DNA of 39,022 nucleotides from an uncultured Candidatus Saccharibacteria bacterium. Lineage in GTDB: Bacteria > Patescibacteriota > Minisyncoccia > Phycocordibacterales > UBA9973. Shown here piece after piece: positions 1 to 39,022 of this stretch. The notes beneath the pieces were generated by a model. It did no database searches. It worked only from the letters and a program-made list of their open reading frames with translations, and was not told the origin of the DNA. The stretch lies in NCBI GenBank assembly GCA_964408725.1, contig CAYPAN010000001.1, positions 1 to 39,022 of the forward strand, read 5' to 3'. Both the position numbers and the translations under genes were made by a program. Each line of letters opens with the position of its first letter. Positions within the stretch are counted from its first letter, which is position 1.

Positions 1-354
1 ATTGTTGCTAGTGCTCCAAATGTGTTGGGGTCATATTTTTCTCCCGGACAAACAGTCGTCTCAATCGTTAACGACCAGGAAATGAAGGCCGTGGGGCAAA
101 TAGAAGAAACTAAAGGATTAGATAGTTTGAAAGCCGGACAGCGAGCGATTTTTTCCGTTGATGCTTTTCCCGGCAAAACTTACGAAGGCATAGTGGATGA
201 AATAAGTCCTGTTTCGGATGATACCGGAGTTGTTTTTGATATCTCAGACCAACGTCCGGTTAAAAAATTTGATGTAAAAGTTCGTTTCAATGTGACAGAA
301 TATCCTGAACTTAAAAGCGGCATGTCTGCGAAAATAACGGTTTATACTAAGTAA
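1..354 (+). CDS. HlyD/EmrA-type efflux adaptor (membrane-fusion protein), C-terminal fragment; 5' end lies outside the window
   Basis: Frame 1 is open from base 1 (IVASAPNVLGSYFSPGQ...), so the Met at 22 in the ORF track is internal. The C-terminal segment (VDAFPGKTYEGIVDEISPV...KFDVKVRF) is typical of HlyD-family adaptors. The stop lies 5 nt before an EmrB-like MFS pump gene. Confidence 0.7.
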   Translation: MVASAPNVLGSYFSPGQTVVSIVNDQEMKAVGQIEETKGLDSLKAGQRAIFSVDAFPGKTYEGIVDEISPVSDDTGVVFDISDQRPVKKFDVKVRFNVTEYPELKSGMSAKITVYTK

Positions 355-359
355 TAAAT

Positions 360-1847
360 ATGGAAGACAATAAAAAAGGCACGAACTTGCGCTGGTGGAT
401 ATTGCTTACTGTTATTATAGGAACATTCTTGGGAAGGCTGGACCAGACCATCGTAAATTTGGCATTGCCGAAAATTATCAACGATTTCGGAATCACAGTC
501 TCTGCCGCGGGTTGGATTGCTACCGCTTATATTCTGGCTAATGCCGTTTTCGTCCCGATTTGGGGAAAATTGGGAGATACTATCGGACGTAAAAAGGTTT
601 ACATCTTGGGATTCAGCATTTTCATTTTAGGTTCGGCCCTAGCCGGACTTTCCTGGAATCTTTTTTCAATGATTATCTTTAGGATAATCCAGTCTATCGC
701 CGGCTCTGCGGACTATCCTACCGCAATGGCTATTTTGGCGGTAACTTTCAGGGAAGGAAAAGAGCGCGCTCAAGCGCTCGGCATTTGGTCATCATCATTC
801 GCGGCAGCCATAGTGTTCGGACCATTGTTGGGCGGGCCATTGATTGATAATTTCGGCTGGCGCTCAGTTTTTTTAATTAATATACCAATCGGAATTTTAG
901 GTATGGCTATGGCCATACGTTTTATAAACGAATCACGTTCAGAGGTAAAAACAAAGTTTTTTGACTGGTGGGGAGCATTAACTTTGGGAGGTATGCTTTC
1001 TTCTTTAGTGTTGGTATTGGACCAGGGCTCCACTTGGGGATGGCTCTCGGCGGGAAGTATTATATGTTATTTTTTTATTGTCCTGCTTCTTGGAATTTTC
1101 ATTAAGATAGAACAAAAAGTTTCTGAACCGATTGTTGACCTTAAATTCTTTAAAATTCCGGCATTTGTCAATACCCTTGTAAATAACTTCGTAGTATTTA
1201 TGGGAATGATGGGCGGTGTTTTTTTAATACCGATTTTTGCCCAGACATTTCTCGGATATAATGCCACGGAATCGGGATATCTATTTATCCCGATGGCCGT
1301 GGCCTTAATGCTTGCGGCACCTGTCGGCGGATTGCTTATGGGTAGAGTGCAGTCTCGATATGTAATATTCGCAAGCACTTTGGTTGCGGCTGTGGGTATT
1401 TTTCTTTTTACCGGACTTGACCCGAAGTCAACGGCCCTCAGTATTATAATTCCTTTATCGGTTATGGCATTCGGGCTTGGATTCGGAATGGCTCAGCGCA
1501 CCAACATCATTGCCTCGGTTGTTCCCCAAAATGAAATAGGCATAGCGTCATCTATTCTCGCTTTGGTCAGAAATATTTCAGGCGCATTCGGCATAGCTAT
1601 TTTTGCCACGATATTAAATAATAGAATTAATACCAACGTACTCACTATTAATGGATTTAGCAAACTAAGCAGCCACATTCCGCTTGAAATTCAAAAATAC
1701 ATTTCACTTATTGCGCTGAAAGCAGAGGTAAATGCCTACGATTATGTTTTTCTTGTTGCTTCAATCATAATCTTTCTAGGTTCGTTTACCATACTTTTCC
1801 TTAAATTAAAACAAGAGAGGCTAGACATAAAAGTGCATGTTGAATGA
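360..1847 (+). CDS. MFS transporter, DHA2 (EmrB/QacA-like, about 14 TM) drug:proton antiporter family
   Basis: 495 aa with many hydrophobic spans. MFS motif-A-like GKLGDTIGRKKV sits after TM2. Tightly coupled to the upstream adaptor gene. Confidence 0.85.
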   Translation: MEDNKKGTNLRWWILLTVIIGTFLGRLDQTIVNLALPKIINDFGITVSAAGWIATAYILANAVFVPIWGKLGDTIGRKKVYILGFSIFILGSALAGLSWNLFSMIIFRIIQSIAGSADYPTAMAILAVTFREGKERAQALGIWSSSFAAAIVFGPLLGGPLIDNFGWRSVFLINIPIGILGMAMAIRFINESRSEVKTKFFDWWGALTLGGMLSSLVLVLDQGSTWGWLSAGSIICYFFIVLLLGIFIKIEQKVSEPIVDLKFFKIPAFVNTLVNNFVVFMGMMGGVFLIPIFAQTFLGYNATESGYLFIPMAVALMLAAPVGGLLMGRVQSRYVIFASTLVAAVGIFLFTGLDPKSTALSIIIPLSVMAFGLGFGMAQRTNIIASVVPQNEIGIASSILALVRNISGAFGIAIFATILNNRINTNVLTINGFSKLSSHIPLEIQKYISLIALKAEVNAYDYVFLVASIIIFLGSFTILFLKLKQERLDIKVHVE

Positions 1848-1898
1848 CACCAGACCAAACAAAAAACCGACTTAGTCGGTTTTTTGTTTGGTCTGGTG
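1848..1898. terminator. Bidirectional intrinsic terminator, perfect 24-bp stem
   Basis: CACCAGACCAAACAAAAAACCGAC-TTA-GTCGGTTTTTTGTTTGGTCTGGTG lies between convergent genes. A/T runs inside the stem serve either direction. Confidence 0.75.
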
Positions 1899-1909
1899 GA
1901 AAGTTAAAA

Positions 1910-2710
1910 TTAAAAACCAAAGATATGCGCAAAGAATGAACCGATTCCACTAAAGAATCCTTTGTGGGGAGTTGTTCCCGCAGTGGTTGTAGCCGGCTTA
2001 GCTTGGTCTATTATGCTTGATGCAACAACGGTATTACCGTTCACCGTGCCTTGCACAACTATCATATCCCCGACAGCTATGTTCGAGATTGTTGCGGCAG
2101 AGTTTGAATCCTGCATTACTTTTGAATTTGTTGCGTCAACCGTATAGCTAACGTTGCTTTTATTTGTAATCACTAAGGTAGAACCATTTATCGAAGAAAC
2201 GGTGCCCGCGACAACAGGTTGCCCATTTCCTGCGACAGTAGGAAGTCCTTGTTCTCCCTGCCCAGGTTTGTTTGCGCCATCTCCTCCTCGCATCATCACA
2301 CCGTCACGAATATTCGTGGCAACTACATTTGTACCACTTACCGTACCTTGCGCAATGATGGTGTCCCCTACCGCTATACTTGCGATAGTGCCGGCAACAT
2401 TATTTTTCATAATTTTTGCGTTTGTGGCGTCCACGGTGAACGTGGTTGTGGTGGCAGTTGTGGTAGTGCCGGCTGCCCCAAGACCTTGTTTGCTATTTAC
2501 CGTTATGGTATTGCCATTTATGGCTTCCACCGTGCCGAAAACAGCGGGTTTCATCATACCGCCTGCGCGATTACGCATCATACCTCCCCAAGCTCCGTTA
2601 CCGGGCCCTGCCCCTGTAGATGTGGTAGCGGCAAAAGCGGGAGTGGTTACTACAGCTAAAGCTAATACAGCTAAAGTCATAATTGAATAAACATATTTTT
2701 TACTATTCAT
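1910..2710 (-). CDS. Secreted or anchored protein with two tandem DUF5666-like beta domains and Gly/Met-rich linkers
   Basis: N-terminal signal peptide (MTLAVLALAVVTTPAFA). Two internal repeats: GTVEAINGNTITV...VDATNAKIMKNN...IAVGDTIIAQGTVSGTNVVATNI and GTVSSINGSTLVI...VDATNSKVMQDS...IAVGDMIVVQGTVNGNTVVASSI. Confidence 0.7.
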   Translation of the reverse strand: MNSKKYVYSIMTLAVLALAVVTTPAFAATTSTGAGPGNGAWGGMMRNRAGGMMKPAVFGTVEAINGNTITVNSKQGLGAAGTTTTATTTTFTVDATNAKIMKNNVAGTIASIAVGDTIIAQGTVSGTNVVATNIRDGVMMRGGDGANKPGQGEQGLPTVAGNGQPVVAGTVSSINGSTLVITNKSNVSYTVDATNSKVMQDSNSAATISNIAVGDMIVVQGTVNGNTVVASSIIDQAKPATTTAGTTPHKGFFSGIGSFFAHIFGF

Positions 2711-2842
2711 ACATTATTATATATTTTATTAATAAATTTACAGAAGTGCGACACAATCTGTATATAAGCATATACGCTTCATAAATTAAAATGGTGCACT
2801 GTTTTTTGCATTAGACACCGAATGCTAGTATAATTAGACTTA

Positions 2843-3310
2843 ATGGATGGAGATAAAAAACTAGAGTGGACTGCGTTAGAGTACGAAGAAAAAGAGCGTG
2901 GCGTCGATTGGTTTTGGGCGCTCGGCATTATAGTGGTGGCAAGCTCAGTGGCTTCGTTTATTTATGGCAACTTTTTTTTCGGACTACTTTTGATAATAGG
3001 AGGAATACTGCTCGGGGCTTTTGCCGTTAAAAAACCGGACTTGGTTTTTTATGAATTGAACAAAAAAGGGTTAAAAATAAAGAATCGCCTTTTTCCTTAC
3101 GAAAACATCAAGTCTTTTTGGGTGAAAAGGGATAATATAAAACCTATACTTTTCATAAAATCAGAAAGGTTGTTTATGCCGATAATTTCAATGCCTGTAA
3201 AACAAAATTTAGTGGAAGAAATAAGAAATTTTATGCTCCTGGGTAATGTTCTTGAAGAAGAAATGAAAGAACATCCGTCCGAAAAAATAATGGACTCGCT
3301 CGGTTTCTAA
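2843..3310 (+). CDS. Small membrane protein (two TM helices plus a C-terminal soluble domain), function unknown
   Basis: 155-aa ORF with hydrophobic segments WFWALGIIVVASSVASFIY and FFFGLLLIIGGILLGAFAV. No recognisable catalytic motif. Confidence 0.55.
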   Translation: MDGDKKLEWTALEYEEKERGVDWFWALGIIVVASSVASFIYGNFFFGLLLIIGGILLGAFAVKKPDLVFYELNKKGLKIKNRLFPYENIKSFWVKRDNIKPILFIKSERLFMPIISMPVKQNLVEEIRNFMLLGNVLEEEMKEHPSEKIMDSLGF

Positions 3311-3358
3311 TTTGAGTTTTTTGGTGAAAACTGTTAATCTTCAATAACAAAAGAAGAC

Positions 3359-3430
3359 GCCCTCATAGTTTAATGGATAGAATGCGAGCTTGCGGAGTTT
3401 GCGATGTAGGTTCGATTCCTACTGAGGGCA
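3359..3430 (+). tRNA. tRNA-Arg (anticodon GCG)
   Basis: Hand-folded cloverleaf. Acceptor GCCCTCA/TGAGGGC with discriminator A. D arm GTTT-AATGGATA-GAAT. Anticodon stem CGAGC/GTTTG (three G-T pairs) with loop TTGCGGA. T arm GTAGG-TTCGATT-CCTAC. No encoded CCA. Confidence 0.75.
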
Positions 3431-3477
3431 CAAAAGAACAAAGTCATTTTACTGCACTAAACTTATTTTTATCTTAC

Positions 3478-3816
3478 TTAGTCTGTCAGCAATTCCTCTA
3501 TTATTTGTTCCTTTACAGGTAACAAATAATCTTCTTCTCCGCCGGATATCGGAAAATACTGGAGGTCATCTTTTATGTATCTTTTAAGTTCAGTAGCAAA
3601 CTTCTCACCTTTCTCCTTCCTTGCGCGGTCAATAAGATTTTTAATTTCCCCGTAAAGATTCTGGCCTAAAATACCAATACCGTTCTCAGGCATAGATGAA
3701 ATAAGGGGTTTATTTTTATCCTCAAAATTATCAAAAAAATTCTCGGAAATCAGGTGAAATGGCTGATTAAAATCATAGAAACGAAAGACGTTATCTGGCT
3801 GTCTATCGAGTTGCAT
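3478..3816 (-). CDS. Hypothetical protein
   Basis: 112-aa ORF with no recognisable motif. Occupies the gap between the tRNA and the sigma factor gene. Confidence 0.45.
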   Translation of the reverse strand: MQLDRQPDNVFRFYDFNQPFHLISENFFDNFEDKNKPLISSMPENGIGILGQNLYGEIKNLIDRARKEKGEKFATELKRYIKDDLQYFPISGGEEDYLLPVKEQIIEELLTD

Positions 3817-3898
3817 ACAAGCATTATATATTAATAAAAAGATTTGTAAAATACTCGTGCCAGCAAACCCTACCCAAAATTTATGTTATATTTAACAT

Positions 3899-4465
3899 AT
3901 GCTGTTTGATGGAAACGACGAAGAAGTAATAGCTTTATATAAAAATGGCGTTGAAGAAGCATTTATGGAGTTGATAAACCGTTATACCTCCCCTCTTTAC
4001 AATTTTTCCGCGCGTTTGACTGACAAAAATACGGCATCCGACATAGTCCAAGAAACTTTTATAAAAGTTTGGAAAAATTTGTATAAATTTGATTCTTCAA
4101 AAGCAAGTTTTAAAACCTGGATTTTTACCATAGCGAAAAATACCGCCACCGATTTCTTGAGAAAAAAGAAAAGTCTGCTTTTTTCCGATATGGAAAATAG
4201 AGATGACAAAGGCTCGGATACTTTTTCAGAAAAAATAGCCGATGAAAATTTGCTCCCCGACGAAGCATTGCAACAATTGCAAGATTCTGATTTACTCAAT
4301 AATGTGCTAGAAAAACTTCCAACACATTACAAAACAATTATGGTACTTCATTATCAGGAAGATATGACTTTTGACGAAATAGGCAAAATATTAAATAAAC
4401 CCCTAAATACTGTAAAAAGCCAGCATCGCCGTGCTATAATTTTAATGCGTAAAATCCTTGGTTAA
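3899..4465 (+). CDS. ECF-type RNA polymerase sigma-70 family factor
   Basis: 188 aa. Region 2 (DIVQETFIKVWKNLYKF, WIFTIAKNTATDFLRKK) and region 4 HTH (MTFDEIGKILNKPLNTVKSQHRRA). Confidence 0.85.
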   Translation: MLFDGNDEEVIALYKNGVEEAFMELINRYTSPLYNFSARLTDKNTASDIVQETFIKVWKNLYKFDSSKASFKTWIFTIAKNTATDFLRKKKSLLFSDMENRDDKGSDTFSEKIADENLLPDEALQQLQDSDLLNNVLEKLPTHYKTIMVLHYQEDMTFDEIGKILNKPLNTVKSQHRRAIILMRKILG

Positions 4466-4527
4466 ACGAACCAGAACTCCGAAAATTGCGTATAAACTTA
4501 TGTACCGCCATTAAATGGTTTAAATTT

Positions 4528-5073
4528 ATGAAAAAATTGATATTATCTTTTTTTGTTGTAGGAAGTTTCACATTATATGCGATATATTACGGGTCAAGTA
4601 ATGACACTTTGAGTTATGTGGCCACTCCAGTGACTTTGGTAAAAAGTAAAATCGCAACAAGCGTTAAAACTATTAAAACCCAAAATACTTCCACTCCTAG
4701 AACGGAAACCCAACAACCGGTACAAAAAACTGTGCCAACACCGACGATACCCGCGCCAACTAAGATAGTAGCCGTAGTAAATAAAGGCATATATAAAGAC
4801 GGCGAATATACGGGAAATAGCGTAGACGCGTATTATGGATATATACAGGTAAAAGCCGTCATCACAAACGGTAAACTTTCTGACGTGGTCTTTTTGGATT
4901 ACCCGCAAGACAGAGGAAATTCGGTTAGAATAAGCAATTACGCAATGCCAATATTAAAATCGGAAGCTATAAAAATGCAGAACTCGAACGTCAATACTGT
5001 TTCCGGAGCCACAGATTCAAGCGGAGCATTTAAAAAGTCTTTGGCTTCCGCATTGGCTCAAGCAAAAGCTTAG
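4528..5073 (+). CDS. Membrane-anchored FMN-binding domain protein (NqrC/RnfG-type FMN_bind), predicted flavinylation substrate
   Basis: ATG at 4528 (MKKLILSFFVVGSFTLYAIY signal anchor) is preferred over the TTG at 4486. The C-terminal FMN_bind domain carries the flavinylation motif SGAT in NVNTVSGATDSSGAF. Confidence 0.75.
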   Translation: MKKLILSFFVVGSFTLYAIYYGSSNDTLSYVATPVTLVKSKIATSVKTIKTQNTSTPRTETQQPVQKTVPTPTIPAPTKIVAVVNKGIYKDGEYTGNSVDAYYGYIQVKAVITNGKLSDVVFLDYPQDRGNSVRISNYAMPILKSEAIKMQNSNVNTVSGATDSSGAFKKSLASALAQAKA

Positions 5074-5092
5074 TTTAACCTATACTTTAAAA

Positions 5093-5836
5093 ATGAAACA
5101 AGAAAAAATTTTAATGGGTATGACAATAAAAATAGAAATCAATGACAAAAACGCAAATGAGGAGATTTTTAATAAAATTTTTTCTTATTTTGAAGAAGTA
5201 GACAAAAGATTCAGCACTTACAAGGAAGACAGTGAAATCTCAAAAATAAACCGAGGTGAACTTAAGGCAAACAAATGGAGTTCTGATATGAAAGAAATTT
5301 TCAAGCTTTCGGAAAAAACAAAAAAGGAAACAAACGGATATTTTGATATACAAAGGCCCGATGGAAAATACGACCCATCCGGACTGGTGAAGGGCTGGGC
5401 AATTTGGGAGGCGGCAAATATAATCAAAAAAGAGGGCTATAATGATTTTTATGTTGACGCCGGCGGAGATATTCAGGCTTTCGGAAAAAACGACCAAAAT
5501 GAACCTTGGAAAATAGGCATACGAAATCCTTTCAAGACCGAAGAAATAATAAAAAAACTTTCAATCAAAGACATAGGTGTGGCGACTTCCGGCACTTATG
5601 TGCGAGACCAGCATATTTACAATCCCAAAAACCCAAATGAAAAAATAGAGAATATCGTCAGCTTAACGGTAATAGGTCCAAATGTTTACGAAGCCGACAG
5701 GTTCGCCACAGCGGCTTTCGCTATGGGAAAAAACGGAATATATTTTATAGAAAATCTTCCGGGCTTTGAAGGATATATGGTTGATAAGAATGGAGTCGCA
5801 AAAATGACTTCCGGTTTTGAAAAATACGTAATTTAA
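5093..5836 (+). CDS. apbE: ApbE-family FAD:protein FMN transferase
   Basis: MGMTIKIEI..., SEISKIN, GYFDI, VKGWAIWEA, DAGGDIQAFG, GVATSGTYVRDQHIYNP and EADRFATAAF match the conserved ApbE blocks. No obvious signal peptide or lipobox. Confidence 0.85.
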   Translation: MKQEKILMGMTIKIEINDKNANEEIFNKIFSYFEEVDKRFSTYKEDSEISKINRGELKANKWSSDMKEIFKLSEKTKKETNGYFDIQRPDGKYDPSGLVKGWAIWEAANIIKKEGYNDFYVDAGGDIQAFGKNDQNEPWKIGIRNPFKTEEIIKKLSIKDIGVATSGTYVRDQHIYNPKNPNEKIENIVSLTVIGPNVYEADRFATAAFAMGKNGIYFIENLPGFEGYMVDKNGVAKMTSGFEKYVI

Positions 5837-5849
5837 AAATAAAAAAAAT

Positions 5850-7379
5850 ATGATGGAATACATAGATAATTTCTTAAATAAAATAACGATGTATAGGCTT
5901 GTATTATACGCGCTTATTATGATGATACTGGCGGGTCTGGTGTTCTCTGTTTTTGGAGTATTGCCATACAACCCGCTTCTTTTCTTGGCAGGAATCGCTT
6001 TTATTATAGCGATTTCTCTGATTTTCAATGAAATATTTTCCTTGGTTTTTGATGCTCCGACTAATTTTGAATCAATCTATATTACGGCGCTTATACTGGT
6101 CTTAATCATCACGCCTGTAAAAGACATAGGAGATATTTCTTACTGGATGTTCTTGTTTTGGGCTTCCGTTTTAGGCGTGGCATCCAAATATATTCTGGCA
6201 ATAGGCAAAAAACATATTTTCAACCCGGCAGCTTTTGCCGTGGCAATAACAGCATTTACCATAAATCAATATGCCAGTTGGTGGGTCGGCACTCTCATTA
6301 TGGCCCCATTCGTAATCTTGGGAGGACTTTTAATTGTCCGCAAAATAAGAAGGTCCGATATGGTTATAACTTTTTTAATATCAGCGTTTATATTTATAAT
6401 AGGCGCCCGCGCATTCAATATATCCAATTTTTTTAACACTATTTACCAAACTCTTTTCTATACACCTATATTATTCTTTGCTTTTGTGATGTTCACGGAA
6501 CCTTTAACTTCTCCGCCTCAAAAATCTTTCCGAATGCTGTATGGGGCATTGTGCGGTTTTTTCTTCTCCCCTTTAGTCCATATAGGCTCGGTTTTTTTCA
6601 CACCGGAACTTTCCCTCTTGGCTTCTAACTTATTCTCTTACATAGTCAGTCCAAAACAAAAACTTGTATTAAAACTCAAAGAGAGGGTGCAAGTGGCGCA
6701 AGATACTTACGATTTTGTATTTTCCAATCCTCGTCCATTCTATTTCAAACCGGGAAAATATCTGGAATGGACTTTGGATTACAATAAAATAGATTCGCGA
6801 GGCAACAGAAGATACTTTACAATAGCTTCTTCCCCGACGGAAAAAGAAATACGGATTGGAATAAAATTTTACCCCAATGGAAGCAGTTTTAAGAAAAAAC
6901 TTTTATCCATAAATGAGAGCGATATTGTTGTGGCTTCAGGGCTGGCCGGAAATTTTACAATGCCCGGGAATAAAAAGAAAAAACTGGTTTTCATCGCCGG
7001 CGGAATAGGCATCACTCCATTCCGAAGTATGATTAAATACCTTCTGGATATGAAACAAAAAAGAGATATAGTTTTACTATATTCAAACAGAACTCCAGCT
7101 GACATTGCCTATAGAGACATATTGGACCAAGCGCAAAACTATCTGGGAATAAAAACTGTCTATACAATTACCGACAAAGTGCCCGCAAATAGCGTATGGC
7201 AAGGAAAAACAGGCTACATTGACGCTAAAATGATACAACAAGAAATACCGGATTATAAGGAAAGATATTTCTATCTTTCAGGTACGCACGGTATGGTAAC
7301 AACCTTTGACCATACTTTGCAAGAAATGGGAGTAGGAGAAAGTCACATTAAAAAAGATTTCTTTCCCGGTTTTGCCTAA
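5850..7379 (+). CDS. Fusion protein: polytopic NqrB/RnfD-like membrane domain plus ferredoxin-reductase-type FAD/NAD(P)H-binding module
   Basis: The N-terminal ~260 aa are highly hydrophobic, with HIFNPAAFA and FTEPLTSPP motifs reminiscent of the NQR2/RnfD/RnfE family. The C-terminal part has RRYFTIASSP (RxYS FAD motif) and FIAGGIGITPF (NAD(P)H-binding motif). Confidence 0.7.
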   Translation: MMEYIDNFLNKITMYRLVLYALIMMILAGLVFSVFGVLPYNPLLFLAGIAFIIAISLIFNEIFSLVFDAPTNFESIYITALILVLIITPVKDIGDISYWMFLFWASVLGVASKYILAIGKKHIFNPAAFAVAITAFTINQYASWWVGTLIMAPFVILGGLLIVRKIRRSDMVITFLISAFIFIIGARAFNISNFFNTIYQTLFYTPILFFAFVMFTEPLTSPPQKSFRMLYGALCGFFFSPLVHIGSVFFTPELSLLASNLFSYIVSPKQKLVLKLKERVQVAQDTYDFVFSNPRPFYFKPGKYLEWTLDYNKIDSRGNRRYFTIASSPTEKEIRIGIKFYPNGSSFKKKLLSINESDIVVASGLAGNFTMPGNKKKKLVFIAGGIGITPFRSMIKYLLDMKQKRDIVLLYSNRTPADIAYRDILDQAQNYLGIKTVYTITDKVPANSVWQGKTGYIDAKMIQQEIPDYKERYFYLSGTHGMVTTFDHTLQEMGVGESHIKKDFFPGFA

Positions 7380-7436
7380 AATATTCGTAGCTGCAAAAAA
7401 AGTATTTTTAATAATGTTTAAAAACAGCAGATTTAC

Positions 7437-8048
7437 TTAAATTTTTGATTTTTTAAAACGCCTGTACAAGAAAGGAGCAACAAAAAATATCAGAATTATC
7501 GCAATCACGACTATAGTCAATATCTGCAAAGAACTGAATCCGGATACTAATTTATTCCATTCTCTACCAAGCAATCTTCCGGCTAAAACATAGCCCCCGC
7601 TCCATACCACGGCCGACAGTATAACCGAGAGTAAAAATTTCTTGGGAGGAATTTCAAGCAACCCCGCCGCCACAGAAGCATACCCGCGTAAGTATGGAAT
7701 CAAACGGCCCAAAAATATTCCCAATACTTCTTTTTTTGATATTCGTTGTTTAATAGATTCTATCTTTTCCACCGGCAACCAATGTGGCGCATGTCTTAAA
7801 ATTTGGTCTCCAAAAAAATAAAACACGCCGTATAATACAGAAGTGCCGATAAAGTCTGCCGATATTCCGGTCAAGAGTATCAAAGAGAAACTCAAAACTT
7901 TTATTGAGGCAAGATAGCCGGCAAAAAGCAATATGATTTCATTAGGCACCGGATTGGGCACTCCTAATTCTTGCAGAAAAATTAACGAAAAAACAGCGAT
8001 ATAGCCGTAATTTATTATATAATTTTGGAGCCCTGGCGGTATGAGCAT
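7437..8048 (-). CDS. DedA/SNARE-associated family membrane protein
   Basis: 203 aa. Typical DedA N-terminus (YGYIAVFSLIFLQELGVPNPVPNEIILLFAGYL) and the GRLIPYLRGYASVAAG motif. Confidence 0.8.
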   Translation of the reverse strand: MLIPPGLQNYIINYGYIAVFSLIFLQELGVPNPVPNEIILLFAGYLASIKVLSFSLILLTGISADFIGTSVLYGVFYFFGDQILRHAPHWLPVEKIESIKQRISKKEVLGIFLGRLIPYLRGYASVAAGLLEIPPKKFLLSVILSAVVWSGGYVLAGRLLGREWNKLVSGFSSLQILTIVVIAIILIFFVAPFLYRRFKKSKI

Positions 8049-8066
8049 TGTGAATAAAGTATAGTA

Positions 8067-9191
8067 TTAAAATCTTTCAGTGTCTATAAGTTTTGAGTAT
8101 CCCTTTAAAAAATCATCAAAAACTTTTTCCCAAGTATGCTTTTTGGCAAAATTCAAACAGCTATTTTGCAGACGTTTTCGTAATTGTTCATTGTAGAGTA
8201 ATAAGGTGACTTTTTCACAAAAATCTTCAATATTATTAGGCCGTGCCAAAAATCCATTTTCCCCGTTTTTAACCAGAGAATTTGAACCTCCGGCGTCGGC
8301 AACAATAGGGACTAGCCCAGATGCCATAGCTTCAATGGTAACATTCCCGAATGTTTCAGTGCTTGAGGGAAAAATAAAAATATCGGAAGAAGCATATACC
8401 CTTGAAAGTTCTGTCCCTTCTATGTGTCCAAGAAATAACGCTCCCGGCATAAGAAGTTCAAGTTCTTTGCGTGCGGGGCCATCGCCGGCGATAATCATAC
8501 AGAAATTATTTTGGCGATTTTTAAGCAAGTTATACACCTTGGCCAGTGTGCGTAAATCTTTTTCCCAAGTAAGCCGACAAACACACAAAAGAATCTCCTC
8601 ATTTTTTCCATTAAGAATTTTGTTCCGCCATTCTAATGAACGAAAAGAAATATCAAATTTTTCAAATTCTACCCCCCAGGGAATAGTGTAAACATTCGGT
8701 ATGCCATTTTTCTCCAGTTCTTGACTTACAACCTGAGCCGGCGTGGTAGTAAAATTCATTTGTTTATATAATTTCTTCAAAAGAAACCAAACAAAAGTTT
8801 TTAAAAAAGATAAACGGTAATAAACAAGGTATCGCGCAAAATCAGTGTGATATGTGGCGACGATTGGAACTTTATGTTTTTTAGAATACTTTAAAGCAGC
8901 CCAAGCGATTGTGTCAGGACTGTGAATATGAATTATATCAGGCCTAAATTCTTTCAATTTTTTTTCAAACCCGCGCATACCGGGCAATGGCAAGTGGTAA
9001 TCTTTATACAATGGGAAAATTATTGACGGGACTTGCACAACAGGCACTGGTGAGATTGATTCATCTTCCGCCCAACCGGTAATAATAATCGATTCAACAC
9101 CCCTTTTTTGCCCTTCATTTATTAACGCCAAGAGTACACGGGCAACACCATCTTCTTTCTTTAATGTACCGATAAAGTAAGCAATCTTCAT
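8067..9191 (-). CDS. Glycosyltransferase family 4 (GT-B fold)
   Basis: 374 aa. N-terminal GT4 domain (MKIAYFIGTL...GVARV) and the C-terminal signature FIFPSSTETFGNVTIEAMASGLPIV-like block (EX7E). Confidence 0.8.
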   Translation of the reverse strand: MKIAYFIGTLKKEDGVARVLLALINEGQKRGVESIIITGWAEDESISPVPVVQVPSIIFPLYKDYHLPLPGMRGFEKKLKEFRPDIIHIHSPDTIAWAALKYSKKHKVPIVATYHTDFARYLVYYRLSFLKTFVWFLLKKLYKQMNFTTTPAQVVSQELEKNGIPNVYTIPWGVEFEKFDISFRSLEWRNKILNGKNEEILLCVCRLTWEKDLRTLAKVYNLLKNRQNNFCMIIAGDGPARKELELLMPGALFLGHIEGTELSRVYASSDIFIFPSSTETFGNVTIEAMASGLVPIVADAGGSNSLVKNGENGFLARPNNIEDFCEKVTLLLYNEQLRKRLQNSCLNFAKKHTWEKVFDDFLKGYSKLIDTERF

Positions 9192-9200
9192 ATAGTAAAA

Positions 9201-9602
9201 TTAACTGAAAGAATCTAAAATTCTTTTCTTCAAATTGGTCGAGGAGTAATTGTGCCCGCGGGAATTAAAAATAACTTTAATGGACAAGTCCTCTCCAGTA
9301 AAATGTTTACCCTGCCAATCAGCTCCGAGAAAACGCACATCGGGTTTTATTTTTTTTAGCAGGTTATACAAATCCGCTTCCGTATCATACAAAACTATCT
9401 GGTCAACATATTTACAACCTTCTAACCTGATTTTTCTTTCTTCAATTGTTTCTATGGGTTTACTTTTTTCCGGTCTATCGATAGTGGGGTCTGTTTGAAG
9501 ACCGACAATCAAAAAGTCACACTGCGCGCGAATTTCCTTCAGCATAAGAATATGTCCCGCATGCAACAAGTCAAAAGCTCCGCAAGTAAATCCTTTTATC
9601 AT
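9201..9602 (-). CDS. Cytidylyl/adenylyltransferase-family protein (TagD/RfaE-domain-II-like nucleotidyltransferase)
   Basis: 133 aa. GFTCGAFDLLHAGHILML matches the (H/T)xGH nucleotidyltransferase motif. Adjacent to the glycosyltransferase gene. Confidence 0.75.
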   Translation of the reverse strand: MIKGFTCGAFDLLHAGHILMLKEIRAQCDFLIVGLQTDPTIDRPEKSKPIETIEERKIRLEGCKYVDQIVLYDTEADLYNLLKKIKPDVRFLGADWQGKHFTGEDLSIKVIFNSRGHNYSSTNLKKRILDSFS

Positions 9603-9693
9603 AGCTATGTATTATACTCTAAAGTGCAAAGAAGTAAAAAATACCTTATAATACGTGCACCAAAATGGATGTTAAAACGTATATAATACGCAT

Positions 9694-10098
9694 ATGGAGA
9701 AAGAACTAATAAAAGTATTTCATAAAGCCAAGTATGAAGAAGGGTCTGGCTTGGCTCTCAATATTTGGCAGAAAATAGTTATGCGTGATAGGCGTATAGC
9801 GCGTTTAAAGTTGTGGGCCTTTTCTTCTATCGGACTTGTTTCTCTTATAGGACTCATACCTGCGGGAAAATCGCTGTTTAACGATTTAGGGCAATCGGGC
9901 CTTTACGAATATTTCTCTTTACTGTTTTCCAGCGGCAACTCAATCTTTTCTTACTGGAAAGAACTCGCTCTTTCTATTGCCGAATCATTGCCAATAATGA
10001 GTATCATCCTATCCCTAACGCTCGTTTTTATCTTATTCTTATCATTTAAATATGCGTCGAGGCAAATCATAAAAGGACAATTATTATTATCGTTTTAA
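9694..10098 (+). CDS. Hypothetical membrane protein
   Basis: 134-aa ORF with two or three hydrophobic spans and no catalytic motif. Confidence 0.45.
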   Translation: MEKELIKVFHKAKYEEGSGLALNIWQKIVMRDRRIARLKLWAFSSIGLVSLIGLIPAGKSLFNDLGQSGLYEYFSLLFSSGNSIFSYWKELALSIAESLPIMSIILSLTLVFILFLSFKYASRQIIKGQLLLSF

Positions 10099-10107
10099 AT
10101 CTAAAAT

Positions 10108-10605
10108 ATGAAAAAAATATACGAAGATATAAAAAAGATTTTTGAGTCAAAAGTTTCAACTAAAGTTTTAGTTGTAATCGGGGTTGTCATAGTTGCCTTA
10201 CTAATCTTCTATGCCGGAGTTGCTGTCGGCTTTCTCAAAGCGTCTTTTGCGCACAATTGGGAAGAAAATTATGAGCGTAACTTTGGAATGAGGCCCGACA
10301 GTTTTATGTTTGGCAAAGACAATTTTCCAAATGCCCACGGCGCGATAGGTAAAGTTATAAAAATAGAATTGCCTACCATAATAGTCCAAGGCATAGATAA
10401 TACGGAAAAAGTAGTTCTAATAAACGACGATACGCAAATACAAAAAATCAAAGAAGTCGTTACGGCTCCAGATTTGAAAATAGACGATTCCGTTGTTGTT
10501 ATAGGAACTCCCAATGCGCAAGGTCAAATAGAAGCAAAACTTATCAGAATAATGCCACTTGGTATGCCTGCTCCCTTAGGGCAGATGCCGGCGCCAACAA
10601 AATAA
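10108..10605 (+). CDS. Membrane-anchored DUF5666-like protein
   Basis: N-terminal TM (VLVVIGVVIVALLIFYAGVAV). The C-terminal beta domain GKVIKIELPTIIVQG...IDDSVVVIGTPNAQGQIEAKLIRI resembles the domains at 1910-2710 and 14296-14751. Confidence 0.55.
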   Translation: MKKIYEDIKKIFESKVSTKVLVVIGVVIVALLIFYAGVAVGFLKASFAHNWEENYERNFGMRPDSFMFGKDNFPNAHGAIGKVIKIELPTIIVQGIDNTEKVVLINDDTQIQKIKEVVTAPDLKIDDSVVVIGTPNAQGQIEAKLIRIMPLGMPAPLGQMPAPTK

Positions 10606-10606
10606 T

Positions 10607-12313
10607 ATGAAGGAATATTTTAAAAAAGTTAAGTCTTACATTATTCTACATAAGATAATCAGCGCTGTTATACTGGTGATAGTTTTACTCGCCATATATT
10701 GGGGATATGGAAAACTCACCACAACCAGCGGTGAAACCAGATATGTTACGGCTTTAGTTACCAAGGGTACTATCATTTCATCTGTTTCTGGTAGCGGCCA
10801 AGTGTCCGCCTCAGACCAAATTAATATCACTCCGACTGTTTCGGGCGTCATTACCAGCGTAAATGTCAATCCGGGAGATTATGTGACGGAAGGCAAAACA
10901 CTTTTCGTTATTGACGATACCAATGCGGAGAAAGCGGTGAGAGACGCGGAGATAAATCTGCAAAATGCAAACTTGTCGCTTCAAAAACTTCAAATTCAAA
11001 ATTCGGACACAAACTTAAATGATACCTTGGCGTCATCTTATGATAACGGTTTTACCGCCATATCAAATGCGTTTTTGGATATGCCTTCCATAATGAACGG
11101 ACTTACGACAATGTTCTTCCAAAGCGACTCTAAAATAAGCGGACAATGGTATGCCAATTGGTATGCCGAACAAGTCGGACAAAACGACACAAACACAGTT
11201 CTTATTTATAAACAAAATCTAACAAATTCTTATAATGCCGCATTGGCAGCATATAATAAAAATTTTGACGATTACAAATCAATTTCAAGAACTTCCGACA
11301 GCGCCGCTATTGATAATTTAATATCGGAAACATACAATACGACGAAACTTCTTGCCGATATTACAAAAGACGCAAATAGCTATATTGATTTTGTTAATAA
11401 TTCAATGCAGACATACAATTTTAATATACCGGCAATAATAGCAACCCATAAAGCGTTATTGAACACCTACACATCTGAAATTAACTCTCACTTAAGCAGT
11501 CTCTTGTCGTCCGAGACGACCATTCAAAATAACAAAGATGCGTTTCCGAATTCTGATTTGGAAACACAGACCACGCAATTAAGCATAAAGCAGGCGCAAA
11601 ATGCCCTGCTCGACGCGCAAAATAATTTGGCTGATTATTACATCAAAGCGCCGTTTGACGGGATAATAGCGAGTGTGCCCGTCATAAAAGGAGACAACGC
11701 CGGCTCCGGAACAACGTTGGGGACAATTATCACTTCAAAAGATATAGCGACAATTCCGCTGAACGAAGTGGACGTGGCAAAAATAGCCCTTGGAGAAAAA
11801 GCTACTCTTACTTTTGACGCTATTTCGGACCTGACAATAACGGGTAAGGTGGTGCAAATCGATTCTTTGGGTACTGTTTCTTCTGGAGTTGTTAATTACA
11901 ACGTGAAAATAAGTTTTGACACCGGTGATATTAGGGTAAAACCGGGAATGAGCGTAGACGCGGAAATAATTACCAATGTGAAACAAGATATTTTGACGGT
12001 GCCAAATAGCGCCATAAAGACTCAAGGAAATGCCAGTTATGTACAAATGTTCGACACTGCCTTGCCTGCCCCGACAGCAGGAGTACAAGGCTCCGTTTCT
12101 CTTGTACCACCTAGAAATCAAACTGTTCAAATTGGAGTCTCTGATGACACATCCACGGAAATTGTTTCGGGATTGAATGAAGGAGACCAAGTGGTAACAA
12201 AAACAATCACATCTACAACCGCAACAACTACTTCGGCCCCTAGTCTGCTTAATGCCGTAGGCGGCAGAGGCGGAGCAGCTGTCGGAGGAGCAACTCGAGC
12301 ACTAGGCAGATAA
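10607..12313 (+). CDS. MacA/YknX-like periplasmic adaptor (HlyD family) with a long helical insert
   Basis: N-terminal TM and lipoyl-like motif (TPTVSGVITSVNVNPGDYVTEGKTLFVIDD ... YIKAPFDGIIASVPVIKGD). Immediately upstream of the MacB-type ATPase and permease. Confidence 0.8.
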   Translation: MKEYFKKVKSYIILHKIISAVILVIVLLAIYWGYGKLTTTSGETRYVTALVTKGTIISSVSGSGQVSASDQINITPTVSGVITSVNVNPGDYVTEGKTLFVIDDTNAEKAVRDAEINLQNANLSLQKLQIQNSDTNLNDTLASSYDNGFTAISNAFLDMPSIMNGLTTMFFQSDSKISGQWYANWYAEQVGQNDTNTVLIYKQNLTNSYNAALAAYNKNFDDYKSISRTSDSAAIDNLISETYNTTKLLADITKDANSYIDFVNNSMQTYNFNIPAIIATHKALLNTYTSEINSHLSSLLSSETTIQNNKDAFPNSDLETQTTQLSIKQAQNALLDAQNNLADYYIKAPFDGIIASVPVIKGDNAGSGTTLGTIITSKDIATIPLNEVDVAKIALGEKATLTFDAISDLTITGKVVQIDSLGTVSSGVVNYNVKISFDTGDIRVKPGMSVDAEIITNVKQDILTVPNSAIKTQGNASYVQMFDTALPAPTAGVQGSVSLVPPRNQTVQIGVSDDTSTEIVSGLNEGDQVVTKTITSTTATTTSAPSLLNAVGGRGGAAVGGATRALGR

Positions 12314-12317
12314 CAAA

Positions 12318-13031
12318 ATGATTGAAATAAAAAACATAACAAAAACATATAAAACCGGGAATGTTGAATTTCAAGCCCTAAAAGGAGTGAGTTTTACCAT
12401 AAAAGACGGAGAATTCGTAGCCATTATGGGTCCATCCGGCTCCGGAAAGTCAACTTTGATGCATATACTAGGCGCCCTTGATAATCCCACGAGCGGAACC
12501 TATTTTCTGGATAATAAAGACGTCTCCACCTTGTCTGACGATGAATTGGCGGATATCCGCAAGGATAAAATCGGTTTTGTATTTCAATCATTTAACTTAT
12601 TGCCAAGAACAACGGTGCTTCGCAATGTAATGTTGCCACTTGTTTATGATGGTGTAGATGTAAATGAAAGAGAAGCTCGGGCAAAAAAATCATTAATTCT
12701 TGCCGGTTTGGATGAAGGACATTTTCACAATCTTTCCAATCAACTTTCCGGCGGTCAAATCCAGCGTGTGGCAATAGCCCGCGCATTAGTGAATGAACCA
12801 TCCCTAATTTTAGCCGATGAACCAACGGGAAATCTGGATTCCAAAACAAGTGAAATAGTTCTGGGAACTTTCCAGAAATTAAACAAGGAGCTTGGTCGTA
12901 CTATTGTGCTTATTACTCACGAACAAGACATAGCTGAACATGCTGATAGAATTCTTTTCATTAAAGATGGATTACTGACGGCAGACAGCACGACCCACTC
13001 AAAAAGAATAGCTAACCACGATTTAAAATAA
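12318..13031 (+). CDS. ABC transporter ATP-binding protein, MacB/LolD/YknY type
   Basis: Walker A GPSGSGKST, signature LSGGQIQRVAIARAL, Walker B LILADEPTGNLD. Confidence 0.9.
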   Translation: MIEIKNITKTYKTGNVEFQALKGVSFTIKDGEFVAIMGPSGSGKSTLMHILGALDNPTSGTYFLDNKDVSTLSDDELADIRKDKIGFVFQSFNLLPRTTVLRNVMLPLVYDGVDVNEREARAKKSLILAGLDEGHFHNLSNQLSGGQIQRVAIARALVNEPSLILADEPTGNLDSKTSEIVLGTFQKLNKELGRTIVLITHEQDIAEHADRILFIKDGLLTADSTTHSKRIANHDLK

Positions 13032-13035
13032 ATAT

Positions 13036-14259
13036 ATGAAAACTTACGATATTTTACATGAAACATTCTCTTCTTTATTCACCAACAAGGCCAGGTCTGG
13101 GCTTACTATGCTTGGCATTATCATCGGTATTGCTTCAGTGATTGCCATGACTGCTATAGGTCAAGGAGCCCAAAATTCCATATCTTCAAGCATAGAGTCC
13201 ATAGGGGCAAATTTGGTTATGATTATGCCGGGGGCCGCGCGTACTTTTGGCGGACCCTCTGCCGGCCGTGGCGGAGCATTATCCCTCACGGTGGAAGATG
13301 CCGATGCAATTGCTTCTCAAGTTTCAAATGTGGCAGGAGTTGTGCGTGAAGTTTCTTCCCGCAAACAAGTGACGGCCCTGGGAACAAACACAAATACGAG
13401 TATTATGGGCACCGAACCTTCATACACGACAGTTCGTAATGTTTCTGTTGATGAAGGAAATTTCATAACTGCTCAAAATGTGACAAGCGGTTCAAAAGTG
13501 GCAGTACTGGGACCGACCACCAGAGATGATTTGTTCGGCGTGGGAGCCACAGGTGTCGTCGGACAAAAAATTCGCATAGCCGGTACGGAATATGAAGTTG
13601 TCGGTATAACTGTGGCAAAGGGGGGTTCCGGTTTTAGTTCCTCTGATGACATTATTTATATACCATATACAACAGCGCAAAGATATATTTCTGGAAATAA
13701 ATATTTAAGTGAGATTGACGTTTCGGCCCAAAGTTCCAGTGCATCCACGCAAGTGCAAAATGATATAACGACATTACTGCTCAACCGACATAATATAGCG
13801 GACCCGACAAAAGCCGACTTTAACATACTAAACGAAGCCGACATTATTTCCACTGCTTCAAGCGTGACGGGAACACTCACTACCCTGCTCGCCGCGGTCG
13901 CCGGCATTTCACTTATTGTCGGTGGAATCGGAATTATGAATATGATGTTGACCACAGTGACAGAACGCACCAGGGAAATTGGTTTAAGAAAAGCGATTGG
14001 CGCAAAAAAGAGCGACATCAATAAACAATTTTTAGTGGAAGCAATACTCTTAACTTTTACCGGAGGATTTATCGGAATAGTTTTTGGGTGGCTAATATCA
14101 TTTGGCGTGGGATATTTTAACATATTGCAGGCATCCGTTTCTTTGTCTTCCGTAATTCTTGCCTTTGGAGTATCGGCCCTCATAGGCATAGTTTTCGGTT
14201 ATTACCCTGCTCGCCGCGCGGCAAATTTAAATCCAATAGACGCGCTACGATATGAGTAA
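13036..14259 (+). CDS. ABC transporter permease, MacB/FtsX family (YknZ-like)
   Basis: 407 aa. One N-terminal TM, a large extracytoplasmic MacB_PCD-like domain, and a C-terminal FtsX 3-TM bundle ending in YYPARRAANLNPIDALRYE. Confidence 0.9.
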   Translation: MKTYDILHETFSSLFTNKARSGLTMLGIIIGIASVIAMTAIGQGAQNSISSSIESIGANLVMIMPGAARTFGGPSAGRGGALSLTVEDADAIASQVSNVAGVVREVSSRKQVTALGTNTNTSIMGTEPSYTTVRNVSVDEGNFITAQNVTSGSKVAVLGPTTRDDLFGVGATGVVGQKIRIAGTEYEVVGITVAKGGSGFSSSDDIIYIPYTTAQRYISGNKYLSEIDVSAQSSSASTQVQNDITTLLLNRHNIADPTKADFNILNEADIISTASSVTGTLTTLLAAVAGISLIVGGIGIMNMMLTTVTERTREIGLRKAIGAKKSDINKQFLVEAILLTFTGGFIGIVFGWLISFGVGYFNILQASVSLSSVILAFGVSALIGIVFGYYPARRAANLNPIDALRYE

Positions 14260-14295
14260 ATTATTAGTGATTATTAGTTAATAAAAAATAAACAT

Positions 14296-14751
14296 ATGAG
14301 TAAAAATAAAAAAATAGTTTTGATAATAGTGGGAATTATAGTTTTGGTAGGGGTATTTTATGCAGGCATGTCTTACGGCAAAAGCAGTTCTAGTGTAGCA
14401 TCAAGCGTAACCGGAGCCGGCATATTTACTGGCCAATTCGGCGCAAATAGAGGCGTGGGCAGAGCGGCTGGTGGAGGACTTATAAATGGCAAAATAATTT
14501 CCAAAGACGCCGACAGCATTACTATCCAAATAATGAATATAAATCCGACCTCGGCAACCACGGCAACGCAAAGCGGGTCAAAAATAGTTTTTCTGGACAC
14601 AAGTACCCCTATCACAAAAACAACTTTCGGAACAATAAGTGATTTGATAACAGGTAAGGAAGTTTTGGTCACTGGCACTACAAATACTGACGGCAGTGTC
14701 ACGGCAAATTCTATCCAAATAAGACCCCAAACGGCTACCGCTAAACAGTAA
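14296..14751 (+). CDS. Membrane-anchored DUF5666-like protein
   Basis: Signal anchor (IVLIIVGIIVLVGVFYAG), Gly-rich linker, then GKIISKDADSITIQI...LITGKEVLVTGTTNTDGSVTANSIQI. Confidence 0.55.
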   Translation: MSKNKKIVLIIVGIIVLVGVFYAGMSYGKSSSSVASSVTGAGIFTGQFGANRGVGRAAGGGLINGKIISKDADSITIQIMNINPTSATTATQSGSKIVFLDTSTPITKTTFGTISDLITGKEVLVTGTTNTDGSVTANSIQIRPQTATAKQ

Positions 14752-14784
14752 AATACCATATTTTTAATGGAAAAATTACAAAGG

Positions 14785-14814
14785 GTCAGGGGGCTTAACT
14801 CCCTTGACTTTTTT
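14785..14814 (+). terminator. Intrinsic terminator
   Basis: GTCAGGGGG-CTTAA-CTCCCTTGAC hairpin followed by TTTTTT, 34 nt after the stop of the upstream gene. Confidence 0.6.
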
Positions 14815-14841
14815 GTATAAGGTGATATACTAAGAACAATA

Positions 14842-15891
14842 ATGAATACAAAAACGAAACTATTTATAGTGGGTATGGTTGCCTTTTTAGGGCTTTTTAT
14901 GAGTGTAAATACAGTCTCCGCCCAGATGTTTATAGGGGCTCCAAATGTCACCACAAATTTGGCTACTAATATTGGTAATAATACCGTAACCCTCAATGGT
15001 TATGTCAGTTCAATCAATAACGCAAACGTGTATGCTTGGTTTGAATGGGGCATAAATTCATATTACGGCAATCAAACAAATCAAGTAGACTACGGCGCAA
15101 ATATCGGTACCAGTTATAGCTATTATTTAAGCGGCCTTTCGGAAAACACTGTTTACTACTTCCGCGCTGTGGCCGAAAATAACAACGGCCAAATTACCTA
15201 CGGCAATCAAATGACTTTCACAACTACCGGCAATACTTGTCCTTCTTACAATTGTTATGCAAGCCAACCTATTGTCACAACCTATTCCGCAACGGGAATT
15301 AACGATACTTCTGCTATGCTGAATGGAAATGTTGACCCCAATGGATACTACGCCACAAGATGGTTTGAATGGGGCACAAACAGCGGTTACTTTTACAATT
15401 CCACTAATAAAATAAATTCAAGCTACCCTGTTAATTTTAGCGAGTTGTTATACAACCTTAATCCGGGCACCACATATTACTATCGCGCGACCGCGCAAAA
15501 CGGTAACGGAATACCTGTTTACGGAAACGTGTCGGTTTTCATAACAAGCCCTAAGATTACAGCAAATGTATACGTGCCACCCACAACCACAACAACGACT
15601 ACTACCCCCGTAAATACAGAACCGCCCGCTCAAAGCATTATAAAAAATAGCGCCAAAAACGGAGCAACAACTGATAACGCGCAAAAAACAACCGCGCCTG
15701 CGGAAGAAACATCCGTAGTTCAGCAAGGCGCATTGGCTGTGTTGCTGGGGGGTAATTTTCTACCGAATTCCCTATTGGGATGGCTTTTGATTATCTTACT
15801 GCTCAACCTGCTTATTCTGGCTGCCAGAAAAACATATTATGGAACCAAAATGGTTGCGAGTCCGGTTCCGGAAAATACGAAAGAAAAATAA
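14842..15891 (+). CDS. Surface protein with two FN3-like repeats, a Thr-rich stalk and a C-terminal TM anchor
   Basis: Signal peptide. Two ~95-aa repeats share TLNG.V...WFEWG...Y......YY.RA.A.N.NG..YGN. Followed by PPTTTTTTTTP and the C-terminal hydrophobic LLGWLLIILLLNLLILAARK. Confidence 0.65.
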   Translation: MNTKTKLFIVGMVAFLGLFMSVNTVSAQMFIGAPNVTTNLATNIGNNTVTLNGYVSSINNANVYAWFEWGINSYYGNQTNQVDYGANIGTSYSYYLSGLSENTVYYFRAVAENNNGQITYGNQMTFTTTGNTCPSYNCYASQPIVTTYSATGINDTSAMLNGNVDPNGYYATRWFEWGTNSGYFYNSTNKINSSYPVNFSELLYNLNPGTTYYYRATAQNGNGIPVYGNVSVFITSPKITANVYVPPTTTTTTTTPVNTEPPAQSIIKNSAKNGATTDNAQKTTAPAEETSVVQQGALAVLLGGNFLPNSLLGWLLIILLLNLLILAARKTYYGTKMVASPVPENTKEK

Positions 15892-15899
15892 TATCAAAA

Positions 15900-16571
15900 A
15901 TGGAAGACTTATATCCGATGCGGATAAATAAATATTTGGCTTCCAAAAAAATCGCAACCAGAAGAGGCGCCGACGATTTGGTGCAAAAAAATAAAGTTTT
16001 TATAAATGGCAAATTGGCGGTACTCGGTAGCCGGGTAAACAAAATCGATATCGTGGAAGTAAAAGGAGTAGAAAAGAAAAAATACATTTATTTTGCTTAC
16101 AATAAACCGATAGGAATTGAAACCGGTTCTCCGAGAGAGGACCTATTCCCACTAGGGAGATTGGATAAAGCTTCGCACGGGCTTATGATACTTACGAATG
16201 ACGGACGCATTACAGACCAATTATTAAATCCAAAATATTTTCACGAAAAAGAATACACCGTCAAAACTTTGAATAAACTACGCTCAAGCTTCAAACAAAA
16301 AATGGAAACTGGAGTGAATATTGAGGGGTATCTTACTAAGAAATGCAAGGTGACTATCCTAAATAATTCCACTTTTAGAATAATACTGACTGAAGGAAAA
16401 AAACATCAAATCAGAAGAATGTGTTCCGCGCTCTTCCAAGAAGTTGCCGACTTGAAACGGGATAGAATTATGAATATAAAATTGGGCAATTTAAAACCTA
16501 ACGCTTTTCGGGAAATAAAGGGTGAAGAATTAGCCACCTTTTTGAATGCAACACTTGCTCAAAGCAAATAG
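15900..16571 (+). CDS. Pseudouridine synthase, RsuA/RluB family (S4 domain plus catalytic domain)
   Basis: ATG at 15900 (MEDLYPMRINKYLA) is chosen because the longer ORF from 15780 overlaps the upstream gene. S4 domain RINKYLASKKIATRRGADDLV. Catalytic motif GRLDKASHGLMILTNDG. Confidence 0.85.
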   Translation: MEDLYPMRINKYLASKKIATRRGADDLVQKNKVFINGKLAVLGSRVNKIDIVEVKGVEKKKYIYFAYNKPIGIETGSPREDLFPLGRLDKASHGLMILTNDGRITDQLLNPKYFHEKEYTVKTLNKLRSSFKQKMETGVNIEGYLTKKCKVTILNNSTFRIILTEGKKHQIRRMCSALFQEVADLKRDRIMNIKLGNLKPNAFREIKGEELATFLNATLAQSK

Positions 16572-16574
16572 ATA

Positions 16575-16603
16575 TTGACAAATTGACTACTATATACTAT
16601 ACT
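16575..16603 (+). promoter_or_regulatory. Sigma-70-type promoter of the cold-shock gene
   Basis: TTGACA (16575-16580), a 17-nt spacer, then TATACT (16598-16603). This leaves a 5' UTR of roughly 75 nt before the csp ATG, as is usual for csp mRNAs. Confidence 0.55.
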
Positions 16604-16681
16604 TAAGGGACAAAGTAGATTCGAAAAGAGTCGATTTCTAAGGGATATCTATTTGTAATTTAATAATAATAAAAAAAATCA

Positions 16682-16882
16682 ATGACTGGTACAATAAAAA
16701 GACTCGTAACTGAGAAAGGTTTCGGTTTCATCGCCGGAGAAGGCTTGCCGAAAGATTTATTCTTTCACAAAAATTCTCTTGTCGGAGTAAACTTCGAAGA
16801 ATTGCATGAAGGTGACGCTGTTTCTTTTGAAACAGAGGAATCTCCAAAAGGACCAAATGCCACGAACGTGCAACGCGCATAG
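16682..16882 (+). CDS. csp: Cold-shock domain protein (CspA family)
   Basis: 66 aa. RNP1-like KGFGFI and RNP2-like LFFHKNS motifs. Confidence 0.9.
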   Translation: MTGTIKRLVTEKGFGFIAGEGLPKDLFFHKNSLVGVNFEELHEGDAVSFETEESPKGPNATNVQRA

Positions 16883-16898
16883 TTCTGAGCTTTCCATT

Positions 16899-16925
16899 AA
16901 AAAAGCCCCCTTCGGGGGCTTTTTT
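16899..16925. terminator. Bidirectional intrinsic terminator
   Basis: AAAAAAGCCCCC-TTC-GGGGGCTTTTTT lies between the convergent csp and ABC-2 permease genes. Confidence 0.85.
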
Positions 16926-16941
16926 AATTTCCGTAAAAAAA

Positions 16942-17688
16942 TTACGCTTCCATTTTTTCAAATAAAAATCGTCCGATTAGGAAAACAACCAGAGAAAAAG
17001 CAAAGAGTACTAAAACATCAATCCACGGATTTAAGTTGGAGATGCCTTCAAAAACATAACGTAATCCGTCTATGCCATAGGAGAGCGGGTCAATTTTGCT
17101 CAAAAATCGCAGAGCTGCCGGAGCAGCATCAAGAGGAAAAATAGACCCGGAAAGAAAGAATAAGGGCATAACCAGAAAGTTCATTATAATGGGGAACGCC
17201 TGCATATCGGTAAGCTGGGAAGCTATGGAAGTGCCGAGTGCGGTAAAGAAAAAAGCGGTTAAGAACATAAATACAATCGCGGGGAAAATCATCAATGGAT
17301 GACTCATCTTAAAACCCACAAGAAAAGAAATCAAAAGCACCGCAATGCCCTGAATAACCGAAACCGTCGCCCCGCCTATAGTTCTGCCCAACATAATATT
17401 GAAACGGGATACCGGAGCAACCATTGTTTCCTTTAAAAAACCGAACTGCCTGTCCCAAATAAGCTCAATACCGCCGAATATAGCGGTGAAAACCACAGCC
17501 ATAGCCACGATACCCGGAACTAAAAATTGAATGTAGCTTCCCTCACCCGCTTTTTGGAATATAGAACCAAAGCCAAAACCGAACACCAAAAGAAAGAGAA
17601 GGGGCTGACCCAGAGAGCCTATAATCCTGGGCGTTGACCTGATGTATTTTTTTAATTGTCTTAACCAAAGTATGTATACTGTATTCAT
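16942..17688 (-). CDS. ABC-2 type transporter permease
   Basis: 248 aa with six hydrophobic spans. Downstream of a DrrA-like ATPase in the same operon. Confidence 0.8.
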   Translation of the reverse strand: MNTVYILWLRQLKKYIRSTPRIIGSLGQPLLFLLVFGFGFGSIFQKAGEGSYIQFLVPGIVAMAVVFTAIFGGIELIWDRQFGFLKETMVAPVSRFNIMLGRTIGGATVSVIQGIAVLLISFLVGFKMSHPLMIFPAIVFMFLTAFFFTALGTSIASQLTDMQAFPIIMNFLVMPLFFLSGSIFPLDAAPAALRFLSKIDPLSYGIDGLRYVFEGISNLNPWIDVLVLFAFSLVVFLIGRFLFEKMEA

Positions 17689-17710
17689 AAAATTTTTTCT
17701 AAATTATTTT

Positions 17711-18508
17711 TTATCTTCTCCTGCCCCACATTTTGGCATGCGTGCGAAGGGAGTCCATAGACCCCGCTTCGTCGCTTCTTATGGCATTGCCTGTCAATTT
17801 CAAAAATGCCTCCTCAAGCGAGGAAACTCCTGAATTTTTCTTCAATTGTTCCGGAGTTCCGGAAGAAATTATCTTGCCGTGGTCAATAATCACAACCTTA
17901 TCCGCCATTTTTTCGGCCTCTTCCATATAGTGAGTGGTCAAAAAAACGGTCACACCCTCTTTTTTTGACAGGTCAACAACGTAGGACCAGATATGATTGC
18001 GTGTCTGCGGGTCAAGACCGACTGTCGGCTCGTCTAAAAATATTATTTTGGGAGTGTGTATGAGGGAACGCGCTATCTCAAGCCTGCGTTTCATCCCACC
18101 GGAAAAATTCTTCACATAGTCGTCACGCCTATCCCACAAATCAACCAATTTCATAAGCTCCTCTATGCGTTTTACGCGGTTGGCTTTACTCTCACCGTAA
18201 AGCACGCCGTGAAAATTCATATTTTCATAAGCGGTCAAATCATCGTCCAGACTAGGGTCTTGGAAAACTATTCCAAAAGACCTGCGAACATCATCTCTTT
18301 CTTTTTTTAAATCAAAATTGTTTATCTTCACTTCTCCTTCTGTCGGTTCAAGTAATGTAGTGAGCATTTTTATGGTGGTTGTCTTGCCCGCTCCGTTGGG
18401 ACCTAAAAAAGCGAAAATTTCCCCTTTCTCAACCGAGAAAGAAATATTATCCACGGCTACGAAATCATCAAATTTTTTAGTTAAATTTTTTACTTCTATA
18501 ATAGGCAT
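17711..18508 (-). CDS. ABC transporter ATP-binding protein (DrrA/CcmA-like, ABC-2 subfamily)
   Basis: Walker A GPNGAGKTT, signature FSGGMKRRLEIARSL, Walker [13 protein letters not shown]. Confidence 0.9.
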   Translation of the reverse strand: MPIIEVKNLTKKFDDFVAVDNISFSVEKGEIFAFLGPNGAGKTTTIKMLTTLLEPTEGEVKINNFDLKKERDDVRRSFGIVFQDPSLDDDLTAYENMNFHGVLYGESKANRVKRIEELMKLVDLWDRRDDYVKNFSGGMKRRLEIARSLIHTPKIIFLDEPTVGLDPQTRNHIWSYVVDLSKKEGVTVFLTTHYMEEAEKMADKVVIIDHGKIISSGTPEQLKKNSGVSSLEEAFLKLTGNAIRSDEAGSMDSLRTHAKMWGRRR

Positions 18509-18519
18509 AAGTTTATTAT

Positions 18520-18771
18520 TTATTTGAGCAGTTTTGACAAACGAGACTTCTTGCGGGCGGCATTATTTTTCTTGATGACACCCTTTTTAGCCGCTTTATC
18601 TATAACGGCAAAGGCGAAACTTAAAAGCTTTTCCGCCTCTTCTTTGTCCGTTTTAACGGTCTTTTCGATTTTTTTAATTATGTCTTTTATGTCGTGTTTC
18701 TGACGGTCATTGAAGCCCTTCTTGCGAAGAGAACCGCGAACTGCTTTCTTAGCTGATTTTGTTATAGGCAT
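18520..18771 (-). CDS. rpsT: 30S ribosomal protein S20
   Basis: 83 aa, very basic. MPITKSAKKAVRGS...N....K start and AARKKSRLSKLL end are typical of bS20. Confidence 0.85.
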   Translation of the reverse strand: MPITKSAKKAVRGSLRKKGFNDRQKHDIKDIIKKIEKTVKTDKEEAEKLLSFAFAVIDKAAKKGVIKKNNAARKKSRLSKLLK

Positions 18772-18824
18772 ACATTTATAGTAGCAAAAAAAACAAAAAA
18801 GGGCAATTGTGCTATGATTAAGCT

Positions 18825-19412
18825 ATGATTGGAAGCGTAAAAGGAAAAATAATTTTAAAAACCGACAAGTTTCTGATTGTTGAAACAGCAGGGGTTGGTT
18901 ATAAGATAAACGTGTCGCCGGATACGCTGGCTAAGTTATCCCTCCCTCGCAAAAGCTCGGGGCAAAATGACACTGACGTATCATTTTGGATTCATACTCA
19001 TGTGCGTGAAGATATTTTAGACCTTTATGGATTCCTAGACCGCCAGGAATTGGAGTTCTTTGAGATGCTTATAAATGTGTCTGGCATAGGGCCGAAGGGA
19101 GCTATTAATATCTTGGGTGTCGCATCAATTGAAACATTAAAAAAAGCTATCGCTACATCCGACACGGCATACCTCACAAAAATATCTGGCATAGGCAAAA
19201 AAACTGCGGAAAAAATAGTCATTGAACTTCGGGATAAAATGGGTGAGGAAAAAAGCGGCACTTCCCTTCAAGGAGAACTCGACGCCCTGGAAGCGTTGAA
19301 GTCACTCGGTTATTCTCAAAACGAAGCGCGTGAAGCTTTGAAAAAAGTTTCTCCTGACATAAATACAAACACAAAAATTCGTGAAGCCCTGAAAATACTA
19401 AGCAACAAATAA
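18825..19412 (+). CDS. ruvA: Holliday junction branch migration complex subunit RuvA
   Basis: MIGSVKGKI...VETAGVGYKI OB-fold start, HhH motifs (LINVSGIGPKGAINIL, LTKISGIGKKTAEKIV) and C-terminal domain III (ALKSLGYSQNEAREALKKV). Confidence 0.9.
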   Translation: MIGSVKGKIILKTDKFLIVETAGVGYKINVSPDTLAKLSLPRKSSGQNDTDVSFWIHTHVREDILDLYGFLDRQELEFFEMLINVSGIGPKGAINILGVASIETLKKAIATSDTAYLTKISGIGKKTAEKIVIELRDKMGEEKSGTSLQGELDALEALKSLGYSQNEAREALKKVSPDINTNTKIREALKILSNK

Positions 19413-19415
19413 AAA

Positions 19416-20270
19416 TTATTTTCCAAAAAAATAGTTTTCTATGCCCGTAGTAGTAAGATTAGCCATAGTTTTATAGGCTTGGCTACGCAAAGGTGTTGTA
19501 CGAAATATTTTTTGATAAATATAACCGTATTCTATGAGCACTGAACGTGTGGAAGCATTTAATGTCCCATTGGCCCCGACAGCTATAAGTTTTTGGTCAT
19601 GAATCAGTCCGCCAGCCTCCGGTTTGTAGGTACTTGTGATATATTTCTTGTGAAGTTCCGTAAAAATATCAGTTGCGAGCTTTAAGCTTTCCCTAGAATT
19701 GGCAAATTGCGAATCCGGCATATAAATTGTAAAACCTTTGTATTGCCCTATTACCCATTTATTCTTGCGCGGATAATCATTAAAATGAATATGAACTACC
19801 GCATCTATTTTATTTTCATCTATCCACTTATTGAATCCATAAAGTCTTATGGCAACATCTTCGCTCACGGCATGATGCGGAGCGTTTGCTTTTTGGACAA
19901 AACTGCCGCTGACAATCTTACTTTGCATTTGCTTTTTGGCATTTTCTTTAAAAGATAATATATCTGCCTGATTGTTCGCAAAATAATCGGCAAATTCTTT
20001 GGTATAACCCTGAGAATCCCGGGTAATATAAACCTGAAACCTTTTATCTTGTTTCAAAAGATTATAAATCCGTGTCGCTAGCGCCAAGGTCATATCCGCC
20101 TCTTTTATATTGCCGTACTGCGCTCCCCATACTTCATTGTCATGTCCTGGAACCAGTAAAATTTTAATGGGCTCGCTTGGAGGAGAATCGGCGGCGAAAG
20201 AATAAAAGGGAGACAAAATAGGCAGAAGAAAAAAAGTAAAAACAAAGATTTTTAATAACGCTTTATCCAT
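19416..20270 (-). CDS. N-acetylmuramoyl-L-alanine amidase (Amidase_3-like), secreted
   Basis: Start placed at ATG 20270 (MDKALLKIFVFTFFLLPIL signal peptide). The ORF-track start at 20336 would overlap mutM. LVPGHD...E...VHIHFN...LIEYGY blocks fit the zinc amidase fold. Confidence 0.6.
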   Translation of the reverse strand: MDKALLKIFVFTFFLLPILSPFYSFAADSPPSEPIKILLVPGHDNEVWGAQYGNIKEADMTLALATRIYNLLKQDKRFQVYITRDSQGYTKEFADYFANNQADILSFKENAKKQMQSKIVSGSFVQKANAPHHAVSEDVAIRLYGFNKWIDENKIDAVVHIHFNDYPRKNKWVIGQYKGFTIYMPDSQFANSRESLKLATDIFTELHKKYITSTYKPEAGGLIHDQKLIAVGANGTLNASTRSVLIEYGYIYQKIFRTTPLRSQAYKTMANLTTTGIENYFFGK

Positions 20271-20284
20271 AGTATGATGATACC

Positions 20285-21193
20285 ATGCCTGAACTACCAG
20301 AAGTAGAGACAACGGTAAGGGGTCTGAGAAAAACAATAGTGGACCTTATCATAAAAGACGTTTGGACGGACCTGGCGACTAAAGATAAACGCAAGGCAGA
20401 CAGCGTGGCAAATCCAAAATACTTTATATCGTTCAAGAAAGAAGTTGCGGGTAAAAAAATAAAATCTATTGAAAGACGGGCAAAGAATATTCTGATAAAT
20501 TTATCAAACGGCAAGACTATTTTGATTCATATGAAAATGACCGGACATTTGCTGTATGGAAAATACAAATTTTCCGATAAAACAGACAAGTGGATACCTG
20601 GGAAAGGGCCATTGTCAGATTCATACAATAGATTTATACACTTTGTTTTTATTTTTTCAAATGGCAAACATCTGGCTTTTTCAGATATGCGTAAGTTTGG
20701 CAAAATAACTCTACTTAATACAAAAGTAGCCCACGATTCTAAACATCTAAAAGACATAGGCCCGGACCCATTAGATAAAAACTTTACTCTTAAAGTATTT
20801 GAGGAAAGATTTAAAAGAAAACTTAATGGAAAAATTAAAACGGTTTTAATGGACCAGAGTATTATAGCCGGCATAGGCAATATTTACTCTGATGAAATAC
20901 TTTGGCGCGCTGGGGTGCATCCGGAAAGAAAAGTTTCCAAAATAAAAGAAGAGGAATTAAAAAAGATATTCAAGGCAATGAAAGAATTGCTGAAAAAGGG
21001 CATAAATTTCGGCGGGGATTCAATGTCAGACTATCGTAATATTTATGGCTTACCGGGCAAATTTCAGCTCCATCATGAAGCTTACAGGCGTACCGGAGAA
21101 AAATGTAGAAAGAAAGGTTGTAAAGGAATAATAACGAGAAAAATCATCGGCGGTCGCAGCGCACATTTTTGCTCTATACACCAAGCACTCTAA
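20285..21193 (+). CDS. mutM: Formamidopyrimidine-DNA glycosylase / AP lyase (Fpg/MutM)
   Basis: Canonical MPELPEVE N-terminus (catalytic Pro2, Glu3), H2TH region (LMDQSIIAGIGNIYSDEILWRAGVHP) and a C-terminal zinc finger (CRKKGC...GGRSAHFCSIHQ). Confidence 0.9.
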   Translation: MPELPEVETTVRGLRKTIVDLIIKDVWTDLATKDKRKADSVANPKYFISFKKEVAGKKIKSIERRAKNILINLSNGKTILIHMKMTGHLLYGKYKFSDKTDKWIPGKGPLSDSYNRFIHFVFIFSNGKHLAFSDMRKFGKITLLNTKVAHDSKHLKDIGPDPLDKNFTLKVFEERFKRKLNGKIKTVLMDQSIIAGIGNIYSDEILWRAGVHPERKVSKIKEEELKKIFKAMKELLKKGINFGGDSMSDYRNIYGLPGKFQLHHEAYRRTGEKCRKKGCKGIITRKIIGGRSAHFCSIHQAL

Positions 21194-21653
21194 ATAGAAA
21201 TACCCCACAGGCCACGGAAACATTCAGTGATTCTTTTTTACCTCGCATTGGAATTTCAGCTATTATATCGCATTTTGCAAGTATATTTTTAGGAATACCG
21301 GTAACTTCAGCGCCCACAATAAAAGCATTTTTGTTTTGCAATTTTACTTTTTTATAATCAGCAGAATTCTGCGCTTGCTCAATGCCTAAAATTAAATATT
21401 TCTCCTTTTTTAATTTACCTAGTAAGGCCAATAAACTTTTTCTATGCTCCCAAGGCACAAACTCCTCCGCACCTAAAGCCGATTTGGCCATATCTTTACG
21501 AACTCTGCCGAAACGGTCAAGCGGCGCGGGCGTATAGCCTGTCAAATAAATTTTGTTTATACCGGCGGCATCAGCTGTCCGAAACATCGCGCCGACATTT
21601 GTCACGCTTCGGACATTGTGAATTATTAAAATGTTTTGCTGATTTTTTTTCAT
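21174..21653 (-). CDS. SpoU/TrmH-family RNA 2'-O-methyltransferase
   Basis: 159 aa. SPOUT motifs NVGAMFRTADAAG, FIVGAEVTGI and IPMRGKKESLNVSVACGV. The 3' end overlaps mutM by 20 nt, convergently. Confidence 0.8.
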   Translation of the reverse strand: MKKNQQNILIIHNVRSVTNVGAMFRTADAAGINKIYLTGYTPAPLDRFGRVRKDMAKSALGAEEFVPWEHRKSLLALLGKLKKEKYLILGIEQAQNSADYKKVKLQNKNAFIVGAEVTGIPKNILAKCDIIAEIPMRGKKESLNVSVACGVFLFRVLGV

Positions 21654-21656
21654 TTG

Positions 21657-22310
21657 CTAAAAAAGCTTAGATTGCACATCTTCAAATTTTTCCGGCGGGA
21701 TGTATTCCTCATGCTTTGTCTCTTCAAACTCTCTGGCACTGACCTTCAGGAGGGCCGCTGGCAATTTTTTAAAAGTATCTTCAAACATTTTCATCGCTTC
21801 ATTCCCCCGCAATGCGGCAGCAGGATGGAGCATCGGCAGAACAAAAATACTTGCCCGTCCTCCGGCGGGTTTCTCCACTTTAAAAAGTTTGCCCTGGTCG
21901 CGGGTAATCTTTGCCATCGGCAAAAAGTAATTCATAGAGAACCGGCCGAGCGGCACAATTATTTTCGGATTGATAATATCTACCTGCCGCGCCAGGTAAG
22001 GTTTGTATTTCTCGATTTCTTCTTCGTTCGGGTCGCGGTTCTCCGGCGGACGGCGTTTTACAATATTGGTTATGTAAACATCTCCCTCCTGCCAACCCAA
22101 GTCACGAATGTTTTTACGGAGCAGTTGCCCCGCACGCCCGACAAAGGGGCGTTTTTGCATATCTTCGTTGAAACCGGGAGCTTCTCCGATAAAAAGCACC
22201 TCGCAGTCGGTATTACCTTCGCCGAAAACCAGATTGGATTTTTGCAAGGGCAGAGTCTTATCTTTCTCCATTTTCTGCTTCAATTTACCAAGCTCAGATA
22301 TTTTATCCAT
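21657..22310 (-). CDS. Uracil-DNA glycosylase, family 4
   Basis: LVFGEGNTDCEVLFIGEAPGFNED...PFVGRAGQLL (motif A) and the HPAAALR-type motif B. Confidence 0.85.
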   Translation of the reverse strand: MDKISELGKLKQKMEKDKTLPLQKSNLVFGEGNTDCEVLFIGEAPGFNEDMQKRPFVGRAGQLLRKNIRDLGWQEGDVYITNIVKRRPPENRDPNEEEIEKYKPYLARQVDIINPKIIVPLGRFSMNYFLPMAKITRDQGKLFKVEKPAGGRASIFVLPMLHPAAALRGNEAMKMFEDTFKKLPAALLKVSAREFEETKHEEYIPPEKFEDVQSKLF

Positions 22311-22333
22311 CTATAAATTATATCTCTTATTTC

Positions 22334-23548
22334 TTACTTAAGGAAATTCTTGCCGCGCATTTTTCTATGGTAAGCAATGGCAAACCTGTGCGCCTCGCTA
22401 TTTGCAAGTAATATTTCCTTCTTATGTTTTCGGGTAAGTTTTTCATCACCCATAATTGCCTTTGGTTTATGACGTTCGTCTTTCACAACCGAAACAATCG
22501 GAATTGAAAAACCGGCTTTATTTAAGATATATTTGGCAGTGTTTATTTGAGCCATACCGCCATCTACAACAATCAAGTTAGGATAAGGCCATTCTCTATG
22601 CGCCAGACGTCTTTCCAACATTTCTTTTAAGGCACCCGTGTCGTTTGAAACACTCTGCGTCTTTATTTTGAATTTCCTATATTCATTCTTCTCTACCTCC
22701 CCGTTTTCTATAACGACCATAACGCCAACCATATTTCTGCCTGCCATATGCGCGATGTCATACGCCTCAACACGGATACCTCGGCCGAGGGAAGGGCGCA
22801 GGGACGAAAAAATGAAAGGGTTTCCGGTTTCATTTTTTATTAACGCCACATCATTAATATGTTGCAGGGCAAAAAGCTGTCTTTTTATTTCGCCGGCTTT
22901 TTCAAACTCACCCAGTTTAGAATACGCATTCATTTCTTTCTTAAGATTTTTGAAAATCTGCTTTTTTTTGCCTTTAAAAAACAAAATTATATTTTTGATA
23001 TTCTGTAAATACAGTTTTTTATCGTCCAAATCCGGAATCAGGTTTATTTGCCTGTAAAATTCCATATAATTCTTACTTTTTTCGTCTAAAAATGGAAAAA
23101 TCTTTCTTATTATCTTTATAGCCTCGCGAAGTTGGGAACCGTTCGGATAAGGTCCGAATACTTTATAAAATAGAGACGGTTTTAAATTCTTGCCTCGCAC
23201 TATAATCACTTTTGGCAAGTCTTCTCTAGTTATGCAAATATAATTAAAACTTTTATCGGATTTTTCTTTAGTATTGTATTTCGGCTGGTATTTTTTTATA
23301 AGAGAAGCTTCTAATATAAGCGCTTCAAGCACGTTATCTGTCTCTCGCCAGTCTATTTGGGTTGCTTTAAATATTAAATCCACTAAAAGCGGACCCCTGG
23401 TTTCAATTAAATCTTTTCCAAAATAACTTTTTATCCTATCCCTAAGTGATGTCGCTTTGCCAATATATAAAATCTCTTTTCCTTTGAGAAAAAAATACAC
23501 ACCGGGCTTTTGGGGTATTTTAAGTTTTTTGAAATATTTTATATTCAT
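22334..23548 (-). CDS. uvrC: Excinuclease ABC subunit C, short form lacking the C-terminal (HhH)2 domain
   Basis: GIY-YIG (PGVYFFLKGKEILYIGKATSLRDR), a UVR-like helix (EFEKAGEIKRQLFALQHI) and an RNase-H-like endonuclease domain (IEAYDIAH..., VVDGG, EAHRFAIAYHRK). The protein ends at 404 aa, against about 600 aa for E. coli UvrC. Confidence 0.85.
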   Translation of the reverse strand: MNIKYFKKLKIPQKPGVYFFLKGKEILYIGKATSLRDRIKSYFGKDLIETRGPLLVDLIFKATQIDWRETDNVLEALILEASLIKKYQPKYNTKEKSDKSFNYICITREDLPKVIIVRGKNLKPSLFYKVFGPYPNGSQLREAIKIIRKIFPFLDEKSKNYMEFYRQINLIPDLDDKKLYLQNIKNIILFFKGKKKQIFKNLKKEMNAYSKLGEFEKAGEIKRQLFALQHINDVALIKNETGNPFIFSSLRPSLGRGIRVEAYDIAHMAGRNMVGVMVVIENGEVEKNEYRKFKIKTQSVSNDTGALKEMLERRLAHREWPYPNLIVVDGGMAQINTAKYILNKAGFSIPIVSVVKDERHKPKAIMGDEKLTRKHKKEILLANSEAHRFAIAYHRKMRGKNFLK

Positions 23549-23599
23549 GGTTCTATTTTATTACCATGACCCTGAGATTATCGAATGGGTCATAAAAAA

Positions 23600-26194
23600 T
23601 CATTTACGCAGAGCTTTTTTGAGATACTTCCCGGTATAACTCTTCGGACTATTCGCTATTTCTTCAGGCGTGCCTTTGGCTACCAGATTCCCCCCACTTA
23701 CTCCGCCTTCGGGACCAATATCTATAACATAGTCCGAGCTTTTGATAATATCAAGGTTATGTTCAATCAAAACCACAGTATTCCCTTTTGACACAAGCTT
23801 GTTCAGTACTTCAAGAAGCTTCACCACATCGTCATAATGCAGTCCCACTGTCGGTTCATCAAGAAGATAAATAGTCTTTTCCAAATATGGGCGAAAAAGT
23901 TCGCTGGAAATTTTCACCCGCTGGGCTTCTCCGCCGGAAAGTGTGGTTGCCGACTGGCCAAGCTCCAGATAACCCAGACCCACTCCCGAGAGCGTATACA
24001 AGCGGTCATAGATTGCGGGAATATCTTTAAAAAAGATAAGTCCTTCTTCCACGGTCATATGAAGCACTTCATATATATTTTTTTTCTTATATTTTACCGT
24101 CAGTGTTTCTTTGTCAAAACGTTTTCCGTTGCAGACATCGCAAGTAACGTACACGGTGGGCAAAAAGTGCATCTCCACGGCAATTTGACCATTGCCCTCG
24201 CAGGCTTCACAGCGTCCGCCCTTCACATTAAAAGAAAAGCGGTTGGCTTTCCAGCCGCGAAGACGCGCTTCTTCGGTAGTAGCAAATAAATCTCGGATAT
24301 GGGTAAAAGCGCCCGCATAAGTGGCCAAATTTGAGCGCGGAGTCCTGCCTATCGGGGACTGGTCAATCAAAATAGCGCGCGACAAATATTCAGTGCCGGT
24401 AAATGAAGAACAGTTAAAAATTTTCACTGTGCGATATTTGCGTTCATAACGGGCCTGAAGATTTTTATACAAAATTTCATACATAAAAGAACTCTTGCCG
24501 GAACCGGATACCCCGGTAATGGATGTCATTATGCCCAAAGGAACTTCAACATTTAAATTTTTGATGTTGAAAATTTTCCCGCCTGTTATACGCAACGCTC
24601 CTTTTCCGCCCCGGCGTTTTTCCGGCACCGGAATTTTTATTTCTTCGCGAAGATAAGAAAGGGTTCTGGAATTGTTTGTATTCTTTTTTGCGGTTAATAA
24701 TTCTTCCAGCCATCCGGAAACTATAACTTCGCCTCCGTGCACACCAGCCTTCGGGCCTATATCCACTATATAATCGGACGCGTAAATCGTATCCTCATCG
24801 TGTTCAACAATTAAAATGGTGTTGCCTAAATCACGTAGGTTTTCCAATGTTTTAATCAAACGGTCATTATCGCGTTGATGAAGCCCTATAGTCGGCTCAT
24901 CCAAGACATATAAGGCGCCGACTAATCTAGAGCCCAGCTGGGACGCCAGGCGAATGCGTTGGGCTTCTCCGCCGGAGAGAGTATTGGCTTTACGAGAAAG
25001 CTGTAAATAATCGAGTCCAACATCCAACATAAACTGCAAACGCGCTTCTATTTCACGAACAACGGGCAGAGATATTTCCTTTTCCTGGTCCGATAGCTTT
25101 AAAGTTTTGAAAAATTCCGCTGCCTCTATTATTGTAAACGATGATAATTCAAGAATGTTCTTGCGTTTATGCCCGGCACTGATAAAAACATTTAATGCTT
25201 CCGGGCGCAACCGCGCTCCGTGACAAGCATCACAGGGTTCCTCACCCATAAAATATTTTGTGCCCAAGCCATGGCAAACTTCACAGGCACCATACGGAGA
25301 ATTGAAGGAAAAAAGACGCGGTTCAATTTCCGGAAAAGAAAAACCGTCATTCTTGCAGGCAAATTTCGCGGACATTGTGAACTCTTCTTCGGAACCGAAA
25401 GAAACGGCCACTAAACCGTCGGATTCAATGAGCGCCCGCTCCAAGGCTTCCGCTAATCTGGTGCGACTTTCATCTTTGTGGTCATAAAATTCGTGTACTG
25501 CAAAATGGTCAACCAAAATATCAATATTATGCGTTTTGTTCTTGGAAAGAATTATCTGTTCACGCAATTTTTTCATTACTCCATCCAAGCGAATCTCGGA
25601 AAATCCTTTACCAAGCAAATCATAAAGCAATTGATAATATTCCCCTTTACGGCCCCGGACAATGGGAGAGAAAATATTCATTTCGGTTTCATCCCATTCT
25701 ATACCCATTACAGATTTCTTATTTTTCTTGTTCTTTTCAAGCGCTTTTATTTTTTCCAGGACAAAATTCAAAATTTCCTCGTTTGAAAGTTTTTTAATTT
25801 CTTCTCCACATAGAGGGCAGTGAGGATGCCCGATGCGTGCATACATTACGCGCAGGTAATCATATATTTCGGTAATGGTCGCCACCGTAGAACGCGGATT
25901 ATTGGAACGGGATTTTTGGTCAATGGAAATAGCCGGCGAAAGCCCGGTTATTTCGTCCACATCAGGCTTGGGCATTTGATTCAAAAATTGCCGCGCGTAA
26001 GAAGACAAGGATTCCACATACCTCCTCTGCCCTTCGGCAAAAATTGTGTCAAAAGCAAGAGAGGACTTGCCGGAACCCGAAACACCGGTAATGGCTATCA
26101 TACTGTTGCGTGGCATTTCCACATTTATATTCTTCAAATTATGGGTTCTAGCCCCTTTTATCGTTATTTTATCTATATTTTTATCCAATTTCAT
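23600..26194 (-). CDS. uvrA: Excinuclease ABC subunit A
   Basis: Start at ATG 26194 ([23 protein letters not shown]). Two ABC modules (GVSGSGKSS twice, LSGGEAQR twice) and Cys-rich zinc modules ([15 protein letters not shown]...[14 protein letters not shown]...CDVCNG). Confidence 0.95.
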
Positions 26195-26215
26195 AAAAAT
26201 TAAATAATACCAGAA

Positions 26216-26246
26216 CCACACCCGCCGTCGTTCCTAGGGGGTGTGT
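26216..26246 (-). terminator. Possible uvrB terminator hairpin
   Basis: On the minus strand, CACACCC-(about 15 nt)-GGGTGTG is followed by a T-rich tract. The large loop makes this weak. Confidence 0.35.
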
Positions 26247-26304
26247 ATCTATATTAAGATAAGGAGATTATAACACAAAAAGCCAATTTAACAAAAAAGT
26301 TACA

Positions 26305-28617
26305 TCAAATTTTGATTTTTTCTTTTAAAACAACTATCTCGTCACGCAAGATTGCCGCCGTTTCGAAATCCAGCTCTTTTACCGCTTTATTCATCTCCTT
26401 TTCTTTTATTTTTATTATTTTTTCGTAAACTGTTGTATTTCTTTCTTCATCCGAAAGTAAACTGTTTTTTATAGAATCACTTTCGTTTTTCCCTTTATTA
26501 CTTTTATCTCTGGCAAACGCTTTCTTGAACAATTCAACATCAAGTGCCAATTCCGCATTGACCGTTTTCCCGTGTTCGCTTTCCATTTCCTCGGTTATGT
26601 CCTTAATCTTTTTCATAATCGTTTTCGGCGTGATATTGTGTTTTTTATTGTAAGCAATTTGAATATTACGTCGACGGGTGGTCTCTCCTATCGCCCTCTC
26701 CAGTGAACCCGTCATAACGTCCGCGTAAAGAATGACTTTGCCGTATACATTGCGGGCCGCGCGGCCTATGGTCTGGATTAACGAGGTTTCCGAACGCAAA
26801 AATCCTTCTTTGTCGGCGTCCAGTATGCCGATTAATGCCACTTCCGGCAAATCAAGCCCTTCACGCAGAAGATTTACCCCCACTAAAACATCAAAATCGC
26901 CTTTTCTGAATTGCGTCAGAATTTTTATTCTTTCAATCGTCTTTATATCGCTATGCAAGTATTCCGCTTTTATTTTTTTGTCTTTCAAATAAGTGGAAAG
27001 GTCCTCCGCCATTTTTTTGGTGAGTGTCGTGGCAAGAACACGAAAACCCATCTTGATCGTTTTTTCTATTTCCTTAATAAAATCCTGAATCTGACCCGGA
27101 TAAGGCCCAGAGGTATACTCGGAGGAGTATTCGCTGCGGCCAGAACTTTCTTGCCCTTCCAAGATAGAGTGCGAACGACGGAGAGAATTATCCTGAGCAA
27201 GACTTTCCGAAACCGGCCGAACAGAAATCTCCGGGTCAACAAGCCCGGTTGGACGGATAATCTGTTCCACCATTTGTTCGCTTTGAGCGCGTTCCTGGTC
27301 GGAAGGCGTAGCGCTAGTGTATATGACAGGCCCGATTCTTTCACTAAATTCTTCATATTTTAAAGGTCTGTTGTCTTTGGCCGAAGGCAAGCGAAAGCCA
27401 TATTCCACAAGGGTATTTTTGCGGGAAGCATCTCCCGCGTACATACCCTGGAGCTGTGGCAGGGTGACGTGAGATTCGTCTATGACAGTCAAAAAATCAG
27501 GAATATACTCGGAGGAGTATTCGCTACTGCCAGAACTTTCTTGCCCTTCCAAGATAGAGTGCGAGCGACGGAGAGTATGTTCCTGATTTTTTATATGCGG
27601 AAAATAAGAAAGTAATGTTTCCGGCGGTTCGCCTTCTTTTTTGCCGGATAAATGTCTTGAATAATTTTCAATACCGTTGCAATAACCGACTTCACGAATC
27701 ATAGCTAAATCATAATTTGTCCTTCTTTTAATGCGTTCTGCTTCCAATAATTTTCCTTCTTTCTCAAATTTTTTCAATTGGCTCGTTAATTCTTTTTTTA
27801 TCTCCACCAGCGCTTTCTTTTTCTTCACGTCCTCAGTTATAAAATGTTTCACCGGAAAAATAAACAATGGTTCTTCCTCGCCTGCTCCCGACTTGGGAGG
27901 GCGGGCAGGTTTGATAATCTGTGAAGAAATCGGGTCAATTTTTTTAATTTTTGAAATTAATTCATTTTGTATTTCCACCTGATACATTATTTTTTCAGAT
28001 ATGGGCATAATTTCCACCCGAGAACCGATTGAACGGAAAGTTCCCGGATTTAAGTTGGCATTTGTGCGCTCAAAATGAATTTCAATCAATTTTTTCATTA
28101 AAGCCATTCGGCTTATTTTCATACCGATTTTCAATTTCAAATTAACCTTTTCATATTCCACAGGAGACCCCAAGCCGTAAATGCAAGAAACTGATGCCAC
28201 TATTATCACATCACGTCTGGTGAGCAATGCTTCCGTCGTGGCATGACGCAGACGGTCTATTTCTTTATTGATTTGTGCGTCTTTTTCAATGTATGTGTCT
28301 GACGCCGGCATATAAGCCTCCGGCTGATAATAGTCGTAATATGAAACAAAATAATGCACAGCCGCGTCCGGGAAAAATTGCTTAAATTCCTGTGCAAGCT
28401 GGGCGGCCAGAGTTTTATTGTGTGCTATGACAAGCGTCGGCTTATTATATGCGGCTATCACATTAGCCATTGTAAAAGTCTTACCTGTGCCCGTGGCCCC
28501 TATCAATGTTTGTTTTTTCATTCCCTTTTCAAGCCCATTTAGAAGCTCCGAAATAGCCTTGGGTTGATCTCCCGCTGGCTGAAATGGTTTATGTAGTTTA
28601 AAAATATTTTTTGACAA
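26305..28617 (-). CDS. uvrB: Excinuclease ABC subunit B, carrying two in-frame repeat-element insertions
   Basis: Walker A GATGTGKTF, FVSYYDYYQPEAY, motif II VIDESHVT, GFRLPSAKDNRPL, LLREGLDLPEV, QTIGRAARN and a C-terminal UVR domain. It is 770 aa against about 670 aa for typical UvrB. The two inserts of about 33-36 aa account for most of the excess. Confidence 0.95.
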   Translation of the reverse strand: MSKNIFKLHKPFQPAGDQPKAISELLNGLEKGMKKQTLIGATGTGKTFTMANVIAAYNKPTLVIAHNKTLAAQLAQEFKQFFPDAAVHYFVSYYDYYQPEAYMPASDTYIEKDAQINKEIDRLRHATTEALLTRRDVIIVASVSCIYGLGSPVEYEKVNLKLKIGMKISRMALMKKLIEIHFERTNANLNPGTFRSIGSRVEIMPISEKIMYQVEIQNELISKIKKIDPISSQIIKPARPPKSGAGEEEPLFIFPVKHFITEDVKKKKALVEIKKELTSQLKKFEKEGKLLEAERIKRRTNYDLAMIREVGYCNGIENYSRHLSGKKEGEPPETLLSYFPHIKNQEHTLRRSHSILEGQESSGSSEYSSEYIPDFLTVIDESHVTLPQLQGMYAGDASRKNTLVEYGFRLPSAKDNRPLKYEEFSERIGPVIYTSATPSDQERAQSEQMVEQIIRPTGLVDPEISVRPVSESLAQDNSLRRSHSILEGQESSGRSEYSSEYTSGPYPGQIQDFIKEIEKTIKMGFRVLATTLTKKMAEDLSTYLKDKKIKAEYLHSDIKTIERIKILTQFRKGDFDVLVGVNLLREGLDLPEVALIGILDADKEGFLRSETSLIQTIGRAARNVYGKVILYADVMTGSLERAIGETTRRRNIQIAYNKKHNITPKTIMKKIKDITEEMESEHGKTVNAELALDVELFKKAFARDKSNKGKNESDSIKNSLLSDEERNTTVYEKIIKIKEKEMNKAVKELDFETAAILRDEIVVLKEKIKI
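27105..27198 (-). repeat. Hairpin repeat element, copy A (in frame in uvrB, between VRPVSE and GQIQDFIKEI)
   Basis: The 68-nt core at 27118-27185 matches copy B at 65/68 positions and the polA copy at 63/68. It encodes SLRRSHSILEGQESSGRSEYSSE. The flanking arms are only weakly complementary. Confidence 0.85.
27491..27592 (-). repeat. Hairpin repeat element, copy B (in frame in uvrB, 8 codons upstream of the DESH box)
   Basis: The 68-nt core is at 27508-27575. The 20-nt arms at 27491-27510 and 27573-27592 are reverse complements at 19/20 positions. Total length is 102 nt, or 34 codons. Confidence 0.9.
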
Positions 28618-28645
28618 TATTTTATATTAACACTTTTTAGAATTT

Positions 28646-28774
28646 TTATTGAATATCGTAGTAGTTTTCAGGAGAATAAACCTCATATCCTTTCATAATA
28701 ATTATATAAGCAAAGACAGAACTTATTATTGTAAATATAAGCATAAATATGAATGTTTTATTAGTTGCGGACAT
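28646..28774 (-). CDS. Possible 42-aa hydrophobic miniprotein
   Basis: Hand-translated as MSATNKTFIFMLIFTIISSVFAYIIIMKGYEVYSPENYYDIQ. It has one TM-like span, lies just upstream of uvrB, and is below the ORF-track length cutoff. Confidence 0.25.
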   Translation of the reverse strand: MSATNKTFIFMLIFTIISSVFAYIIIMKGYEVYSPENYYDIQ

Positions 28775-28867
28775 AGTTTTAATTATAACATTTATTTATT
28801 TCAAAAAGTAAAAATCTCTTGATTTTTGAGCACATTTCCTATATATTTGAGTTGCTTGTCAAATTTC

Positions 28868-28915
28868 CATAGTTAATGTTTCCGCCCGTAGCTCAGTTGT
28901 AGCGGATTCAACTGA
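28868..28915 (+). pseudogene. Decayed partial duplicate of the tRNA-Lys 5' region
   Basis: CATAGTTAAT (28868-28877) and CCGCCCGTAGCTCAGTTG (28882-28899) are identical to 28942-28951 and 28955-28972 of the intact gene 73-74 nt downstream. The remainder no longer folds as a tRNA. Confidence 0.6.
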
Positions 28916-28954
28916 CTATTTACAAAAAGTTATTAAAACCGCATAGTTAATTAA

Positions 28955-29027
28955 CCGCCCGTAGCTCAGTTGGTAGAGCAGATCCCTTTTAAGGATAAGG
29001 TCGTCGGTCCGATCCCGACCGGGCGGA
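28955..29027 (+). tRNA. tRNA-Lys (anticodon UUU)
   Basis: Hand-folded. Acceptor CCGCCCG/CGGGCGG with discriminator A. D arm GCTC-AGTTGGTA-GAGC. Anticodon arm GATCC-CTTTTAA-GGATA (27:43 G/A mismatch). T arm GTCGG-TCCGATC-CCGAC. Oddities are the C1:G72 pair and a C at T-loop position 55. Confidence 0.8.
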
Positions 29028-29032
29028 CAAAT

Positions 29033-29680
29033 TTAAAAAGCATCCAGTAAAAATTGCTCAAATACAGACTCGGCGTCTTTGCCATCTTTGCGGGCTTCCG
29101 GCAGAAGGTAAGAAAGCTTGCCGGCAAAATTTTCAAGCTCGGAAGAAGTATATTTTCGGAAATCTTTTTTCAGTATCATATCTTTGGTTTTCCAAAACAA
29201 AACACCGGCGAGTTCTTCCAGGGCCACGTCTTTTTCCAAGGCTTGCCTAAAATGAACCCATAAATTAAGCTTATCCCGCTCCCCAAATGCATTGGCCAGC
29301 ATAAAACTGTTAAATCTTTCCTTTTTCTCTTTAGGTAATTCAAGTATACTGATTTTCGCTTTTACTTTTTCAAAAGCATCTAAAATTTCTTTATTTAACT
29401 TTCCTTCTAAAAAAATAAAATCATTACCGGATTCACTTATTATATTCAACTTATTTAAAATAAAATTAAGCGTTTCTTCCTTTTCAAAAATATTTGTAAA
29501 AATTACCGCGCACTTTTTAAAAAACAGTCCAGCGCCGGAGTAAAAACTCTCCGTTTCCATTTCTTTAAAGTCATTTTTGCCGATAAAAAAAGTTTCCGTA
29601 CCGGCTGGCATAGACTTTATTAATTTTTCATAACTCTCGTGTTTATTTTTTGCATCATCTCCACAAAAAAGATAAATCAT
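29033..29680 (-). CDS. DNA polymerase III delta subunit-like protein (short HolA)
   Basis: IYLFCGDD start and a helical C-terminal half (FMLANAFGERDKLNLWVHFRQALEKDVALEELAGVLFWKTKDMI) resemble HolA. It is only 215 aa. Confidence 0.5.
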   Translation of the reverse strand: MIYLFCGDDAKNKHESYEKLIKSMPAGTETFFIGKNDFKEMETESFYSGAGLFFKKCAVIFTNIFEKEETLNFILNKLNIISESGNDFIFLEGKLNKEILDAFEKVKAKISILELPKEKKERFNSFMLANAFGERDKLNLWVHFRQALEKDVALEELAGVLFWKTKDMILKKDFRKYTSSELENFAGKLSYLLPEARKDGKDAESVFEQFLLDAF

Positions 29681-29681
29681 A

Positions 29682-30167
29682 TTAGAGTTTCACTGATTTT
29701 TTATATTCCAAATACGGAGCGCCGTATTTTTCCGCAAGAATTCTTTCTTCTTTTTTGAGAAAGAAAAATTTGGCCACAAAAATTGAAATTATTGAAAAAA
29801 TAACCACAAAGAAAGAATCGGCTACGATGCCAAAACCCAACACTAAAAGAAAAAGTCCAAAATGCGTCGGGCTTCTGGTAAACCTATAAGGCCCGCGGTA
29901 AAATGTCTCCTTGCTTAGGCTCTCCTTCTCCAAATTACGGGAGGATTTTTGTGCCCAAAATACTAAAAGCGTACCGAGAACCAAAAAAACAATGCCAATG
30001 GGCATCAAATCCAGCTTCCCAAAAATTTTAAGGGGAAAAACAAAATCCAAGAGAAGCCCGAGCAAAAAGGAGATAAAAAAACAAAGATACGAATGCGCTA
30101 AAATTTTATGCACTTTATTTTTGTTTTTACCTCCAAATTGTTCTGCTGTAGTTCCTATTTGCATCAT
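29682..30167 (-). CDS. Isoprenylcysteine carboxyl / phospholipid methyltransferase-family membrane protein
   Basis: Four or five TM spans and the YRFTRSPTHFG...L motif of the ICMT/PEMT family, with a C-terminal EERILAEKYGAPYLEYKK. Confidence 0.7.
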   Translation of the reverse strand: MMQIGTTAEQFGGKNKNKVHKILAHSYLCFFISFLLGLLLDFVFPLKIFGKLDLMPIGIVFLVLGTLLVFWAQKSSRNLEKESLSKETFYRGPYRFTRSPTHFGLFLLVLGFGIVADSFFVVIFSIISIFVAKFFFLKKEERILAEKYGAPYLEYKKSVKL

Positions 30168-30191
30168 TTTATAATAGCATATAATGTACCA

Positions 30192-32645
30192 TTATTTAAC
30201 CTCTCCAAAATTATTTCCGGAACCGGAATGTACTAAGAGCGGAATACTAGTTTCATAATGTAAATATGAGCGTTTTAGCACTGTTTGCATAGCATTTTTT
30301 ATCACTTTTCCCGCCTCTTCAAGTACTTTATCTTCCACTTCATAAACTAATTCATCGTGAATTTGAAGCACCAGATGAGCTTTTTCTAAAATATTCGCTT
30401 TTTTCAAGTCTTCTTCCGCGTATCTTATGGCCAGTTTTATAATATCGGCCGTGGCTGTGCCCTGGACTGGCGCGTTTATGGCCGTGCGTTCAGCCATATT
30501 TTTCAAAAATGGAATTCGTGAATTTATATTGGGAAAATATCGGCGCCTGCCGAATAATGTTTCCGTATATGAATGTTTCATAGCAAAAACTTTTACCTCT
30601 TCCAGATAATCCCGCACGCCACTAAATTGATTGAAATAATTGTCGTAAAATTTTTGCGCTTCAGGGCGGGTACCTCCTAAACTTTTACGCAAAGCTGAAA
30701 CCCCCATACCGTAAATAATGCCAAAATTTATCACTTTCGCTTTGCGCCGCATTTCAGCGTCCACCTTATCTATAGGCACGTTAAAAACAAAAGAAGCCAC
30801 TCCGGCGTGAATATCTTTACCTTCACGAAATATTTGCGTCATTTTTTTATCTCCAGAAAGCATCGCCACAACCCGAAGTTCAATCTGGCTGTAGTCAAAA
30901 GCCAAAAGTTTACAGCCTTTTCCGGCTATAAAACCATTCCTTATTTTTTTGCCCAGTTCTGTTTTTATCGGCAAATTCTGCAAGTTTGGGTCTTGGGAAG
31001 AAAATCTGCCGGTCGTTGTGCCATTCTGCAAAAATTTAGCGTGCAGACGACCGTCTTGCGCCACCATTTTGGGAATTACGTCAATATAAGTGGAAAGCAG
31101 TTTTTGCAACTCTCTATAAGACAATATTTCTTTTATGATTGGATTATCTTCTTCCAGTTCTTCCAGCACTGAAACTTTGGTCGAAAAGGAGCCGCTGGCG
31201 CTTTTTTTCTTACTTGATTTCATTCCCATTTTACCGAAAATAACTTCTCCCAATTGTTTAGGTGAATTAATATTAAATTCCGTTCCTGCCATTTTGTAAA
31301 TTTTCCCAGTTAGCTTGTCCAATTCTTTATGGTATTCCTCTGATAAATTTTCAAAATATTTTTTATCTATCAATATGCCATAATCCTGCATTTCTTTTAC
31401 TATGGGCATTATGGGTCTTTCTATTTCTTCATAAACTTTTTCCAGTCCTTTTTCTTTCAATTGCTTAAAAACATACTCTCGCGCTGTTTTAAAATCATTC
31501 GTCTTTCCAAAATGCAAAATGTCTTCCAAAGAGGGATTGGCAATGTCCGAATTTAAGAGCCATAGGGCAATGGAGGTTTCCTGAAGCTCCTTTTCGTCCA
31601 CAGTATGTACCCCTTGATGATTGTTCTCGGAGGAGTATTCGCTGCTACCAGAAATATCTTGCCCTTCCAAGATAGAGTGCGAGCGACGGAGAGAATTATC
31701 ATCAAGGGGTACTTTTTCTTTTTGAAACTTCCCTGCAAAAAAACTTTTCAATCGCGCAAATAAACTTCTAAATTCAAACAAGGAAAAAATATTCTCAATT
31801 TTTTTCAAATCGGCATTCTGCCAAAAAGTATTTTTCGGCAATGTAAAATTTATCGGCGCATCAGTCCTGATTTTGGCCAGAGTTTTGGAAAACAAAGCTT
31901 CTTCCTCGTTGTTTTTTATAAGTTCCAATATTCTTGGAGAAATATCATTTTTAATGAAAATACTTTCGTCTTTTTTTAATTTTTTATAAATTTCTTCTAT
32001 AGTTCCGAAATTAACAATAAGATTGGTGGCTGTTTTTTCACCAATACCCTTTATACCAATAATATTATCCGACGGGTCGCCCCGCAGACCTTTGTAATCC
32101 GGTAAAAGTTTCGGCTTAAATCCAAACCTACCAATCACCTTTTCCTCGTTGTACAAGATAGTGTCATTAATTCCTTTTTTTAATGTATAGACTTGCACTT
32201 TTTCTCCGTCTACCAATTGCATTGTGTCCATATCACCCGAGGCAATAATTATATTTATTTTTTTGTCTTTTTTTAATTCTTCCACTATAGTACCCAGCAC
32301 ATCATCCGCCTCAAAACCCGGAGCATCATAAATAGGAATATTAAACGCCTCAAAAATCTGCCTGGAATTTTTCAGTTGCAGAATAAGAGCATCATCGGTT
32401 TTTGCTCTTCCAGCTTTGTATCCTTCATACGCTTCGTGTCTGAAAGTTTTTTGTGGTAAATCATAACAGGCTACAATATAGTCCGGTTTTAAATCGGTAA
32501 TTATTTTCATCAGCATACTGGTGAGTCCATACAAGGCTCCTGTGGGCTCGCCCTTGGACGATAAAAACTCCGGTAAGGCGTGATAAGCACGATGTATTAT
32601 CGCGTGAGCATCCAGCAACACTAATGTCTTTTTATCTTTCTCCAT
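30192..32645 (-). CDS. polA: DNA polymerase I, carrying one in-frame repeat-element insertion
   Basis: Start at ATG 32645 (MEKDKKTLVLLDAHAIIHRAYHALP, 5'-nuclease domain). Pol A motifs: LLAFDYSQIELRV (A), RRKAKVINFGIIYGM (B), LQIHDELVYEV (C). The upstream 46 codons of the ORF track lack homology and overlap the pilB start. Confidence 0.95.
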   Translation of the reverse strand: MEKDKKTLVLLDAHAIIHRAYHALPEFLSSKGEPTGALYGLTSMLMKIITDLKPDYIVACYDLPQKTFRHEAYEGYKAGRAKTDDALILQLKNSRQIFEAFNIPIYDAPGFEADDVLGTIVEELKKDKKINIIIASGDMDTMQLVDGEKVQVYTLKKGINDTILYNEEKVIGRFGFKPKLLPDYKGLRGDPSDNIIGIKGIGEKTATNLIVNFGTIEEIYKKLKKDESIFIKNDISPRILELIKNNEEEALFSKTLAKIRTDAPINFTLPKNTFWQNADLKKIENIFSLFEFRSLFARLKSFFAGKFQKEKVPLDDNSLRRSHSILEGQDISGSSEYSSENNHQGVHTVDEKELQETSIALWLLNSDIANPSLEDILHFGKTNDFKTAREYVFKQLKEKGLEKVYEEIERPIMPIVKEMQDYGILIDKKYFENLSEEYHKELDKLTGKIYKMAGTEFNINSPKQLGEVIFGKMGMKSSKKKSASGSFSTKVSVLEELEEDNPIIKEILSYRELQKLLSTYIDVIPKMVAQDGRLHAKFLQNGTTTGRFSSQDPNLQNLPIKTELGKKIRNGFIAGKGCKLLAFDYSQIELRVVAMLSGDKKMTQIFREGKDIHAGVASFVFNVPIDKVDAEMRRKAKVINFGIIYGMGVSALRKSLGGTRPEAQKFYDNYFNQFSGVRDYLEEVKVFAMKHSYTETLFGRRRYFPNINSRIPFLKNMAERTAINAPVQGTATADIIKLAIRYAEEDLKKANILEKAHLVLQIHDELVYEVEDKVLEEAGKVIKNAMQTVLKRSYLHYETSIPLLVHSGSGNNFGEVK
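31607..31712 (-). repeat. Hairpin repeat element, polA copy (in frame in the linker after the 5'-nuclease domain)
   Basis: The 68-nt core is at 31626-31693. The 22-nt arms at 31607-31628 and 31691-31712 pair with 20 Watson-Crick pairs and 1 G/T pair out of 22. It encodes VPLDDNSLRRSHSILEGQDISGSSEYSSENNHQGV. Confidence 0.9.
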
Positions 32646-32682
32646 TGTGTAAATTATAGCATTATTGCTATAATTTATAATT

Positions 32683-34380
32683 ATGGCGGACTTTGACGAA
32701 GAAAAACAAAATAAGCAATTGGATGATTTACACAGAGAGGAAGAAGAACAGCTGGTAGCAATGCTGGCGGAATCAAAATACAAGCTTCCTTATATCGACC
32801 TGTCTCGTTTGGGCATAGATAATGAAGCACTTCGAGCAATATCCGAAAAGGATGCCCGTGAACTGAAGGTGGCCCCTTTTAAACTTTTTGGGAAAAATAT
32901 TTTTATAGCGGTACGTTCCCCTTCAGATGACCTTTTGGCAAAACTTAAAGACCAAATAGAGAGAAAGGATTTAATCCCTACTTTTTATATGGTGTCGTTG
33001 GCATCCTTAGAAAAAGTTTGGGGCAGATATAAAGAGTTATCGTTGGCAGAGAGTTCTAAGGTTGGGGGCGTGGACATTTCTGCGGAAGTTTTAAGAGAGG
33101 TGGCAAAAGATATAAAAACAATAAAAGACATAGAAAAATTAATTGCGGATATAAATGAAGGAAATTCGATACACAAAGTTTCACATTTATTGGAAATAAT
33201 ATTAGCCGGAGCGATAGCCATAAAAGCTTCCGATATACATATAGAACCCCAGCAGGAAAAAAGCAGGTTGAGAATTAGATTGGATGGTGTCCTTCACGAT
33301 GTTATATTTTTTGAAAATAATGTTTATCATCTTCTTAACTCGCGAATAAAGCTTCTCTCTGGAATGAAATTAACTTCAACGATAGCGCAGGACGGACGTT
33401 TTAGTATTGTGGAAGAAGCGGAAGAAATAAGCATTCGTTCTTCTATGATTCCCGGGGCATACGGCGAATCAATCGTTATGCGTATTTTGGACCCGAAATC
33501 AATCCAGGTAAAACTTGAAGATTTGGGCATAGAACCTTTTCTATTTTCTATAATAGAAGAGGAAATCGCGAAGCCAAACGGCCTTATATTAGTCACTGGT
33601 CCTACTGGTTCCGGAAAAACGACCACTCTTTACGCATTTTTGAGAAAAATTTATTCTCCGGAAATAAAAATAATAACCATTGAAGACCCGATAGAATATC
33701 ATTTGACAGGCATAACACAGACTCAAACAAATGACGAAAAAGGATACACATTTTTGGAAGGCTTGCGTTCCGGCTTGCGTCAGGACCCAGACGTGGTAAT
33801 GATAGGTGAAATACGAGACGCGGAAACAGCCAAAATCGCCATAGAGGCGGCTCTAACGGGACATATGGTATTTTCTACTTTACACACCAACAATGCGGCC
33901 GGAGTCATTCCGCGTTTGATTGACCTTGATGCCAATCCAAAAATTATGGTTTCGGCTTTATCTCTTTCCATTGCCCAACGTCTAGTGCGCAAGCTTTGTC
34001 CATTTTGTAAAATCGAAAAAGCTCCCGATGAGAAAGAAGCGAAAACTATGAAAATAATAATGGACGGGATAAAAGAAGAAGGTAAAAATCTTTCAAATTA
34101 TAATATAAATCCCGATGCGCCTATTAAATTCTTTTCTCCTGTCGGCTGTGATAAATGCAATGTGACGGGATACAAAGGACGAATAGGTATTTTTGAAGCA
34201 ATTAAAACCGACGAAGCTATAGAAAAAATAATTCCGGAAAATCCAAGCGAGCGTGAAATAAAAAAAATTGCCCGGGCTCAAGGAATCCTTTCTATGCGTC
34301 AAGATGGCATAGTAAAAATATTAAACGGTATTACTTCATTTGAAGAAGTGCAAAGCGTAGTTGACCTGTTGGAGGAATAA
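32683..34380 (+). CDS. pilB: Type IV pilus / type II secretion assembly ATPase (GspE/PilB family)
   Basis: N-terminal GspE_N-like domain, Walker A GPTGSGKTTT, Asp/His boxes (IMIGEIRD, VFSTLHTN) and a tetra-Cys motif (CPFCK...CDKCNVTGYKGR). Confidence 0.9.
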   Translation: MADFDEEKQNKQLDDLHREEEEQLVAMLAESKYKLPYIDLSRLGIDNEALRAISEKDARELKVAPFKLFGKNIFIAVRSPSDDLLAKLKDQIERKDLIPTFYMVSLASLEKVWGRYKELSLAESSKVGGVDISAEVLREVAKDIKTIKDIEKLIADINEGNSIHKVSHLLEIILAGAIAIKASDIHIEPQQEKSRLRIRLDGVLHDVIFFENNVYHLLNSRIKLLSGMKLTSTIAQDGRFSIVEEAEEISIRSSMIPGAYGESIVMRILDPKSIQVKLEDLGIEPFLFSIIEEEIAKPNGLILVTGPTGSGKTTTLYAFLRKIYSPEIKIITIEDPIEYHLTGITQTQTNDEKGYTFLEGLRSGLRQDPDVVMIGEIRDAETAKIAIEAALTGHMVFSTLHTNNAAGVIPRLIDLDANPKIMVSALSLSIAQRLVRKLCPFCKIEKAPDEKEAKTMKIIMDGIKEEGKNLSNYNINPDAPIKFFSPVGCDKCNVTGYKGRIGIFEAIKTDEAIEKIIPENPSEREIKKIARAQGILSMRQDGIVKILNGITSFEEVQSVVDLLEE

Positions 34381-34384
34381 AAAA

Positions 34385-34526
34385 ACACTAATCTCTAAAC
34401 AATCCTTTCAAAACTAAGTTCCGAAAGTAACAAATCATTAAAGGATAGCACCAGCAACTCGTGAGAGCGCCAAAACGTCCTATGCAAACTTGTAGAACCG
34501 GTGGCTGATTGCTTAGAGATTAGTGT
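34385..34526 (+). ncRNA. Unassigned structured element (candidate ncRNA, complex terminator or MITE) closed by a 20-bp stem
   Basis: ACACTAATCTCTAAACAATC (34385-34404) pairs with GATTGCTTAGAGATTAGTGT (34507-34526) at 19/20 positions. The interior contains a GNRA-capped hairpin CTC-GTGA-GAG and further short helices. CTTCTTTTT follows. Confidence 0.4.
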
Positions 34527-34674
34527 CTTCTTTTTAAAAAACAAAAGAGACTTTTAAATCTCTATAAATTAATTATACTATATGGAATATCAGGCAAATG
34601 CTATAATGTGGATAGCACTGTTGATACTCTGTTGATAAATGTACTACTTCTAGAGTATAGCATAATATAAAAAA

Positions 34675-35718
34675 ATGTCAAGCGAAAAAGACAAAGAAAA
34701 AAAGAAAATACCCCTGGAAAAAGTGTCCGGTGTTGGAGATTCTTTCTTAGACCAGACCTTAAGACCCACCCGCTGGGACGAATATATCGGCCAAAAACAC
34801 ATAAAAGACAACGTTAAAATCCTGCTACGGGCCGCCGAAGAGAGAGGGCATATTCCGGAGCATATACTTTTTTACGGCCCTCCGGGCTTGGGAAAAACCA
34901 CCTTGGCGCACCTGATAGCCCACGAGACAGGCAAACAAATAAAGATTACGTCCGGGCCGGCTATTGAAAAAGTGGGCGATTTGGCTTCAATTCTCACAAA
35001 TTTATCTTCAGGCGACATACTTTTCATAGACGAAATTCACAGGCTCAATAAAACAGTGGAAGAGATACTCTACCCTGCTATGGAGTCCGGCGTCTTGGAT
35101 ATAATTATCGGTAAAGGACCTTCCGCCCGCACTATCCAGCTGGACCTACCGCCTTTCACTTTGATTGCCGCCACTACCCGTGTCGCCCTTGTCTCTTCCC
35201 CCTTACGTTCACGCTTCTCCGGCGGAGTCTTCAGATTGGAATTTTATTCAAATGAAGAAATCGGGGAAATTGTAAAAAGGTCCAGTAAATTGCTGAATAC
35301 AAAATTGGATGAAGGGGCCTTAAAAGAAATCGCCAAGAGAAGCCGGTTTACTCCCCGCACCGCAAATTATTTTTTGAAGAGAGTGCGTGACTTCGCCCAA
35401 GTGCACAAAAAAAGTTTAGACCAAAAGACGGTCAAGGAGGCGCTCAATATGCTCGCCATTGATGATATCGGCTTAAATTCTTCCGACAGAAAGTTCTTAG
35501 AGATATTGATAGATAAATTCGGCGGCGGACCGGTTGGGTTAAAAACAATCGGCGCGGCTATGTCCGAAGAAGAAGCCACGGTGGAAGAAGTGATTGAACC
35601 TTATTTAATTCAGCTTGGACTCTTAGAACGCACCTCCCGTGGCCGCGTGGCCACTCCTAAAGCATATAAACATTTAGGTTTTGATCTAAAAGAAGAGAAA
35701 CAAAATAAACTTTTGTAA
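34675..35718 (+). CDS. ruvB: Holliday junction branch migration ATPase RuvB
   Basis: LRPTRWDEYIGQ, Walker A GPPGLGKTT, Walker B LFIDEIHRL, sensor TTRVALVSSPLRSRF and a C-terminal winged helix (EPYLIQLGLLERTSRGR). Confidence 0.95.
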   Translation: MSSEKDKEKKKIPLEKVSGVGDSFLDQTLRPTRWDEYIGQKHIKDNVKILLRAAEERGHIPEHILFYGPPGLGKTTLAHLIAHETGKQIKITSGPAIEKVGDLASILTNLSSGDILFIDEIHRLNKTVEEILYPAMESGVLDIIIGKGPSARTIQLDLPPFTLIAATTRVALVSSPLRSRFSGGVFRLEFYSNEEIGEIVKRSSKLLNTKLDEGALKEIAKRSRFTPRTANYFLKRVRDFAQVHKKSLDQKTVKEALNMLAIDDIGLNSSDRKFLEILIDKFGGGPVGLKTIGAAMSEEEATVEEVIEPYLIQLGLLERTSRGRVATPKAYKHLGFDLKEEKQNKLL

Positions 35719-35724
35719 ATAATT

Positions 35725-36264
35725 ATGTCCGGACACAACAAATGGAGCCAAATAAAACATAAAAAAGATATTACTGATGCTAAGAAAAGCAAGATTTTCT
35801 CTAAATTAGTGCGTTATATTGGTGTAGAGGCAAAACTGGCAAAAGGCGATATAAACGCGCCAGGGCTTCGCGCCGCGATTGAAAAAGCAAGGAAAGTAAA
35901 TATGCCCTCGGAAAATATTGAAAGGGCTATAAAGAAAGCTTCAGAGCCGGGAGCTCAAATGGACGTAATCACTTACGAGGCTTATGGCCCGGGCGGAGTC
36001 GGAATCATTATAGAAACCCTTACAGACAGCCGGAACAGGACGGCGCAAGATATAAAACACATACTTTCAAAAAACGGCTTCGCGCTAGGAGGTATCGGGT
36101 CTGTCTCCTGGTCTTTCACCAAAGAAAAAACGCCGGAAGGAATAATCTGGAAACCAAATATGTTTACCCCTGTTTCGGATACCGATTTGGAATTATTAGA
36201 CAAACTCGTAGACGAATTGGAGGAGAATGACGATGTTCAAGATGTTTTTACTAATGCGGAATAA
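35725..36264 (+). CDS. yebC: YebC/PmpR-family protein, short form
   Basis: MSGHNKWSQIKHKKDITDAKKSKIFSKL start and YEAYGPGGVGIIIETLTDSRNRT core. It is 179 aa against about 245 aa in E. coli YebC (recalled). The middle subdomain appears to be missing. Confidence 0.85.
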   Translation: MSGHNKWSQIKHKKDITDAKKSKIFSKLVRYIGVEAKLAKGDINAPGLRAAIEKARKVNMPSENIERAIKKASEPGAQMDVITYEAYGPGGVGIIIETLTDSRNRTAQDIKHILSKNGFALGGIGSVSWSFTKEKTPEGIIWKPNMFTPVSDTDLELLDKLVDELEENDDVQDVFTNAE

Positions 36265-36269
36265 AAATT

Positions 36270-36749
36270 ATGAGAATTTTAGGAATTGACCCCGGATATG
36301 AGCGATTGGGCGTCGCCATACTTGAAAAAAACAAAAATGAGAAAAAGGAGACAGTCTTGTTCTCGGAGTGTTTTAAAACTTCCGCTAAGTTGGAATTTTC
36401 CGAAAGATTATTTTTAATCGGAAAAGAAATAAAAAATATAATAAAAAAATTCAAGCCAGAAGTTTTGGCCATTGAAACCTTGTTTCTGACCACCAACCAA
36501 AAAACAGTGATGCATGTGGCAGAAGTGCGCGGAGTAATTATTTATGAAGCTTCATCCGCCGGACTCAAAATTTTTGAGGCCTCCCCACCCCAAATAAAAA
36601 TAGCCACAACCGGTTATGGAAAAGCGAATAAGGAGCAAGTGATGAAAATGGTAAAAATATTGGTTGAAATAGACAACCTCAAAAAGTCGGACGACGAGCT
36701 GGATGCTATTGCCACTGCCTTAACCGCCTTTGCCCATATAAGGTTCTAG
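36270..36749 (+). CDS. ruvC: Crossover junction endodeoxyribonuclease RuvC
   Basis: MRILGIDPGYERLGVAI (catalytic Asp), AIETLF (Glu) and DELDAIATAL (Asp). Confidence 0.9.
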   Translation: MRILGIDPGYERLGVAILEKNKNEKKETVLFSECFKTSAKLEFSERLFLIGKEIKNIIKKFKPEVLAIETLFLTTNQKTVMHVAEVRGVIIYEASSAGLKIFEASPPQIKIATTGYGKANKEQVMKMVKILVEIDNLKKSDDELDAIATALTAFAHIRF

Positions 36750-36847
36750 GGTTATCCACATATTCTATTGCCAACCGTTTTAGATTTTGATACAAAGTAA
36801 TAAATTAATAATAGGTCGTTTAATAAACCTAAAAAATTTGCGTATAT

Positions 36848-36985
36848 ATGAGTTACGATGAAGAAGAAAACAGTATACCTATGGATGCTGATATAGAAAA
36901 TGAAGACGAACCGCTGGAACTGCCGGACGAACCGCTGGAAGACGATTCAGATTATATAGAAGACCCTGATGACAGGTATCACTAG
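36848..36985 (+). CDS. Possible 45-aa hyper-acidic miniprotein
   Basis: Hand-translated as MSYDEEENSIPMDADIENEDEPLELPDEPLEDDSDYIEDPDDRYH, with 21 of 45 residues D or E. A strong terminator follows. It is below the ORF-track cutoff. Confidence 0.35.
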   Translation: MSYDEEENSIPMDADIENEDEPLELPDEPLEDDSDYIEDPDDRYH

Positions 36986-36986
36986 A

Positions 36987-37013
36987 AATAATCCCGCCGT
37001 CGGCGGGATTATT
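36987..37013. terminator. Bidirectional intrinsic terminator
   Basis: AATAATCCCGCC-GTC-GGCGGGATTATT followed by TTTATTTTT. It overlaps the tyrS stop codon on the other strand. Confidence 0.8.
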
Positions 37014-38382
37014 TTATTTTTATAAATTTCTTTTTCCCTATTTTAAACTTCATTCCGCTTTTTGGGATAAAATTCACATCCTTTATTTTTTCATTAGTAT
37101 CAAGGTCTGTCACCGCTCCTTCTTCTACCAACCTTCTAAAGTCTCCCTTTGAAGACAAAAGTTTCGCCTGCACCAGGGCATTCATTAAAGTCTCTCCTTC
37201 TTTGACTTTAAGCTCGGTCATCTTTTCCGGAATTTCGCCTTTTTGAAAAGTATTTACAAAACTTTCCTCGGCTTTTTTAGCTTTATCTTTACCATGATAA
37301 ATTTCAACTATTTGTCTAGCCAGATTCATTTTGATATCTTTCGGATTGACTGAGCCCTTTTCAAGTTTCTTTTTTATACTTTCAACCTCATTCATCGGAG
37401 TGAAGGTGCATAGTTCAAAATAGTTCCCAATTGAAGAATCCGGTATGGACATTATTTTGCCGTACATATCATTCGGCTCATCTGTAATGCCGATATAATT
37501 ATCAAGGCTCTTGGACATTTTTTCTTTGCCGTCAGTCCCTTCGAGAAGTTTGAAGGAGAGAACCGCTTGCGGTATTTTTTTATTCATCTCCATAATATCC
37601 CGTCCAACCAGCATATTAAAAAGCTGGTCAGTGCCGCCGACTTCAAGGTCGCACGAACCATATATATTAGCAATCGCGTTTGAATCTATTCCTTGTATCA
37701 CCGGATACATCATTTCATTCATAAAAACAGGCATACCTTCTTTTATCCTGTCCTGAAACATATCTCTTTCTATCAGTCTGTTGAAGGTAATTTTCCTTAA
37801 AATCGAAAGAAGAGTGATTAATGTATAGCTGTTAATATTGCCTTTTTGCATTCTTGTTTTCTCCCAATGGTAAGTTTTGGCCATTAAGTGATTCCCTGGC
37901 AACGGCGGAGTTTTAACCGATTTATCTCCGACATTTATGGTAATAGTCTGATTTTCCGGAGCAATAATATCGTTTATCGAAACAAGCCAATCGGAATTCA
38001 TTGTCCACGAAAAAACTTTCGGGTCTTTCAGCAAGATTTTATCAACCTGGTCCAAATAAGTTTTCATATTCTTTTGTATTTCTTTATATTCAACTTCCGG
38101 ACGAATCTTGCTTTTTCCGGTCGGGTCTCCGATTTGCGCGGTAATATCGCCTATAAGAAATATCACTTTGCATCCCAAATCCTGGAATTGTCTTAATTTA
38201 TGGAGAATCACGGCATGCCCCAAATGAATATCCGGCCGATTCGGGTCAACTCCCAATTTAATCACTATTTTATCCGGATTATTTTCCAGTTTTTTGCGAA
38301 AAACATTGCCGGGGTCAATAAATTCTCCTACCCCCCTAGATAGAATGTCATCTATTTTTTCTTTGTCTGAAATTCCCTTCAT
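37009..38382 (-). CDS. tyrS: Tyrosine--tRNA ligase
   Basis: HIGH-type motif (PDIHLGHAV), KMSKS motif (EKMSKSLDN), GDPTGKS and a C-terminal S4-like domain. It also has an extra segment of about 43 aa after NSDWLVSINDII. Confidence 0.85.
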   Translation of the reverse strand: MKGISDKEKIDDILSRGVGEFIDPGNVFRKKLENNPDKIVIKLGVDPNRPDIHLGHAVILHKLRQFQDLGCKVIFLIGDITAQIGDPTGKSKIRPEVEYKEIQKNMKTYLDQVDKILLKDPKVFSWTMNSDWLVSINDIIAPENQTITINVGDKSVKTPPLPGNHLMAKTYHWEKTRMQKGNINSYTLITLLSILRKITFNRLIERDMFQDRIKEGMPVFMNEMMYPVIQGIDSNAIANIYGSCDLEVGGTDQLFNMLVGRDIMEMNKKIPQAVLSFKLLEGTDGKEKMSKSLDNYIGITDEPNDMYGKIMSIPDSSIGNYFELCTFTPMNEVESIKKKLEKGSVNPKDIKMNLARQIVEIYHGKDKAKKAEESFVNTFQKGEIPEKMTELKVKEGETLMNALVQAKLLSSKGDFRRLVEEGAVTDLDTNEKIKDVNFIPKSGMKFKIGKKKFIKIK

Positions 38383-38422
38383 AAAAAAGCATTATAACAC
38401 ATTTTCTGTTATAATTAATGGG

Positions 38423-39022
38423 ATGAAAAAAGGATGGAAGAGGATAAAAATTTCTAAAAATCTGATAATGCTCGTAGCGGGCGTTTTTATTTTATCGATT
38501 TCTGTATTTGTTATCTGGGCTTCTTCTTTAAAGATTCCGGATTTTCATTCTTTTGAAGGCATAAAGGTTGTAAACTCCACTAAAATATACGACCGCACCG
38601 GGCAAATATTGCTTTATGATATACACCAAGACATAAAAAGGACAGACATACCTTTTGAACAAATGAGCGTAAATATCAAAAACGCGACTGTGGCCATTGA
38701 AGATTCTGAATTCTATACTCACGGCGGAATAAAAATAACTTCAATAATACGGGCTGTATTATCCAACTTATTTAATGGCGCCGGCAAAACTCAAGGCGGG
38801 TCAACTATAACTCAGCAACTGGTAAAAAACACCCTTCTGACACAAAATCAAACCATTACCAGAAAAATAAAAGAGTGGGTATTGGCAATTAAAATAGACG
38901 AGTCAATGCCAAAAGATAAAATCTTGGAAGATTATTTAAATGAAAATCCTTACGGCGGAAATGTTTATGGCATAGAAGAAGCATCCAAAACTTATTTTGA
39001 TAAAGACGCGCAAGATTTAACT
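38423..39022 (+). CDS. Class A penicillin-binding protein (GT51 transglycosylase domain), 3'-truncated by the window edge
   Basis: Hand-translated from ATG 38423 and open to the end of the window (200 codons). Signal anchor LIMLVAGVFILSISVFVIW. GT51 motifs AIEDSEFYTHGGI, GGSTITQQLVKN and RKIKEWVLAIKIDE. It is missing from the ORF track because it has no stop in the window. Confidence 0.85.
   Translation, partial: MKKGWKRIKISKNLIMLVAGVFILSISVFVIWASSLKIPDFHSFEGIKVVNSTKIYDRTGQILLYDIHQDIKRTDIPFEQMSVNIKNATVAIEDSEFYTHGGIKITSIIRAVLSNLFNGAGKTQGGSTITQQLVKNTLLTQNQTITRKIKEWVLAIKIDESMPKDKILEDYLNENPYGGNVYGIEEASKTYFDKDAQDLT

Follow-up and report, generated by a model that had tools for sequence, protein, structure and literature searches.

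A low-copy palindromic DNA repeat, probably of the RPE or intragenic-REP kind, in frame within DNA-repair genes of CPR bacteria

The window, i.e., the whole stretch of 39,022 nt that was analysed, contained three copies of a palindromic repeat positioned in frame within DNA-repair genes, two in uvrB and one in polA (Table 1). The repeat was probably a low-copy palindromic DNA element of the kind represented by Rickettsia palindromic elements (RPEs) and intragenic REPs, translated with its hosts and tolerated at permissive coding sites of Paceibacteria (CPR); it appears to be a previously undescribed variant, and the phylum is likewise new for repeats of this kind. Each copy consisted of a conserved, asymmetric core of ~70 nt and a locus-specific outer stem of 13–20 bp.

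A repeat search of the window identified a family of three copies, each 83 nt long (27114–27196, 27504–27586 and 31622–31704), two of which were 93% and 89% identical to the third, taken as reference. The 68-nt cores recognised in the earlier note (27118–27185, 27508–27575 and 31626–31693) were pairwise identical at 65/68, 63/68 and 64/68 positions, exactly as counted there by hand. The observation was confirmed in other respects too: all copies lay on the minus strand, sense to the host and inside the long uvrB and polA open reading frames, and shared one frame that reads LRRSHSILEGQ(E/D)(S/I)SG(S/R)SEYSSE; the core lacked stop codons in four of six frames, and was richer in G+C (38/68, 37/68 and 36/68) than the window as a whole (39.1%). 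The best-conserved portion of the family was a 25-nt block, TCGCACTCTATCTTGGAAGGGCAAG, which occurred three times with three or fewer mismatches, against an expectation of 0 from 100 dinucleotide-preserving shuffles. A covariance model (CM) built from 38 copies found no further copies in the window.

Table 1. Repeat copies, their host genes and the empty-site reference in the window.
Feature	Position	Strand	Evidence
uvrA, empty-site reference	23600..26221	-	no insert at either uvrA site
uvrB, 770 aa, host of copies A and B	26305..28617	-	translation, Pfam, PDB match
Copy A, hairpin repeat, uvrB site a	27100..27203	-	CM R1, 91.0 bits, E = 3e-21
Copy B, hairpin repeat, uvrB site b	27490..27593	-	CM, 113.9 bits
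Invariant 25-nt block TCGCACTCTATCTTGGAAGGGCAAG	27150..27174, 27540..27564, 31658..31682	-	three exact matches
polA, 817 aa from ATG, host of copy C	30192..32645	-	translation and gene call
Copy C, hairpin repeat, polA linker	31608..31711	-	CM, 117.8 bits

The product of uvrB contained the Pfam families ResIII, UvrB_inter, Helicase_C, UvrB and UVR, and matched UvrB in PDB 2fdc (E = 1.6e-216); the called polA contained 5_3_exonuc_N, 5_3_exonuc and DNA_pol_A domains, while the mechanical open reading frame extended to 32783 (30192–32783). The label 'essential', previously attached to these hosts, could not be upheld for the nucleotide-excision-repair (NER) genes, which are not essential in the usual sense. 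Copy A corresponded to uvrB codons ~469–503, with RPTGLVDPEISVRPV on one side and GQIQDF on the other, a location without residues in the solved UvrB of B. caldotenax. Copy B corresponded to codons 340–372, with SYFP on one side and DFLTVIDESH on the other, and comprised 33 aa inserted relative to residues 330–332 of PDB 2fdc. In an AF2 model, the inserts were the lowest-confidence coils, and residues 347–368 in copy B had pLDDT <50. Copy C encoded the peptide KVPLDDNSLRRSHSILEGQDISGSSEYSSENNHQG in the linker between the 5'-nuclease domain of PolA and the remainder of the protein. Both insertion sites in the uvrA of the window were empty; in other genomes (e.g., L008 and L034) the repeat was present there.

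Two whole-collection DNA scans of public data produced 45 further genuine copies in metagenome-assembled genomes of Nomurabacteria/Paceibacterota. The CPR-like lineage suggested in the earlier note was likewise correct, the relatives being Candidatus Nomurabacteria, Paceibacterota or Patescibacteria. The family occupied seven sites in five genes, i.e., uvrA (two), uvrB (two), polA, cca and carA, and a KsgA (RrnaAD) protein fragment also bore the peptide; the repeat therefore occurred at non-homologous sites in unrelated genes. There were between one and three copies with an exact 18-mer match per contig, on contigs of 313–599 kb. Some genomes contained related intergenic hairpins, while no copies were found on viral contigs. 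The same three uvrB and polA sites were filled in many species, and dozens of related species had hairpin repeats there. The 38-copy set was selected by exact 18/22-mer and was subject to ascertainment by these exact matches; the key tests were therefore repeated with 8–9 copies reached via protein homology.

Comparison of UvrB and PolA homologues showed that empty sites exist in sister lineages. Of 120 UvrB homologues, 43 had the repeat family at site a, 29 had a different insert there and 45 were empty or short at this position; at site b, at least 50 had the family, at least 22 a different insert, and at least 35 were empty. Each uvrB site was empty or short in 30–40% of close homologues, and both were empty in 11/120. 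Only 4 of 104 parsed homologues had a polA linker free of inserts, ~96% bearing an insert of some kind. At least six other families were observed at the same uvrB-a, uvrB-b and polA sites, and those inserts whose DNA was examined formed strong hairpins. Remnants such as HIKNPESSEYIPDF occurred among the homologues, and frameshifted copies exist as well. Codons for arm segments, e.g., HIKNQEH...IPDF, were missing from empty alleles. It had been anticipated that an ancient protein segment would appear in sister lineages as the same peptide at the same sites with ordinary synonymous divergence; the same peptide was indeed found at the same sites, but synonymous divergence was lower than ordinary.

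The core was conserved at the level of nucleic acid and not of peptide. This agrees with the original interpretation of a nucleotide-level repeat family, rather than protein convergence, since silent sites were more conserved in the core than in the host. Where the amino acid was the same, 72–87% of codons were identical in the core, compared with 44–49% in the host uvrB; third codon positions were identical in 75–78% of cases, compared with 46% in the host uvrB, while amino-acid identity reached only ~70% in the core, against 80–85% in the host. Variability at the three codon positions was 0.43, 0.44 and 0.43 bits respectively, i.e., without periodicity; by segment, the 5' block lacked codon periodicity and the 3' block was somewhat more variable at third positions. 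Copies in cca contained one additional nucleotide, such that their 3' half read QRILLRAH instead of SEYSSEH, yet the DNA was still conserved and the reading frame was restored. Another copy at the cca site (L023) was inverted, still in frame, and encoded an unrelated peptide. A hint of peptide-level constraint came from the Leu codon in SILEGQ, which showed synonymous changes only (TTG/TTA/CTT/CTG).

The pattern of reading frames, together with the low pLDDT of the inserted loops, suggests indirectly that the insert is translated, as had been proposed, and that the host protein stays functional. The same frame was used in 47/48 copies, and the sense frame was open in 44/49 unique sequence contexts, with the five exceptions accounted for; an in-frame insert with one conserved peptide thus coexisted with orthologues lacking it, both at the empty sites and in the solved UvrB. 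The two frames used were the two hydrophilic ones (GRAVY -1.19 and -0.91), while open frames that were not used were hydrophobic (GRAVY +0.4).

Of the elements of secondary structure, only the outer stem had evolutionary support. The outer arms of copy B (27491–27510 and 27573–27592) were 20 nt long and 95% complementary, and those of copy C (31607–31628 and 31691–31712) were 22 nt long and 91% complementary; the sense strand folded with z = -3.8 and -7.4 respectively. In copy A, the core was intact and the outer stem degraded, and folding was no better than that of shuffles (z = +0.1). Mean minimum free energy over 38 copies was -40.5 kcal/mol. The proposed hairpin was therefore borne out by the folding and paired arms of copies B and C. 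The long outer arms described in the earlier note were present in these two copies, but were not part of the conserved element; they were wholly different between sites and partly composed of host codons, and the only shared portion was ATGCTC/GAGCAT adjoining the core, which also covaried. Similarly, the inner helices described there (CTTG/CAAG and TCGC/GCGA) were present, but covariation was never seen, and in divergent copies these helices were broken and not compensated.

Compensation was tested at a single orthologous site, that in polA, where the outer helix showed double changes at 16/17 pairs with 90% of cells paired. For the whole structure at this site, 92.8% of cells were paired, compared with 34–46% in slid controls, and none of 500 shuffles reached the observed values; the folding scores and the pairing at this site are those expected of an RPE-like hairpin. 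The stem at uvrB-b incorporated host Asp-Phe-Leu codons that are conserved in the host, and its 5' arm tracked synonymous GAT/GAC changes in 8/10 genomes. Across the 38 copies, outer-stem mismatches on the sense strand comprised 29 A.C and 12 G.U, and the antisense strand folded better in 29/38; both observations point to the DNA level, rather than to the sense mRNA. No window match to Rfam was obtained at the gathering score, and searches with E up to 10 returned only noise near the copies and generic, miRNA-like hairpin matches on an intergenic relative. A known Rfam RNA family (e.g., ribozymes, riboswitches or HEARO) was therefore rejected, there being no covariance-model match.

Descent seems to have been mostly vertical, while copies inside one genome were homogenised through concerted evolution. 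Core divergence was correlated with host divergence (Mantel r = 0.52–0.62), and arms at one site were recognisably homologous across species and drifted gradually, as illustrated by TTCTGGCGAC, TTCCGGATGA and TTCCTGATAG at polA. Copies at different sites of one genome were 84.7% identical, compared with 79.4% for orthologous copies between genomes (permutation p = 1e-4). The idea that a mobile element had recently multiplied in the source genome was not sustained, since the same sites were occupied in many species and divergence followed the host. There was no transposase among genes called in the neighbourhoods examined and no target-site duplication, the flanks being inverted and not direct repeats; nor were there conserved terminal inverted repeats beyond ATGCTC/GAGCAT.

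These observations may be accommodated by the following scheme. The element would be transcribed and translated with its host gene, so that UvrB, UvrA, PolA, the CCA-adding enzyme, CarA and KsgA would gain a hydrophilic and probably disordered loop of 28–35 residues where domains meet; only versions that are stop-free, hydrophilic and of length 3n would survive in tolerant loops, presumably without function for the host. The hairpin could be maintained either because one DNA arm is corrected to match the other, whether by synthesis after fold-back or template switching or by conversion, or because selection at the level of the element favours a hairpin; this would also account for the finding that one arm duplicates neighbouring host codons in inverted form. 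Gene conversion or renewed insertion may transfer cores from site to site within a genome, which would impose element-level selection on the core. Copies would decay by internal deletion, and other hairpin families would then fill the same hot spots. Nevertheless, so few copies and so restricted a range of hosts are unlike RPEs or MITEs, and decay would be the expected fate of a purely selfish element with such a low copy number, yet conservation extended to silent sites; a function at the level of the host or of nucleic acid also fits.

Such a function is the basis of an alternative in which a host-beneficial, cis-acting hairpin, in mRNA or DNA, is needed at fixed positions in repair genes and selection keeps the hairpin of any family; it might serve for RNase III cleavage or decay, make transcription or translation pause, or bind a damage-responsive factor. 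This was considered unlikely. It would account for the restriction of hosts to uvrA, uvrB and polA, plus cca, ksgA and carA, for silent-site conservation with mostly vertical descent, for compensation in the outer stem, for the near-ubiquity of some hairpin insert in the polA linker, and for the same gene bias among unrelated palindromes of unrelated phyla (PMC3733652). However, it is at odds with the frequency of empty or short uvrB sites in close homologues, including the 11 with neither site filled, and with the remnants and frameshifted copies, the inverted copy and the intergenic relatives. Nor would it predict the excess of A.C over G.U mismatches on the sense strand, inner helices without covariation, the lack of an Rfam match, or the retention of the core of copy A after most of its outer stem was lost. 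Homing-like, site-specific re-insertion, in which independent and fairly recent events each produce an inverted duplication of the local target, was thought distinctly improbable. Arms that fit current synonymous variants of the host, cores that look younger than the host genes, greatest similarity among copies within a genome, and the use of exactly the same sites by several families would all be expected under re-insertion; yet same-site arms were homologous across species with gradual drift (in polA), the HIKNQEH...IPDF arm codons were not in empty alleles, core distance followed host distance, and no candidate enzyme was seen.

There is still less reason to believe that LRRSHSILEGQ...SEYSSE is a protein-level module, selected as a disordered linker or as an interaction or phosphorylation motif of repair proteins. 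The use of one frame in 47/48 copies, a hydrophilic peptide rich in Ser and Tyr, the solely synonymous variation of the Leu codon and the greater third-position variability of the 3' block could be cited in its favour, but amino-acid identity was lower than silent-site identity and the 5' block lacked codon periodicity; moreover, the 3' half was in another frame in cca, the inverted copy encoded an unrelated peptide, unrelated families substituted at the same sites and many orthologues were insert-free. It is very improbable that the segment is absent from the mature protein, through removal from mRNA (intron-like, or by an endonuclease and a ligase acting on the long stem) or ribosomal bypassing. 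Bypassed or excised palindromic inserts are known from phage T4 gene 60 and yeast mitochondria, and the long stem does juxtapose the two flanks. Every intact copy, however, was stop-free with a length divisible by three, the additional nucleotide in cca was compensated to keep the frame, and hydrophilic frames alone were used; removal was disfavoured because such constraints would then be needless, and an intein, intron or translational-bypass element was rejected since frame, freedom from stop codons and hydrophilic frame choice were all maintained. Finally, an assembly or sequencing artefact (chimeric joins or adapter-like sequence) can practically be dismissed, being refuted by the occurrence of the same copies in independent assemblies from NCBI, ENA, JGI and Logan, representing many projects, and contradicted by the locus-specific arms and intact host reading frames.

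Where a palindromic repeat of the RPE or intragenic-REP kind is preferred, its likeness to known systems can be specified. The analogy with RPEs drawn in the earlier note was apt. RPE-1 to RPE-10 are, like the CPR repeat, in-frame palindromic families in unrelated genes with a peptide conserved in one frame; they give in-frame fusions, and their inserts are apparently compatible with the host fold (PMC10969869). Occupancy is patchy among species in both cases, and R. conorii has two RPE inserts in uvrB and one each in uvrC, dnaE and ksgA (PMC3733652 supplement). As a precedent, however, RPEs do not stand alone, since REP/RPE palindromes were already described inside uvrA/B/C, polA, uvrD, dnaE2 and ksgA of Proteobacteria and Opitutus, together with their bias towards NER genes (PMC3733652). 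The two differ in that the CPR repeat occurs in CPR/Patescibacteria and not Alphaproteobacteria, with 1–4 copies per genome, compared with 44 in R. conorii (reviewed in PMC10969869); unlike RPEs, its hosts are almost restricted to NER genes, its outer arms are locus-specific, partly host-derived and outside the element consensus, and several families make use of the sites in turn. Homology was rejected in a comparison covering the peptides of RPE-4 and RPE-6 (CGTC-4/-1), i.e., VIPAKAGI, SFPRKRES, DSRFRGND, VIPWLDHGI and DTVVKPRYD, which are unlike that of the CPR repeat.

Intragenic REPs tagged with GTAG or CGTC are also short palindromes inside coding regions, and many occur in genes for DNA synthesis and repair (Di Nocera et al. 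2013, PMC3733652), including excinuclease ABC, UvrD, Pol I, RecBCD and DnaE2, which are sometimes the sole genes hit per species; the CGTC type has no known transposase of its own (PMC3733652). The GTAG type is associated with a RAYT or IS200/IS605-type transposase; the genes called in the CPR neighbourhoods examined included no transposase. The insert at residues 338–367 of R. palustris Pol I (PMC3733652) is, by position, probably equivalent to the polA linker in CPR. In the CPR repeat, the CGTC tetranucleotide was present in 32/38 copies, in an internal loop 5' of the TTCGC helix and not at the end; GTAG was present in the variable region of many copies and missing from those in cca. REPs, in contrast, are simple stem-loops of 20–40 bp with an 8–9 bp stem, a loop of 4–5 nt and a terminal tag, and are mostly intergenic and high-copy, where the CPR repeat is mostly intragenic and low-copy. 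Judged against a REP unit of 20–40 bp with an 8–13 bp stem, 4–5 nt loop and short tail, the CPR repeat did not fit, having a unit of ~100 nt, a 70-nt core and large, asymmetric internal loops. Bacterial MITEs (Correia, ERIC, BOX and QMITE among others) are small and non-autonomous, with hairpin potential and some in-frame fusions (PMC10969869). Typical of MITEs are conserved terminal inverted repeats, target-site duplications and a cognate IS, and the CPR repeat was found to have none of these; a MITE was rejected because arms differed fully between sites and there was no target-site duplication.

Two further comparisons concern mechanism and setting. Correction of quasipalindromes by intramolecular template switching is established in E. 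coli mutagenesis, and would yield both an inverted copy of the flank within the hairpin and correction of arms without selection, as seen here; yet this is a mutational mechanism and not an element family, and leaves unexplained the conservation of an asymmetric core that is not corrected. Fungal mitochondria contain GC clusters, double-hairpin and 'byp' elements, which are palindromic mini-elements richer in GC than their AT-rich genomes, with in-frame copies in protein genes and several families using hot spots. The CPR repeat differs in that those elements are organellar, some are bypassed in translation, and they are not known to show a bias towards NER genes.

The inserts inflate and fragment alignments of the marker proteins UvrA, UvrB and PolA, and could mislead annotation or structure prediction for CPR proteins. 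It is conceivable, if rather doubtful, that strong hairpins, in DNA or RNA, at a small number of fixed sites in uvrA, uvrB and polA represent a conserved control layer for excision repair that is independent of family, or a selfish device that throttles the repair threatening them; if true, this would explain why the same genes attract unrelated palindromes in CPR, in Rickettsia, in Opitutus and in other Proteobacteria, why the outer stem is compensated even against host codons, and why silent sites of the core are conserved under vertical descent. The unexplained preference of palindromes for nucleotide-excision-repair genes is replicated independently by the CPR repeat, and comparative genomics can now put it to the test, given that natural alleles of the occupied, empty and replaced types number in the hundreds. 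The combination of a conserved core with a compensating, host-derived stem is a new architecture, and a natural experiment on the upkeep of long hairpins in coding DNA, whether by template switching or selection. No such palindromes were known from reduced CPR genomes in the literature searched; the range of in-frame, protein-coding palindromes, previously Rickettsia and other Proteobacteria, now includes the Candidate Phyla Radiation. There the phenomenon is systematic, and seven or more hairpin families fill hot spots at three positions in UvrB and PolA throughout a clade.

A repeat search of the window recovered a three-copy family with a unit of 83 nt, represented by copies A and B in uvrB (sites a and b) and copy C in the polA linker. 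An earlier note had reported 68-nt cores with pairwise identities of 65/68, 63/68 and 64/68, and these values were reproduced on recount; the cores contained 36–38 G+C, against 39.1% G+C for the window. As that note had also stated, all three copies lay within uvrB and polA, shared a single reading frame (LRRSHSILEGQ(E/D)(S/I)SG(S/R)SEYSSE), and had cores that were open in four of six frames; they lay on the minus strand. An invariant 25-nt block occurred three times in the window and never in shuffles. The outer arms of copies B and C were 20–22 nt long, 95% and 91% complementary, and both copies folded far better than shuffles (z = -3.8 and -7.4, respectively); copy A retained its core, while its outer stem was degraded (z = +0.1). 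A covariance model of the family identified no further copies across the whole window, and Rfam gave no match at gathering or permissive thresholds.

Several other features of the window were recorded. The host genes belong to a repair-gene island, also recorded at locus L044, with the order ruvC-yebC-ruvB-...-polA-...-uvrB-uvrA-uvrC-udg-...-fpg-...-ruvA. The strain is also present in the ENA ERZ272453xx groundwater samples. For the 404-aa UvrC, the precomputed Pfam list for the strain had no GIY-YIG match; the domains given were UvrC_RNaseH and, faintly, UVR. A perfect palindrome directly after ORF 360-1847 looks like a terminator. A 160-nt intergenic element downstream of ORF 32683-34380, with arms of 29 nt (86% complementary, 102 nt apart), had no Rfam match and was not of the same family by covariance model. 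Relative to B. caldotenax UvrB, the window protein had 10 extra residues (KPARPPKSGA) at about residues 235-245, with pLDDT <50, which may be another small insert or scar. GC skew tracked gene orientation and was uninformative on replication direction.

Relatives were searched with exact 22-mers in one genome per species (10 loci) and with 18-mers in JGI metagenomes (33 loci, four of them chance matches); together the scans added 46 copies, making 49 with those of the window. Every locus came from a metagenome-assembled genome (MAG) whose title names Candidatus Nomurabacteria, Paceibacterota or Patescibacteria, with one labelled Saccharibacteria; the lineage was read from titles of this kind. 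Alignment was confined to 38 unique full-length copies, leaving out L014, a unique polA copy in which a 49-nt deletion took the 5' arm and shifted the frame; the gene may be a pseudogene, or the deletion may reflect variation within the population or an error of assembly. The aligned copies occupied seven sites only, in host genes whose identities were backed by Pfam.

Coordinates and sites of the hairpin repeat, its host genes and associated features (L-numbers, DNA loci from relatives)
Feature	Location	Strand	Remarks
Copy A	window 27114-27196	-	uvrB site a
Copy B	window 27504-27586	-	uvrB site b
Copy C	window 31622-31704	-	polA linker
uvrB host gene	window 26305-28617	-	carries copies A and B
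polA host gene	window 30192-32645/32783	-	carries copy C
Repair-gene island	window ~19400-38400
Perfect palindrome	window 1848-1898		25 bp, 1 nt between arms
Intergenic element	window 34376-34535
Extra UvrB residues	window, about 27883-27915	-
uvrB site a			flanks RPTGLVDPEI.VRP / GQIQDF; 5 unique copies
uvrB site b			flanks SYFP / DFLT.IDESH; 6 unique copies
polA linker			after FEFRSLFARLK.F; 15 unique copies
uvrA site 1			1 unique copy
uvrA site 2			2 unique copies
CCA-adding enzyme (cca), HD domain			flanks HDIGKPK.RR / KKKYTFYGHE; 8 unique copies
CarA C-terminus			1 unique copy
polA copy with deletion	L014:1174-1302	-
Split polA	L048:374-2829		ORFs of 602 and 216 aa
Other families, uvrB sites a/b	L004, L005, L006, L008, L009, L011
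Other families, polA linker	L018:3271; L031:3420
Intergenic hairpin (~100 nt)	L016:5133-5230	+
Intergenic hairpin (~100 nt)	L016 near 4029	-
Intergenic hairpin (~100 nt)	L024:4797-4895	-
Intergenic hairpin (~100 nt)	L022:1280-1384	-
Intergenic hairpin (~100 nt)	L013:7750-7850	-

Contigs of 313-599 kb, among them the 599-kb Ga0265297_10000035, carried only one to three exact-18-mer copies each; one 313-kb contig had copies in uvrA, polA and cca at about 235, 241 and 285 kb. Two pattern scans found no copies in viral contigs, and no phage vector is therefore evident. A 34-column peptide profile gave five matches among 1.84 billion representative proteins, each of which represents a 50% identity cluster, so that the result does not amount to a census. 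The useful matches were a PolA fragment and a fragment of KsgA/RsmA, a host beyond the seven DNA sites; the top matches (P0241, P0242 and P0245) were rejected as hosts, being unrelated tandem-repeat proteins (PSHSYMLEGQAVSG... repeats) matched by chance or low complexity. A concatenated four-frame core query had no match in a 5.8-billion-protein index, which reflects a limitation of the index, since the window's own UvrB is in that database.

The aligned copies resolved into two parts. The core was ~70 nt, of constant length, and read in the gene sense ATGCTC(T/G)CCGTCG(T/C)TCGCACTCTATCTTGGAAGGGCAAG - 14 variable nt - AGCGAATACTCCTC(C/T)GAGCAT; the outer stem was 13-20 bp, with a sequence private to site and lineage. 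RNAalifold predicted 26 pairs, 17 of them with compensatory double changes, and all 17 lay in the outer helix. When the test was limited to one orthologous site (polA, 16 genomes), double changes were present in 16 of 17 outer-helix pairs and pairing reached 90% of outer-helix cells and 92.8% of the whole structure. None of 500 column shuffles reached the observed values, and sliding the partner by 1-3 columns reduced whole-structure pairing to only 34-46%. The inner helices proposed in the earlier note (TCGC/GCGA and CTTG/CAAG) did not hold as conserved structure: they showed no covariation, and one-sided changes break them in divergent copies.

In uvrB, the 3' arm at either site extended into codons of the host gene whose conservation reaches as far as Bacillus UvrB (G-Q-I at site a, (P)-D-F-L at site b); the 5' arm must therefore be host sequence copied in inverted form. 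The Asp codon at site b varies synonymously in its third base, and the stem partner of that base matched it in 8 of the 10 genomes (T paired with A in 5/5, C with G in 3/5). That the 3' arm derives from the host was rejected as a general rule, since the host side at uvrA site 1 seems to be the 5' arm and the polA linker was too variable for the host side to be recognised. Mismatches in the outer stem, read on the sense strand, comprised 29 A.C and 12 G.U, and for 29 of the 38 copies it was the antisense strand that folded better (Wilcoxon p = 0.004). Because A.C outnumbered G.U on the sense strand, a structure in the sense mRNA was disfavoured; the mismatch spectrum is at odds with selection on such a hairpin and points to the DNA level or to the complementary strand.

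Conservation of the core was compared with that of its host in genomes obtained through UvrB protein homology (L048-L051, not ascertained by 18-mer) and in the ascertained set. Where the amino acid was the same, the same codon was used in 72-87% of cases in the core, against 44-49% in host uvrB; amino-acid identity was ~70% in the core and 80-85% in the host, while third-position identity was 0.75-0.78 and 0.46, respectively. Variability in the 5' block was 0.43, 0.44 and 0.43 bits at codon positions 1, 2 and 3, without codon periodicity, and third positions were the least variable in the ascertained set. In the cca copies the variable region was longer by one base, and the conserved 3' block was consequently translated as QRILLRAH, rather than SEYSSEH, before the frame was restored further on. 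L023, a copy at the cca site, was inverted relative to the gene, in frame, and read the other hydrophilic frame. Together, the codon and third-position data, the cca frame change and the inverted copy argue against selection on the peptide. There was a hint of slight peptide constraint, in that the Leu codon of SILEGQ changed only synonymously.

Of 49 unique sequence contexts, 44 kept the sense frame open; the remaining five were accounted for by the natural stop that follows the copy in CarA, by the inverted copy, by the L014 deletion, and by two stops far from the element. The frames in use were the hydrophilic pair (GRAVY -1.19 and -0.91), the unused open pair being hydrophobic (+0.4). By comparison with the solved UvrB structure (2fdc), one insert fell between residues 330 and 332 and the other at 426-428, positions at which nothing extra is present in the crystallised protein. 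An AF2 model of moderate quality (mean pLDDT 64) had its least confident coils at residues 347-368 and 473-503, which weakly suggests that the inserts are disordered. Judged by frame maintenance, the choice of hydrophilic frames and these low-confidence loops, the hairpin repeat is probably translated and tolerated in the host protein.

Occupancy was parsed at three sites in 120 UvrB and 120 PolA homologues that share 74-100% identity with the proteins of the window. UvrB site a contained the hairpin repeat family in 43 cases and other long inserts in 29, and was empty or short in 45; the corresponding values were at least 50, at least 22 and at least 35 for site b, and 45, 53 and 4 for the 104 parsed PolA linkers. 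Both UvrB sites were empty in 11 proteins, and the window's own UvrA was empty at both uvrA sites. Remnants of the insert were also seen (for example HIKNPESSEYIPDF, HIKDEDSFEYIPDF and ...GRSIDSSEHVRYPG). The other inserts were recurrent families common to the three sites, for example SFLGSLSPLASGALPLGPSACETPQKRN, (T/S)F.NGLAGVGDPGNRGPE, LGRSGDDGQRKFSAENFRGES and EFS.VLGSPGPRTPARP.ENSL, with at least six such in-frame families in sister genomes (proteins P0004-P0240). Those with DNA available to fold formed strong hairpins (-36 to -68 kcal/mol, z down to -9.7), and at least one had the same layout of core and locus-specific outer stem. There were hints that different families at polA may have outer stems in common, as would be expected of core swapping. 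At site a of L005, the 3' arm of one family was left beside a newer small hairpin, in the manner of a palimpsest. The split polA of L048 (MAG GCA_030154765.1), a frameshift or assembly error, had no member of the family in its linker. Some genomes, those with cca copies, also contained intergenic hairpins with long private stems and a related core (...CACGGYYCGCACTCSAACYTG...GCGTATGCCG...); their TTTTTCACGGYYCGCACTCSAACYTG...GCGTATGCCGAAAAA resembled the coding core, each had its own outer stem of 15-25 bp, and covariance-model scores were 17-27 bits.

Copies at different sites within a genome were 84.7% identical, against 79.4% for orthologous copies between genomes (permutation p = 1e-4), and the nearest relative was in the same genome for 11 of 19 copies. 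This greater likeness within genomes is concerted evolution. Distances between cores rose with those between their hosts (Spearman 0.62 and 0.52; Mantel p = 0.005 and 0.035); descent was therefore mainly vertical and horizontal replacement not rampant, contrary to the picture of a mobile burst.

With moderate confidence, the hairpin repeat is interpreted as a palindromic repeat family at the DNA level, of the kind represented by Rickettsia palindromic elements (RPEs) and intragenic REPs. On this reading it sits in frame within a small number of tolerant loops, would be translated into a disordered, hydrophilic stretch of protein, becomes homogenised among the sites of a genome, and is slowly lost or replaced. 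The simplest account of the compensating stem derived from the host would be that synthesis folds back or switches template at the core hairpin and that one arm is then corrected against the other, as in quasipalindrome mutagenesis; a second option is that the stem is maintained because selection at the level of the element favours a hairpin. Element-level selection could likewise account for silent-site conservation, if only intact cores get copied.

Silent-site conservation is equally expected if the hairpin serves the host as a nucleic acid, and the narrow range of host genes and the almost universal occupation of the polA linker favour such a function; it is nevertheless unlikely, given the empty alleles and remnants, the inverted copy, the unrelated families that take its place, and the spectrum of mismatches. 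Homing-like re-insertion is a doubtful explanation, and a peptide module, against which the codon data and reading-frame changes stand, is improbable. There is very little likelihood that the segment is removed or bypassed, and an artefact is scarcely credible.

The analogy with RPEs, the classic in-frame palindromes (PMC10969869), was rightly drawn in the earlier note. A survey by Di Nocera et al. 2013 listed intragenic REPs with GTAG and CGTC tags, many of them in genes concerned with DNA synthesis and repair (excinuclease ABC subunits, UvrD, Pol I, RecBCD, DnaE2), which in some species are the only genes hit; uvrB of R. conorii is interrupted at two sites, its dimethyladenosine transferase carries an insert, and Pol I of R. 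palustris has one at residues 338-367 (PMC3733652). Repair-gene bias of palindromic repeats is therefore not new. The unit described here is about 100 nt, rather than 20-40 bp as in GTAG/CGTC REPs; CGTC, present in 32 of 38 copies, is internal; and the peptides are unrelated, the copy number low and the outer arms private. The hairpin repeat is not a member of the REP/RPE families in PMC3733652. Identification as a MITE was also rejected, because the copies lack conserved terminal repeats and are flanked by repeats in inverted, not direct, orientation.

The hairpin repeat is a real, well-delimited feature, although not categorically new. Full-text literature searching found no description of such elements in the Candidate Phyla Radiation (Patescibacteria). 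What appears to be undescribed is the compensating stem derived from the host, the reuse of UvrB and PolA hot spots by several families across a clade, and the conservation of silent sites together with vertical descent. The family provides a rich natural data set for the old question of what leads palindromic repeats to colonise genes of excision repair.

Follow-up and report, generated by a model that had tools for sequence, protein, structure and literature searches.

The window, which is the whole stretch of 39,022 nucleotides that was analyzed, carries three copies of a palindromic repeat, two in uvrB (copies A and B) and one in polA, with all host genes read on the minus strand (Table 1). 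No family copies are present in the uvrC and uvrA genes of the window. Relatives without either of the two uvrB inserts have a UvrB of about 700 aa. The open frame of polA probably has its true start near position 32648.

Table 1. Coordinates of the host genes and of the repeat copies in the window.
Feature	Position	Strand	Sequence	Remarks
uvrC and uvrA	22334..26221	-		remainder of the conserved uvrC-uvrA-uvrB...polA cluster
uvrB, host gene	26305..28617	-		770 aa
uvrB copy A	27096..27207	+		junction VRPVSE / YPGQIQDF
Copy B, left arm	27491..27510	+	AAAAAATCAGGAATATACTC	3' arm in uvrB reading direction
Copy B, left arm, outer part	27491..27498	+		host codons D, F and two bases of L
Copy B, left arm, inner part	27499..27510	+		P, I, Y, E codons; matches element-borne arm consensus
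Copy B, conserved core	27511..27572	+		62 nt, between the two arms
Copy B, right arm	27573..27592	+	GAGTATGTTCCTGATTTTTT	5' arm in uvrB reading direction
polA, host gene	30192..32783	-		open frame as listed
polA copy	31607..31712	+		in linker after 5'-nuclease domain

An earlier note on this DNA had described the arms of copy B as reverse complements at 19 of 20 positions with a single T/G exception. This is borne out, with 62 nt between the arms, and the exception, read directly from the sequence, is T27504 opposite G27579. The core contains an apical hairpin (CTTG-CCCTTC-CAAG), an inner TTCGC/GCGAA helix and a hypervariable patch of approximately 10-16 nt, and its minus-strand reading encodes (L)RRSHSILEGQESSGSSEYSS. 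The right arm encodes the new residues K-N-Q-E-H-T, and the uvrB frame that had been read through the copy, LLSYFP-HIKNQEHTLRRSHSILEGQESSGSSEYSSEYI-PDFLTVIDESHVT, is confirmed on the minus strand. Folded as RNA, copy B reaches -40.6 kcal/mol for the plus strand (z = -5.5) and -35.4 kcal/mol for the gene strand (z = -4.6), and none of 200 shuffles was equally stable. The polA copy has a stem of 22 bp (31607-31628 / 31691-31712; 20 Watson-Crick pairs, one G:T and one mismatch) with an arm sequence that differs from that of the uvrB copy, around the same 62-nt core (31629-31690). Copy A, with a core (27121-27182) that is 95% identical to that of copy B, has lost its stem via a 12-nt insertion in one arm and has a fold z of 0.13; for the copies that do form a hairpin, the z values of the RNA fold lie between -4.6 and -6.5. 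The GC skew in the window tracks gene orientation and, therefore, no conclusion was drawn on the replication strand.

About 32 residues had been expected to have no counterpart in other UvrB proteins, which agrees with the alignment to the B. caldotenax protein (2fdc_A), where UvrB residues 341-373 (33 aa) stand in place of the single D331, located between P330 and D332-FLIIVDESH. The description of the insert as 34 codons does not hold, given that 102 nt is the span of the hairpin and the net insertion versus relatives with an empty site is 32 codons (96 nt). AlphaFold gives a pLDDT below 50 and coil for UvrB residues 347-369 and 472-503, and the inserted segment is best read as being translated through as a predicted disordered loop.

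Copy B is a member of a dispersed repeat family that lies in frame inside DNA-repair genes of the Candidate Phyla Radiation (CPR; Paceibacteria). Scans with k-mers gave 47 copies in the window and in 37 loci taken from metagenomes and from CPR genomes. Almost all of these copies share one strand and one phase of long open reading frames, and every copy leaves the host reading frame open. The host proteins are UvrA and UvrB (two sites each), UvrC, PolA, the CCA-adding enzyme, a class I aaRS and CarA, and the closest relatives of the host genes belong to Candidatus Paceibacterota and Nomurabacteria. Copies in different genomes occupy orthologous sites in uvrA, uvrB, uvrC and polA. Most of the copies outside the window fall in the 10-kb uvrC-uvrA-uvrB-polA cluster, nucleotide-excision-repair genes hold 27 of the 37 k-mer loci, and only one copy (L021) is intergenic, and that probably. 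Of the 118 closest UvrBs, 55 have a family copy at site B and 41 have one at site A, and empty, short and partly deleted alleles are present too. This host spectrum was taken from the DNA scans, given that a peptide search with doubled peptide rows had no match at E <= 0.01. Rfam at the gathering threshold matched only two tRNAs and left the family unmatched, and at E up to 10 on 27050-27650 it gave only a chance lncRNA match. Three core patterns (apex, left half and right half) had no matches in viral contigs and there is, therefore, no sign of a phage vector. No mobilizing enzyme, donor or intermediate was seen, and mobility is accordingly inferred from the distribution only. No earlier description in CPR or Patescibacteria was found in the literature searched, the coverage of which was incomplete and gives no proof of novelty.

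The relation between the stem and the host codons can be followed in relatives that lack the insert. At site B, these read YFP-K-DFL, YFK-K-DFL or YFK-T-DFL, and the empty site of L038 is TAT TTT CCA AAA GAT TTT CTT. The earlier note had taken P-D-F-L as host codons that form the outer 11 bp of the stem and whose complement encodes new residues. The span of these codons (27490-27501) is right, and D-F-L is kept in the empty-site relatives. The P codon, together with CCTGA, matches the arm consensus from unrelated genes and is, therefore, element-borne, which means that the host supplies 6-8 bp and not 11. What stands of the claim is the outer 8 nt (GAT TTT TT, 27491-27498) on the host side and 27585-27592 on the other, where the right arm is the reverse complement of the host D-F-L codons and encodes K-N. 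The arm consensus is common to copies in unrelated genes and comprises 11-14 nt (TnAGGAnTATnCTC / GAGnATnnTCCTnA); its strength is approximately 50-60% over these inner positions, while the outer 6-10 bp have no consensus and yet are paired. Mirroring of the flank was looked for at other copies and was found at site A, where, in L001 and L004, the stem covers host codons for G-Q-I and, in L034, those for S-E-G on the opposite side. No direct target duplication is present, the longest direct repeat at the flanks averaging 1.2 nt, as compared with 1.17 nt after random re-pairing of the flanks.

Fold-back or template-switch synthesis at insertion had been proposed as the origin of the stem, with selection for a longer hairpin as the alternative. 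One arm does mirror the host flank, but the pairing was not created at insertion only. In L047, a strongly diverged copy, the stem is paired at 20 of 20 positions even though the host D codon has changed from GAT to GAC, indicating that the complementarity of the arms is continuously maintained. This copy has many paired differences across its arms, and L036 carries the same extra 9 nt in both arms, both counted as differences between copies rather than as single events placed on a tree. In L024 and L033 the empty site is already AAAAAA-GA-TTTT and, for this reason, the outer pairing of copy B may partly predate the insertion.

The statistics of the stem were obtained from an ungapped alignment of 29 copies. 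The stem measures 20-22 bp and has a sharp outer edge: columns 6-25 are paired in at least 25 of the 29 copies, except 18/95 (24/29) and 19/94 (23/29), and beyond the stem the pairing drops to background within three columns. Most stem positions show all four Watson-Crick pair types, standard pairs fill 82.8% of the cells versus 55% in shuffles and 39-49% with slid partners, and the covariation score is 0.741 versus 0.214. Inside the core, pair 32:81 also covaries (GC in 20 copies and AU in 9). The cells that are not Watson-Crick lean to G:T on the gene-antisense strand, by 27 to 10 for the stem alone and by 44 to 14 when the core pairs are included. RNAfold gives the two strands energies that are not significantly different (-42.3 versus -41.8 kcal/mol, p = 0.18-0.29) and the asymmetry of the wobble pairs is, therefore, taken as suggestive only. 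Unrelated hairpin families sit at the same sites. With unrelated cores, the polA hairpin of L019 has an 18-bp stem and a 63-nt loop and the site B hairpin of L034 an 18-bp stem and an 84-nt loop, a third unrelated core family with the same geometry lies at site A of L008, and hairpins without any core, with stems of 18-20 bp, are found at site A of L005 and site B of L004.

The encoded peptide is a by-product, with conservation acting on the nucleotides. The entropy of the core at codon positions 1, 2 and 3 is 0.62, 0.66 and 0.61, that is, without codon periodicity. Between species, the third codon positions of the flanking uvrB are identical at 0.50-0.61, versus 0.69-0.88 for the core outside the searched 21-mer, within which conservation is by construction for L001-L037. 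In a subfamily with one extra nucleotide, found in the CCA-adding enzyme, the second half of the core is read in another frame, and in L017 the orientation of the core is reversed at the same site. Core identity is 0.915 within a genome versus 0.824 at the same site across genomes (p = 0.0005), and the hypervariable patch tends to be genome-specific.

The element consists of a conserved 62-nt core, consensus inner arms of 11-14 nt and site-specific outer pairs (6-10 bp) that complete a stem of 20-22 bp. The outer stem complements host codons on one side, the free arm follows the constrained one, and the cores are homogenized per genome. We favor, with reasonable though far from full confidence, the explanation that this is a dispersed non-autonomous palindromic repeat of Paceibacteria/Nomurabacteria, which sits in surface loops of housekeeping genes, is translated through, and owes the upkeep and extension of its stem to template switching. 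During replication, template switches within the hairpin (quasipalindrome correction) would keep and lengthen it by copying one arm and some of the adjoining host flank, as reverse complement, onto the other arm. Neighboring copies may swap cores by gene conversion or by template switching between hairpins, and such exchange between nearby copies would account for the crowding in the 10-kb cluster. Flipped or frame-shifted copies would gain a stop codon and then be lost, and this loss would explain why orientation and frame are uniform; as the sequence shows, a core flipped in the usual phase has an in-frame TAG. Precedents exist for both parts of this explanation, given that template switching creates and repairs perfect stems (PMC8794818) and that in-frame palindromic elements are known in Rickettsia (PMC10969869).

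The same hairpin could instead serve the host as a structured signal, in the form of RNA or of single-stranded DNA antisense to the genes, that is bound or cut by a factor needing about two helical turns and the core, one candidate being an RNase III-type enzyme, and that would co-regulate uvrC-uvrA-uvrB-polA. A stem of 20-22 bp at every site, whatever the sequence, is what such a signal would call for, and this sharp limit is not predicted by template switching alone. Perfect stems that are long kept in diverged lineages could equally reflect selection for function, the compensatory changes override the peptide, and the core is constrained as nucleotides, with its internal pair 32:81 covarying and its hypervariable patch mostly genome-specific. 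The wobble bias toward one strand is not obviously expected from a neutral process, and the concentration of 27 of the 37 loci in excision-repair genes could mean function and not local spread. Nonetheless, copy A has lost its stem with uvrB still intact, the sites are empty or partly deleted in many close relatives, hairpins of unrelated families lie at these sites as well, and copies are also found in carA, the aaRS and the CCA-adding enzyme. With no Rfam match and similar folding energies for the two strands, we consider a host signal possible but unlikely. An idea that we hold at a similarly tentative level is that of an undescribed class of CPR element, in which interchangeable cores of about 60 nt are mounted on a measured duplex of approximately two helical turns, for which the target gene supplies the sequence; its basis is the several unrelated core families with the same geometry and sites (L019, L034 and L008). 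If true, integration or maintenance makes inverted target duplications, or the hairpin acts in a guide-like or RNase III-type manner on the antisense strand of the repair genes.

Formation of the stem in one step at integration, by a mobile core with short inner arms and a fold-back or snap-back priming that inverts approximately 8-10 nt of the target flank and so fixes about 21 bp, is in keeping with the site-specific outer arms that contain host codons on one side only, a side that differs at site A between L004 and L034. The uniform total length of the stem, the lack of a direct target duplication and the coreless hairpins at the same sites (L005 and L004) fit it as well. The stem of L047 tracks a later change of the host codon, however, so that some process must in either case act on the stem after the insertion, and the occupied site B alleles share the junction residues H-I outside the hairpin, which points to one old insertion rather than repeated new ones. 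Given also that the empty site of some relatives is already AAAAAA-GA-TTTT, that no enzyme was seen here and that we know of none that forms a stem in this way, this route is doubtful. A cut-and-paste MITE, moved by a DDE transposase and ending in fixed terminal inverted repeats, would match the small size, the many copies and the weak consensus of 11-14 nt in the arms. This classic reading is rejected on the missing target-site duplication, and is very improbable also because each site has its own outer 6-10 bp of stem, the viral contigs gave no matches and no transposase is found in the 10 window ORFs, of about 35, that were scanned against Pfam. A functional module at the peptide level (RRSHSILEGQ..SSEYSSE), which repair proteins would have acquired as, for example, a docking or phosphorylation motif, has on its side that UvrA, UvrB, UvrC and PolA share this peptide and always read it in the one frame; for the uniform orientation, the in-frame TAG on flipping is a simpler cause. 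It is rejected on the lack of codon periodicity, the frame-shifted CCA-enzyme subfamily and the opposite strand read in L017; with arms that alter amino acids to keep pairing and a segment predicted to be disordered, hardly any credence is left to it.

Among known systems, the attC sites of integrons are recombined as a folded single strand, with structure and length that matter, a sequence that is mostly free and only one strand active. They have conserved ends and a variable center, the reverse of the CPR element, and form cassette arrays beside an integrase, whereas no integrase or array was seen with the CPR family. The Correia/NEMIS and ERIC MITEs are like it in size (about 100-150 bp) and in their long RNA hairpins, and some bacterial hairpin MITEs are substrates of RNase III. 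Their terminal inverted repeats are fixed, they come with a target duplication (TA or similar) and most of them lie between genes, while the CPR family has no duplication, variable arms and nearly all of its copies inside genes. The Rickettsia palindromic elements (RPE) are, like the CPR family, dispersed palindromic repeats of about 100-150 bp that lie in frame in unrelated housekeeping genes of reduced genomes, and their translation gives an additional, conserved peptide in loops that tolerate it (PMC10969869). This likeness is one of kind, the host being CPR and strict membership in the RPE family (RPE-1 to RPE-10) not being claimed. Unlike in the RPE, the CPR arms are not fixed, having only the consensus of about 11-14 nt and a site-specific outer stem partly made of host codons, the stem is fixed at 20-22 bp, the cores are homogenized per genome and the copies crowd one repair-gene cluster. 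Quasipalindromes and template switches (Ripley; Monttinen and Loytynoja 2022, PMC8794818) produce reverse-complement copies of neighboring sequence, and one such event can make or mend a perfect stem, multi-base compensatory changes included. A process of this kind fits the host flank found mirrored in the stem, the 9-nt difference of L036 that is symmetric in its two arms and the stems that have stayed perfect in diverged copies, and one arm is indeed the reverse complement of D-F-L, G-Q-I or S-E-G codons that pre-exist in the host, as seen from the empty-site relatives. Template switching is a mutation process and not an element, and it leaves the conserved mobile core and the stem limit unaccounted for. 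In the coding palindromes of Nematomorpha mitochondria (PMC6649704), both arms encode conserved protein regions without a shared repeated core, unlike the CPR hairpin, which has one new arm and a dispersed-repeat loop and is as a whole an insertion versus its relatives.

With this finding, selfish DNA that resides within protein-coding genes, for which Rickettsia has so far been the best-known case, is extended to the Candidate Phyla Radiation, on a scale that affects more than half of the closest UvrB relatives. The inserts inflate and distort alignments of CPR proteins and can be mistaken for lineage-specific domains. They provide a natural case of a DNA or RNA hairpin that co-evolves with an essential protein-coding frame, with the free arm following synonymous changes of the host codons, and this makes the roles of template switching and of selection in the upkeep of the stem directly testable. 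The question that follows from the crowding in uvrA, uvrB, uvrC and polA is whether these elements target repair genes, find a safe haven in them or regulate them.

The hairpin of uvrB copy B, at site B of the gene, is formed by arms reading AAAAAATCAGGAATATACTC (27491-27510) and GAGTATGTTCCTGATTTTTT (27573-27592) on the + strand, separated by 62 nt and complementary at 19 of 20 positions, the sole non-Watson-Crick position being the T:G pair described in the earlier note. Folded as RNA, it reaches -35.4 kcal/mol on the gene strand (z = -4.6) and -40.6 kcal/mol on the + strand (z = -5.5), and its energy was reached by none of 200 shuffles. Compared with the UvrB of B. caldotenax (2fdc_A), residues 341-373 (HIKNQ...SEYIP, 33 aa) replace just one residue, D331, which is flanked by P330 and D332-FLIIVDESH, in agreement with the earlier estimate of about 32 residues without counterpart. 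The 34 codons once given for the insert are the length of the hairpin (102 nt), and the net insertion is 32 codons. From 91 UvrB sequences AlphaFold gives a mediocre model (mean pLDDT 63), in which both UvrB inserts are coil with pLDDT < 50 (residues 347-369 and 472-503). Site B immediately precedes the strand bearing motif II, and site A lies at VRPT/KGQIDD of the B. caldotenax alignment. A third extra segment relative to that protein (PARPPKSGAG, residues 236-245; window 27883-27912) has 10 residues, is GC-rich within the AT-rich gene, contains a small hairpin (CTCCC...GGGAG) and could be what is left of a further inserted hairpin.

Three instances of the core lie in the window, namely copies A and B of uvrB and the polA copy, with identical orientation and reading frame. 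A 20-mer of the core recovered 10 loci in GTDB representative genomes, one from an uncultured Saccharibacteria MAG and the others titled Nomurabacteria, Paceibacterota, Patescibacteria or uncultured bacterium, and a 21-mer recovered 27 metagenome loci; nhmmer finds 47 copies across the window and these 37 loci, 27 of which lie in the conserved uvrC-uvrA-uvrB...polA cluster. The hosts identified by Pfam are UvrA and UvrB (two sites each), UvrC, PolA, a CCA-adding enzyme, a class I aminoacyl-tRNA synthetase and CarA. The copy in L021 is not spanned by any long ORF and is probably intergenic. Of the 118 nearest distinct UvrB proteins, 55 carry the family at site B and 41 at site A; other inserts are found in 16 and 31, respectively, and the remainder are short or empty. 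No Rfam family matches the hairpin, and the core patterns had no match in viral sequences.

The repair cluster of the window (21657-32783, - strand) comprises UDG, uvrC, uvrA, uvrB, tRNA-Lys (+ strand), two small ORFs and polA, and the order uvrC-uvrA-uvrB...polA is kept in most related loci. Its UvrC ORF (22334-23548) has just 404 aa, and the Pfam matches at E <= 1e-5 include an RNase H endonuclease domain and a UVR motif, with the GIY-YIG nuclease domain absent from them. In locus L023 (5410-9534) the element lies in a 1375-aa open frame, whose class I aminoacyl-tRNA synthetase is split by a histidine-phosphatase domain or fused with one; an HD domain comes next.

Host gene and core copies in the window, and unrelated hairpin inserts in relatives
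Feature	Position	Strand	Stem	Loop	Remark
uvrB host ORF	26305-28617	-			770 aa, UvrB
uvrB copy A core	27121-27182				core recurrence in window
polA copy	31607-31712				core recurrence in window
L004 unrelated hairpin	uvrB site B		20 bp	22 nt	
L034 unrelated hairpin	uvrB site B		18 bp	84 nt	
L005 unrelated hairpin	uvrB site A		18 bp	4 nt	
L008 unrelated hairpin	uvrB site A		30 bp	58 nt	
L019 unrelated hairpin	polA (linker)		18 bp	63 nt	

The hairpins of the family also decay. In window copy A the stem has been destroyed by 12 nt inserted into one of the arms, yet the core is still 95% identical to that of copy B; one relative (L045) retains a 12-bp stem with the core deleted, and another (L044) has a short loop, the hairpin being absent. 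Unrelated inserts at both uvrB sites and in polA are likewise hairpins, with stems of 18-30 bp and loops of 4-84 nt, and these sites, including the polA linker, are hot spots at which a broader class of hairpins is inserted in frame. Site A of L006 also carries an unrelated hairpin insert.

Other inverted repeats occur in the window. The intergenic repeat between a PilB/T2SSE-like ATPase gene and ruvB (34376-34535) has 29-nt arms, 86% complementary and 102 nt apart; the surrounding 171 nt (34370-34540) fold at -41 kcal/mol, and an Rfam match is absent at the gathering threshold. An AT-rich 18-nt repeat (5096-5190; 94% complementary, 59 nt apart) lies within the first 33 codons of ORF 5093-5836 and folds weakly (-12 kcal/mol). 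At 1848-1898, directly 3' of the ORF 360-1847 stop codon, a palindrome of 25 perfectly paired bp closed by a 1-nt loop resembles a bidirectional terminator.

The constraint on the core is at the nucleotide level. Between species, its identity outside the searched k-mer is 0.69-0.88, versus 0.50-0.61 at third codon positions of the flanking uvrB. Conservation is not at the peptide level, given that entropy at codon positions 1/2/3 is 0.62/0.66/0.61 with the searched 21-mer excluded (no codon periodicity), that one extra base in the CCA-enzyme copies shifts the second half of the core into another frame, and that the core of L017 (5521-5592) is reversed at the same CCA-adding-enzyme site, where it reads SCPSKIECERRR with a 23-bp stem. 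This reversal also indicates that the core is able to flip between the inverted arms. By reading of the sequence, a flip in the usual phase yields an in-frame TAG, which would explain the uniform orientation. RNAalifold adds inner core pairs, one of which (32:81) is a clear double change, GC in 20 copies and AU in 9. Cores are more similar within a genome (identity 0.915) than at the same site across genomes (0.824; Mann-Whitney p = 0.0005), and the hypervariable patch is often common to paralogues, as in window copies A and B or in uvrB and polA of L005.

The arms track each other by compensatory change. In 29 distinct copies cut at fixed distances from the core (gap-free MAFFT alignment, 112 columns), columns 6-25 and 88-107 are paired in at least 25 copies, apart from 18/95 (24) and 19/94 (23), while the next three columns beyond the stem edge are paired in 20, 15 and 7. 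Paired cells amount to 82.8%, against 55% when shuffled and 39-49% when partners are slid; covariation scores 0.741 versus 0.214, and all four Watson-Crick types occur at most stem positions. Stem lengths, determined for each copy separately, group at 20-22 bp. The much diverged, GC-richer L047, found via protein and not by k-mer, pairs at 20/20 (AAAAAGTCGGGCACACTCTC / GAGAGTGTGCCCGACTTTTT); its host D codon is GAC, and the facing arm is altered to match, with its own amino acids changed. L036 has an identical extra 9 nt in each arm. As the earlier note had argued, the flank is mirrored. Direct repeats around the hairpins are absent.

The same note had taken P-D-F-L as host codons within the stem. 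This holds for D-F-L (27490-27498, with 27491-27498 inside the stem), since insert-free relatives also read DFL (YFP-K-DFL, YFK-K-DFL, YFK-T-DFL or YFP-S-DFL; TAT TTT CCA AAA GAT TTT CTT in L038). The P codon, together with the GA after it, is counted as element-borne because both fit the arm consensus found at unrelated sites (TnAGGAnTATnCTC / GAGnATnnTCCTnA). The empty alleles L024 and L033 already contain AAAAAA-GA-TTTT, and at site B some of the outer A/T pairs may be older than the insertion. Mirroring of the host flank, whose absence from all other copies the note had named as a ground for refutation, does occur at other copies, and that objection falls. At site A it is cleaner than at site B. 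The stem of L001 and L004, GAATCTGCCCGGGATAGTACTC / GAGCACTATCCCGGGCAGATTC (21/22), covers the invariant G-Q-I codons, and empty A sites have no upstream sequence complementary to this region; in L034, inserted a few codons away, the host S-E-G codons lie in the opposite arm and the host K of YKGQ is kept. Site B of L042 carries a tandem duplication (S-D-F-F-T / P-D-F-L-T): the genuine host P-D-F-L-T codons are directly preceded by a separate copy, and this copy forms the hairpin arm.

The evidence is best accounted for by a palindromic repeat similar in kind to the Rickettsia elements (PMC10969869), read through in translation; these elements and the coding palindromes of Nematomorpha (PMC6649704) are the nearest analogues, and a literature search of incomplete coverage found no description of the family in CPR/Patescibacteria. 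The data establish the anatomy, the residence within host reading frames, the constraint on nucleotides, the mirrored flank, the compensatory changes, the missing target duplication and the likeness of cores inside a genome. This reading leaves over the sharp 20-22 bp stem limit, the concentration in excision-repair genes and, for the strand antisense to the genes, a surplus of G:T cells relative to A:C (27 vs 10 in the stem, p = 0.008; 44 vs 14 with the core pairs; cells not independent in either count), and for these reasons a functional or guide-like hairpin is kept alive as an explanation. The folding energies of the two strands, nonetheless, give no support to the G:T bias. For the translated-through palindromic repeat, we infer both the mechanism and the route of spread: template switching inside the hairpin (PMC8794818) would keep the stem and push it into the host flank, and cores would be exchanged between linked copies.

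Follow-up and report, generated by a model that had tools for sequence, protein, structure and literature searches.

The uvrB gene considered here carries two insertions of the same kind, and the question raised by the more downstream of them, copy A, is how it comes to combine an intact core with flanking arms that scarcely pair. The DNA belongs to a 626-kb genome of Candidatus Nomurabacteria (Paceibacteria, candidate phyla radiation), a metagenome-assembled genome of 62 contigs, and the window that we analysed is a stretch of 39,022 nucleotides from it. Our best explanation is that copy A is a genuine member of a non-autonomous, hairpin-forming family of repeats. We give this reading a probability of about 0.7, a figure that covers the whole of it: the identity of the insert, the behaviour of its family, the inferred mechanism and the history of copy A itself.

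The insert in UvrB

The uvrB gene (26305-28617, reverse strand) encodes a protein of 770 amino acids and was assigned from its open reading frame, its alignment with PDB entries and its Pfam domains. The reading frame runs open across copy A, and the core is indeed intact and in frame, as the original prediction had it. At this site the peptide reads VRPVSE-SLAQDNSLRRSHSILEGQESSGRSEYSSEYTSGPYP-GQIQDF; copy A adds 35 in-frame residues to a loop that VRP and GQIxDF flank, where helicase domain 3 of UvrB begins. The protein is collinear with solved UvrB apart from its two inserts and one 10-residue extra. In the alignment with Bacillus caldotenax UvrB (2fdc; E 1.6e-216) the breaks fall at query residues 341-373 and 470-504, and the 2fdc chain resumes across both of them (residue 330 to 332, and 427 to 426), so both inserts are clean. 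The 2fdc protein reads VRPTKGQIDDL at site A, in agreement with the earlier claim that a reference UvrB has no insert there. The open frames suggest that copy A is translated, and most likely the protein tolerates the additional residues as a disordered loop on its surface. In an AlphaFold2 model of UvrB, built from a 13-sequence alignment, the inserts were the lowest-confidence parts; with a mean pLDDT of 52 the model is poor and lends the disordered loop little weight.

Three copies in the genome and a family in one genus

Searches of the whole genome with blastn and with an exact pattern found exactly three copies (27114-27196, 27504-27586 and 31622-31704), where shuffled sequence was expected to give none. 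The 62-nt core of copy A (27121-27182, reverse strand), which codes RRSHSILEGQESSGRSEYSS, is identical to that of copy B at 59 of 62 positions, and a covariance model matched copy A at 27107-27196 with 88.1 bits. Copy B (27491-27592, reverse strand) lies in uvrB 390 nt upstream of copy A, just before the DESH motif, and has a 20-bp stem whose 3' arm consists of the host P-D-F-L codons. Copy C (31607-31712, reverse strand) is in the linker of polA and has a 22-bp stem of unrelated sequence. The three are found in a uvrC-uvrA-uvrB-(two small genes)-polA cluster that occupies 22337-32783 on the reverse strand.

A genome-wide census had been proposed in the original prediction, and we carried it out across 212 genomes of a single genus of Candidatus Nomurabacteria, to which the family is essentially confined. 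It contains 127 unique copies in 75 genomes, with 1-5 copies in each. Nine are non-coding and the other 118 (93%) lie in frame in long open frames, in 11 different genes; 88 of these genic copies fall inside the uvrC-uvrA-uvrB-polA cluster. Repair genes, recG and recJ among them, account for 11 of the 16 distinct genic sites, and tgt, cca, leuS and carAB are also found among the targets outside the cluster. With its stem the element measures 102-106 nt, made up of the conserved 62-nt core and a site-specific stem of 20-22 bp, and it has no open reading frame of its own. Every insert is a multiple of three in length, and copies inserted in the inverted orientation are open too. The presence of two insertions in one essential gene had been called striking: the two copies are real, but family members fill both uvrB sites in six genomes, and uvrB is a repair gene that is not generally essential. 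Unrelated hairpin inserts occupy the same two loops in other species. Occupancy of either uvrB site is scattered on the UvrB tree, requiring 35 changes as against 37.4 for shuffled labels.

We found no autonomous partner near the nine non-coding copies; one of these loci adjoins an apparent diversity-generating retroelement, which is probably coincidence. A scan of the region against Rfam 15 returned no family, its sole match being a chance lncRNA at E 7.7. The Y1/HUH transposase (PF01797) was considered as a mobiliser and rejected: genes of this type occur in 155 of the 212 genomes but not in this one, they are not associated with the element (present in 57 of the 75 genomes that have the element and in 98 of the 137 that do not), and no element adjoins a Y1 gene. 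No mobilising enzyme was identified.

How the stem and the core evolve

Watson-Crick pairs make up 770 of 880 arm cells (about 88%), with pairing at chance level at positions 21-23. All 14 inner arm pairs have changed on both sides, and the covariation score of 0.425 compares with 0.118 in shuffles, none of which (0 of 500) reached it. The sequence of the arms is different at almost every site and in almost every species, and pairing is kept in situ. In many cases the arms represent an inverted copy of host codons: one arm consists of genuine codons and the other of the reverse complement of these. At site B the 3' arm is CCT GAT TTT TT (P D F L), codons that are present in species with an empty site, and the 5' arm follows the synonymous differences in them. 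At site A the YPGQI codons form the 3' arm in genomes G006 and G010, while in G113 it is the 5' arm that corresponds to host codons, those for PVSE. Filled sites differ from empty ones by an inverted copy of one flank, with no direct repeat.

The core follows other rules. Codon positions 1, 2 and 3 have column entropies of 0.565, 0.585 and 0.597, and inverted copies encode a different peptide; by these sequence measures it is conserved as nucleotides and not as peptide. In view of the absence of codon periodicity and the different peptide of inverted copies, a peptide-level function such as that of an RRSHS-like motif was set aside. The core also holds a hypervariable 14-nt segment of fixed length; a guide-like role for this segment was set aside, copies at different sites of one genome having the same segment. 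Mismatches of the A.C type outnumber those of the G.T type whether the copies are sense (106:39), inverted (14:2) or non-coding (6:0), in counts taken from related rather than independent sequences. This bias follows the polarity of the element itself and not the mRNA strand, and it is the same in the recG element, which is inverted. Cores within one genome are more alike (identity 0.808) than the permuted mean of 0.761, and none of 2000 permutations reached the observed value, although here too the sequences are related and not independent; in four of six genomes the A and B cores are at least 90% identical. In the case of the middle helix, the G-to-A difference reported earlier is confirmed, copy A having A at base 27175 where B and C have G. 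The TTCGC/GCGAA helix of copy A had been described as an alternative, but it is the usual helix of the family (36 of 43 aligned copies have U-A there); it is copies B and C that have the minority state, a G.T wobble on the forward strand.

The broken stem of copy A

The 5' arm of copy A, in gene sense GAAAGTCTTGCTCAGGATAATTCTC (27183-27207, reverse strand), is the same as that of its orthologues in G006 and G010. Just 11 of 20 positions pair between it and the proximal 3' arm, which reads GAGTAT followed by ACCTCTGGGCCT in gene sense (27103-27120, reverse strand). Over the shorter span considered originally, GCCCAGAGGTATACTC (27105-27120) against GAGAATTATCCTGAGC (27183-27198), we counted 10 Watson-Crick pairs, one G.T pair and five mismatches, which reproduces the reported figure of about 10 in 16. 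Pairing at 11 of 20 is the joint third-lowest of the 127 copies and the lowest among the 35 that score at least 80 bits; the core of copy A ranks 11 of 127. The fold of copy A did not improve on shuffled sequences, with z values of 0.02 and -0.55; those of copies B and C ranged from -3.4 to -6.9.

Comparison with the orthologues indicates what became of the stem. In the sister species G006 and G010 the same 5' arm faces the host codons TAT CCN GGN CAG ATT C, and 19 of the 20 positions pair. Here, 12 extra in-frame bases, ACCTCTGGGCCT (27103-27114; 'TSGP'), split GAGTAT from the codons for Y P G Q I (TATCCGGGTCAGATTC; 27087-27102, reverse strand), which we identify, from the DNA of empty and filled sites, as the ancestral partner of the 5' arm displaced by 12 nt. 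These codons have drifted synonymously (CCT to CCG and GGG to GGT), with no matching change in the 5' arm. The 12 bases occur only in this genome and are missing from the orthologues in G006, G010 and P0004; the direction of the change, a gain here as opposed to a loss in the relatives, would rest on parsimony over few taxa. Tandem duplication was considered as their source and set aside, the similarity being too weak to claim.

It had been suggested that copy A may be older or structurally relaxed. It is relaxed, which the 12-nt displacement and the uncompensated drift explain, and the matter of age is half right. Judged from its distribution, the insertion at site A is older than the split of G000, G006 and G010, but equally old orthologues have perfect stems and the core of copy A is one of the best in the family; age alone therefore does not explain the broken stem. 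The insertion is degenerate or truncated in the near relatives P0004 and G158, and the copies of relatives are at other stages of decay. The core of copy A is closer to that of copy B (95% identity) than to those of its own orthologues (about 53 of 62 positions), which suggests that it may have been shaped by gene conversion with copy B. What makes copy A unusual is solely an unpaired stem beside an intact core.

A model for the family and for copy A

We propose that the element is selfish or neutral, that it would spread, or be re-templated, via a strand-specific single-stranded hairpin, that its stem may arise, or be healed, when the flank is copied by fold-back (template switching), and that its cores would be homogenised through gene conversion. 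The spread of the family is something that we infer, and for the arms a template-switch origin is proposed as a model. On this view copy A would be an inherited insertion, common to sister species, whose stem lost its register through a 12-nt in-frame change in the length of the 3' arm. From then on pairing would not have been restored and the arms would have drifted, with the core held near the consensus, probably by conversion from copy B, 390 bp away. To account for the strong bias towards repair genes, a purely neutral model would have to invoke local spread or relaxed selection.

A bolder version, which we hold only tentatively and think rather unlikely, is that the family represents an undescribed kind of bacterial mobile hairpin, in which the 62-nt core is recognised as a strand-specific single-stranded fold and builds its own stem of about 21 bp. 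The stem would be an inverted copy of the target flank, on either side, made at insertion or at repair; there would be no direct duplication, inversion in situ would be possible and cores would be exchangeable between copies. If true, this would account for recurrent insertion in the same loops, for covarying stems and for rare 'unhealed' copies like copy A.

Other explanations

Could the two uvrB copies have been created by the assembly, through collapsed or chimeric repeats, the outcome by which the original prediction was to be refuted? A metagenome-assembled genome in 62 contigs with repeats that are 93% alike invites the suspicion, but the chance of it is close to nil: three separate ENA assemblies, on contigs of 14-101 kb, are identical (100%, with one mismatch in one of them) over 8.3 kb, so copy A is no artefact, and the two copies are not identical (6 differences in 83 positions), have unique flanks and have counterparts at both sites in many other species. 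The 770-residue UvrB or single-residue variants of it are present on 7 contigs, and no allele without the insert was found among the independent assemblies and the protein collection, where the next relative is only 84% identical. It is also very improbable that the insert is removed before or during translation, by intron-like excision or ribosomal bypass, to give a UvrB without it. The long stem does juxtapose the insert boundaries in most copies, and the inserts resemble homing introns and inteins in adjoining strongly conserved motifs, but the frame is open in 118 of 118 genic copies, with lengths in multiples of three and inverted copies included, and half of the stem often consists of host codons (PDFL, YPGQI) that are essential and could not be excised. 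The gene with copy A, which lacks a stem, is nonetheless intact and fixed in the population, and Rfam offers no match. A slim chance attaches to the arms of copy A being a one-step chimera, produced by recombination in the core between alleles or copies with different arms. Its 5' arm is of the G006/G010 type, its 3' side (E-Y-T-S-G-P-Y-P) resembles the SSPYP or SGLYP of G007, G115, G160 and G181, its hypervariable segment matches that of G007, and cores do exchange sequence within genomes. Segment-wise identity along uvrB, however, reveals no switch of nearest relative across site A, at the low resolution that relatives 66-80% identical allow, and the distance by which the host-codon partner has been moved outward is exactly the 12 nt expected of a simple indel.

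The remaining alternative concerns the family as a whole: the hairpins may be useful to the host as cis elements, RNase III sites or protein-binding sites, that co-regulate repair genes, copy A being one that has lost its function. The concentration in the excision-repair cluster and in repair genes generally speaks for such a role, as do a core conserved at the nucleotide level with a variable segment of fixed length, compensatory maintenance of the stems of orthologues, and a stem of constant length; 20-22 bp is about the minimum for RNase III. We nevertheless consider this improbable, because no more than 75 of the 212 genomes have any copy, occupancy of the uvrB sites shows no clustering beyond that of shuffled labels, near relatives have decaying copies and the mismatch asymmetry tracks the polarity of the element and not that of the mRNA, as the inverted recG copy illustrates. 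Moreover, tgt, cca, leuS and carAB are hosts too, and unrelated hairpins fill the same loops in other species. The selfish or neutral repeat, with copy A as a member whose stem has come apart, is the reading that we prefer.

Implications

If this reading is true, the family is a second independent case, after Rickettsia, of selfish hairpin DNA inside the genes of a reduced genome. Copy A serves as a natural 'stem-broken, core-intact' control: loss of the stem has left the host gene open and fixed and has not kept the core from staying near the consensus, which separates maintenance of the core from maintenance of the arms. In practical terms, such inserts inflate or fragment alignments of UvrB, PolA, UvrA, UvrC, RecG, RecJ and Tgt in Patescibacteria and so should be masked in phylogenies.

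Comparison with known systems

The distribution of the family, and that alone, recalls inteins and homing introns, with conserved positions in replication and repair proteins and a patchy, recurrent occupancy. An intein has Hint-fold splicing blocks that take up some 130 residues or more, with nucleophiles at its junctions; the present inserts span about 34-35 codons, have no splicing motif, endonuclease or conserved junction residues, and their peptide is not conserved. Quasipalindrome template-switch mutagenesis (Ripley's model), a mutational process studied in E. coli, perfects an imperfect inverted repeat in one step, and an inverted copy of the flank fits the arms of the family, but it leaves unexplained the conserved core, the constant stem of 20-22 bp and the excess of A.C over G.T. 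Like MITEs, which occasionally give in-frame fusions, the element is small and non-autonomous with inverted-repeat ends; unlike theirs, its terminal inverted repeats are not conserved in sequence and it lacks a direct target-site duplication, and no parent insertion sequence with matching ends was found in any genome searched. REPINs are paired REP repeats that form a hairpin with conserved arms and a variable loop; they are extragenic and are mobilised by RAYT. The family resembles them, and hairpin-ended derivatives of IS200/IS605 (HUH Y1), in being a hairpin of about 100 nt with no target-site duplication, in a strand-specific signal that is consistent with a single-stranded DNA form and in the abundance of Y1-like genes in the genus. 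In contrast to REPIN/RAYT systems its core is conserved and its arms vary, 93% of its copies are genic, and there is neither association with nor adjacency to PF01797.

The closest parallel is with the Rickettsia palindromic elements (RPEs; Ogata et al. 2000). In the passages that PMC10969869 and PMC1779305 devote to them, RPEs are hairpin repeats of about 100-150 bp that do not code for their own mobility. They occur in a reduced genome, both between genes and, in frame, within unrelated housekeeping genes at places that suit the protein fold; old degenerate copies can be recognised, and RPEs are described as encoding a conserved peptide. What those passages do not report for RPEs are stems built in part from host codons and kept paired by compensatory change, a core conserved at the nucleotide level, cores exchanged between the copies of one genome, and a strong concentration in an excision-repair cluster. 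The present family belongs to a genus in another phylum, Patescibacteria, and it has 1-5 copies per genome where RPEs have tens to hundreds. Its core shows no codon periodicity of the kind that a conserved peptide would give; its stems are site-specific, covary and consist partly of host codons; and it is concentrated in one repair-gene cluster and in recurrent loops. The likeness drawn here is one of behaviour, and we class the family as RPE-like rather than as one of the RPEs. Both are short palindromic repeats without coding capacity of their own that sit in frame in unrelated genes of a reduced genome and have recognisable intergenic and old degenerate copies. Copy A is, on this comparison, a structurally relaxed member of a family resembling the RPEs.

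Two in-frame inserts in a conserved uvrB gene

The uvrB gene (minus strand, 28617 down to 26305) encodes a protein of 770 amino acids and is open throughout the region 27105-27198, where re-translation gave the same in-frame peptide as the original prediction. Alignment with the solved UvrB of Bacillus caldotenax (2fdc, E 1.6e-216) is interrupted at two places only, query residues 341-373 and 470-504. The reference is ungapped at both, so each is a clean insert in an otherwise conserved and collinear protein. Insert A separates VRP(T) from (K)GQIDDL where helicase domain 3 begins, and insert B directly precedes the DESH motif. In the domain 2 region, residues 236-245 (KPARPPKSGA; 27883-27912) are ten residues extra relative to the solved UvrB and are missing from the consensus of relatives.

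Each insert is a copy of a hairpin repeat with a 62-nt core and stem arms of 20-22 bp. Three methods (a search for repeats, a 59-nt pattern and blastn) agree on exactly three copies in the whole 626-kb, 62-contig genome (G000): copies A (27114-27196) and B (27504-27586) in uvrB and copy C (31622-31704) in polA, both genes being on the minus strand. The three share one orientation and one reading frame and have a mutual identity of 93%, where none would be expected by chance. The two uvrB copies are not an assembly artefact: the exact UvrB protein is encoded on contigs from three separate ENA assemblies, whose DNA is 100% identical to the window across 8.3 kb, with a single mismatch in one. A large protein collection holds the 770-aa UvrB and two single-residue variants, whose varying residues lie outside the inserts, on 7 contigs; the next relative there is only 84% identical, so no strain without an insert is on record in that collection.

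A hairpin family concentrated in repair genes

A scan of one genome per prokaryote species returned 41 pattern matches, all of them from metagenome-assembled genomes of Candidatus Nomurabacteria or Paceibacterota. With a covariance model trained on 43 copies, the element was detected in 75 of the 212 genomes of the window's genus, at one to five copies each; beyond the genus, among 400 genomes of the same order, there were only weak, purely intergenic relatives in one other genus. Fetching every match gave 127 distinct copies: 49 in uvrB (25 at site A and 24 at site B, the two loops filled in G000), 30 in polA, seven in tgt, seven in recG (all inverted), six in the gene for the CCA-adding enzyme, five in uvrA (three sites), four in uvrC (two sites), three in recJ (two sites), three in leuS, three in carA/carB, one in another protein gene and nine in non-coding DNA, these being mostly diverged. 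The genes uvrC, uvrA, uvrB and polA form one minus-strand cluster in G000 (22337-32783). It covers 1.7% of the genome, yet of the 118 genic copies 88 belong to it. Local spread may account for this concentration, as may relaxed selection on the repair genes or some function for the host.

Individual loci among the relatives show further arrangements. At the carA-carB junction in L162 (genome G127) the element lies at the 3' end of carA and the frame is open into carB, producing a 1246-aa ORF, and in L183 (G098) the element lies within the carA-carB spacer; these arrangements possibly represent an element-mediated gene fusion. Two diverged non-coding copies are found in L182 (G031:C10, 1-2781) just upstream of an apparent diversity-generating retroelement with a reverse transcriptase, a four-helix-bundle accessory protein and a pilin-like target ending in ...GYVRCVR. 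The distant core relatives in the other genus of the order (L190, L191, L194, L195 and L197) are exclusively between genes. The stems that close them are 18-20 bp long and have an A-run at one side and a T-run at the opposite side, much as in bidirectional terminators; this intergenic form may be the ancestral one.

Stem, strand polarity and core

Of the 880 cells at arm positions 1-20, 770 hold Watson-Crick pairs, and pairing is at chance level at positions 21-23; most arm positions show at least four pair types, and all 14 inner arm pairs in a 90-column alignment have changes on both sides. The arm covariation score was 0.425 versus 0.118 in shuffled data (a value reached by 0 of 500 shuffles), and sliding the 3' partners by 1-3 columns gave scores of 0.07-0.10. 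Comparison with species that have empty sites showed that one of the two arms often consists of genuine host DNA. The P-D-F-L codons at site B lie inside the 3' arm (arms being named in gene sense), and the 5' arm, their reverse complement, follows their synonymous differences between species; at site A the host supplies the 3' arm in G006 and G010 (Y-P-G-Q-I codons) and the 5' arm in G113 (P-V-S-E codons). Direct target duplication was absent when filled and empty sites were compared.

Arm mismatches on the peptide-sense strand are A.C versus G.T in a ratio of 106:39, and this polarity is kept relative to the element in inverted (14:2) and in non-coding (6:0) copies, none of these counts being phylogenetically independent. 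The polarity points to folding of the other strand (the window's + strand) and not of the host mRNA.

The core combines invariant blocks with a hypervariable segment whose length is fixed at 14 nt; outside this segment the derived pairwise identity is approximately 83%. In the same species, uvrB coding DNA is 66-80% identical to that of G000. Core columns are equally variable at codon positions 1, 2 and 3 (0.565, 0.585 and 0.597), so the conservation is not at the level of the peptide. Copy A had been thought to use an alternative middle helix. It does have A at + strand position 27175 where copies B and C have G, but TTCGC/GCGAA is the family's standard helix, present in 36 of 43 aligned copies, and the less common state, with a G.T wobble on the + strand, is that of copies B and C; the helix was imposed on the seed copies by the search pattern and its invariance among them carries no weight. 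One conserved core end (27121-27129, + strand GGAGGAGTA, and likewise in copies B and C) has GGAGGAG on the + strand, which in the mRNA is CUCCUCC, resembling a Shine-Dalgarno sequence and its anti-Shine-Dalgarno complement; in copies A, B and C no start codon follows GGAGGAG at a suitable distance.

Loss of pairing in copy A

The arms of copy A are decayed, as had been proposed: our own count gave 10 Watson-Crick pairs and one G.T pair of 16. Its fold is no better than those of shuffled sequences (z 0.02 and -0.55), compared with z values of -3.4 to -6.9 for copies B and C. Pairing at 11 of 20 arm positions is the joint third-lowest value of all 127 copies; within the 35 copies whose profile score is 80 or higher it is the lowest (next 14, median 18). 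The core ranks 11 of 127.

The UvrB tree places G000 as sister to (G172, G006, (G158, G010)). The 5' arm of copy A, GAAAGTCTTGCTCAGGATAATTCTC, is that of G010 (GAAGAATCTGCTCAGGATAATGCTC) and of G006, and in those two genomes 19 of its 20 positions pair with GAGCAT/GAGTAC followed by TATCCNGGGCAGATTC, the two pair changes between them being fully compensated. The 3' side in G000 reads GAGTAT-ACCTCTGGGCCT-TATCCGGGTCAGATTC: 12 extra in-frame bases (T-S-G-P; + strand 27103-27114) push the host-codon partner (27087-27102) outward, and that partner now carries CCG and GGT, synonymous with the CCT and GGG that would complement the 5' arm. The closest relative on record (P0004, 84%) does not have these 12 bases, and all that is left of its element is the 3' half; G158 has a 27-residue remnant at site A. 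The original prediction of an older copy holds for the site-A insertion, which is old in the clade given the arm in common with G006 and G010 and the remnants in P0004 and G158; age is not the cause of the broken stem. The break came from a register-shifting indel, after which pairing was not restored. Within its family, copy A is ordinary, though informative.

Exchange and turnover of copies

Mean core identity within a genome is 0.808 versus 0.761 after permutation of genome labels within sites (0 of 2000 permutations reached 0.808), and orthologous cores are less alike than are the cores of one genome. The core of copy A matches copy B at 59 of 62 positions and its G006 orthologue at about 53 of 62, and the segment GAAAGTTCTGGC is common to copies A and B and missing from the orthologues of either; this likeness is best explained by conversion between copies 390 bp apart. 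Six genomes have the family at both uvrB sites, with identities between A and B of 0.71, 0.84, 0.90, 0.95, 0.98 and 1.00. The site-B copies of G000 and G158 have non-host arm sequence in common and are therefore orthologous, and their cores resemble other copies of their own genome, a combination that we read as gene conversion and not independent insertion.

On a quick UvrB tree built with the inserts masked, in which 17 of 52 inner branches are well supported, site occupancy changes 35 times versus 37.4 times with shuffled labels, so there is no extra clustering. In other species (L054-L060, L063, L064 and L068) the UvrB loops equivalent to 27087-27207 and 27491-27592 carry unrelated hairpin inserts. 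One type, 'GL.GG...HL.L.GTPP..GG', is found for example in G006, G007 and G021, and G001 and G020 have a 13-bp palindrome. Both loops act as general hot spots where small in-frame inserts occur. Inverted copies occupy sites where other copies lie in the sense direction, as would follow from an ability of the core to flip between inverted arms.

Copies are also found in decay. The tgt gene of G000 (contig C9, outside the window) has a truly decayed fourth copy around '...SLSEHKKLENQKKLLSHGSHSNLD...FPQALFGIVQGG', consisting only of fragments such as GGCTCGCACTCGAACTTGGA, which both blastn and the covariance model missed; the same tgt site holds intact copies in seven other species. Some 'empty' site-B alleles of uvrB (in G002, G003, G010, G011, G013, G017 and G018; L062-L070) have a loop of one or two residues (YFP-K-DFL, YFK-T-DFL), the outgroup loop having seven (HKADGSP), and the short loop of G010 lies inside a clade whose other members are filled. 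Such short loops may be scars from the deletion of a former hairpin.

Proposed origin of the stem and relationship to known elements

Our findings describe a family that persists in frame, with stems that are site-specific, covarying, partly host-derived and of constant length, a core conserved at the nucleotide level, strand polarity of mismatches, homogenisation of cores within genomes and recurrent filling of the same loops. The insert is probably translated as a surface loop; the AlphaFold model of UvrB is poor (mean pLDDT 52) and the inserts are its least confident parts. The element itself may be selfish or neutral. Fold-back (template-switch) synthesis, which is known for quasipalindromes, would build or heal the stem by making an inverted copy of either flank in one step, and a single-stranded DNA form would be acted on by some enzyme. 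Y1 transposase-like genes are absent from G000 and, in the genomes of the genus, have neither association with nor adjacency to the element. Y1_Tnp (PF01797) proteins of about 210-250 amino acids occur at 1-14 copies in 155 of the 212 genomes of the genus (e.g. L198-L203), with none on G000 contigs, and in two genomes one is encoded directly upstream of polA (G028:C34:5376-5597 and G008:C8:5034-5261).

The family fails the defining tests of a classical MITE and of a REPIN. The closest known elements are the Rickettsia palindromic elements, palindromic repeats of 100-150 bp that are often in frame in housekeeping genes and include old, degenerate copies. The Nomurabacteria hairpin family works like these elements; unlike them it is without a conserved peptide, and it differs from them in phylum, copy number, stem behaviour and target bias.

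Follow-up and report, generated by a model that had tools for sequence, protein, structure and literature searches.

A hairpin-forming repeat with a conserved core and site-specific paired arms lies in frame within polA and uvrB of a Patescibacteria genome

The polA gene of an uncultured Candidatus Saccharibacteria bacterium (assembly GCA_964408725.1, contig CAYPAN010000001.1) contains a hairpin whose central part recurs in uvrB, while its arms have a different sequence and nevertheless pair with each other. What kind of element is this, and are its stems kept paired by selection or by the way in which the DNA is copied? The window is the whole stretch of DNA that was analysed, 39,022 nucleotides in length (positions 1 to 39,022 of the contig, forward strand), and its relevant features are as follows.

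30192..32648, minus strand: polA, host gene, with 5'-3' exonuclease and family A polymerase domains; likely start ATG at 32648
31607..31712, minus strand: whole polA hairpin element, 106 bases, a covariance-model match of 125.7 bits, read in the polA frame as VPLDDNSLRRSHSILEGQDISGSSEYSSENNHQGV
31607..31628, on the plus strand: left arm of the polA hairpin, 22 nt, with its inner ~6-9 nt (..GTTCTC) family-wide and its outer part site-specific
31629..31690: conserved core of the polA hairpin, 62 nt, with an internal hairpin of 4-7 bp (CTTG-CCCTTC-CAAG) and a TTCGC/GCGAR pairing
31691..31712, on the plus strand: right arm of the polA hairpin, 22 nt
26305..28617, minus strand: uvrB, host gene, with two element copies inside
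27491..27592, minus strand: uvrB copy B, with 20-nt arms flanking the core at 27511-27572
27491-27510, on the plus strand: arm of uvrB copy B, the complement of the coding-strand sequence GAGTATATTCCTGATTTTTT
27094..27209, minus strand: uvrB copy A, with an intact core (27121-27182), degenerated arms and no significant hairpin

A first-pass annotation of this DNA had described the polA arms as GTACCCCTTGATGATTGTTCTC (31607-31628) and GAGAATTATCATCAAGGGGTAC (31691-31712), and both were found at these positions. A repeat search of the window returned them as arms of 22 nt each, 91% complementary and separated by a 62-nt spacer. As had been proposed, they form 20 Watson-Crick pairs, one G·T pair and one mismatch (T·T), the outer 15 pairs being all perfect. 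A 120-nt stretch of polA folded into a single long hairpin, whichever strand was used. Folded as RNA, it reached -48.0 kcal/mol for the plus strand (z = -5.7) and -46.3 kcal/mol for the minus strand (z = -6.0), and none of 200 shuffles folded as well; folded as DNA, the two strands gave z values of -5.5 and -5.8. The insert had been placed in the linker that follows the 5'-nuclease domain, which agrees with the Pfam domains of the protein (5'-nuclease domains, residues 8-272; polymerase domain, residues 430-816; insert, about residues 312-346). It falls within a segment (residues 298-399) that is unalignable to Taq polymerase. The insert peptide had also been quoted correctly (an example of the peptide across the insert is SHSILEGQDISGSSEYSSENNHQGVHTVDEK), and comparison with PolA orthologues showed that the linker is typically 55 aa long where the element is present, as against 27-31 aa in the shortest homologues. 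About 50 PolA homologues carry the element, and UvrB homologues with it exist as well.

The 62-nt core is present in three copies in the window (polA, uvrB A and uvrB B) and no others there. A 25-mer of the core had three exact matches in the window versus 0 expected, and the covariance model recovered the same three. The arms of uvrB copy B, AAAAAATCAGGAATATACTC and GAGTATGTTCCTGATTTTTT, are 20 nt long and 95% complementary. By direct reading, 10 of 20 aligned positions match between the polA and uvrB B arms, in line with the earlier remark that they differ at about half of their positions. The arm at 27491-27510 holds the host codons for (P)DF(L), just ahead of helicase motif II (DESH). The stem of uvrB copy A is lost (DNA fold z = 0.06). 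A search of the genes in the window turned up neither a transposase nor any other mobilising gene.

The family comprises 28 copies at nine host sites in about 20 Patescibacteria assemblies, and the relatives that carry the repeats bear the taxon names Nomurabacteria and Paceibacterota. In-frame copies lie in polA, uvrB (two sites), uvrA (two sites), cca, rsmA and carA; the copy at the ninth site lies directly past the stop codon of rnhA, where its stem is intact. The family-specific unit measures ~80-84 nt and consists of the 62-nt core with inverted ends of 9-11 nt. Scans gave one to three exact core matches per assembly, so that the copy number appears low, and in the sampled genomes the copies concentrate around uvrA-uvrB-polA. 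At the same polA and uvrB positions, close relatives either have nothing or carry hairpins of unrelated families, whose cores are different. The multiple occupied sites and the patchy distribution suggest that the repeat is, or has been, mobile. The matches in L003, L013, L014, L018, L020, L024 and L025, and those in L027, L029, L030, L032, L033, L035 and L036, were discarded as chance 18-20-mer matches, the remainder of the core being absent.

Other searches returned little. With Rfam 15, only two tRNAs matched in the whole window at the gathering threshold, and the best match of the element itself at E ≤ 10 was a spurious one of 10 bits (E = 1.5). The element was not found in viral contigs, which gave one chance 18-mer match only, so that a phage vector is unsupported. 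A shared-word search with a 57-aa query made from two versions of the peptide gave two candidates and no match. A profile of the three window peptides, compared with 1.84 billion cluster representatives, gave two real matches, a polA fragment and an rsmA fragment; cluster representatives are mostly without the insert. In the literature on CPR, Parcubacteria and Patescibacteria, a search for in-frame palindromic elements retrieved nothing relevant.

Is it the stem, rather than its sequence, that is kept across the family, as the first-pass annotation had supposed from two copies? Nearly each copy differs from the others in the sequence of its arms, and 27 of the 28 pair over 20-24 bp; across 25-28 copies, the arms do not reduce to two or three fixed subfamilies. 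The covariation score of the collected copies was 0.534 versus 0.169 in shuffles, none of the 500 shuffles reaching the observed value. The fraction of paired cells was 83%, compared with 65% after shuffling, and it fell to 38-47% when the 3' partners were shifted by 1-3 columns. Pairing amounted to 80-100% at pairs 1-21 counted from the core and was at chance level beyond ~22 bp, and all four Watson-Crick pair types were present at nearly every outer stem position. Further evidence came from copies that different species carry at the same host site, for which 294 stem-position comparisons disclosed 74 two-sided (compensated) and 32 one-sided changes. The two-sided changes were often in contiguous runs, and the arms at one site diverge gradually among species, both sides changing together. 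Stem mismatches were uncorrelated with core divergence (Spearman rho = 0.02), which rules out a joint decay of arms and core with age.

The polA and uvrB B arms had been read as compensatory variants of each other. Each does pair despite the difference in sequence, but the idea that they derive from one ancestral stem by compensatory evolution fails, because the outer ~11-15 bp are site-specific and partly host flank, only the inner ~6-9 bp being shared by the family. In these inner 6-9 bp, CTC/GAG and a T-A pair are conserved in 24 of 25 copies.

The repeats respect the reading frame of their hosts. The host ORF is open through all 27 genic copies, with no stop codons, and the frame is also kept by a copy with an inverted core and by copies with 1-nt indels in the core. 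Compared with empty sites, the inserts measure 81, 93, 96, 99 and 126 nt, every one a multiple of 3; among the hairpin lengths (102-108 nt), multiples of 3 are not preferred. Judging from the continuity of the ORF, the element is probably translated, as a Ser/Glu-rich loop of 27-35 aa. The UvrB inserts are missing from the solved UvrB structure 2fdc and from empty-site orthologues.

The insert would be protein-silent if the hairpin bounded an intervening sequence that is excised from the mRNA, a double-stranded-RNA enzyme cutting the stem and the ends being re-ligated, with the stem selected for the removal of the insert. Such a role would fit a long terminal stem kept by covariation, and stem-bounded intervening sequences do exist in bacterial 23S rRNA. 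We consider it very improbable, however, in view of the 27 in-frame, stop-free genic copies (those with inverted core and 1-nt indels included), of the indifference of the hairpin lengths to multiples of 3, of the fact that cutting out the stem at uvrB site B would remove the conserved PDF beside helicase motif II, and of the stemless copy residing in an intact uvrB. More generally, an intron, an intein or an RNA-excised segment was rejected, since the frame is always kept and the PDF(L) and PGQI codons of UvrB lie in the stem, and since 27-35 aa are too short for an intein.

Core substitutions fall evenly on codon positions 1, 2 and 3 (37, 42 and 47, respectively). This spread indicates that the nucleic acid is conserved and not the peptide, and rules out the latter as a conserved entity; the peptide would thus be a passenger. 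Core divergence between the listed nearest-neighbour copies is 0-14%, compared with 31-67% at four-fold degenerate sites between the species concerned. The three cores of the window are each other's nearest neighbours (3-5 of 42 sites), by which concerted evolution of the cores inside a genome may be faintly indicated; against it, over the same 42 sites the uvrB-B copy of L006 is identical to the polA copy of L009, which is another species. The element occupies the same position of cca in L019 and in L038, with cores of 63 nt in both and in opposite orientations. Their arms are alike at 13 of 22 positions (hand comparison), and the inverted-core copy keeps its stem.

Stems that covary around a conserved core are the pattern by which functional structured nucleic acids are ordinarily recognised. 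It is therefore possible, though we find it rather doubtful, that the hairpin is selected as such, be it in the mRNA, in an antisense RNA or in a single-stranded DNA form that a protein recognises. It would then act for the element, as a site for a trans-acting mobilising enzyme, or for the host, for instance in RNase III-type control of DNA-repair mRNAs, and the covariation would be classical compensatory evolution under selection. The conservation of the core at the nucleotide level, with codon positions unbiased and four-fold sites widely different, is what such a function predicts, as is a stem held at 20-24 bp, i.e., about two helical turns, whatever the share of the host in it. Another supportive element is that, of the nine sites, six lie within or beside DNA-repair or replication genes (uvrA, two sites; uvrB, two sites; polA; rnhA), but uvrA, uvrB and polA are adjacent, so that this enrichment may reflect local copying. 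Nor is it easily understood in this way that copy A of the window is stemless while its core and its gene are intact, or that relatives have other cores or none at the same positions, which makes any host function tied to this core dispensable. The absence of an Rfam match also counts against it.

The non-canonical pairs bear on the same possibility. The wobble pair had been noted to be G·T on the plus strand in both polA and uvrB B and been taken as a hint that pairing matters at the DNA level or on the antisense strand. The observation was confirmed, while the role remains suggestive only. Over pairs k = 0-21 of the family, G·T outnumbered A·C on the plus (pattern) strand by 31 to 14 (binomial p = 0.016, strand base composition being uncontrolled). 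A hand recount that left out the boundary column and two degenerate or misaligned copies gave 27 versus 11, and collapsing the mismatches shared by descent gave ~24 versus 10. Such an excess may point to selection acting on one of the two single-stranded forms. Relative to the host gene, the favoured strand is the antisense one in most copies and the sense one in L019, which counts against a selected structure. Selection could also explain an internal weak pair that recurs at one place in the stem: counted from the core, the seventh pair is non-Watson-Crick in 11 of 25 copies and common to several species. GC skew, considered as an indicator of replication direction, tracked gene orientation only and was uninformative.

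The hairpin (~102-108 nt) is longer than the net insertion (~81-99 nt), and the outer ~10 bp of the stem are flanking host sequence. In UvrB, the codons for PGQI lie within the stem at site A and those for PDF(L) within the stem at site B. At site B, the arm opposite the host codons tracks synonymous variants of PDF(L): GATTTTTT pairs with AAAAAATC in the window, and GACTTCCT with AGGAAGTC in L021. Element and flank contribute about 15 and 8 bp of the stem, respectively, in L037, and about 9 and 11 bp in the window. The inner arms at this site exist in two versions (one in L037, the other in L006, L007 and the window), both of which pair with the same PDF codons of the host. When filled and empty uvrB sites A and B were compared by eye, the flanks were inverted complements of each other, and no direct repeat of more than ~3 nt stood out clearly. 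We also considered that the outer arms were resident host hairpins that had received cores in their loop. For polA this was rejected by the comparison of L009 with L034, which have the lowest four-fold divergence in polA among the listed pairs and in which the whole hairpin, arms included, differs.

Host codons within site-specific outer arms are also what one would find if integration itself made the arms. A core cassette with short inverted ends would insert repeatedly and independently at preferred sites, each insertion copying ~10 nt of adjacent target in inverted form (an inverted target-site duplication), and later maintenance of the stem would be unnecessary. The nearly constant total stem length, the pairing of two inner-arm versions with the same PDF codons, the patchy occupancy with hairpin families swapping at identical positions in close relatives, and cores far less diverged than host synonymous sites, as young insertions would be, are all compatible with this. 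We nonetheless hold it to be unlikely. The host share of the stem varies (about 8, 11 or up to 19 nt); the hairpin of L009 and L034 is replaced entire, which makes resident host sequence an improbable source of the outer arms; the gradual two-sided divergence of arms at one site is more simply explained by one old insertion with maintenance; and among the sampled assemblies no near-identical genome had the empty allele of a recent insertion. We know of no integration mechanism that copies a flank in inverted form, nor of an enzyme for it. A wider proposal, to which we give little credit, is that several families of hairpin cassettes insert by an undescribed mechanism in which integration, or an obligatory follow-up step, inverts ~10 nt of host DNA. 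If this were true, an inverted target-site duplication would give each cassette a two-turn stem made partly of host codons, and cassette insertion would continually remodel the surface loops of essential proteins, PolA, UvrA and UvrB among them.

The best reading, in our view, is that the element belongs to a family of short, non-autonomous, hairpin-forming repeats of Patescibacteria that occupy tolerant loops and linkers of housekeeping genes, in frame. The full explanation that we favour, with a probability of about 0.5, is that of a repeat resembling the Rickettsia palindromic elements (RPEs), the stem of which would be extended and repaired at the DNA level through hairpin-templated copying. 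In the single-stranded hairpin, the nascent strand would snap back and copy the opposite side, a replication template switch also called quasi-palindrome correction. Such switching would carry the stem on into the adjoining sequence. If one flank is held fixed by coding constraint on the host gene, it is the free side that would have its sequence replaced or would receive additional sequence. Switching would also mend mismatches, giving the appearance of compensatory substitutions, and could occasionally invert the core. Among the observations in favour of this explanation, stem upkeep is independent of the core and of the transcription context, as the lack of correlation between core divergence and stem mismatches, the copy past rnhA and the inverted-core copy indicate. 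Template switching is known to be able to make reverse-complement copies of nearby sequence and to fix stem pairing (PMC8794818).

Several observations fit this explanation less well. A stem of uniform length (20-24 bp) despite a varying split between element and flank suggests a length-measuring mechanism or selection. A purely mutational process should spread stem lengths more widely, so that this uniformity counts against template switching. The recurrence of the weak seventh pair across species indicates that correction is not fast everywhere. Finally, template switching within the hairpin cannot account for the conservation of the core: with synonymous sites near saturation, the core must have been under selection, have continued to move, or have been exchanged between genomes.

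Palindromic DNA that lies in frame in essential genes has hitherto been taken as a peculiarity of Rickettsia. It is also present in the Candidate Phyla Radiation (CPR), where several hairpin families compete for identical loop positions in PolA and UvrB. Because the same positions are filled, filled by another family or empty, they offer a natural test of whether selection or templated mutation lies behind 'compensatory' stems, a question that bears directly on covariation as evidence for functional RNAs. If the capture of host flanks is mechanistic, it would be a source of new loops in highly conserved enzymes of minimal genomes. Hairpin elements may explain some of the unexplained insertions in CPR proteins, and they call for caution in annotation and in covariation-based RNA discovery in CPR genomes.

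How does the repeat compare with known systems? Integron attC sites have conserved outer R boxes and a variable centre and are found at cassette boundaries. The present repeats have a conserved centre and variable outer ends and lie inside housekeeping genes, which rules out that they are attC sites. Bacterial 23S rRNA carries, in helices 25 and 45, intervening sequences that are excised by RNase III. These are similar in being stem-bounded, ~100-150 nt long, sporadic, confined to a few fixed hot spots and variable in sequence between taxa while keeping their terminal stem. They differ in that they lie in rRNA and are excised, whereas the present elements lie in frame in protein-coding genes.

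REP/REPIN sequences are, like our repeats, hairpin-forming and of a kind in which structure matters (PMC3733652). They are mobilised by RAYT transposases, and their mobility is thought to pass through single-stranded DNA hairpins (PMC3733652). They have conserved arms, a variable loop, an extragenic location and a GTAG or CGTC tag (PMC3733652), the opposite of the conserved centre, variable arms and intragenic location seen here, and identity with them was therefore ruled out. MITEs (Correia/NEMIS, ERIC, RUP) are small and non-autonomous, have inverted ends, form stem-loops and are sometimes fused to ORFs (PMC2229807, PMC10969869). Their terminal inverted repeats agree from copy to copy, and direct duplications of the target site flank them (PMC2229807, PMC10969869). 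Here the inner 6-9 bp of the arms agree between copies and the outer 11-15 bp differ at every site, the flanks appear, by eye, as mutually inverted rather than direct repeats, and neither a parent insertion sequence nor a transposase was found among the genes of the window. Hairpins made by template switching share with ours the reverse-complement copying, the multi-base 'compensatory' changes per event and the creation or extension of stems (PMC8794818, PMC5453318), but template switching is a mutational mechanism and not a family, and leaves unexplained the 62-nt core shared by many sites and the constant stem length.

Among known systems the RPE is the nearest analogue, the likeness being one of analogy rather than of demonstrated descent. 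RPEs (RPE-1 to RPE-8) are stem-loops of 105-146 bp that form in-frame fusions in conserved genes (Ogata et al. 2000; PMC2229807). The present repeats differ from them in having Patescibacteria and not Rickettsia as hosts, in sharing only the inner ~6-9 bp of the stem within the family, the outer half being site-specific and including host codons, and in their low apparent copy number and clustering in the uvrA-uvrB-polA neighbourhood. Both are repeats of ~100-150 nt predicted to form a long stem-loop, here a single one; both are in frame within conserved housekeeping genes, the ORF being kept, in our case at positions that orthologues lack, and both also occur outside genes; and in both cases several families coexist in one lineage of bacteria with small genomes.

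The polA element consists of two 22-nt arms that a repeat finder placed 62 nt apart and scored as 91% complementary. Counted pair by pair, they form 20 Watson-Crick pairs plus one G·T and one T·T, all 15 outermost pairs being perfect, as described in the first-pass annotation. The segment formed a single long hairpin on either strand, with z-scores of -5.7 and -6.0 when folded as RNA and of -5.5 and -5.8 when folded as DNA, and none of 200 shuffles folded as well. Three copies of the 62-nt core were present in the window, one in polA and two in uvrB (both genes on the - strand), and a covariance model found no further copy there:

31607-31628, + strand: left arm of the polA hairpin, 22 nt, GTACCCCTTGATGATTGTTCTC
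31691-31712, + strand: right arm of the polA hairpin, 22 nt, GAGAATTATCATCAAGGGGTAC
27491-27592: uvrB copy B, 20-nt arms, 95% complementary
27121-27182: core of uvrB copy A, stem lost (DNA fold z = 0.06)

All three are read on the coding strand of the host gene and in the identical frame, encoding LRRSHSILEGQ(E/D)xSG(S/R)SEYSSE. The arms of uvrB copy B and polA, read from the sequences, match at 10 of 20 aligned positions, in keeping with the earlier observation that about half of them differ.

The proposed location of the PolA insert, in the linker following the 5'-nuclease domain, was also borne out. It covers about residues 312-346, within a stretch (298-399) that does not align to Taq polymerase, while Pfam places the 5'-nuclease at residues 8-272 and the polymerase at 430-816. 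Comparison with Bacillus caldotenax UvrB (2fdc) places the UvrB inserts at query residues 341-373, between YFP and DFL and immediately ahead of helicase motif II, and 470-504, between RP(T) and (K)GQI.

We searched genome and metagenome loci (L numbers) with exact 18-20-mers from the core. Ten genome loci and 16 metagenome loci held true copies; all other matches lacked the rest of the core and were due to chance. A profile search and the covariance model yielded three more diverged copies, in rsmA (L039), in a polA fragment (L040) and at a second uvrA site (L009), for a total of 28 distinct copies at 9 host sites.

Host sites of the element
polA: 14 copies, in different assemblies
uvrB: two sites, A and B
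uvrA, site 1: L008
uvrA, site 2: L009
carA, C-terminus: L011
rsmA: L039
cca (CCA-adding enzyme): L019 and L038
rnhA, directly after the stop codon: L016

In the last of these (L016:82-187), the rnhA stop overlaps the first bases of the arm, the core is inverted relative to rnhA and a T-run follows. This copy could act as a terminator hairpin.

The first-pass annotation had proposed that the stem matters rather than its sequence. When 25 copies were aligned on the core and scored on the stem that it implied, 83.3% of the cells were paired (65.0% in shuffles), 209 cells were changed on both sides (79 in shuffles) and the covariation score was 0.534 (0.169 in shuffles), a value reached by none of 500 shuffles. 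Sliding the 3' partners by 1-3 columns lowered pairing to 38-47%. Counting outward from the core, pairs 1-21 were paired in 80-100% of cases and pair 22 in 64%, with chance levels farther out; the stem measured 20-24 bp in 27 of the 28 copies. The seventh pair was recurrently non-Watson-Crick (11 of 25 copies, from five sites). Only the inner 6-9 bp of the arms are family-wide (CTC/GAG, T-A and A-T in 18-24 of 25 copies), while each site has its own outer 11-15 bp, with all four Watson-Crick types at almost every outer position. The arms were thus neither a few fixed subfamilies nor frequently non-complementary, and the proposal stood.

Further evidence was obtained from 14 pairs of copies occupying one host site in different species. 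Among their 294 stem positions, 188 were unchanged, 74 had changed on both sides and still paired, often in contiguous runs, 17 showed a one-sided change that kept the pair, and 15 were unpaired in one of the two species. Because these species differ by 31-67% at four-fold degenerate sites, arms without constraint would no longer pair.

Host sequence makes up part of the stem. The hairpin measures 102-108 nt, as compared with a net insertion of only about 81-99 nt. The PolA linker is typically 55 aa long with the element and 27-31 aa in the shortest homologues, which corresponds to about 81-84 inserted nt and agrees with a core flanked by inverted ends of 9-11 nt. One arm at uvrB site B terminates in CCT GAT TTT TT, the codons for PDF(L), which is conserved throughout the UvrB proteins; the opposite arm is the reverse complement of these codons and encodes the non-conserved KNQE. 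Synonymous variants of these host codons are mirrored by the opposite arm: CCC GAC TTC CT in L021 faces AGGAAGTCGG, and the GAC codon of L007 and L037 leaves one G·T wobble at that position. The inner arm of L037 is different and longer, yet its end also pairs with the PDF codons, so that the total stem is kept and the split differs (about 15+8 bp, versus 9+11 bp in the window). At uvrB site A, the PGQI codons lie within the stem in L001/L034 and L005; a synonymous switch from CCT to CCC goes together with replacement of Q by R in the opposing arm.

The host ORF stayed open in every genic copy. Insert sizes relative to empty-site orthologues were all multiples of 3, at uvrB site A (81, 81, 93 and 126 nt) as well as at site B (96 nt in four copies, and 99 nt), and the frame was still restored in L019 and L038, whose core is 1 nt longer (63 nt). 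RNA-level excision of the insert is highly improbable, since the frame is preserved and essential host codons lie inside the stem. The eight genic sites use one common frame, except for the inverted-core copy L019 at cca; in L016, outside a gene, this frame contains a TAA. Of the 28 copies, however, 22 also leave a second sense frame open and 16 leave one antisense frame open; we infer that use of the common frame reflects tolerance for its hydrophilic, Ser/Glu-rich reading. Outside the stretch fixed by the search patterns, core substitutions were spread evenly over codon positions 1, 2 and 3 (37, 42 and 47), and cores of the listed nearest-neighbour copies differed by 0-14%, far below synonymous sites. 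Constraint, or recent shared ancestry, is therefore at the level of the nucleic acid; the peptide, though presumably translated given the continuous ORF, is not the conserved entity.

In L019 (5498-5614) and L038 (838-954), the element occupies one position of cca, between ...SRRL and KKKYTFYGHE. The arms are similar (13/22, compared by hand), while the cores are in opposite orientations, L019 being read through in frame as ...QRSIHNGDNKSCPSKIECERRRV... and L038 as ...LRRSHSILEGQDPKLSQRILLRAN.... This is most simply explained by a DNA-level event, in which the core was inverted in place between the inverted arms; alternatively, the element would have inserted independently in each case and taken its arms from the target.

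The host sites are also hot spots for different hairpins: inserts of no relation to this family, but likewise palindromic and in frame, occupy identical codon positions in other species. At uvrB site B, L005 and L010 share the arms CCCCGAAGCYGGGCTT; a T-A to C-G double change separates the two, and their loops differ. L009 has a 30-nt hairpin there. Other hairpins occupy uvrB site A in L006, L007 and L009; those of L007 and L009 appear multi-branched, each with two inner hairpins inside an outer stem. The polA linker of L034 (L034:4558-6999) forms a hairpin with arms of about 28 nt starting CAGAATCCTGATTTAGA and a different core. L009 and L034, of all listed pairs the least diverged at polA four-fold sites (31%), differ in the entire polA hairpin, arms included. 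Among the 120 closest PolA homologues (P numbers), 42 contain the present core peptide, about 8 diverged versions of it, about 55 an insert peptide of another recurrent type, of which there are at least four (for example KESFGAGLAGVGDPENRGPEKTLL, NPAEFSQVLGSPGPRTPARPFENSL and NLAEFARVLGSPAQNSLEERAQPDQLANSL, among P0023-P0125), and about 6 have linkers of just 27-31 aa, apparently empty. One of these other families, …GSLS.RAR.ALPL….CETP…, is found in polA (P0069, P0090) and at uvrB site A of L009. Thus, at least two hairpin families each occupy at least two genes.

The window, a segment from Patescibacteria, is rich in DNA-repair genes. Ten genes, ruvA, fpg, udg, uvrC, uvrA, uvrB, polA, ruvB, yebC and ruvC, form an unusual cluster of about 18 kb (18825-36749), which holds every element copy of the window. 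The window also carries genes for an amidase, a SpoU methylase, tRNA-Lys, a PilB-like ATPase and a class I aminoacyl-tRNA synthetase, along with two small genes; no transposase was found among the window genes. The nearest PolA homologues (76-88% identity) are named Parcubacteria, Nomurabacteria and Paceibacterota. In the stretch 32649-32783, the mechanically called polA ORF, with a TTG start at 32783, overlaps the divergent PilB-like ORF beginning at 32683; the ATG at 32648 (MEKDKKTLVLLDAH...), aligning with Taq polymerase at its N-terminus, is the probable true start. The uvrC ORF (22334-23548) spans only 404 aa; at E ≤ 1e-5, a UVR domain and an RNase H-like endonuclease domain were detected in it, whereas GIY-YIG and the C-terminal HhH were not. 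Two further inverted repeats were noted. One, of 18 nt (5096-5190; 94% complementary, 59-nt spacer), is located right at the beginning of an ApbE-family ORF (5093-5836). The other, of 29 nt (34376-34535; 86% complementary, 102-nt spacer), is intergenic, with the PilB-like gene on one side and ruvB on the other, gives a closed multi-branch fold (RNA z = -3.8) followed by a T-run, and has no Rfam match at the gathering threshold; a small RNA is one possibility, a separate repeat family another.

How the stem is kept is less certain than what the element is; we favor, with a probability of about 0.5, a DNA-level, hairpin-templated process, i.e. template switching or quasi-palindrome correction (described in PMC8794818). 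Template switching produces reverse-complement copies of adjacent sequence, which could account for the mirroring of host codons on the other arm, and alters several paired positions at once, which could account for the runs of two-sided changes. Its mechanism is close to that of inversion between arms, and loss of the stem does not harm the gene, as in uvrB copy A. It also operates independently of core state and transcription context, in line with the rho of 0.02 between core divergence and stem mismatches and with the intact stems of L016 and L019.

G·T pairs outnumbered A·C pairs by 31 to 14 on the strand carrying GGAGGAG…CGACGGA (binomial p = 0.016, pairs 0-21, base composition uncontrolled), which is the + strand of the window and, for most copies, runs antisense to the host gene. 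Hand recounts gave 27 versus 11 without the boundary column and two degenerate or misaligned copies, and about 24 versus 10 once mismatches shared by descent were collapsed. The G/T bias on the + strand suggested by the first-pass annotation therefore persists over more copies, but is not established with base composition uncontrolled. With this same reservation, the excess argues against a purely mutational account, as do the constant stem length and the nucleotide-level conservation of the core across species with near-saturated synonymous sites. These three features would favor either selection on a functional hairpin structure, a possible though rather doubtful explanation, or an inverted target duplication at integration, the insertion reaction itself building the stem, which we regard as unlikely.

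No family for the element was found in Rfam and no copy in viral contigs, and we found no literature on in-frame palindromic elements in CPR bacteria. It seems clear that the element is a family of in-frame hairpin-forming repeats, one of several in these bacteria, that resembles the Rickettsia palindromic elements (RPEs; properties from PMC2229807). Its kind is already known from RPEs and in-frame MITEs. Four features appear to be new in combination: the lineage, arms that covary and differ from site to site around a conserved center, stems that recruit host codons, and several hairpin families competing for identical loop positions.
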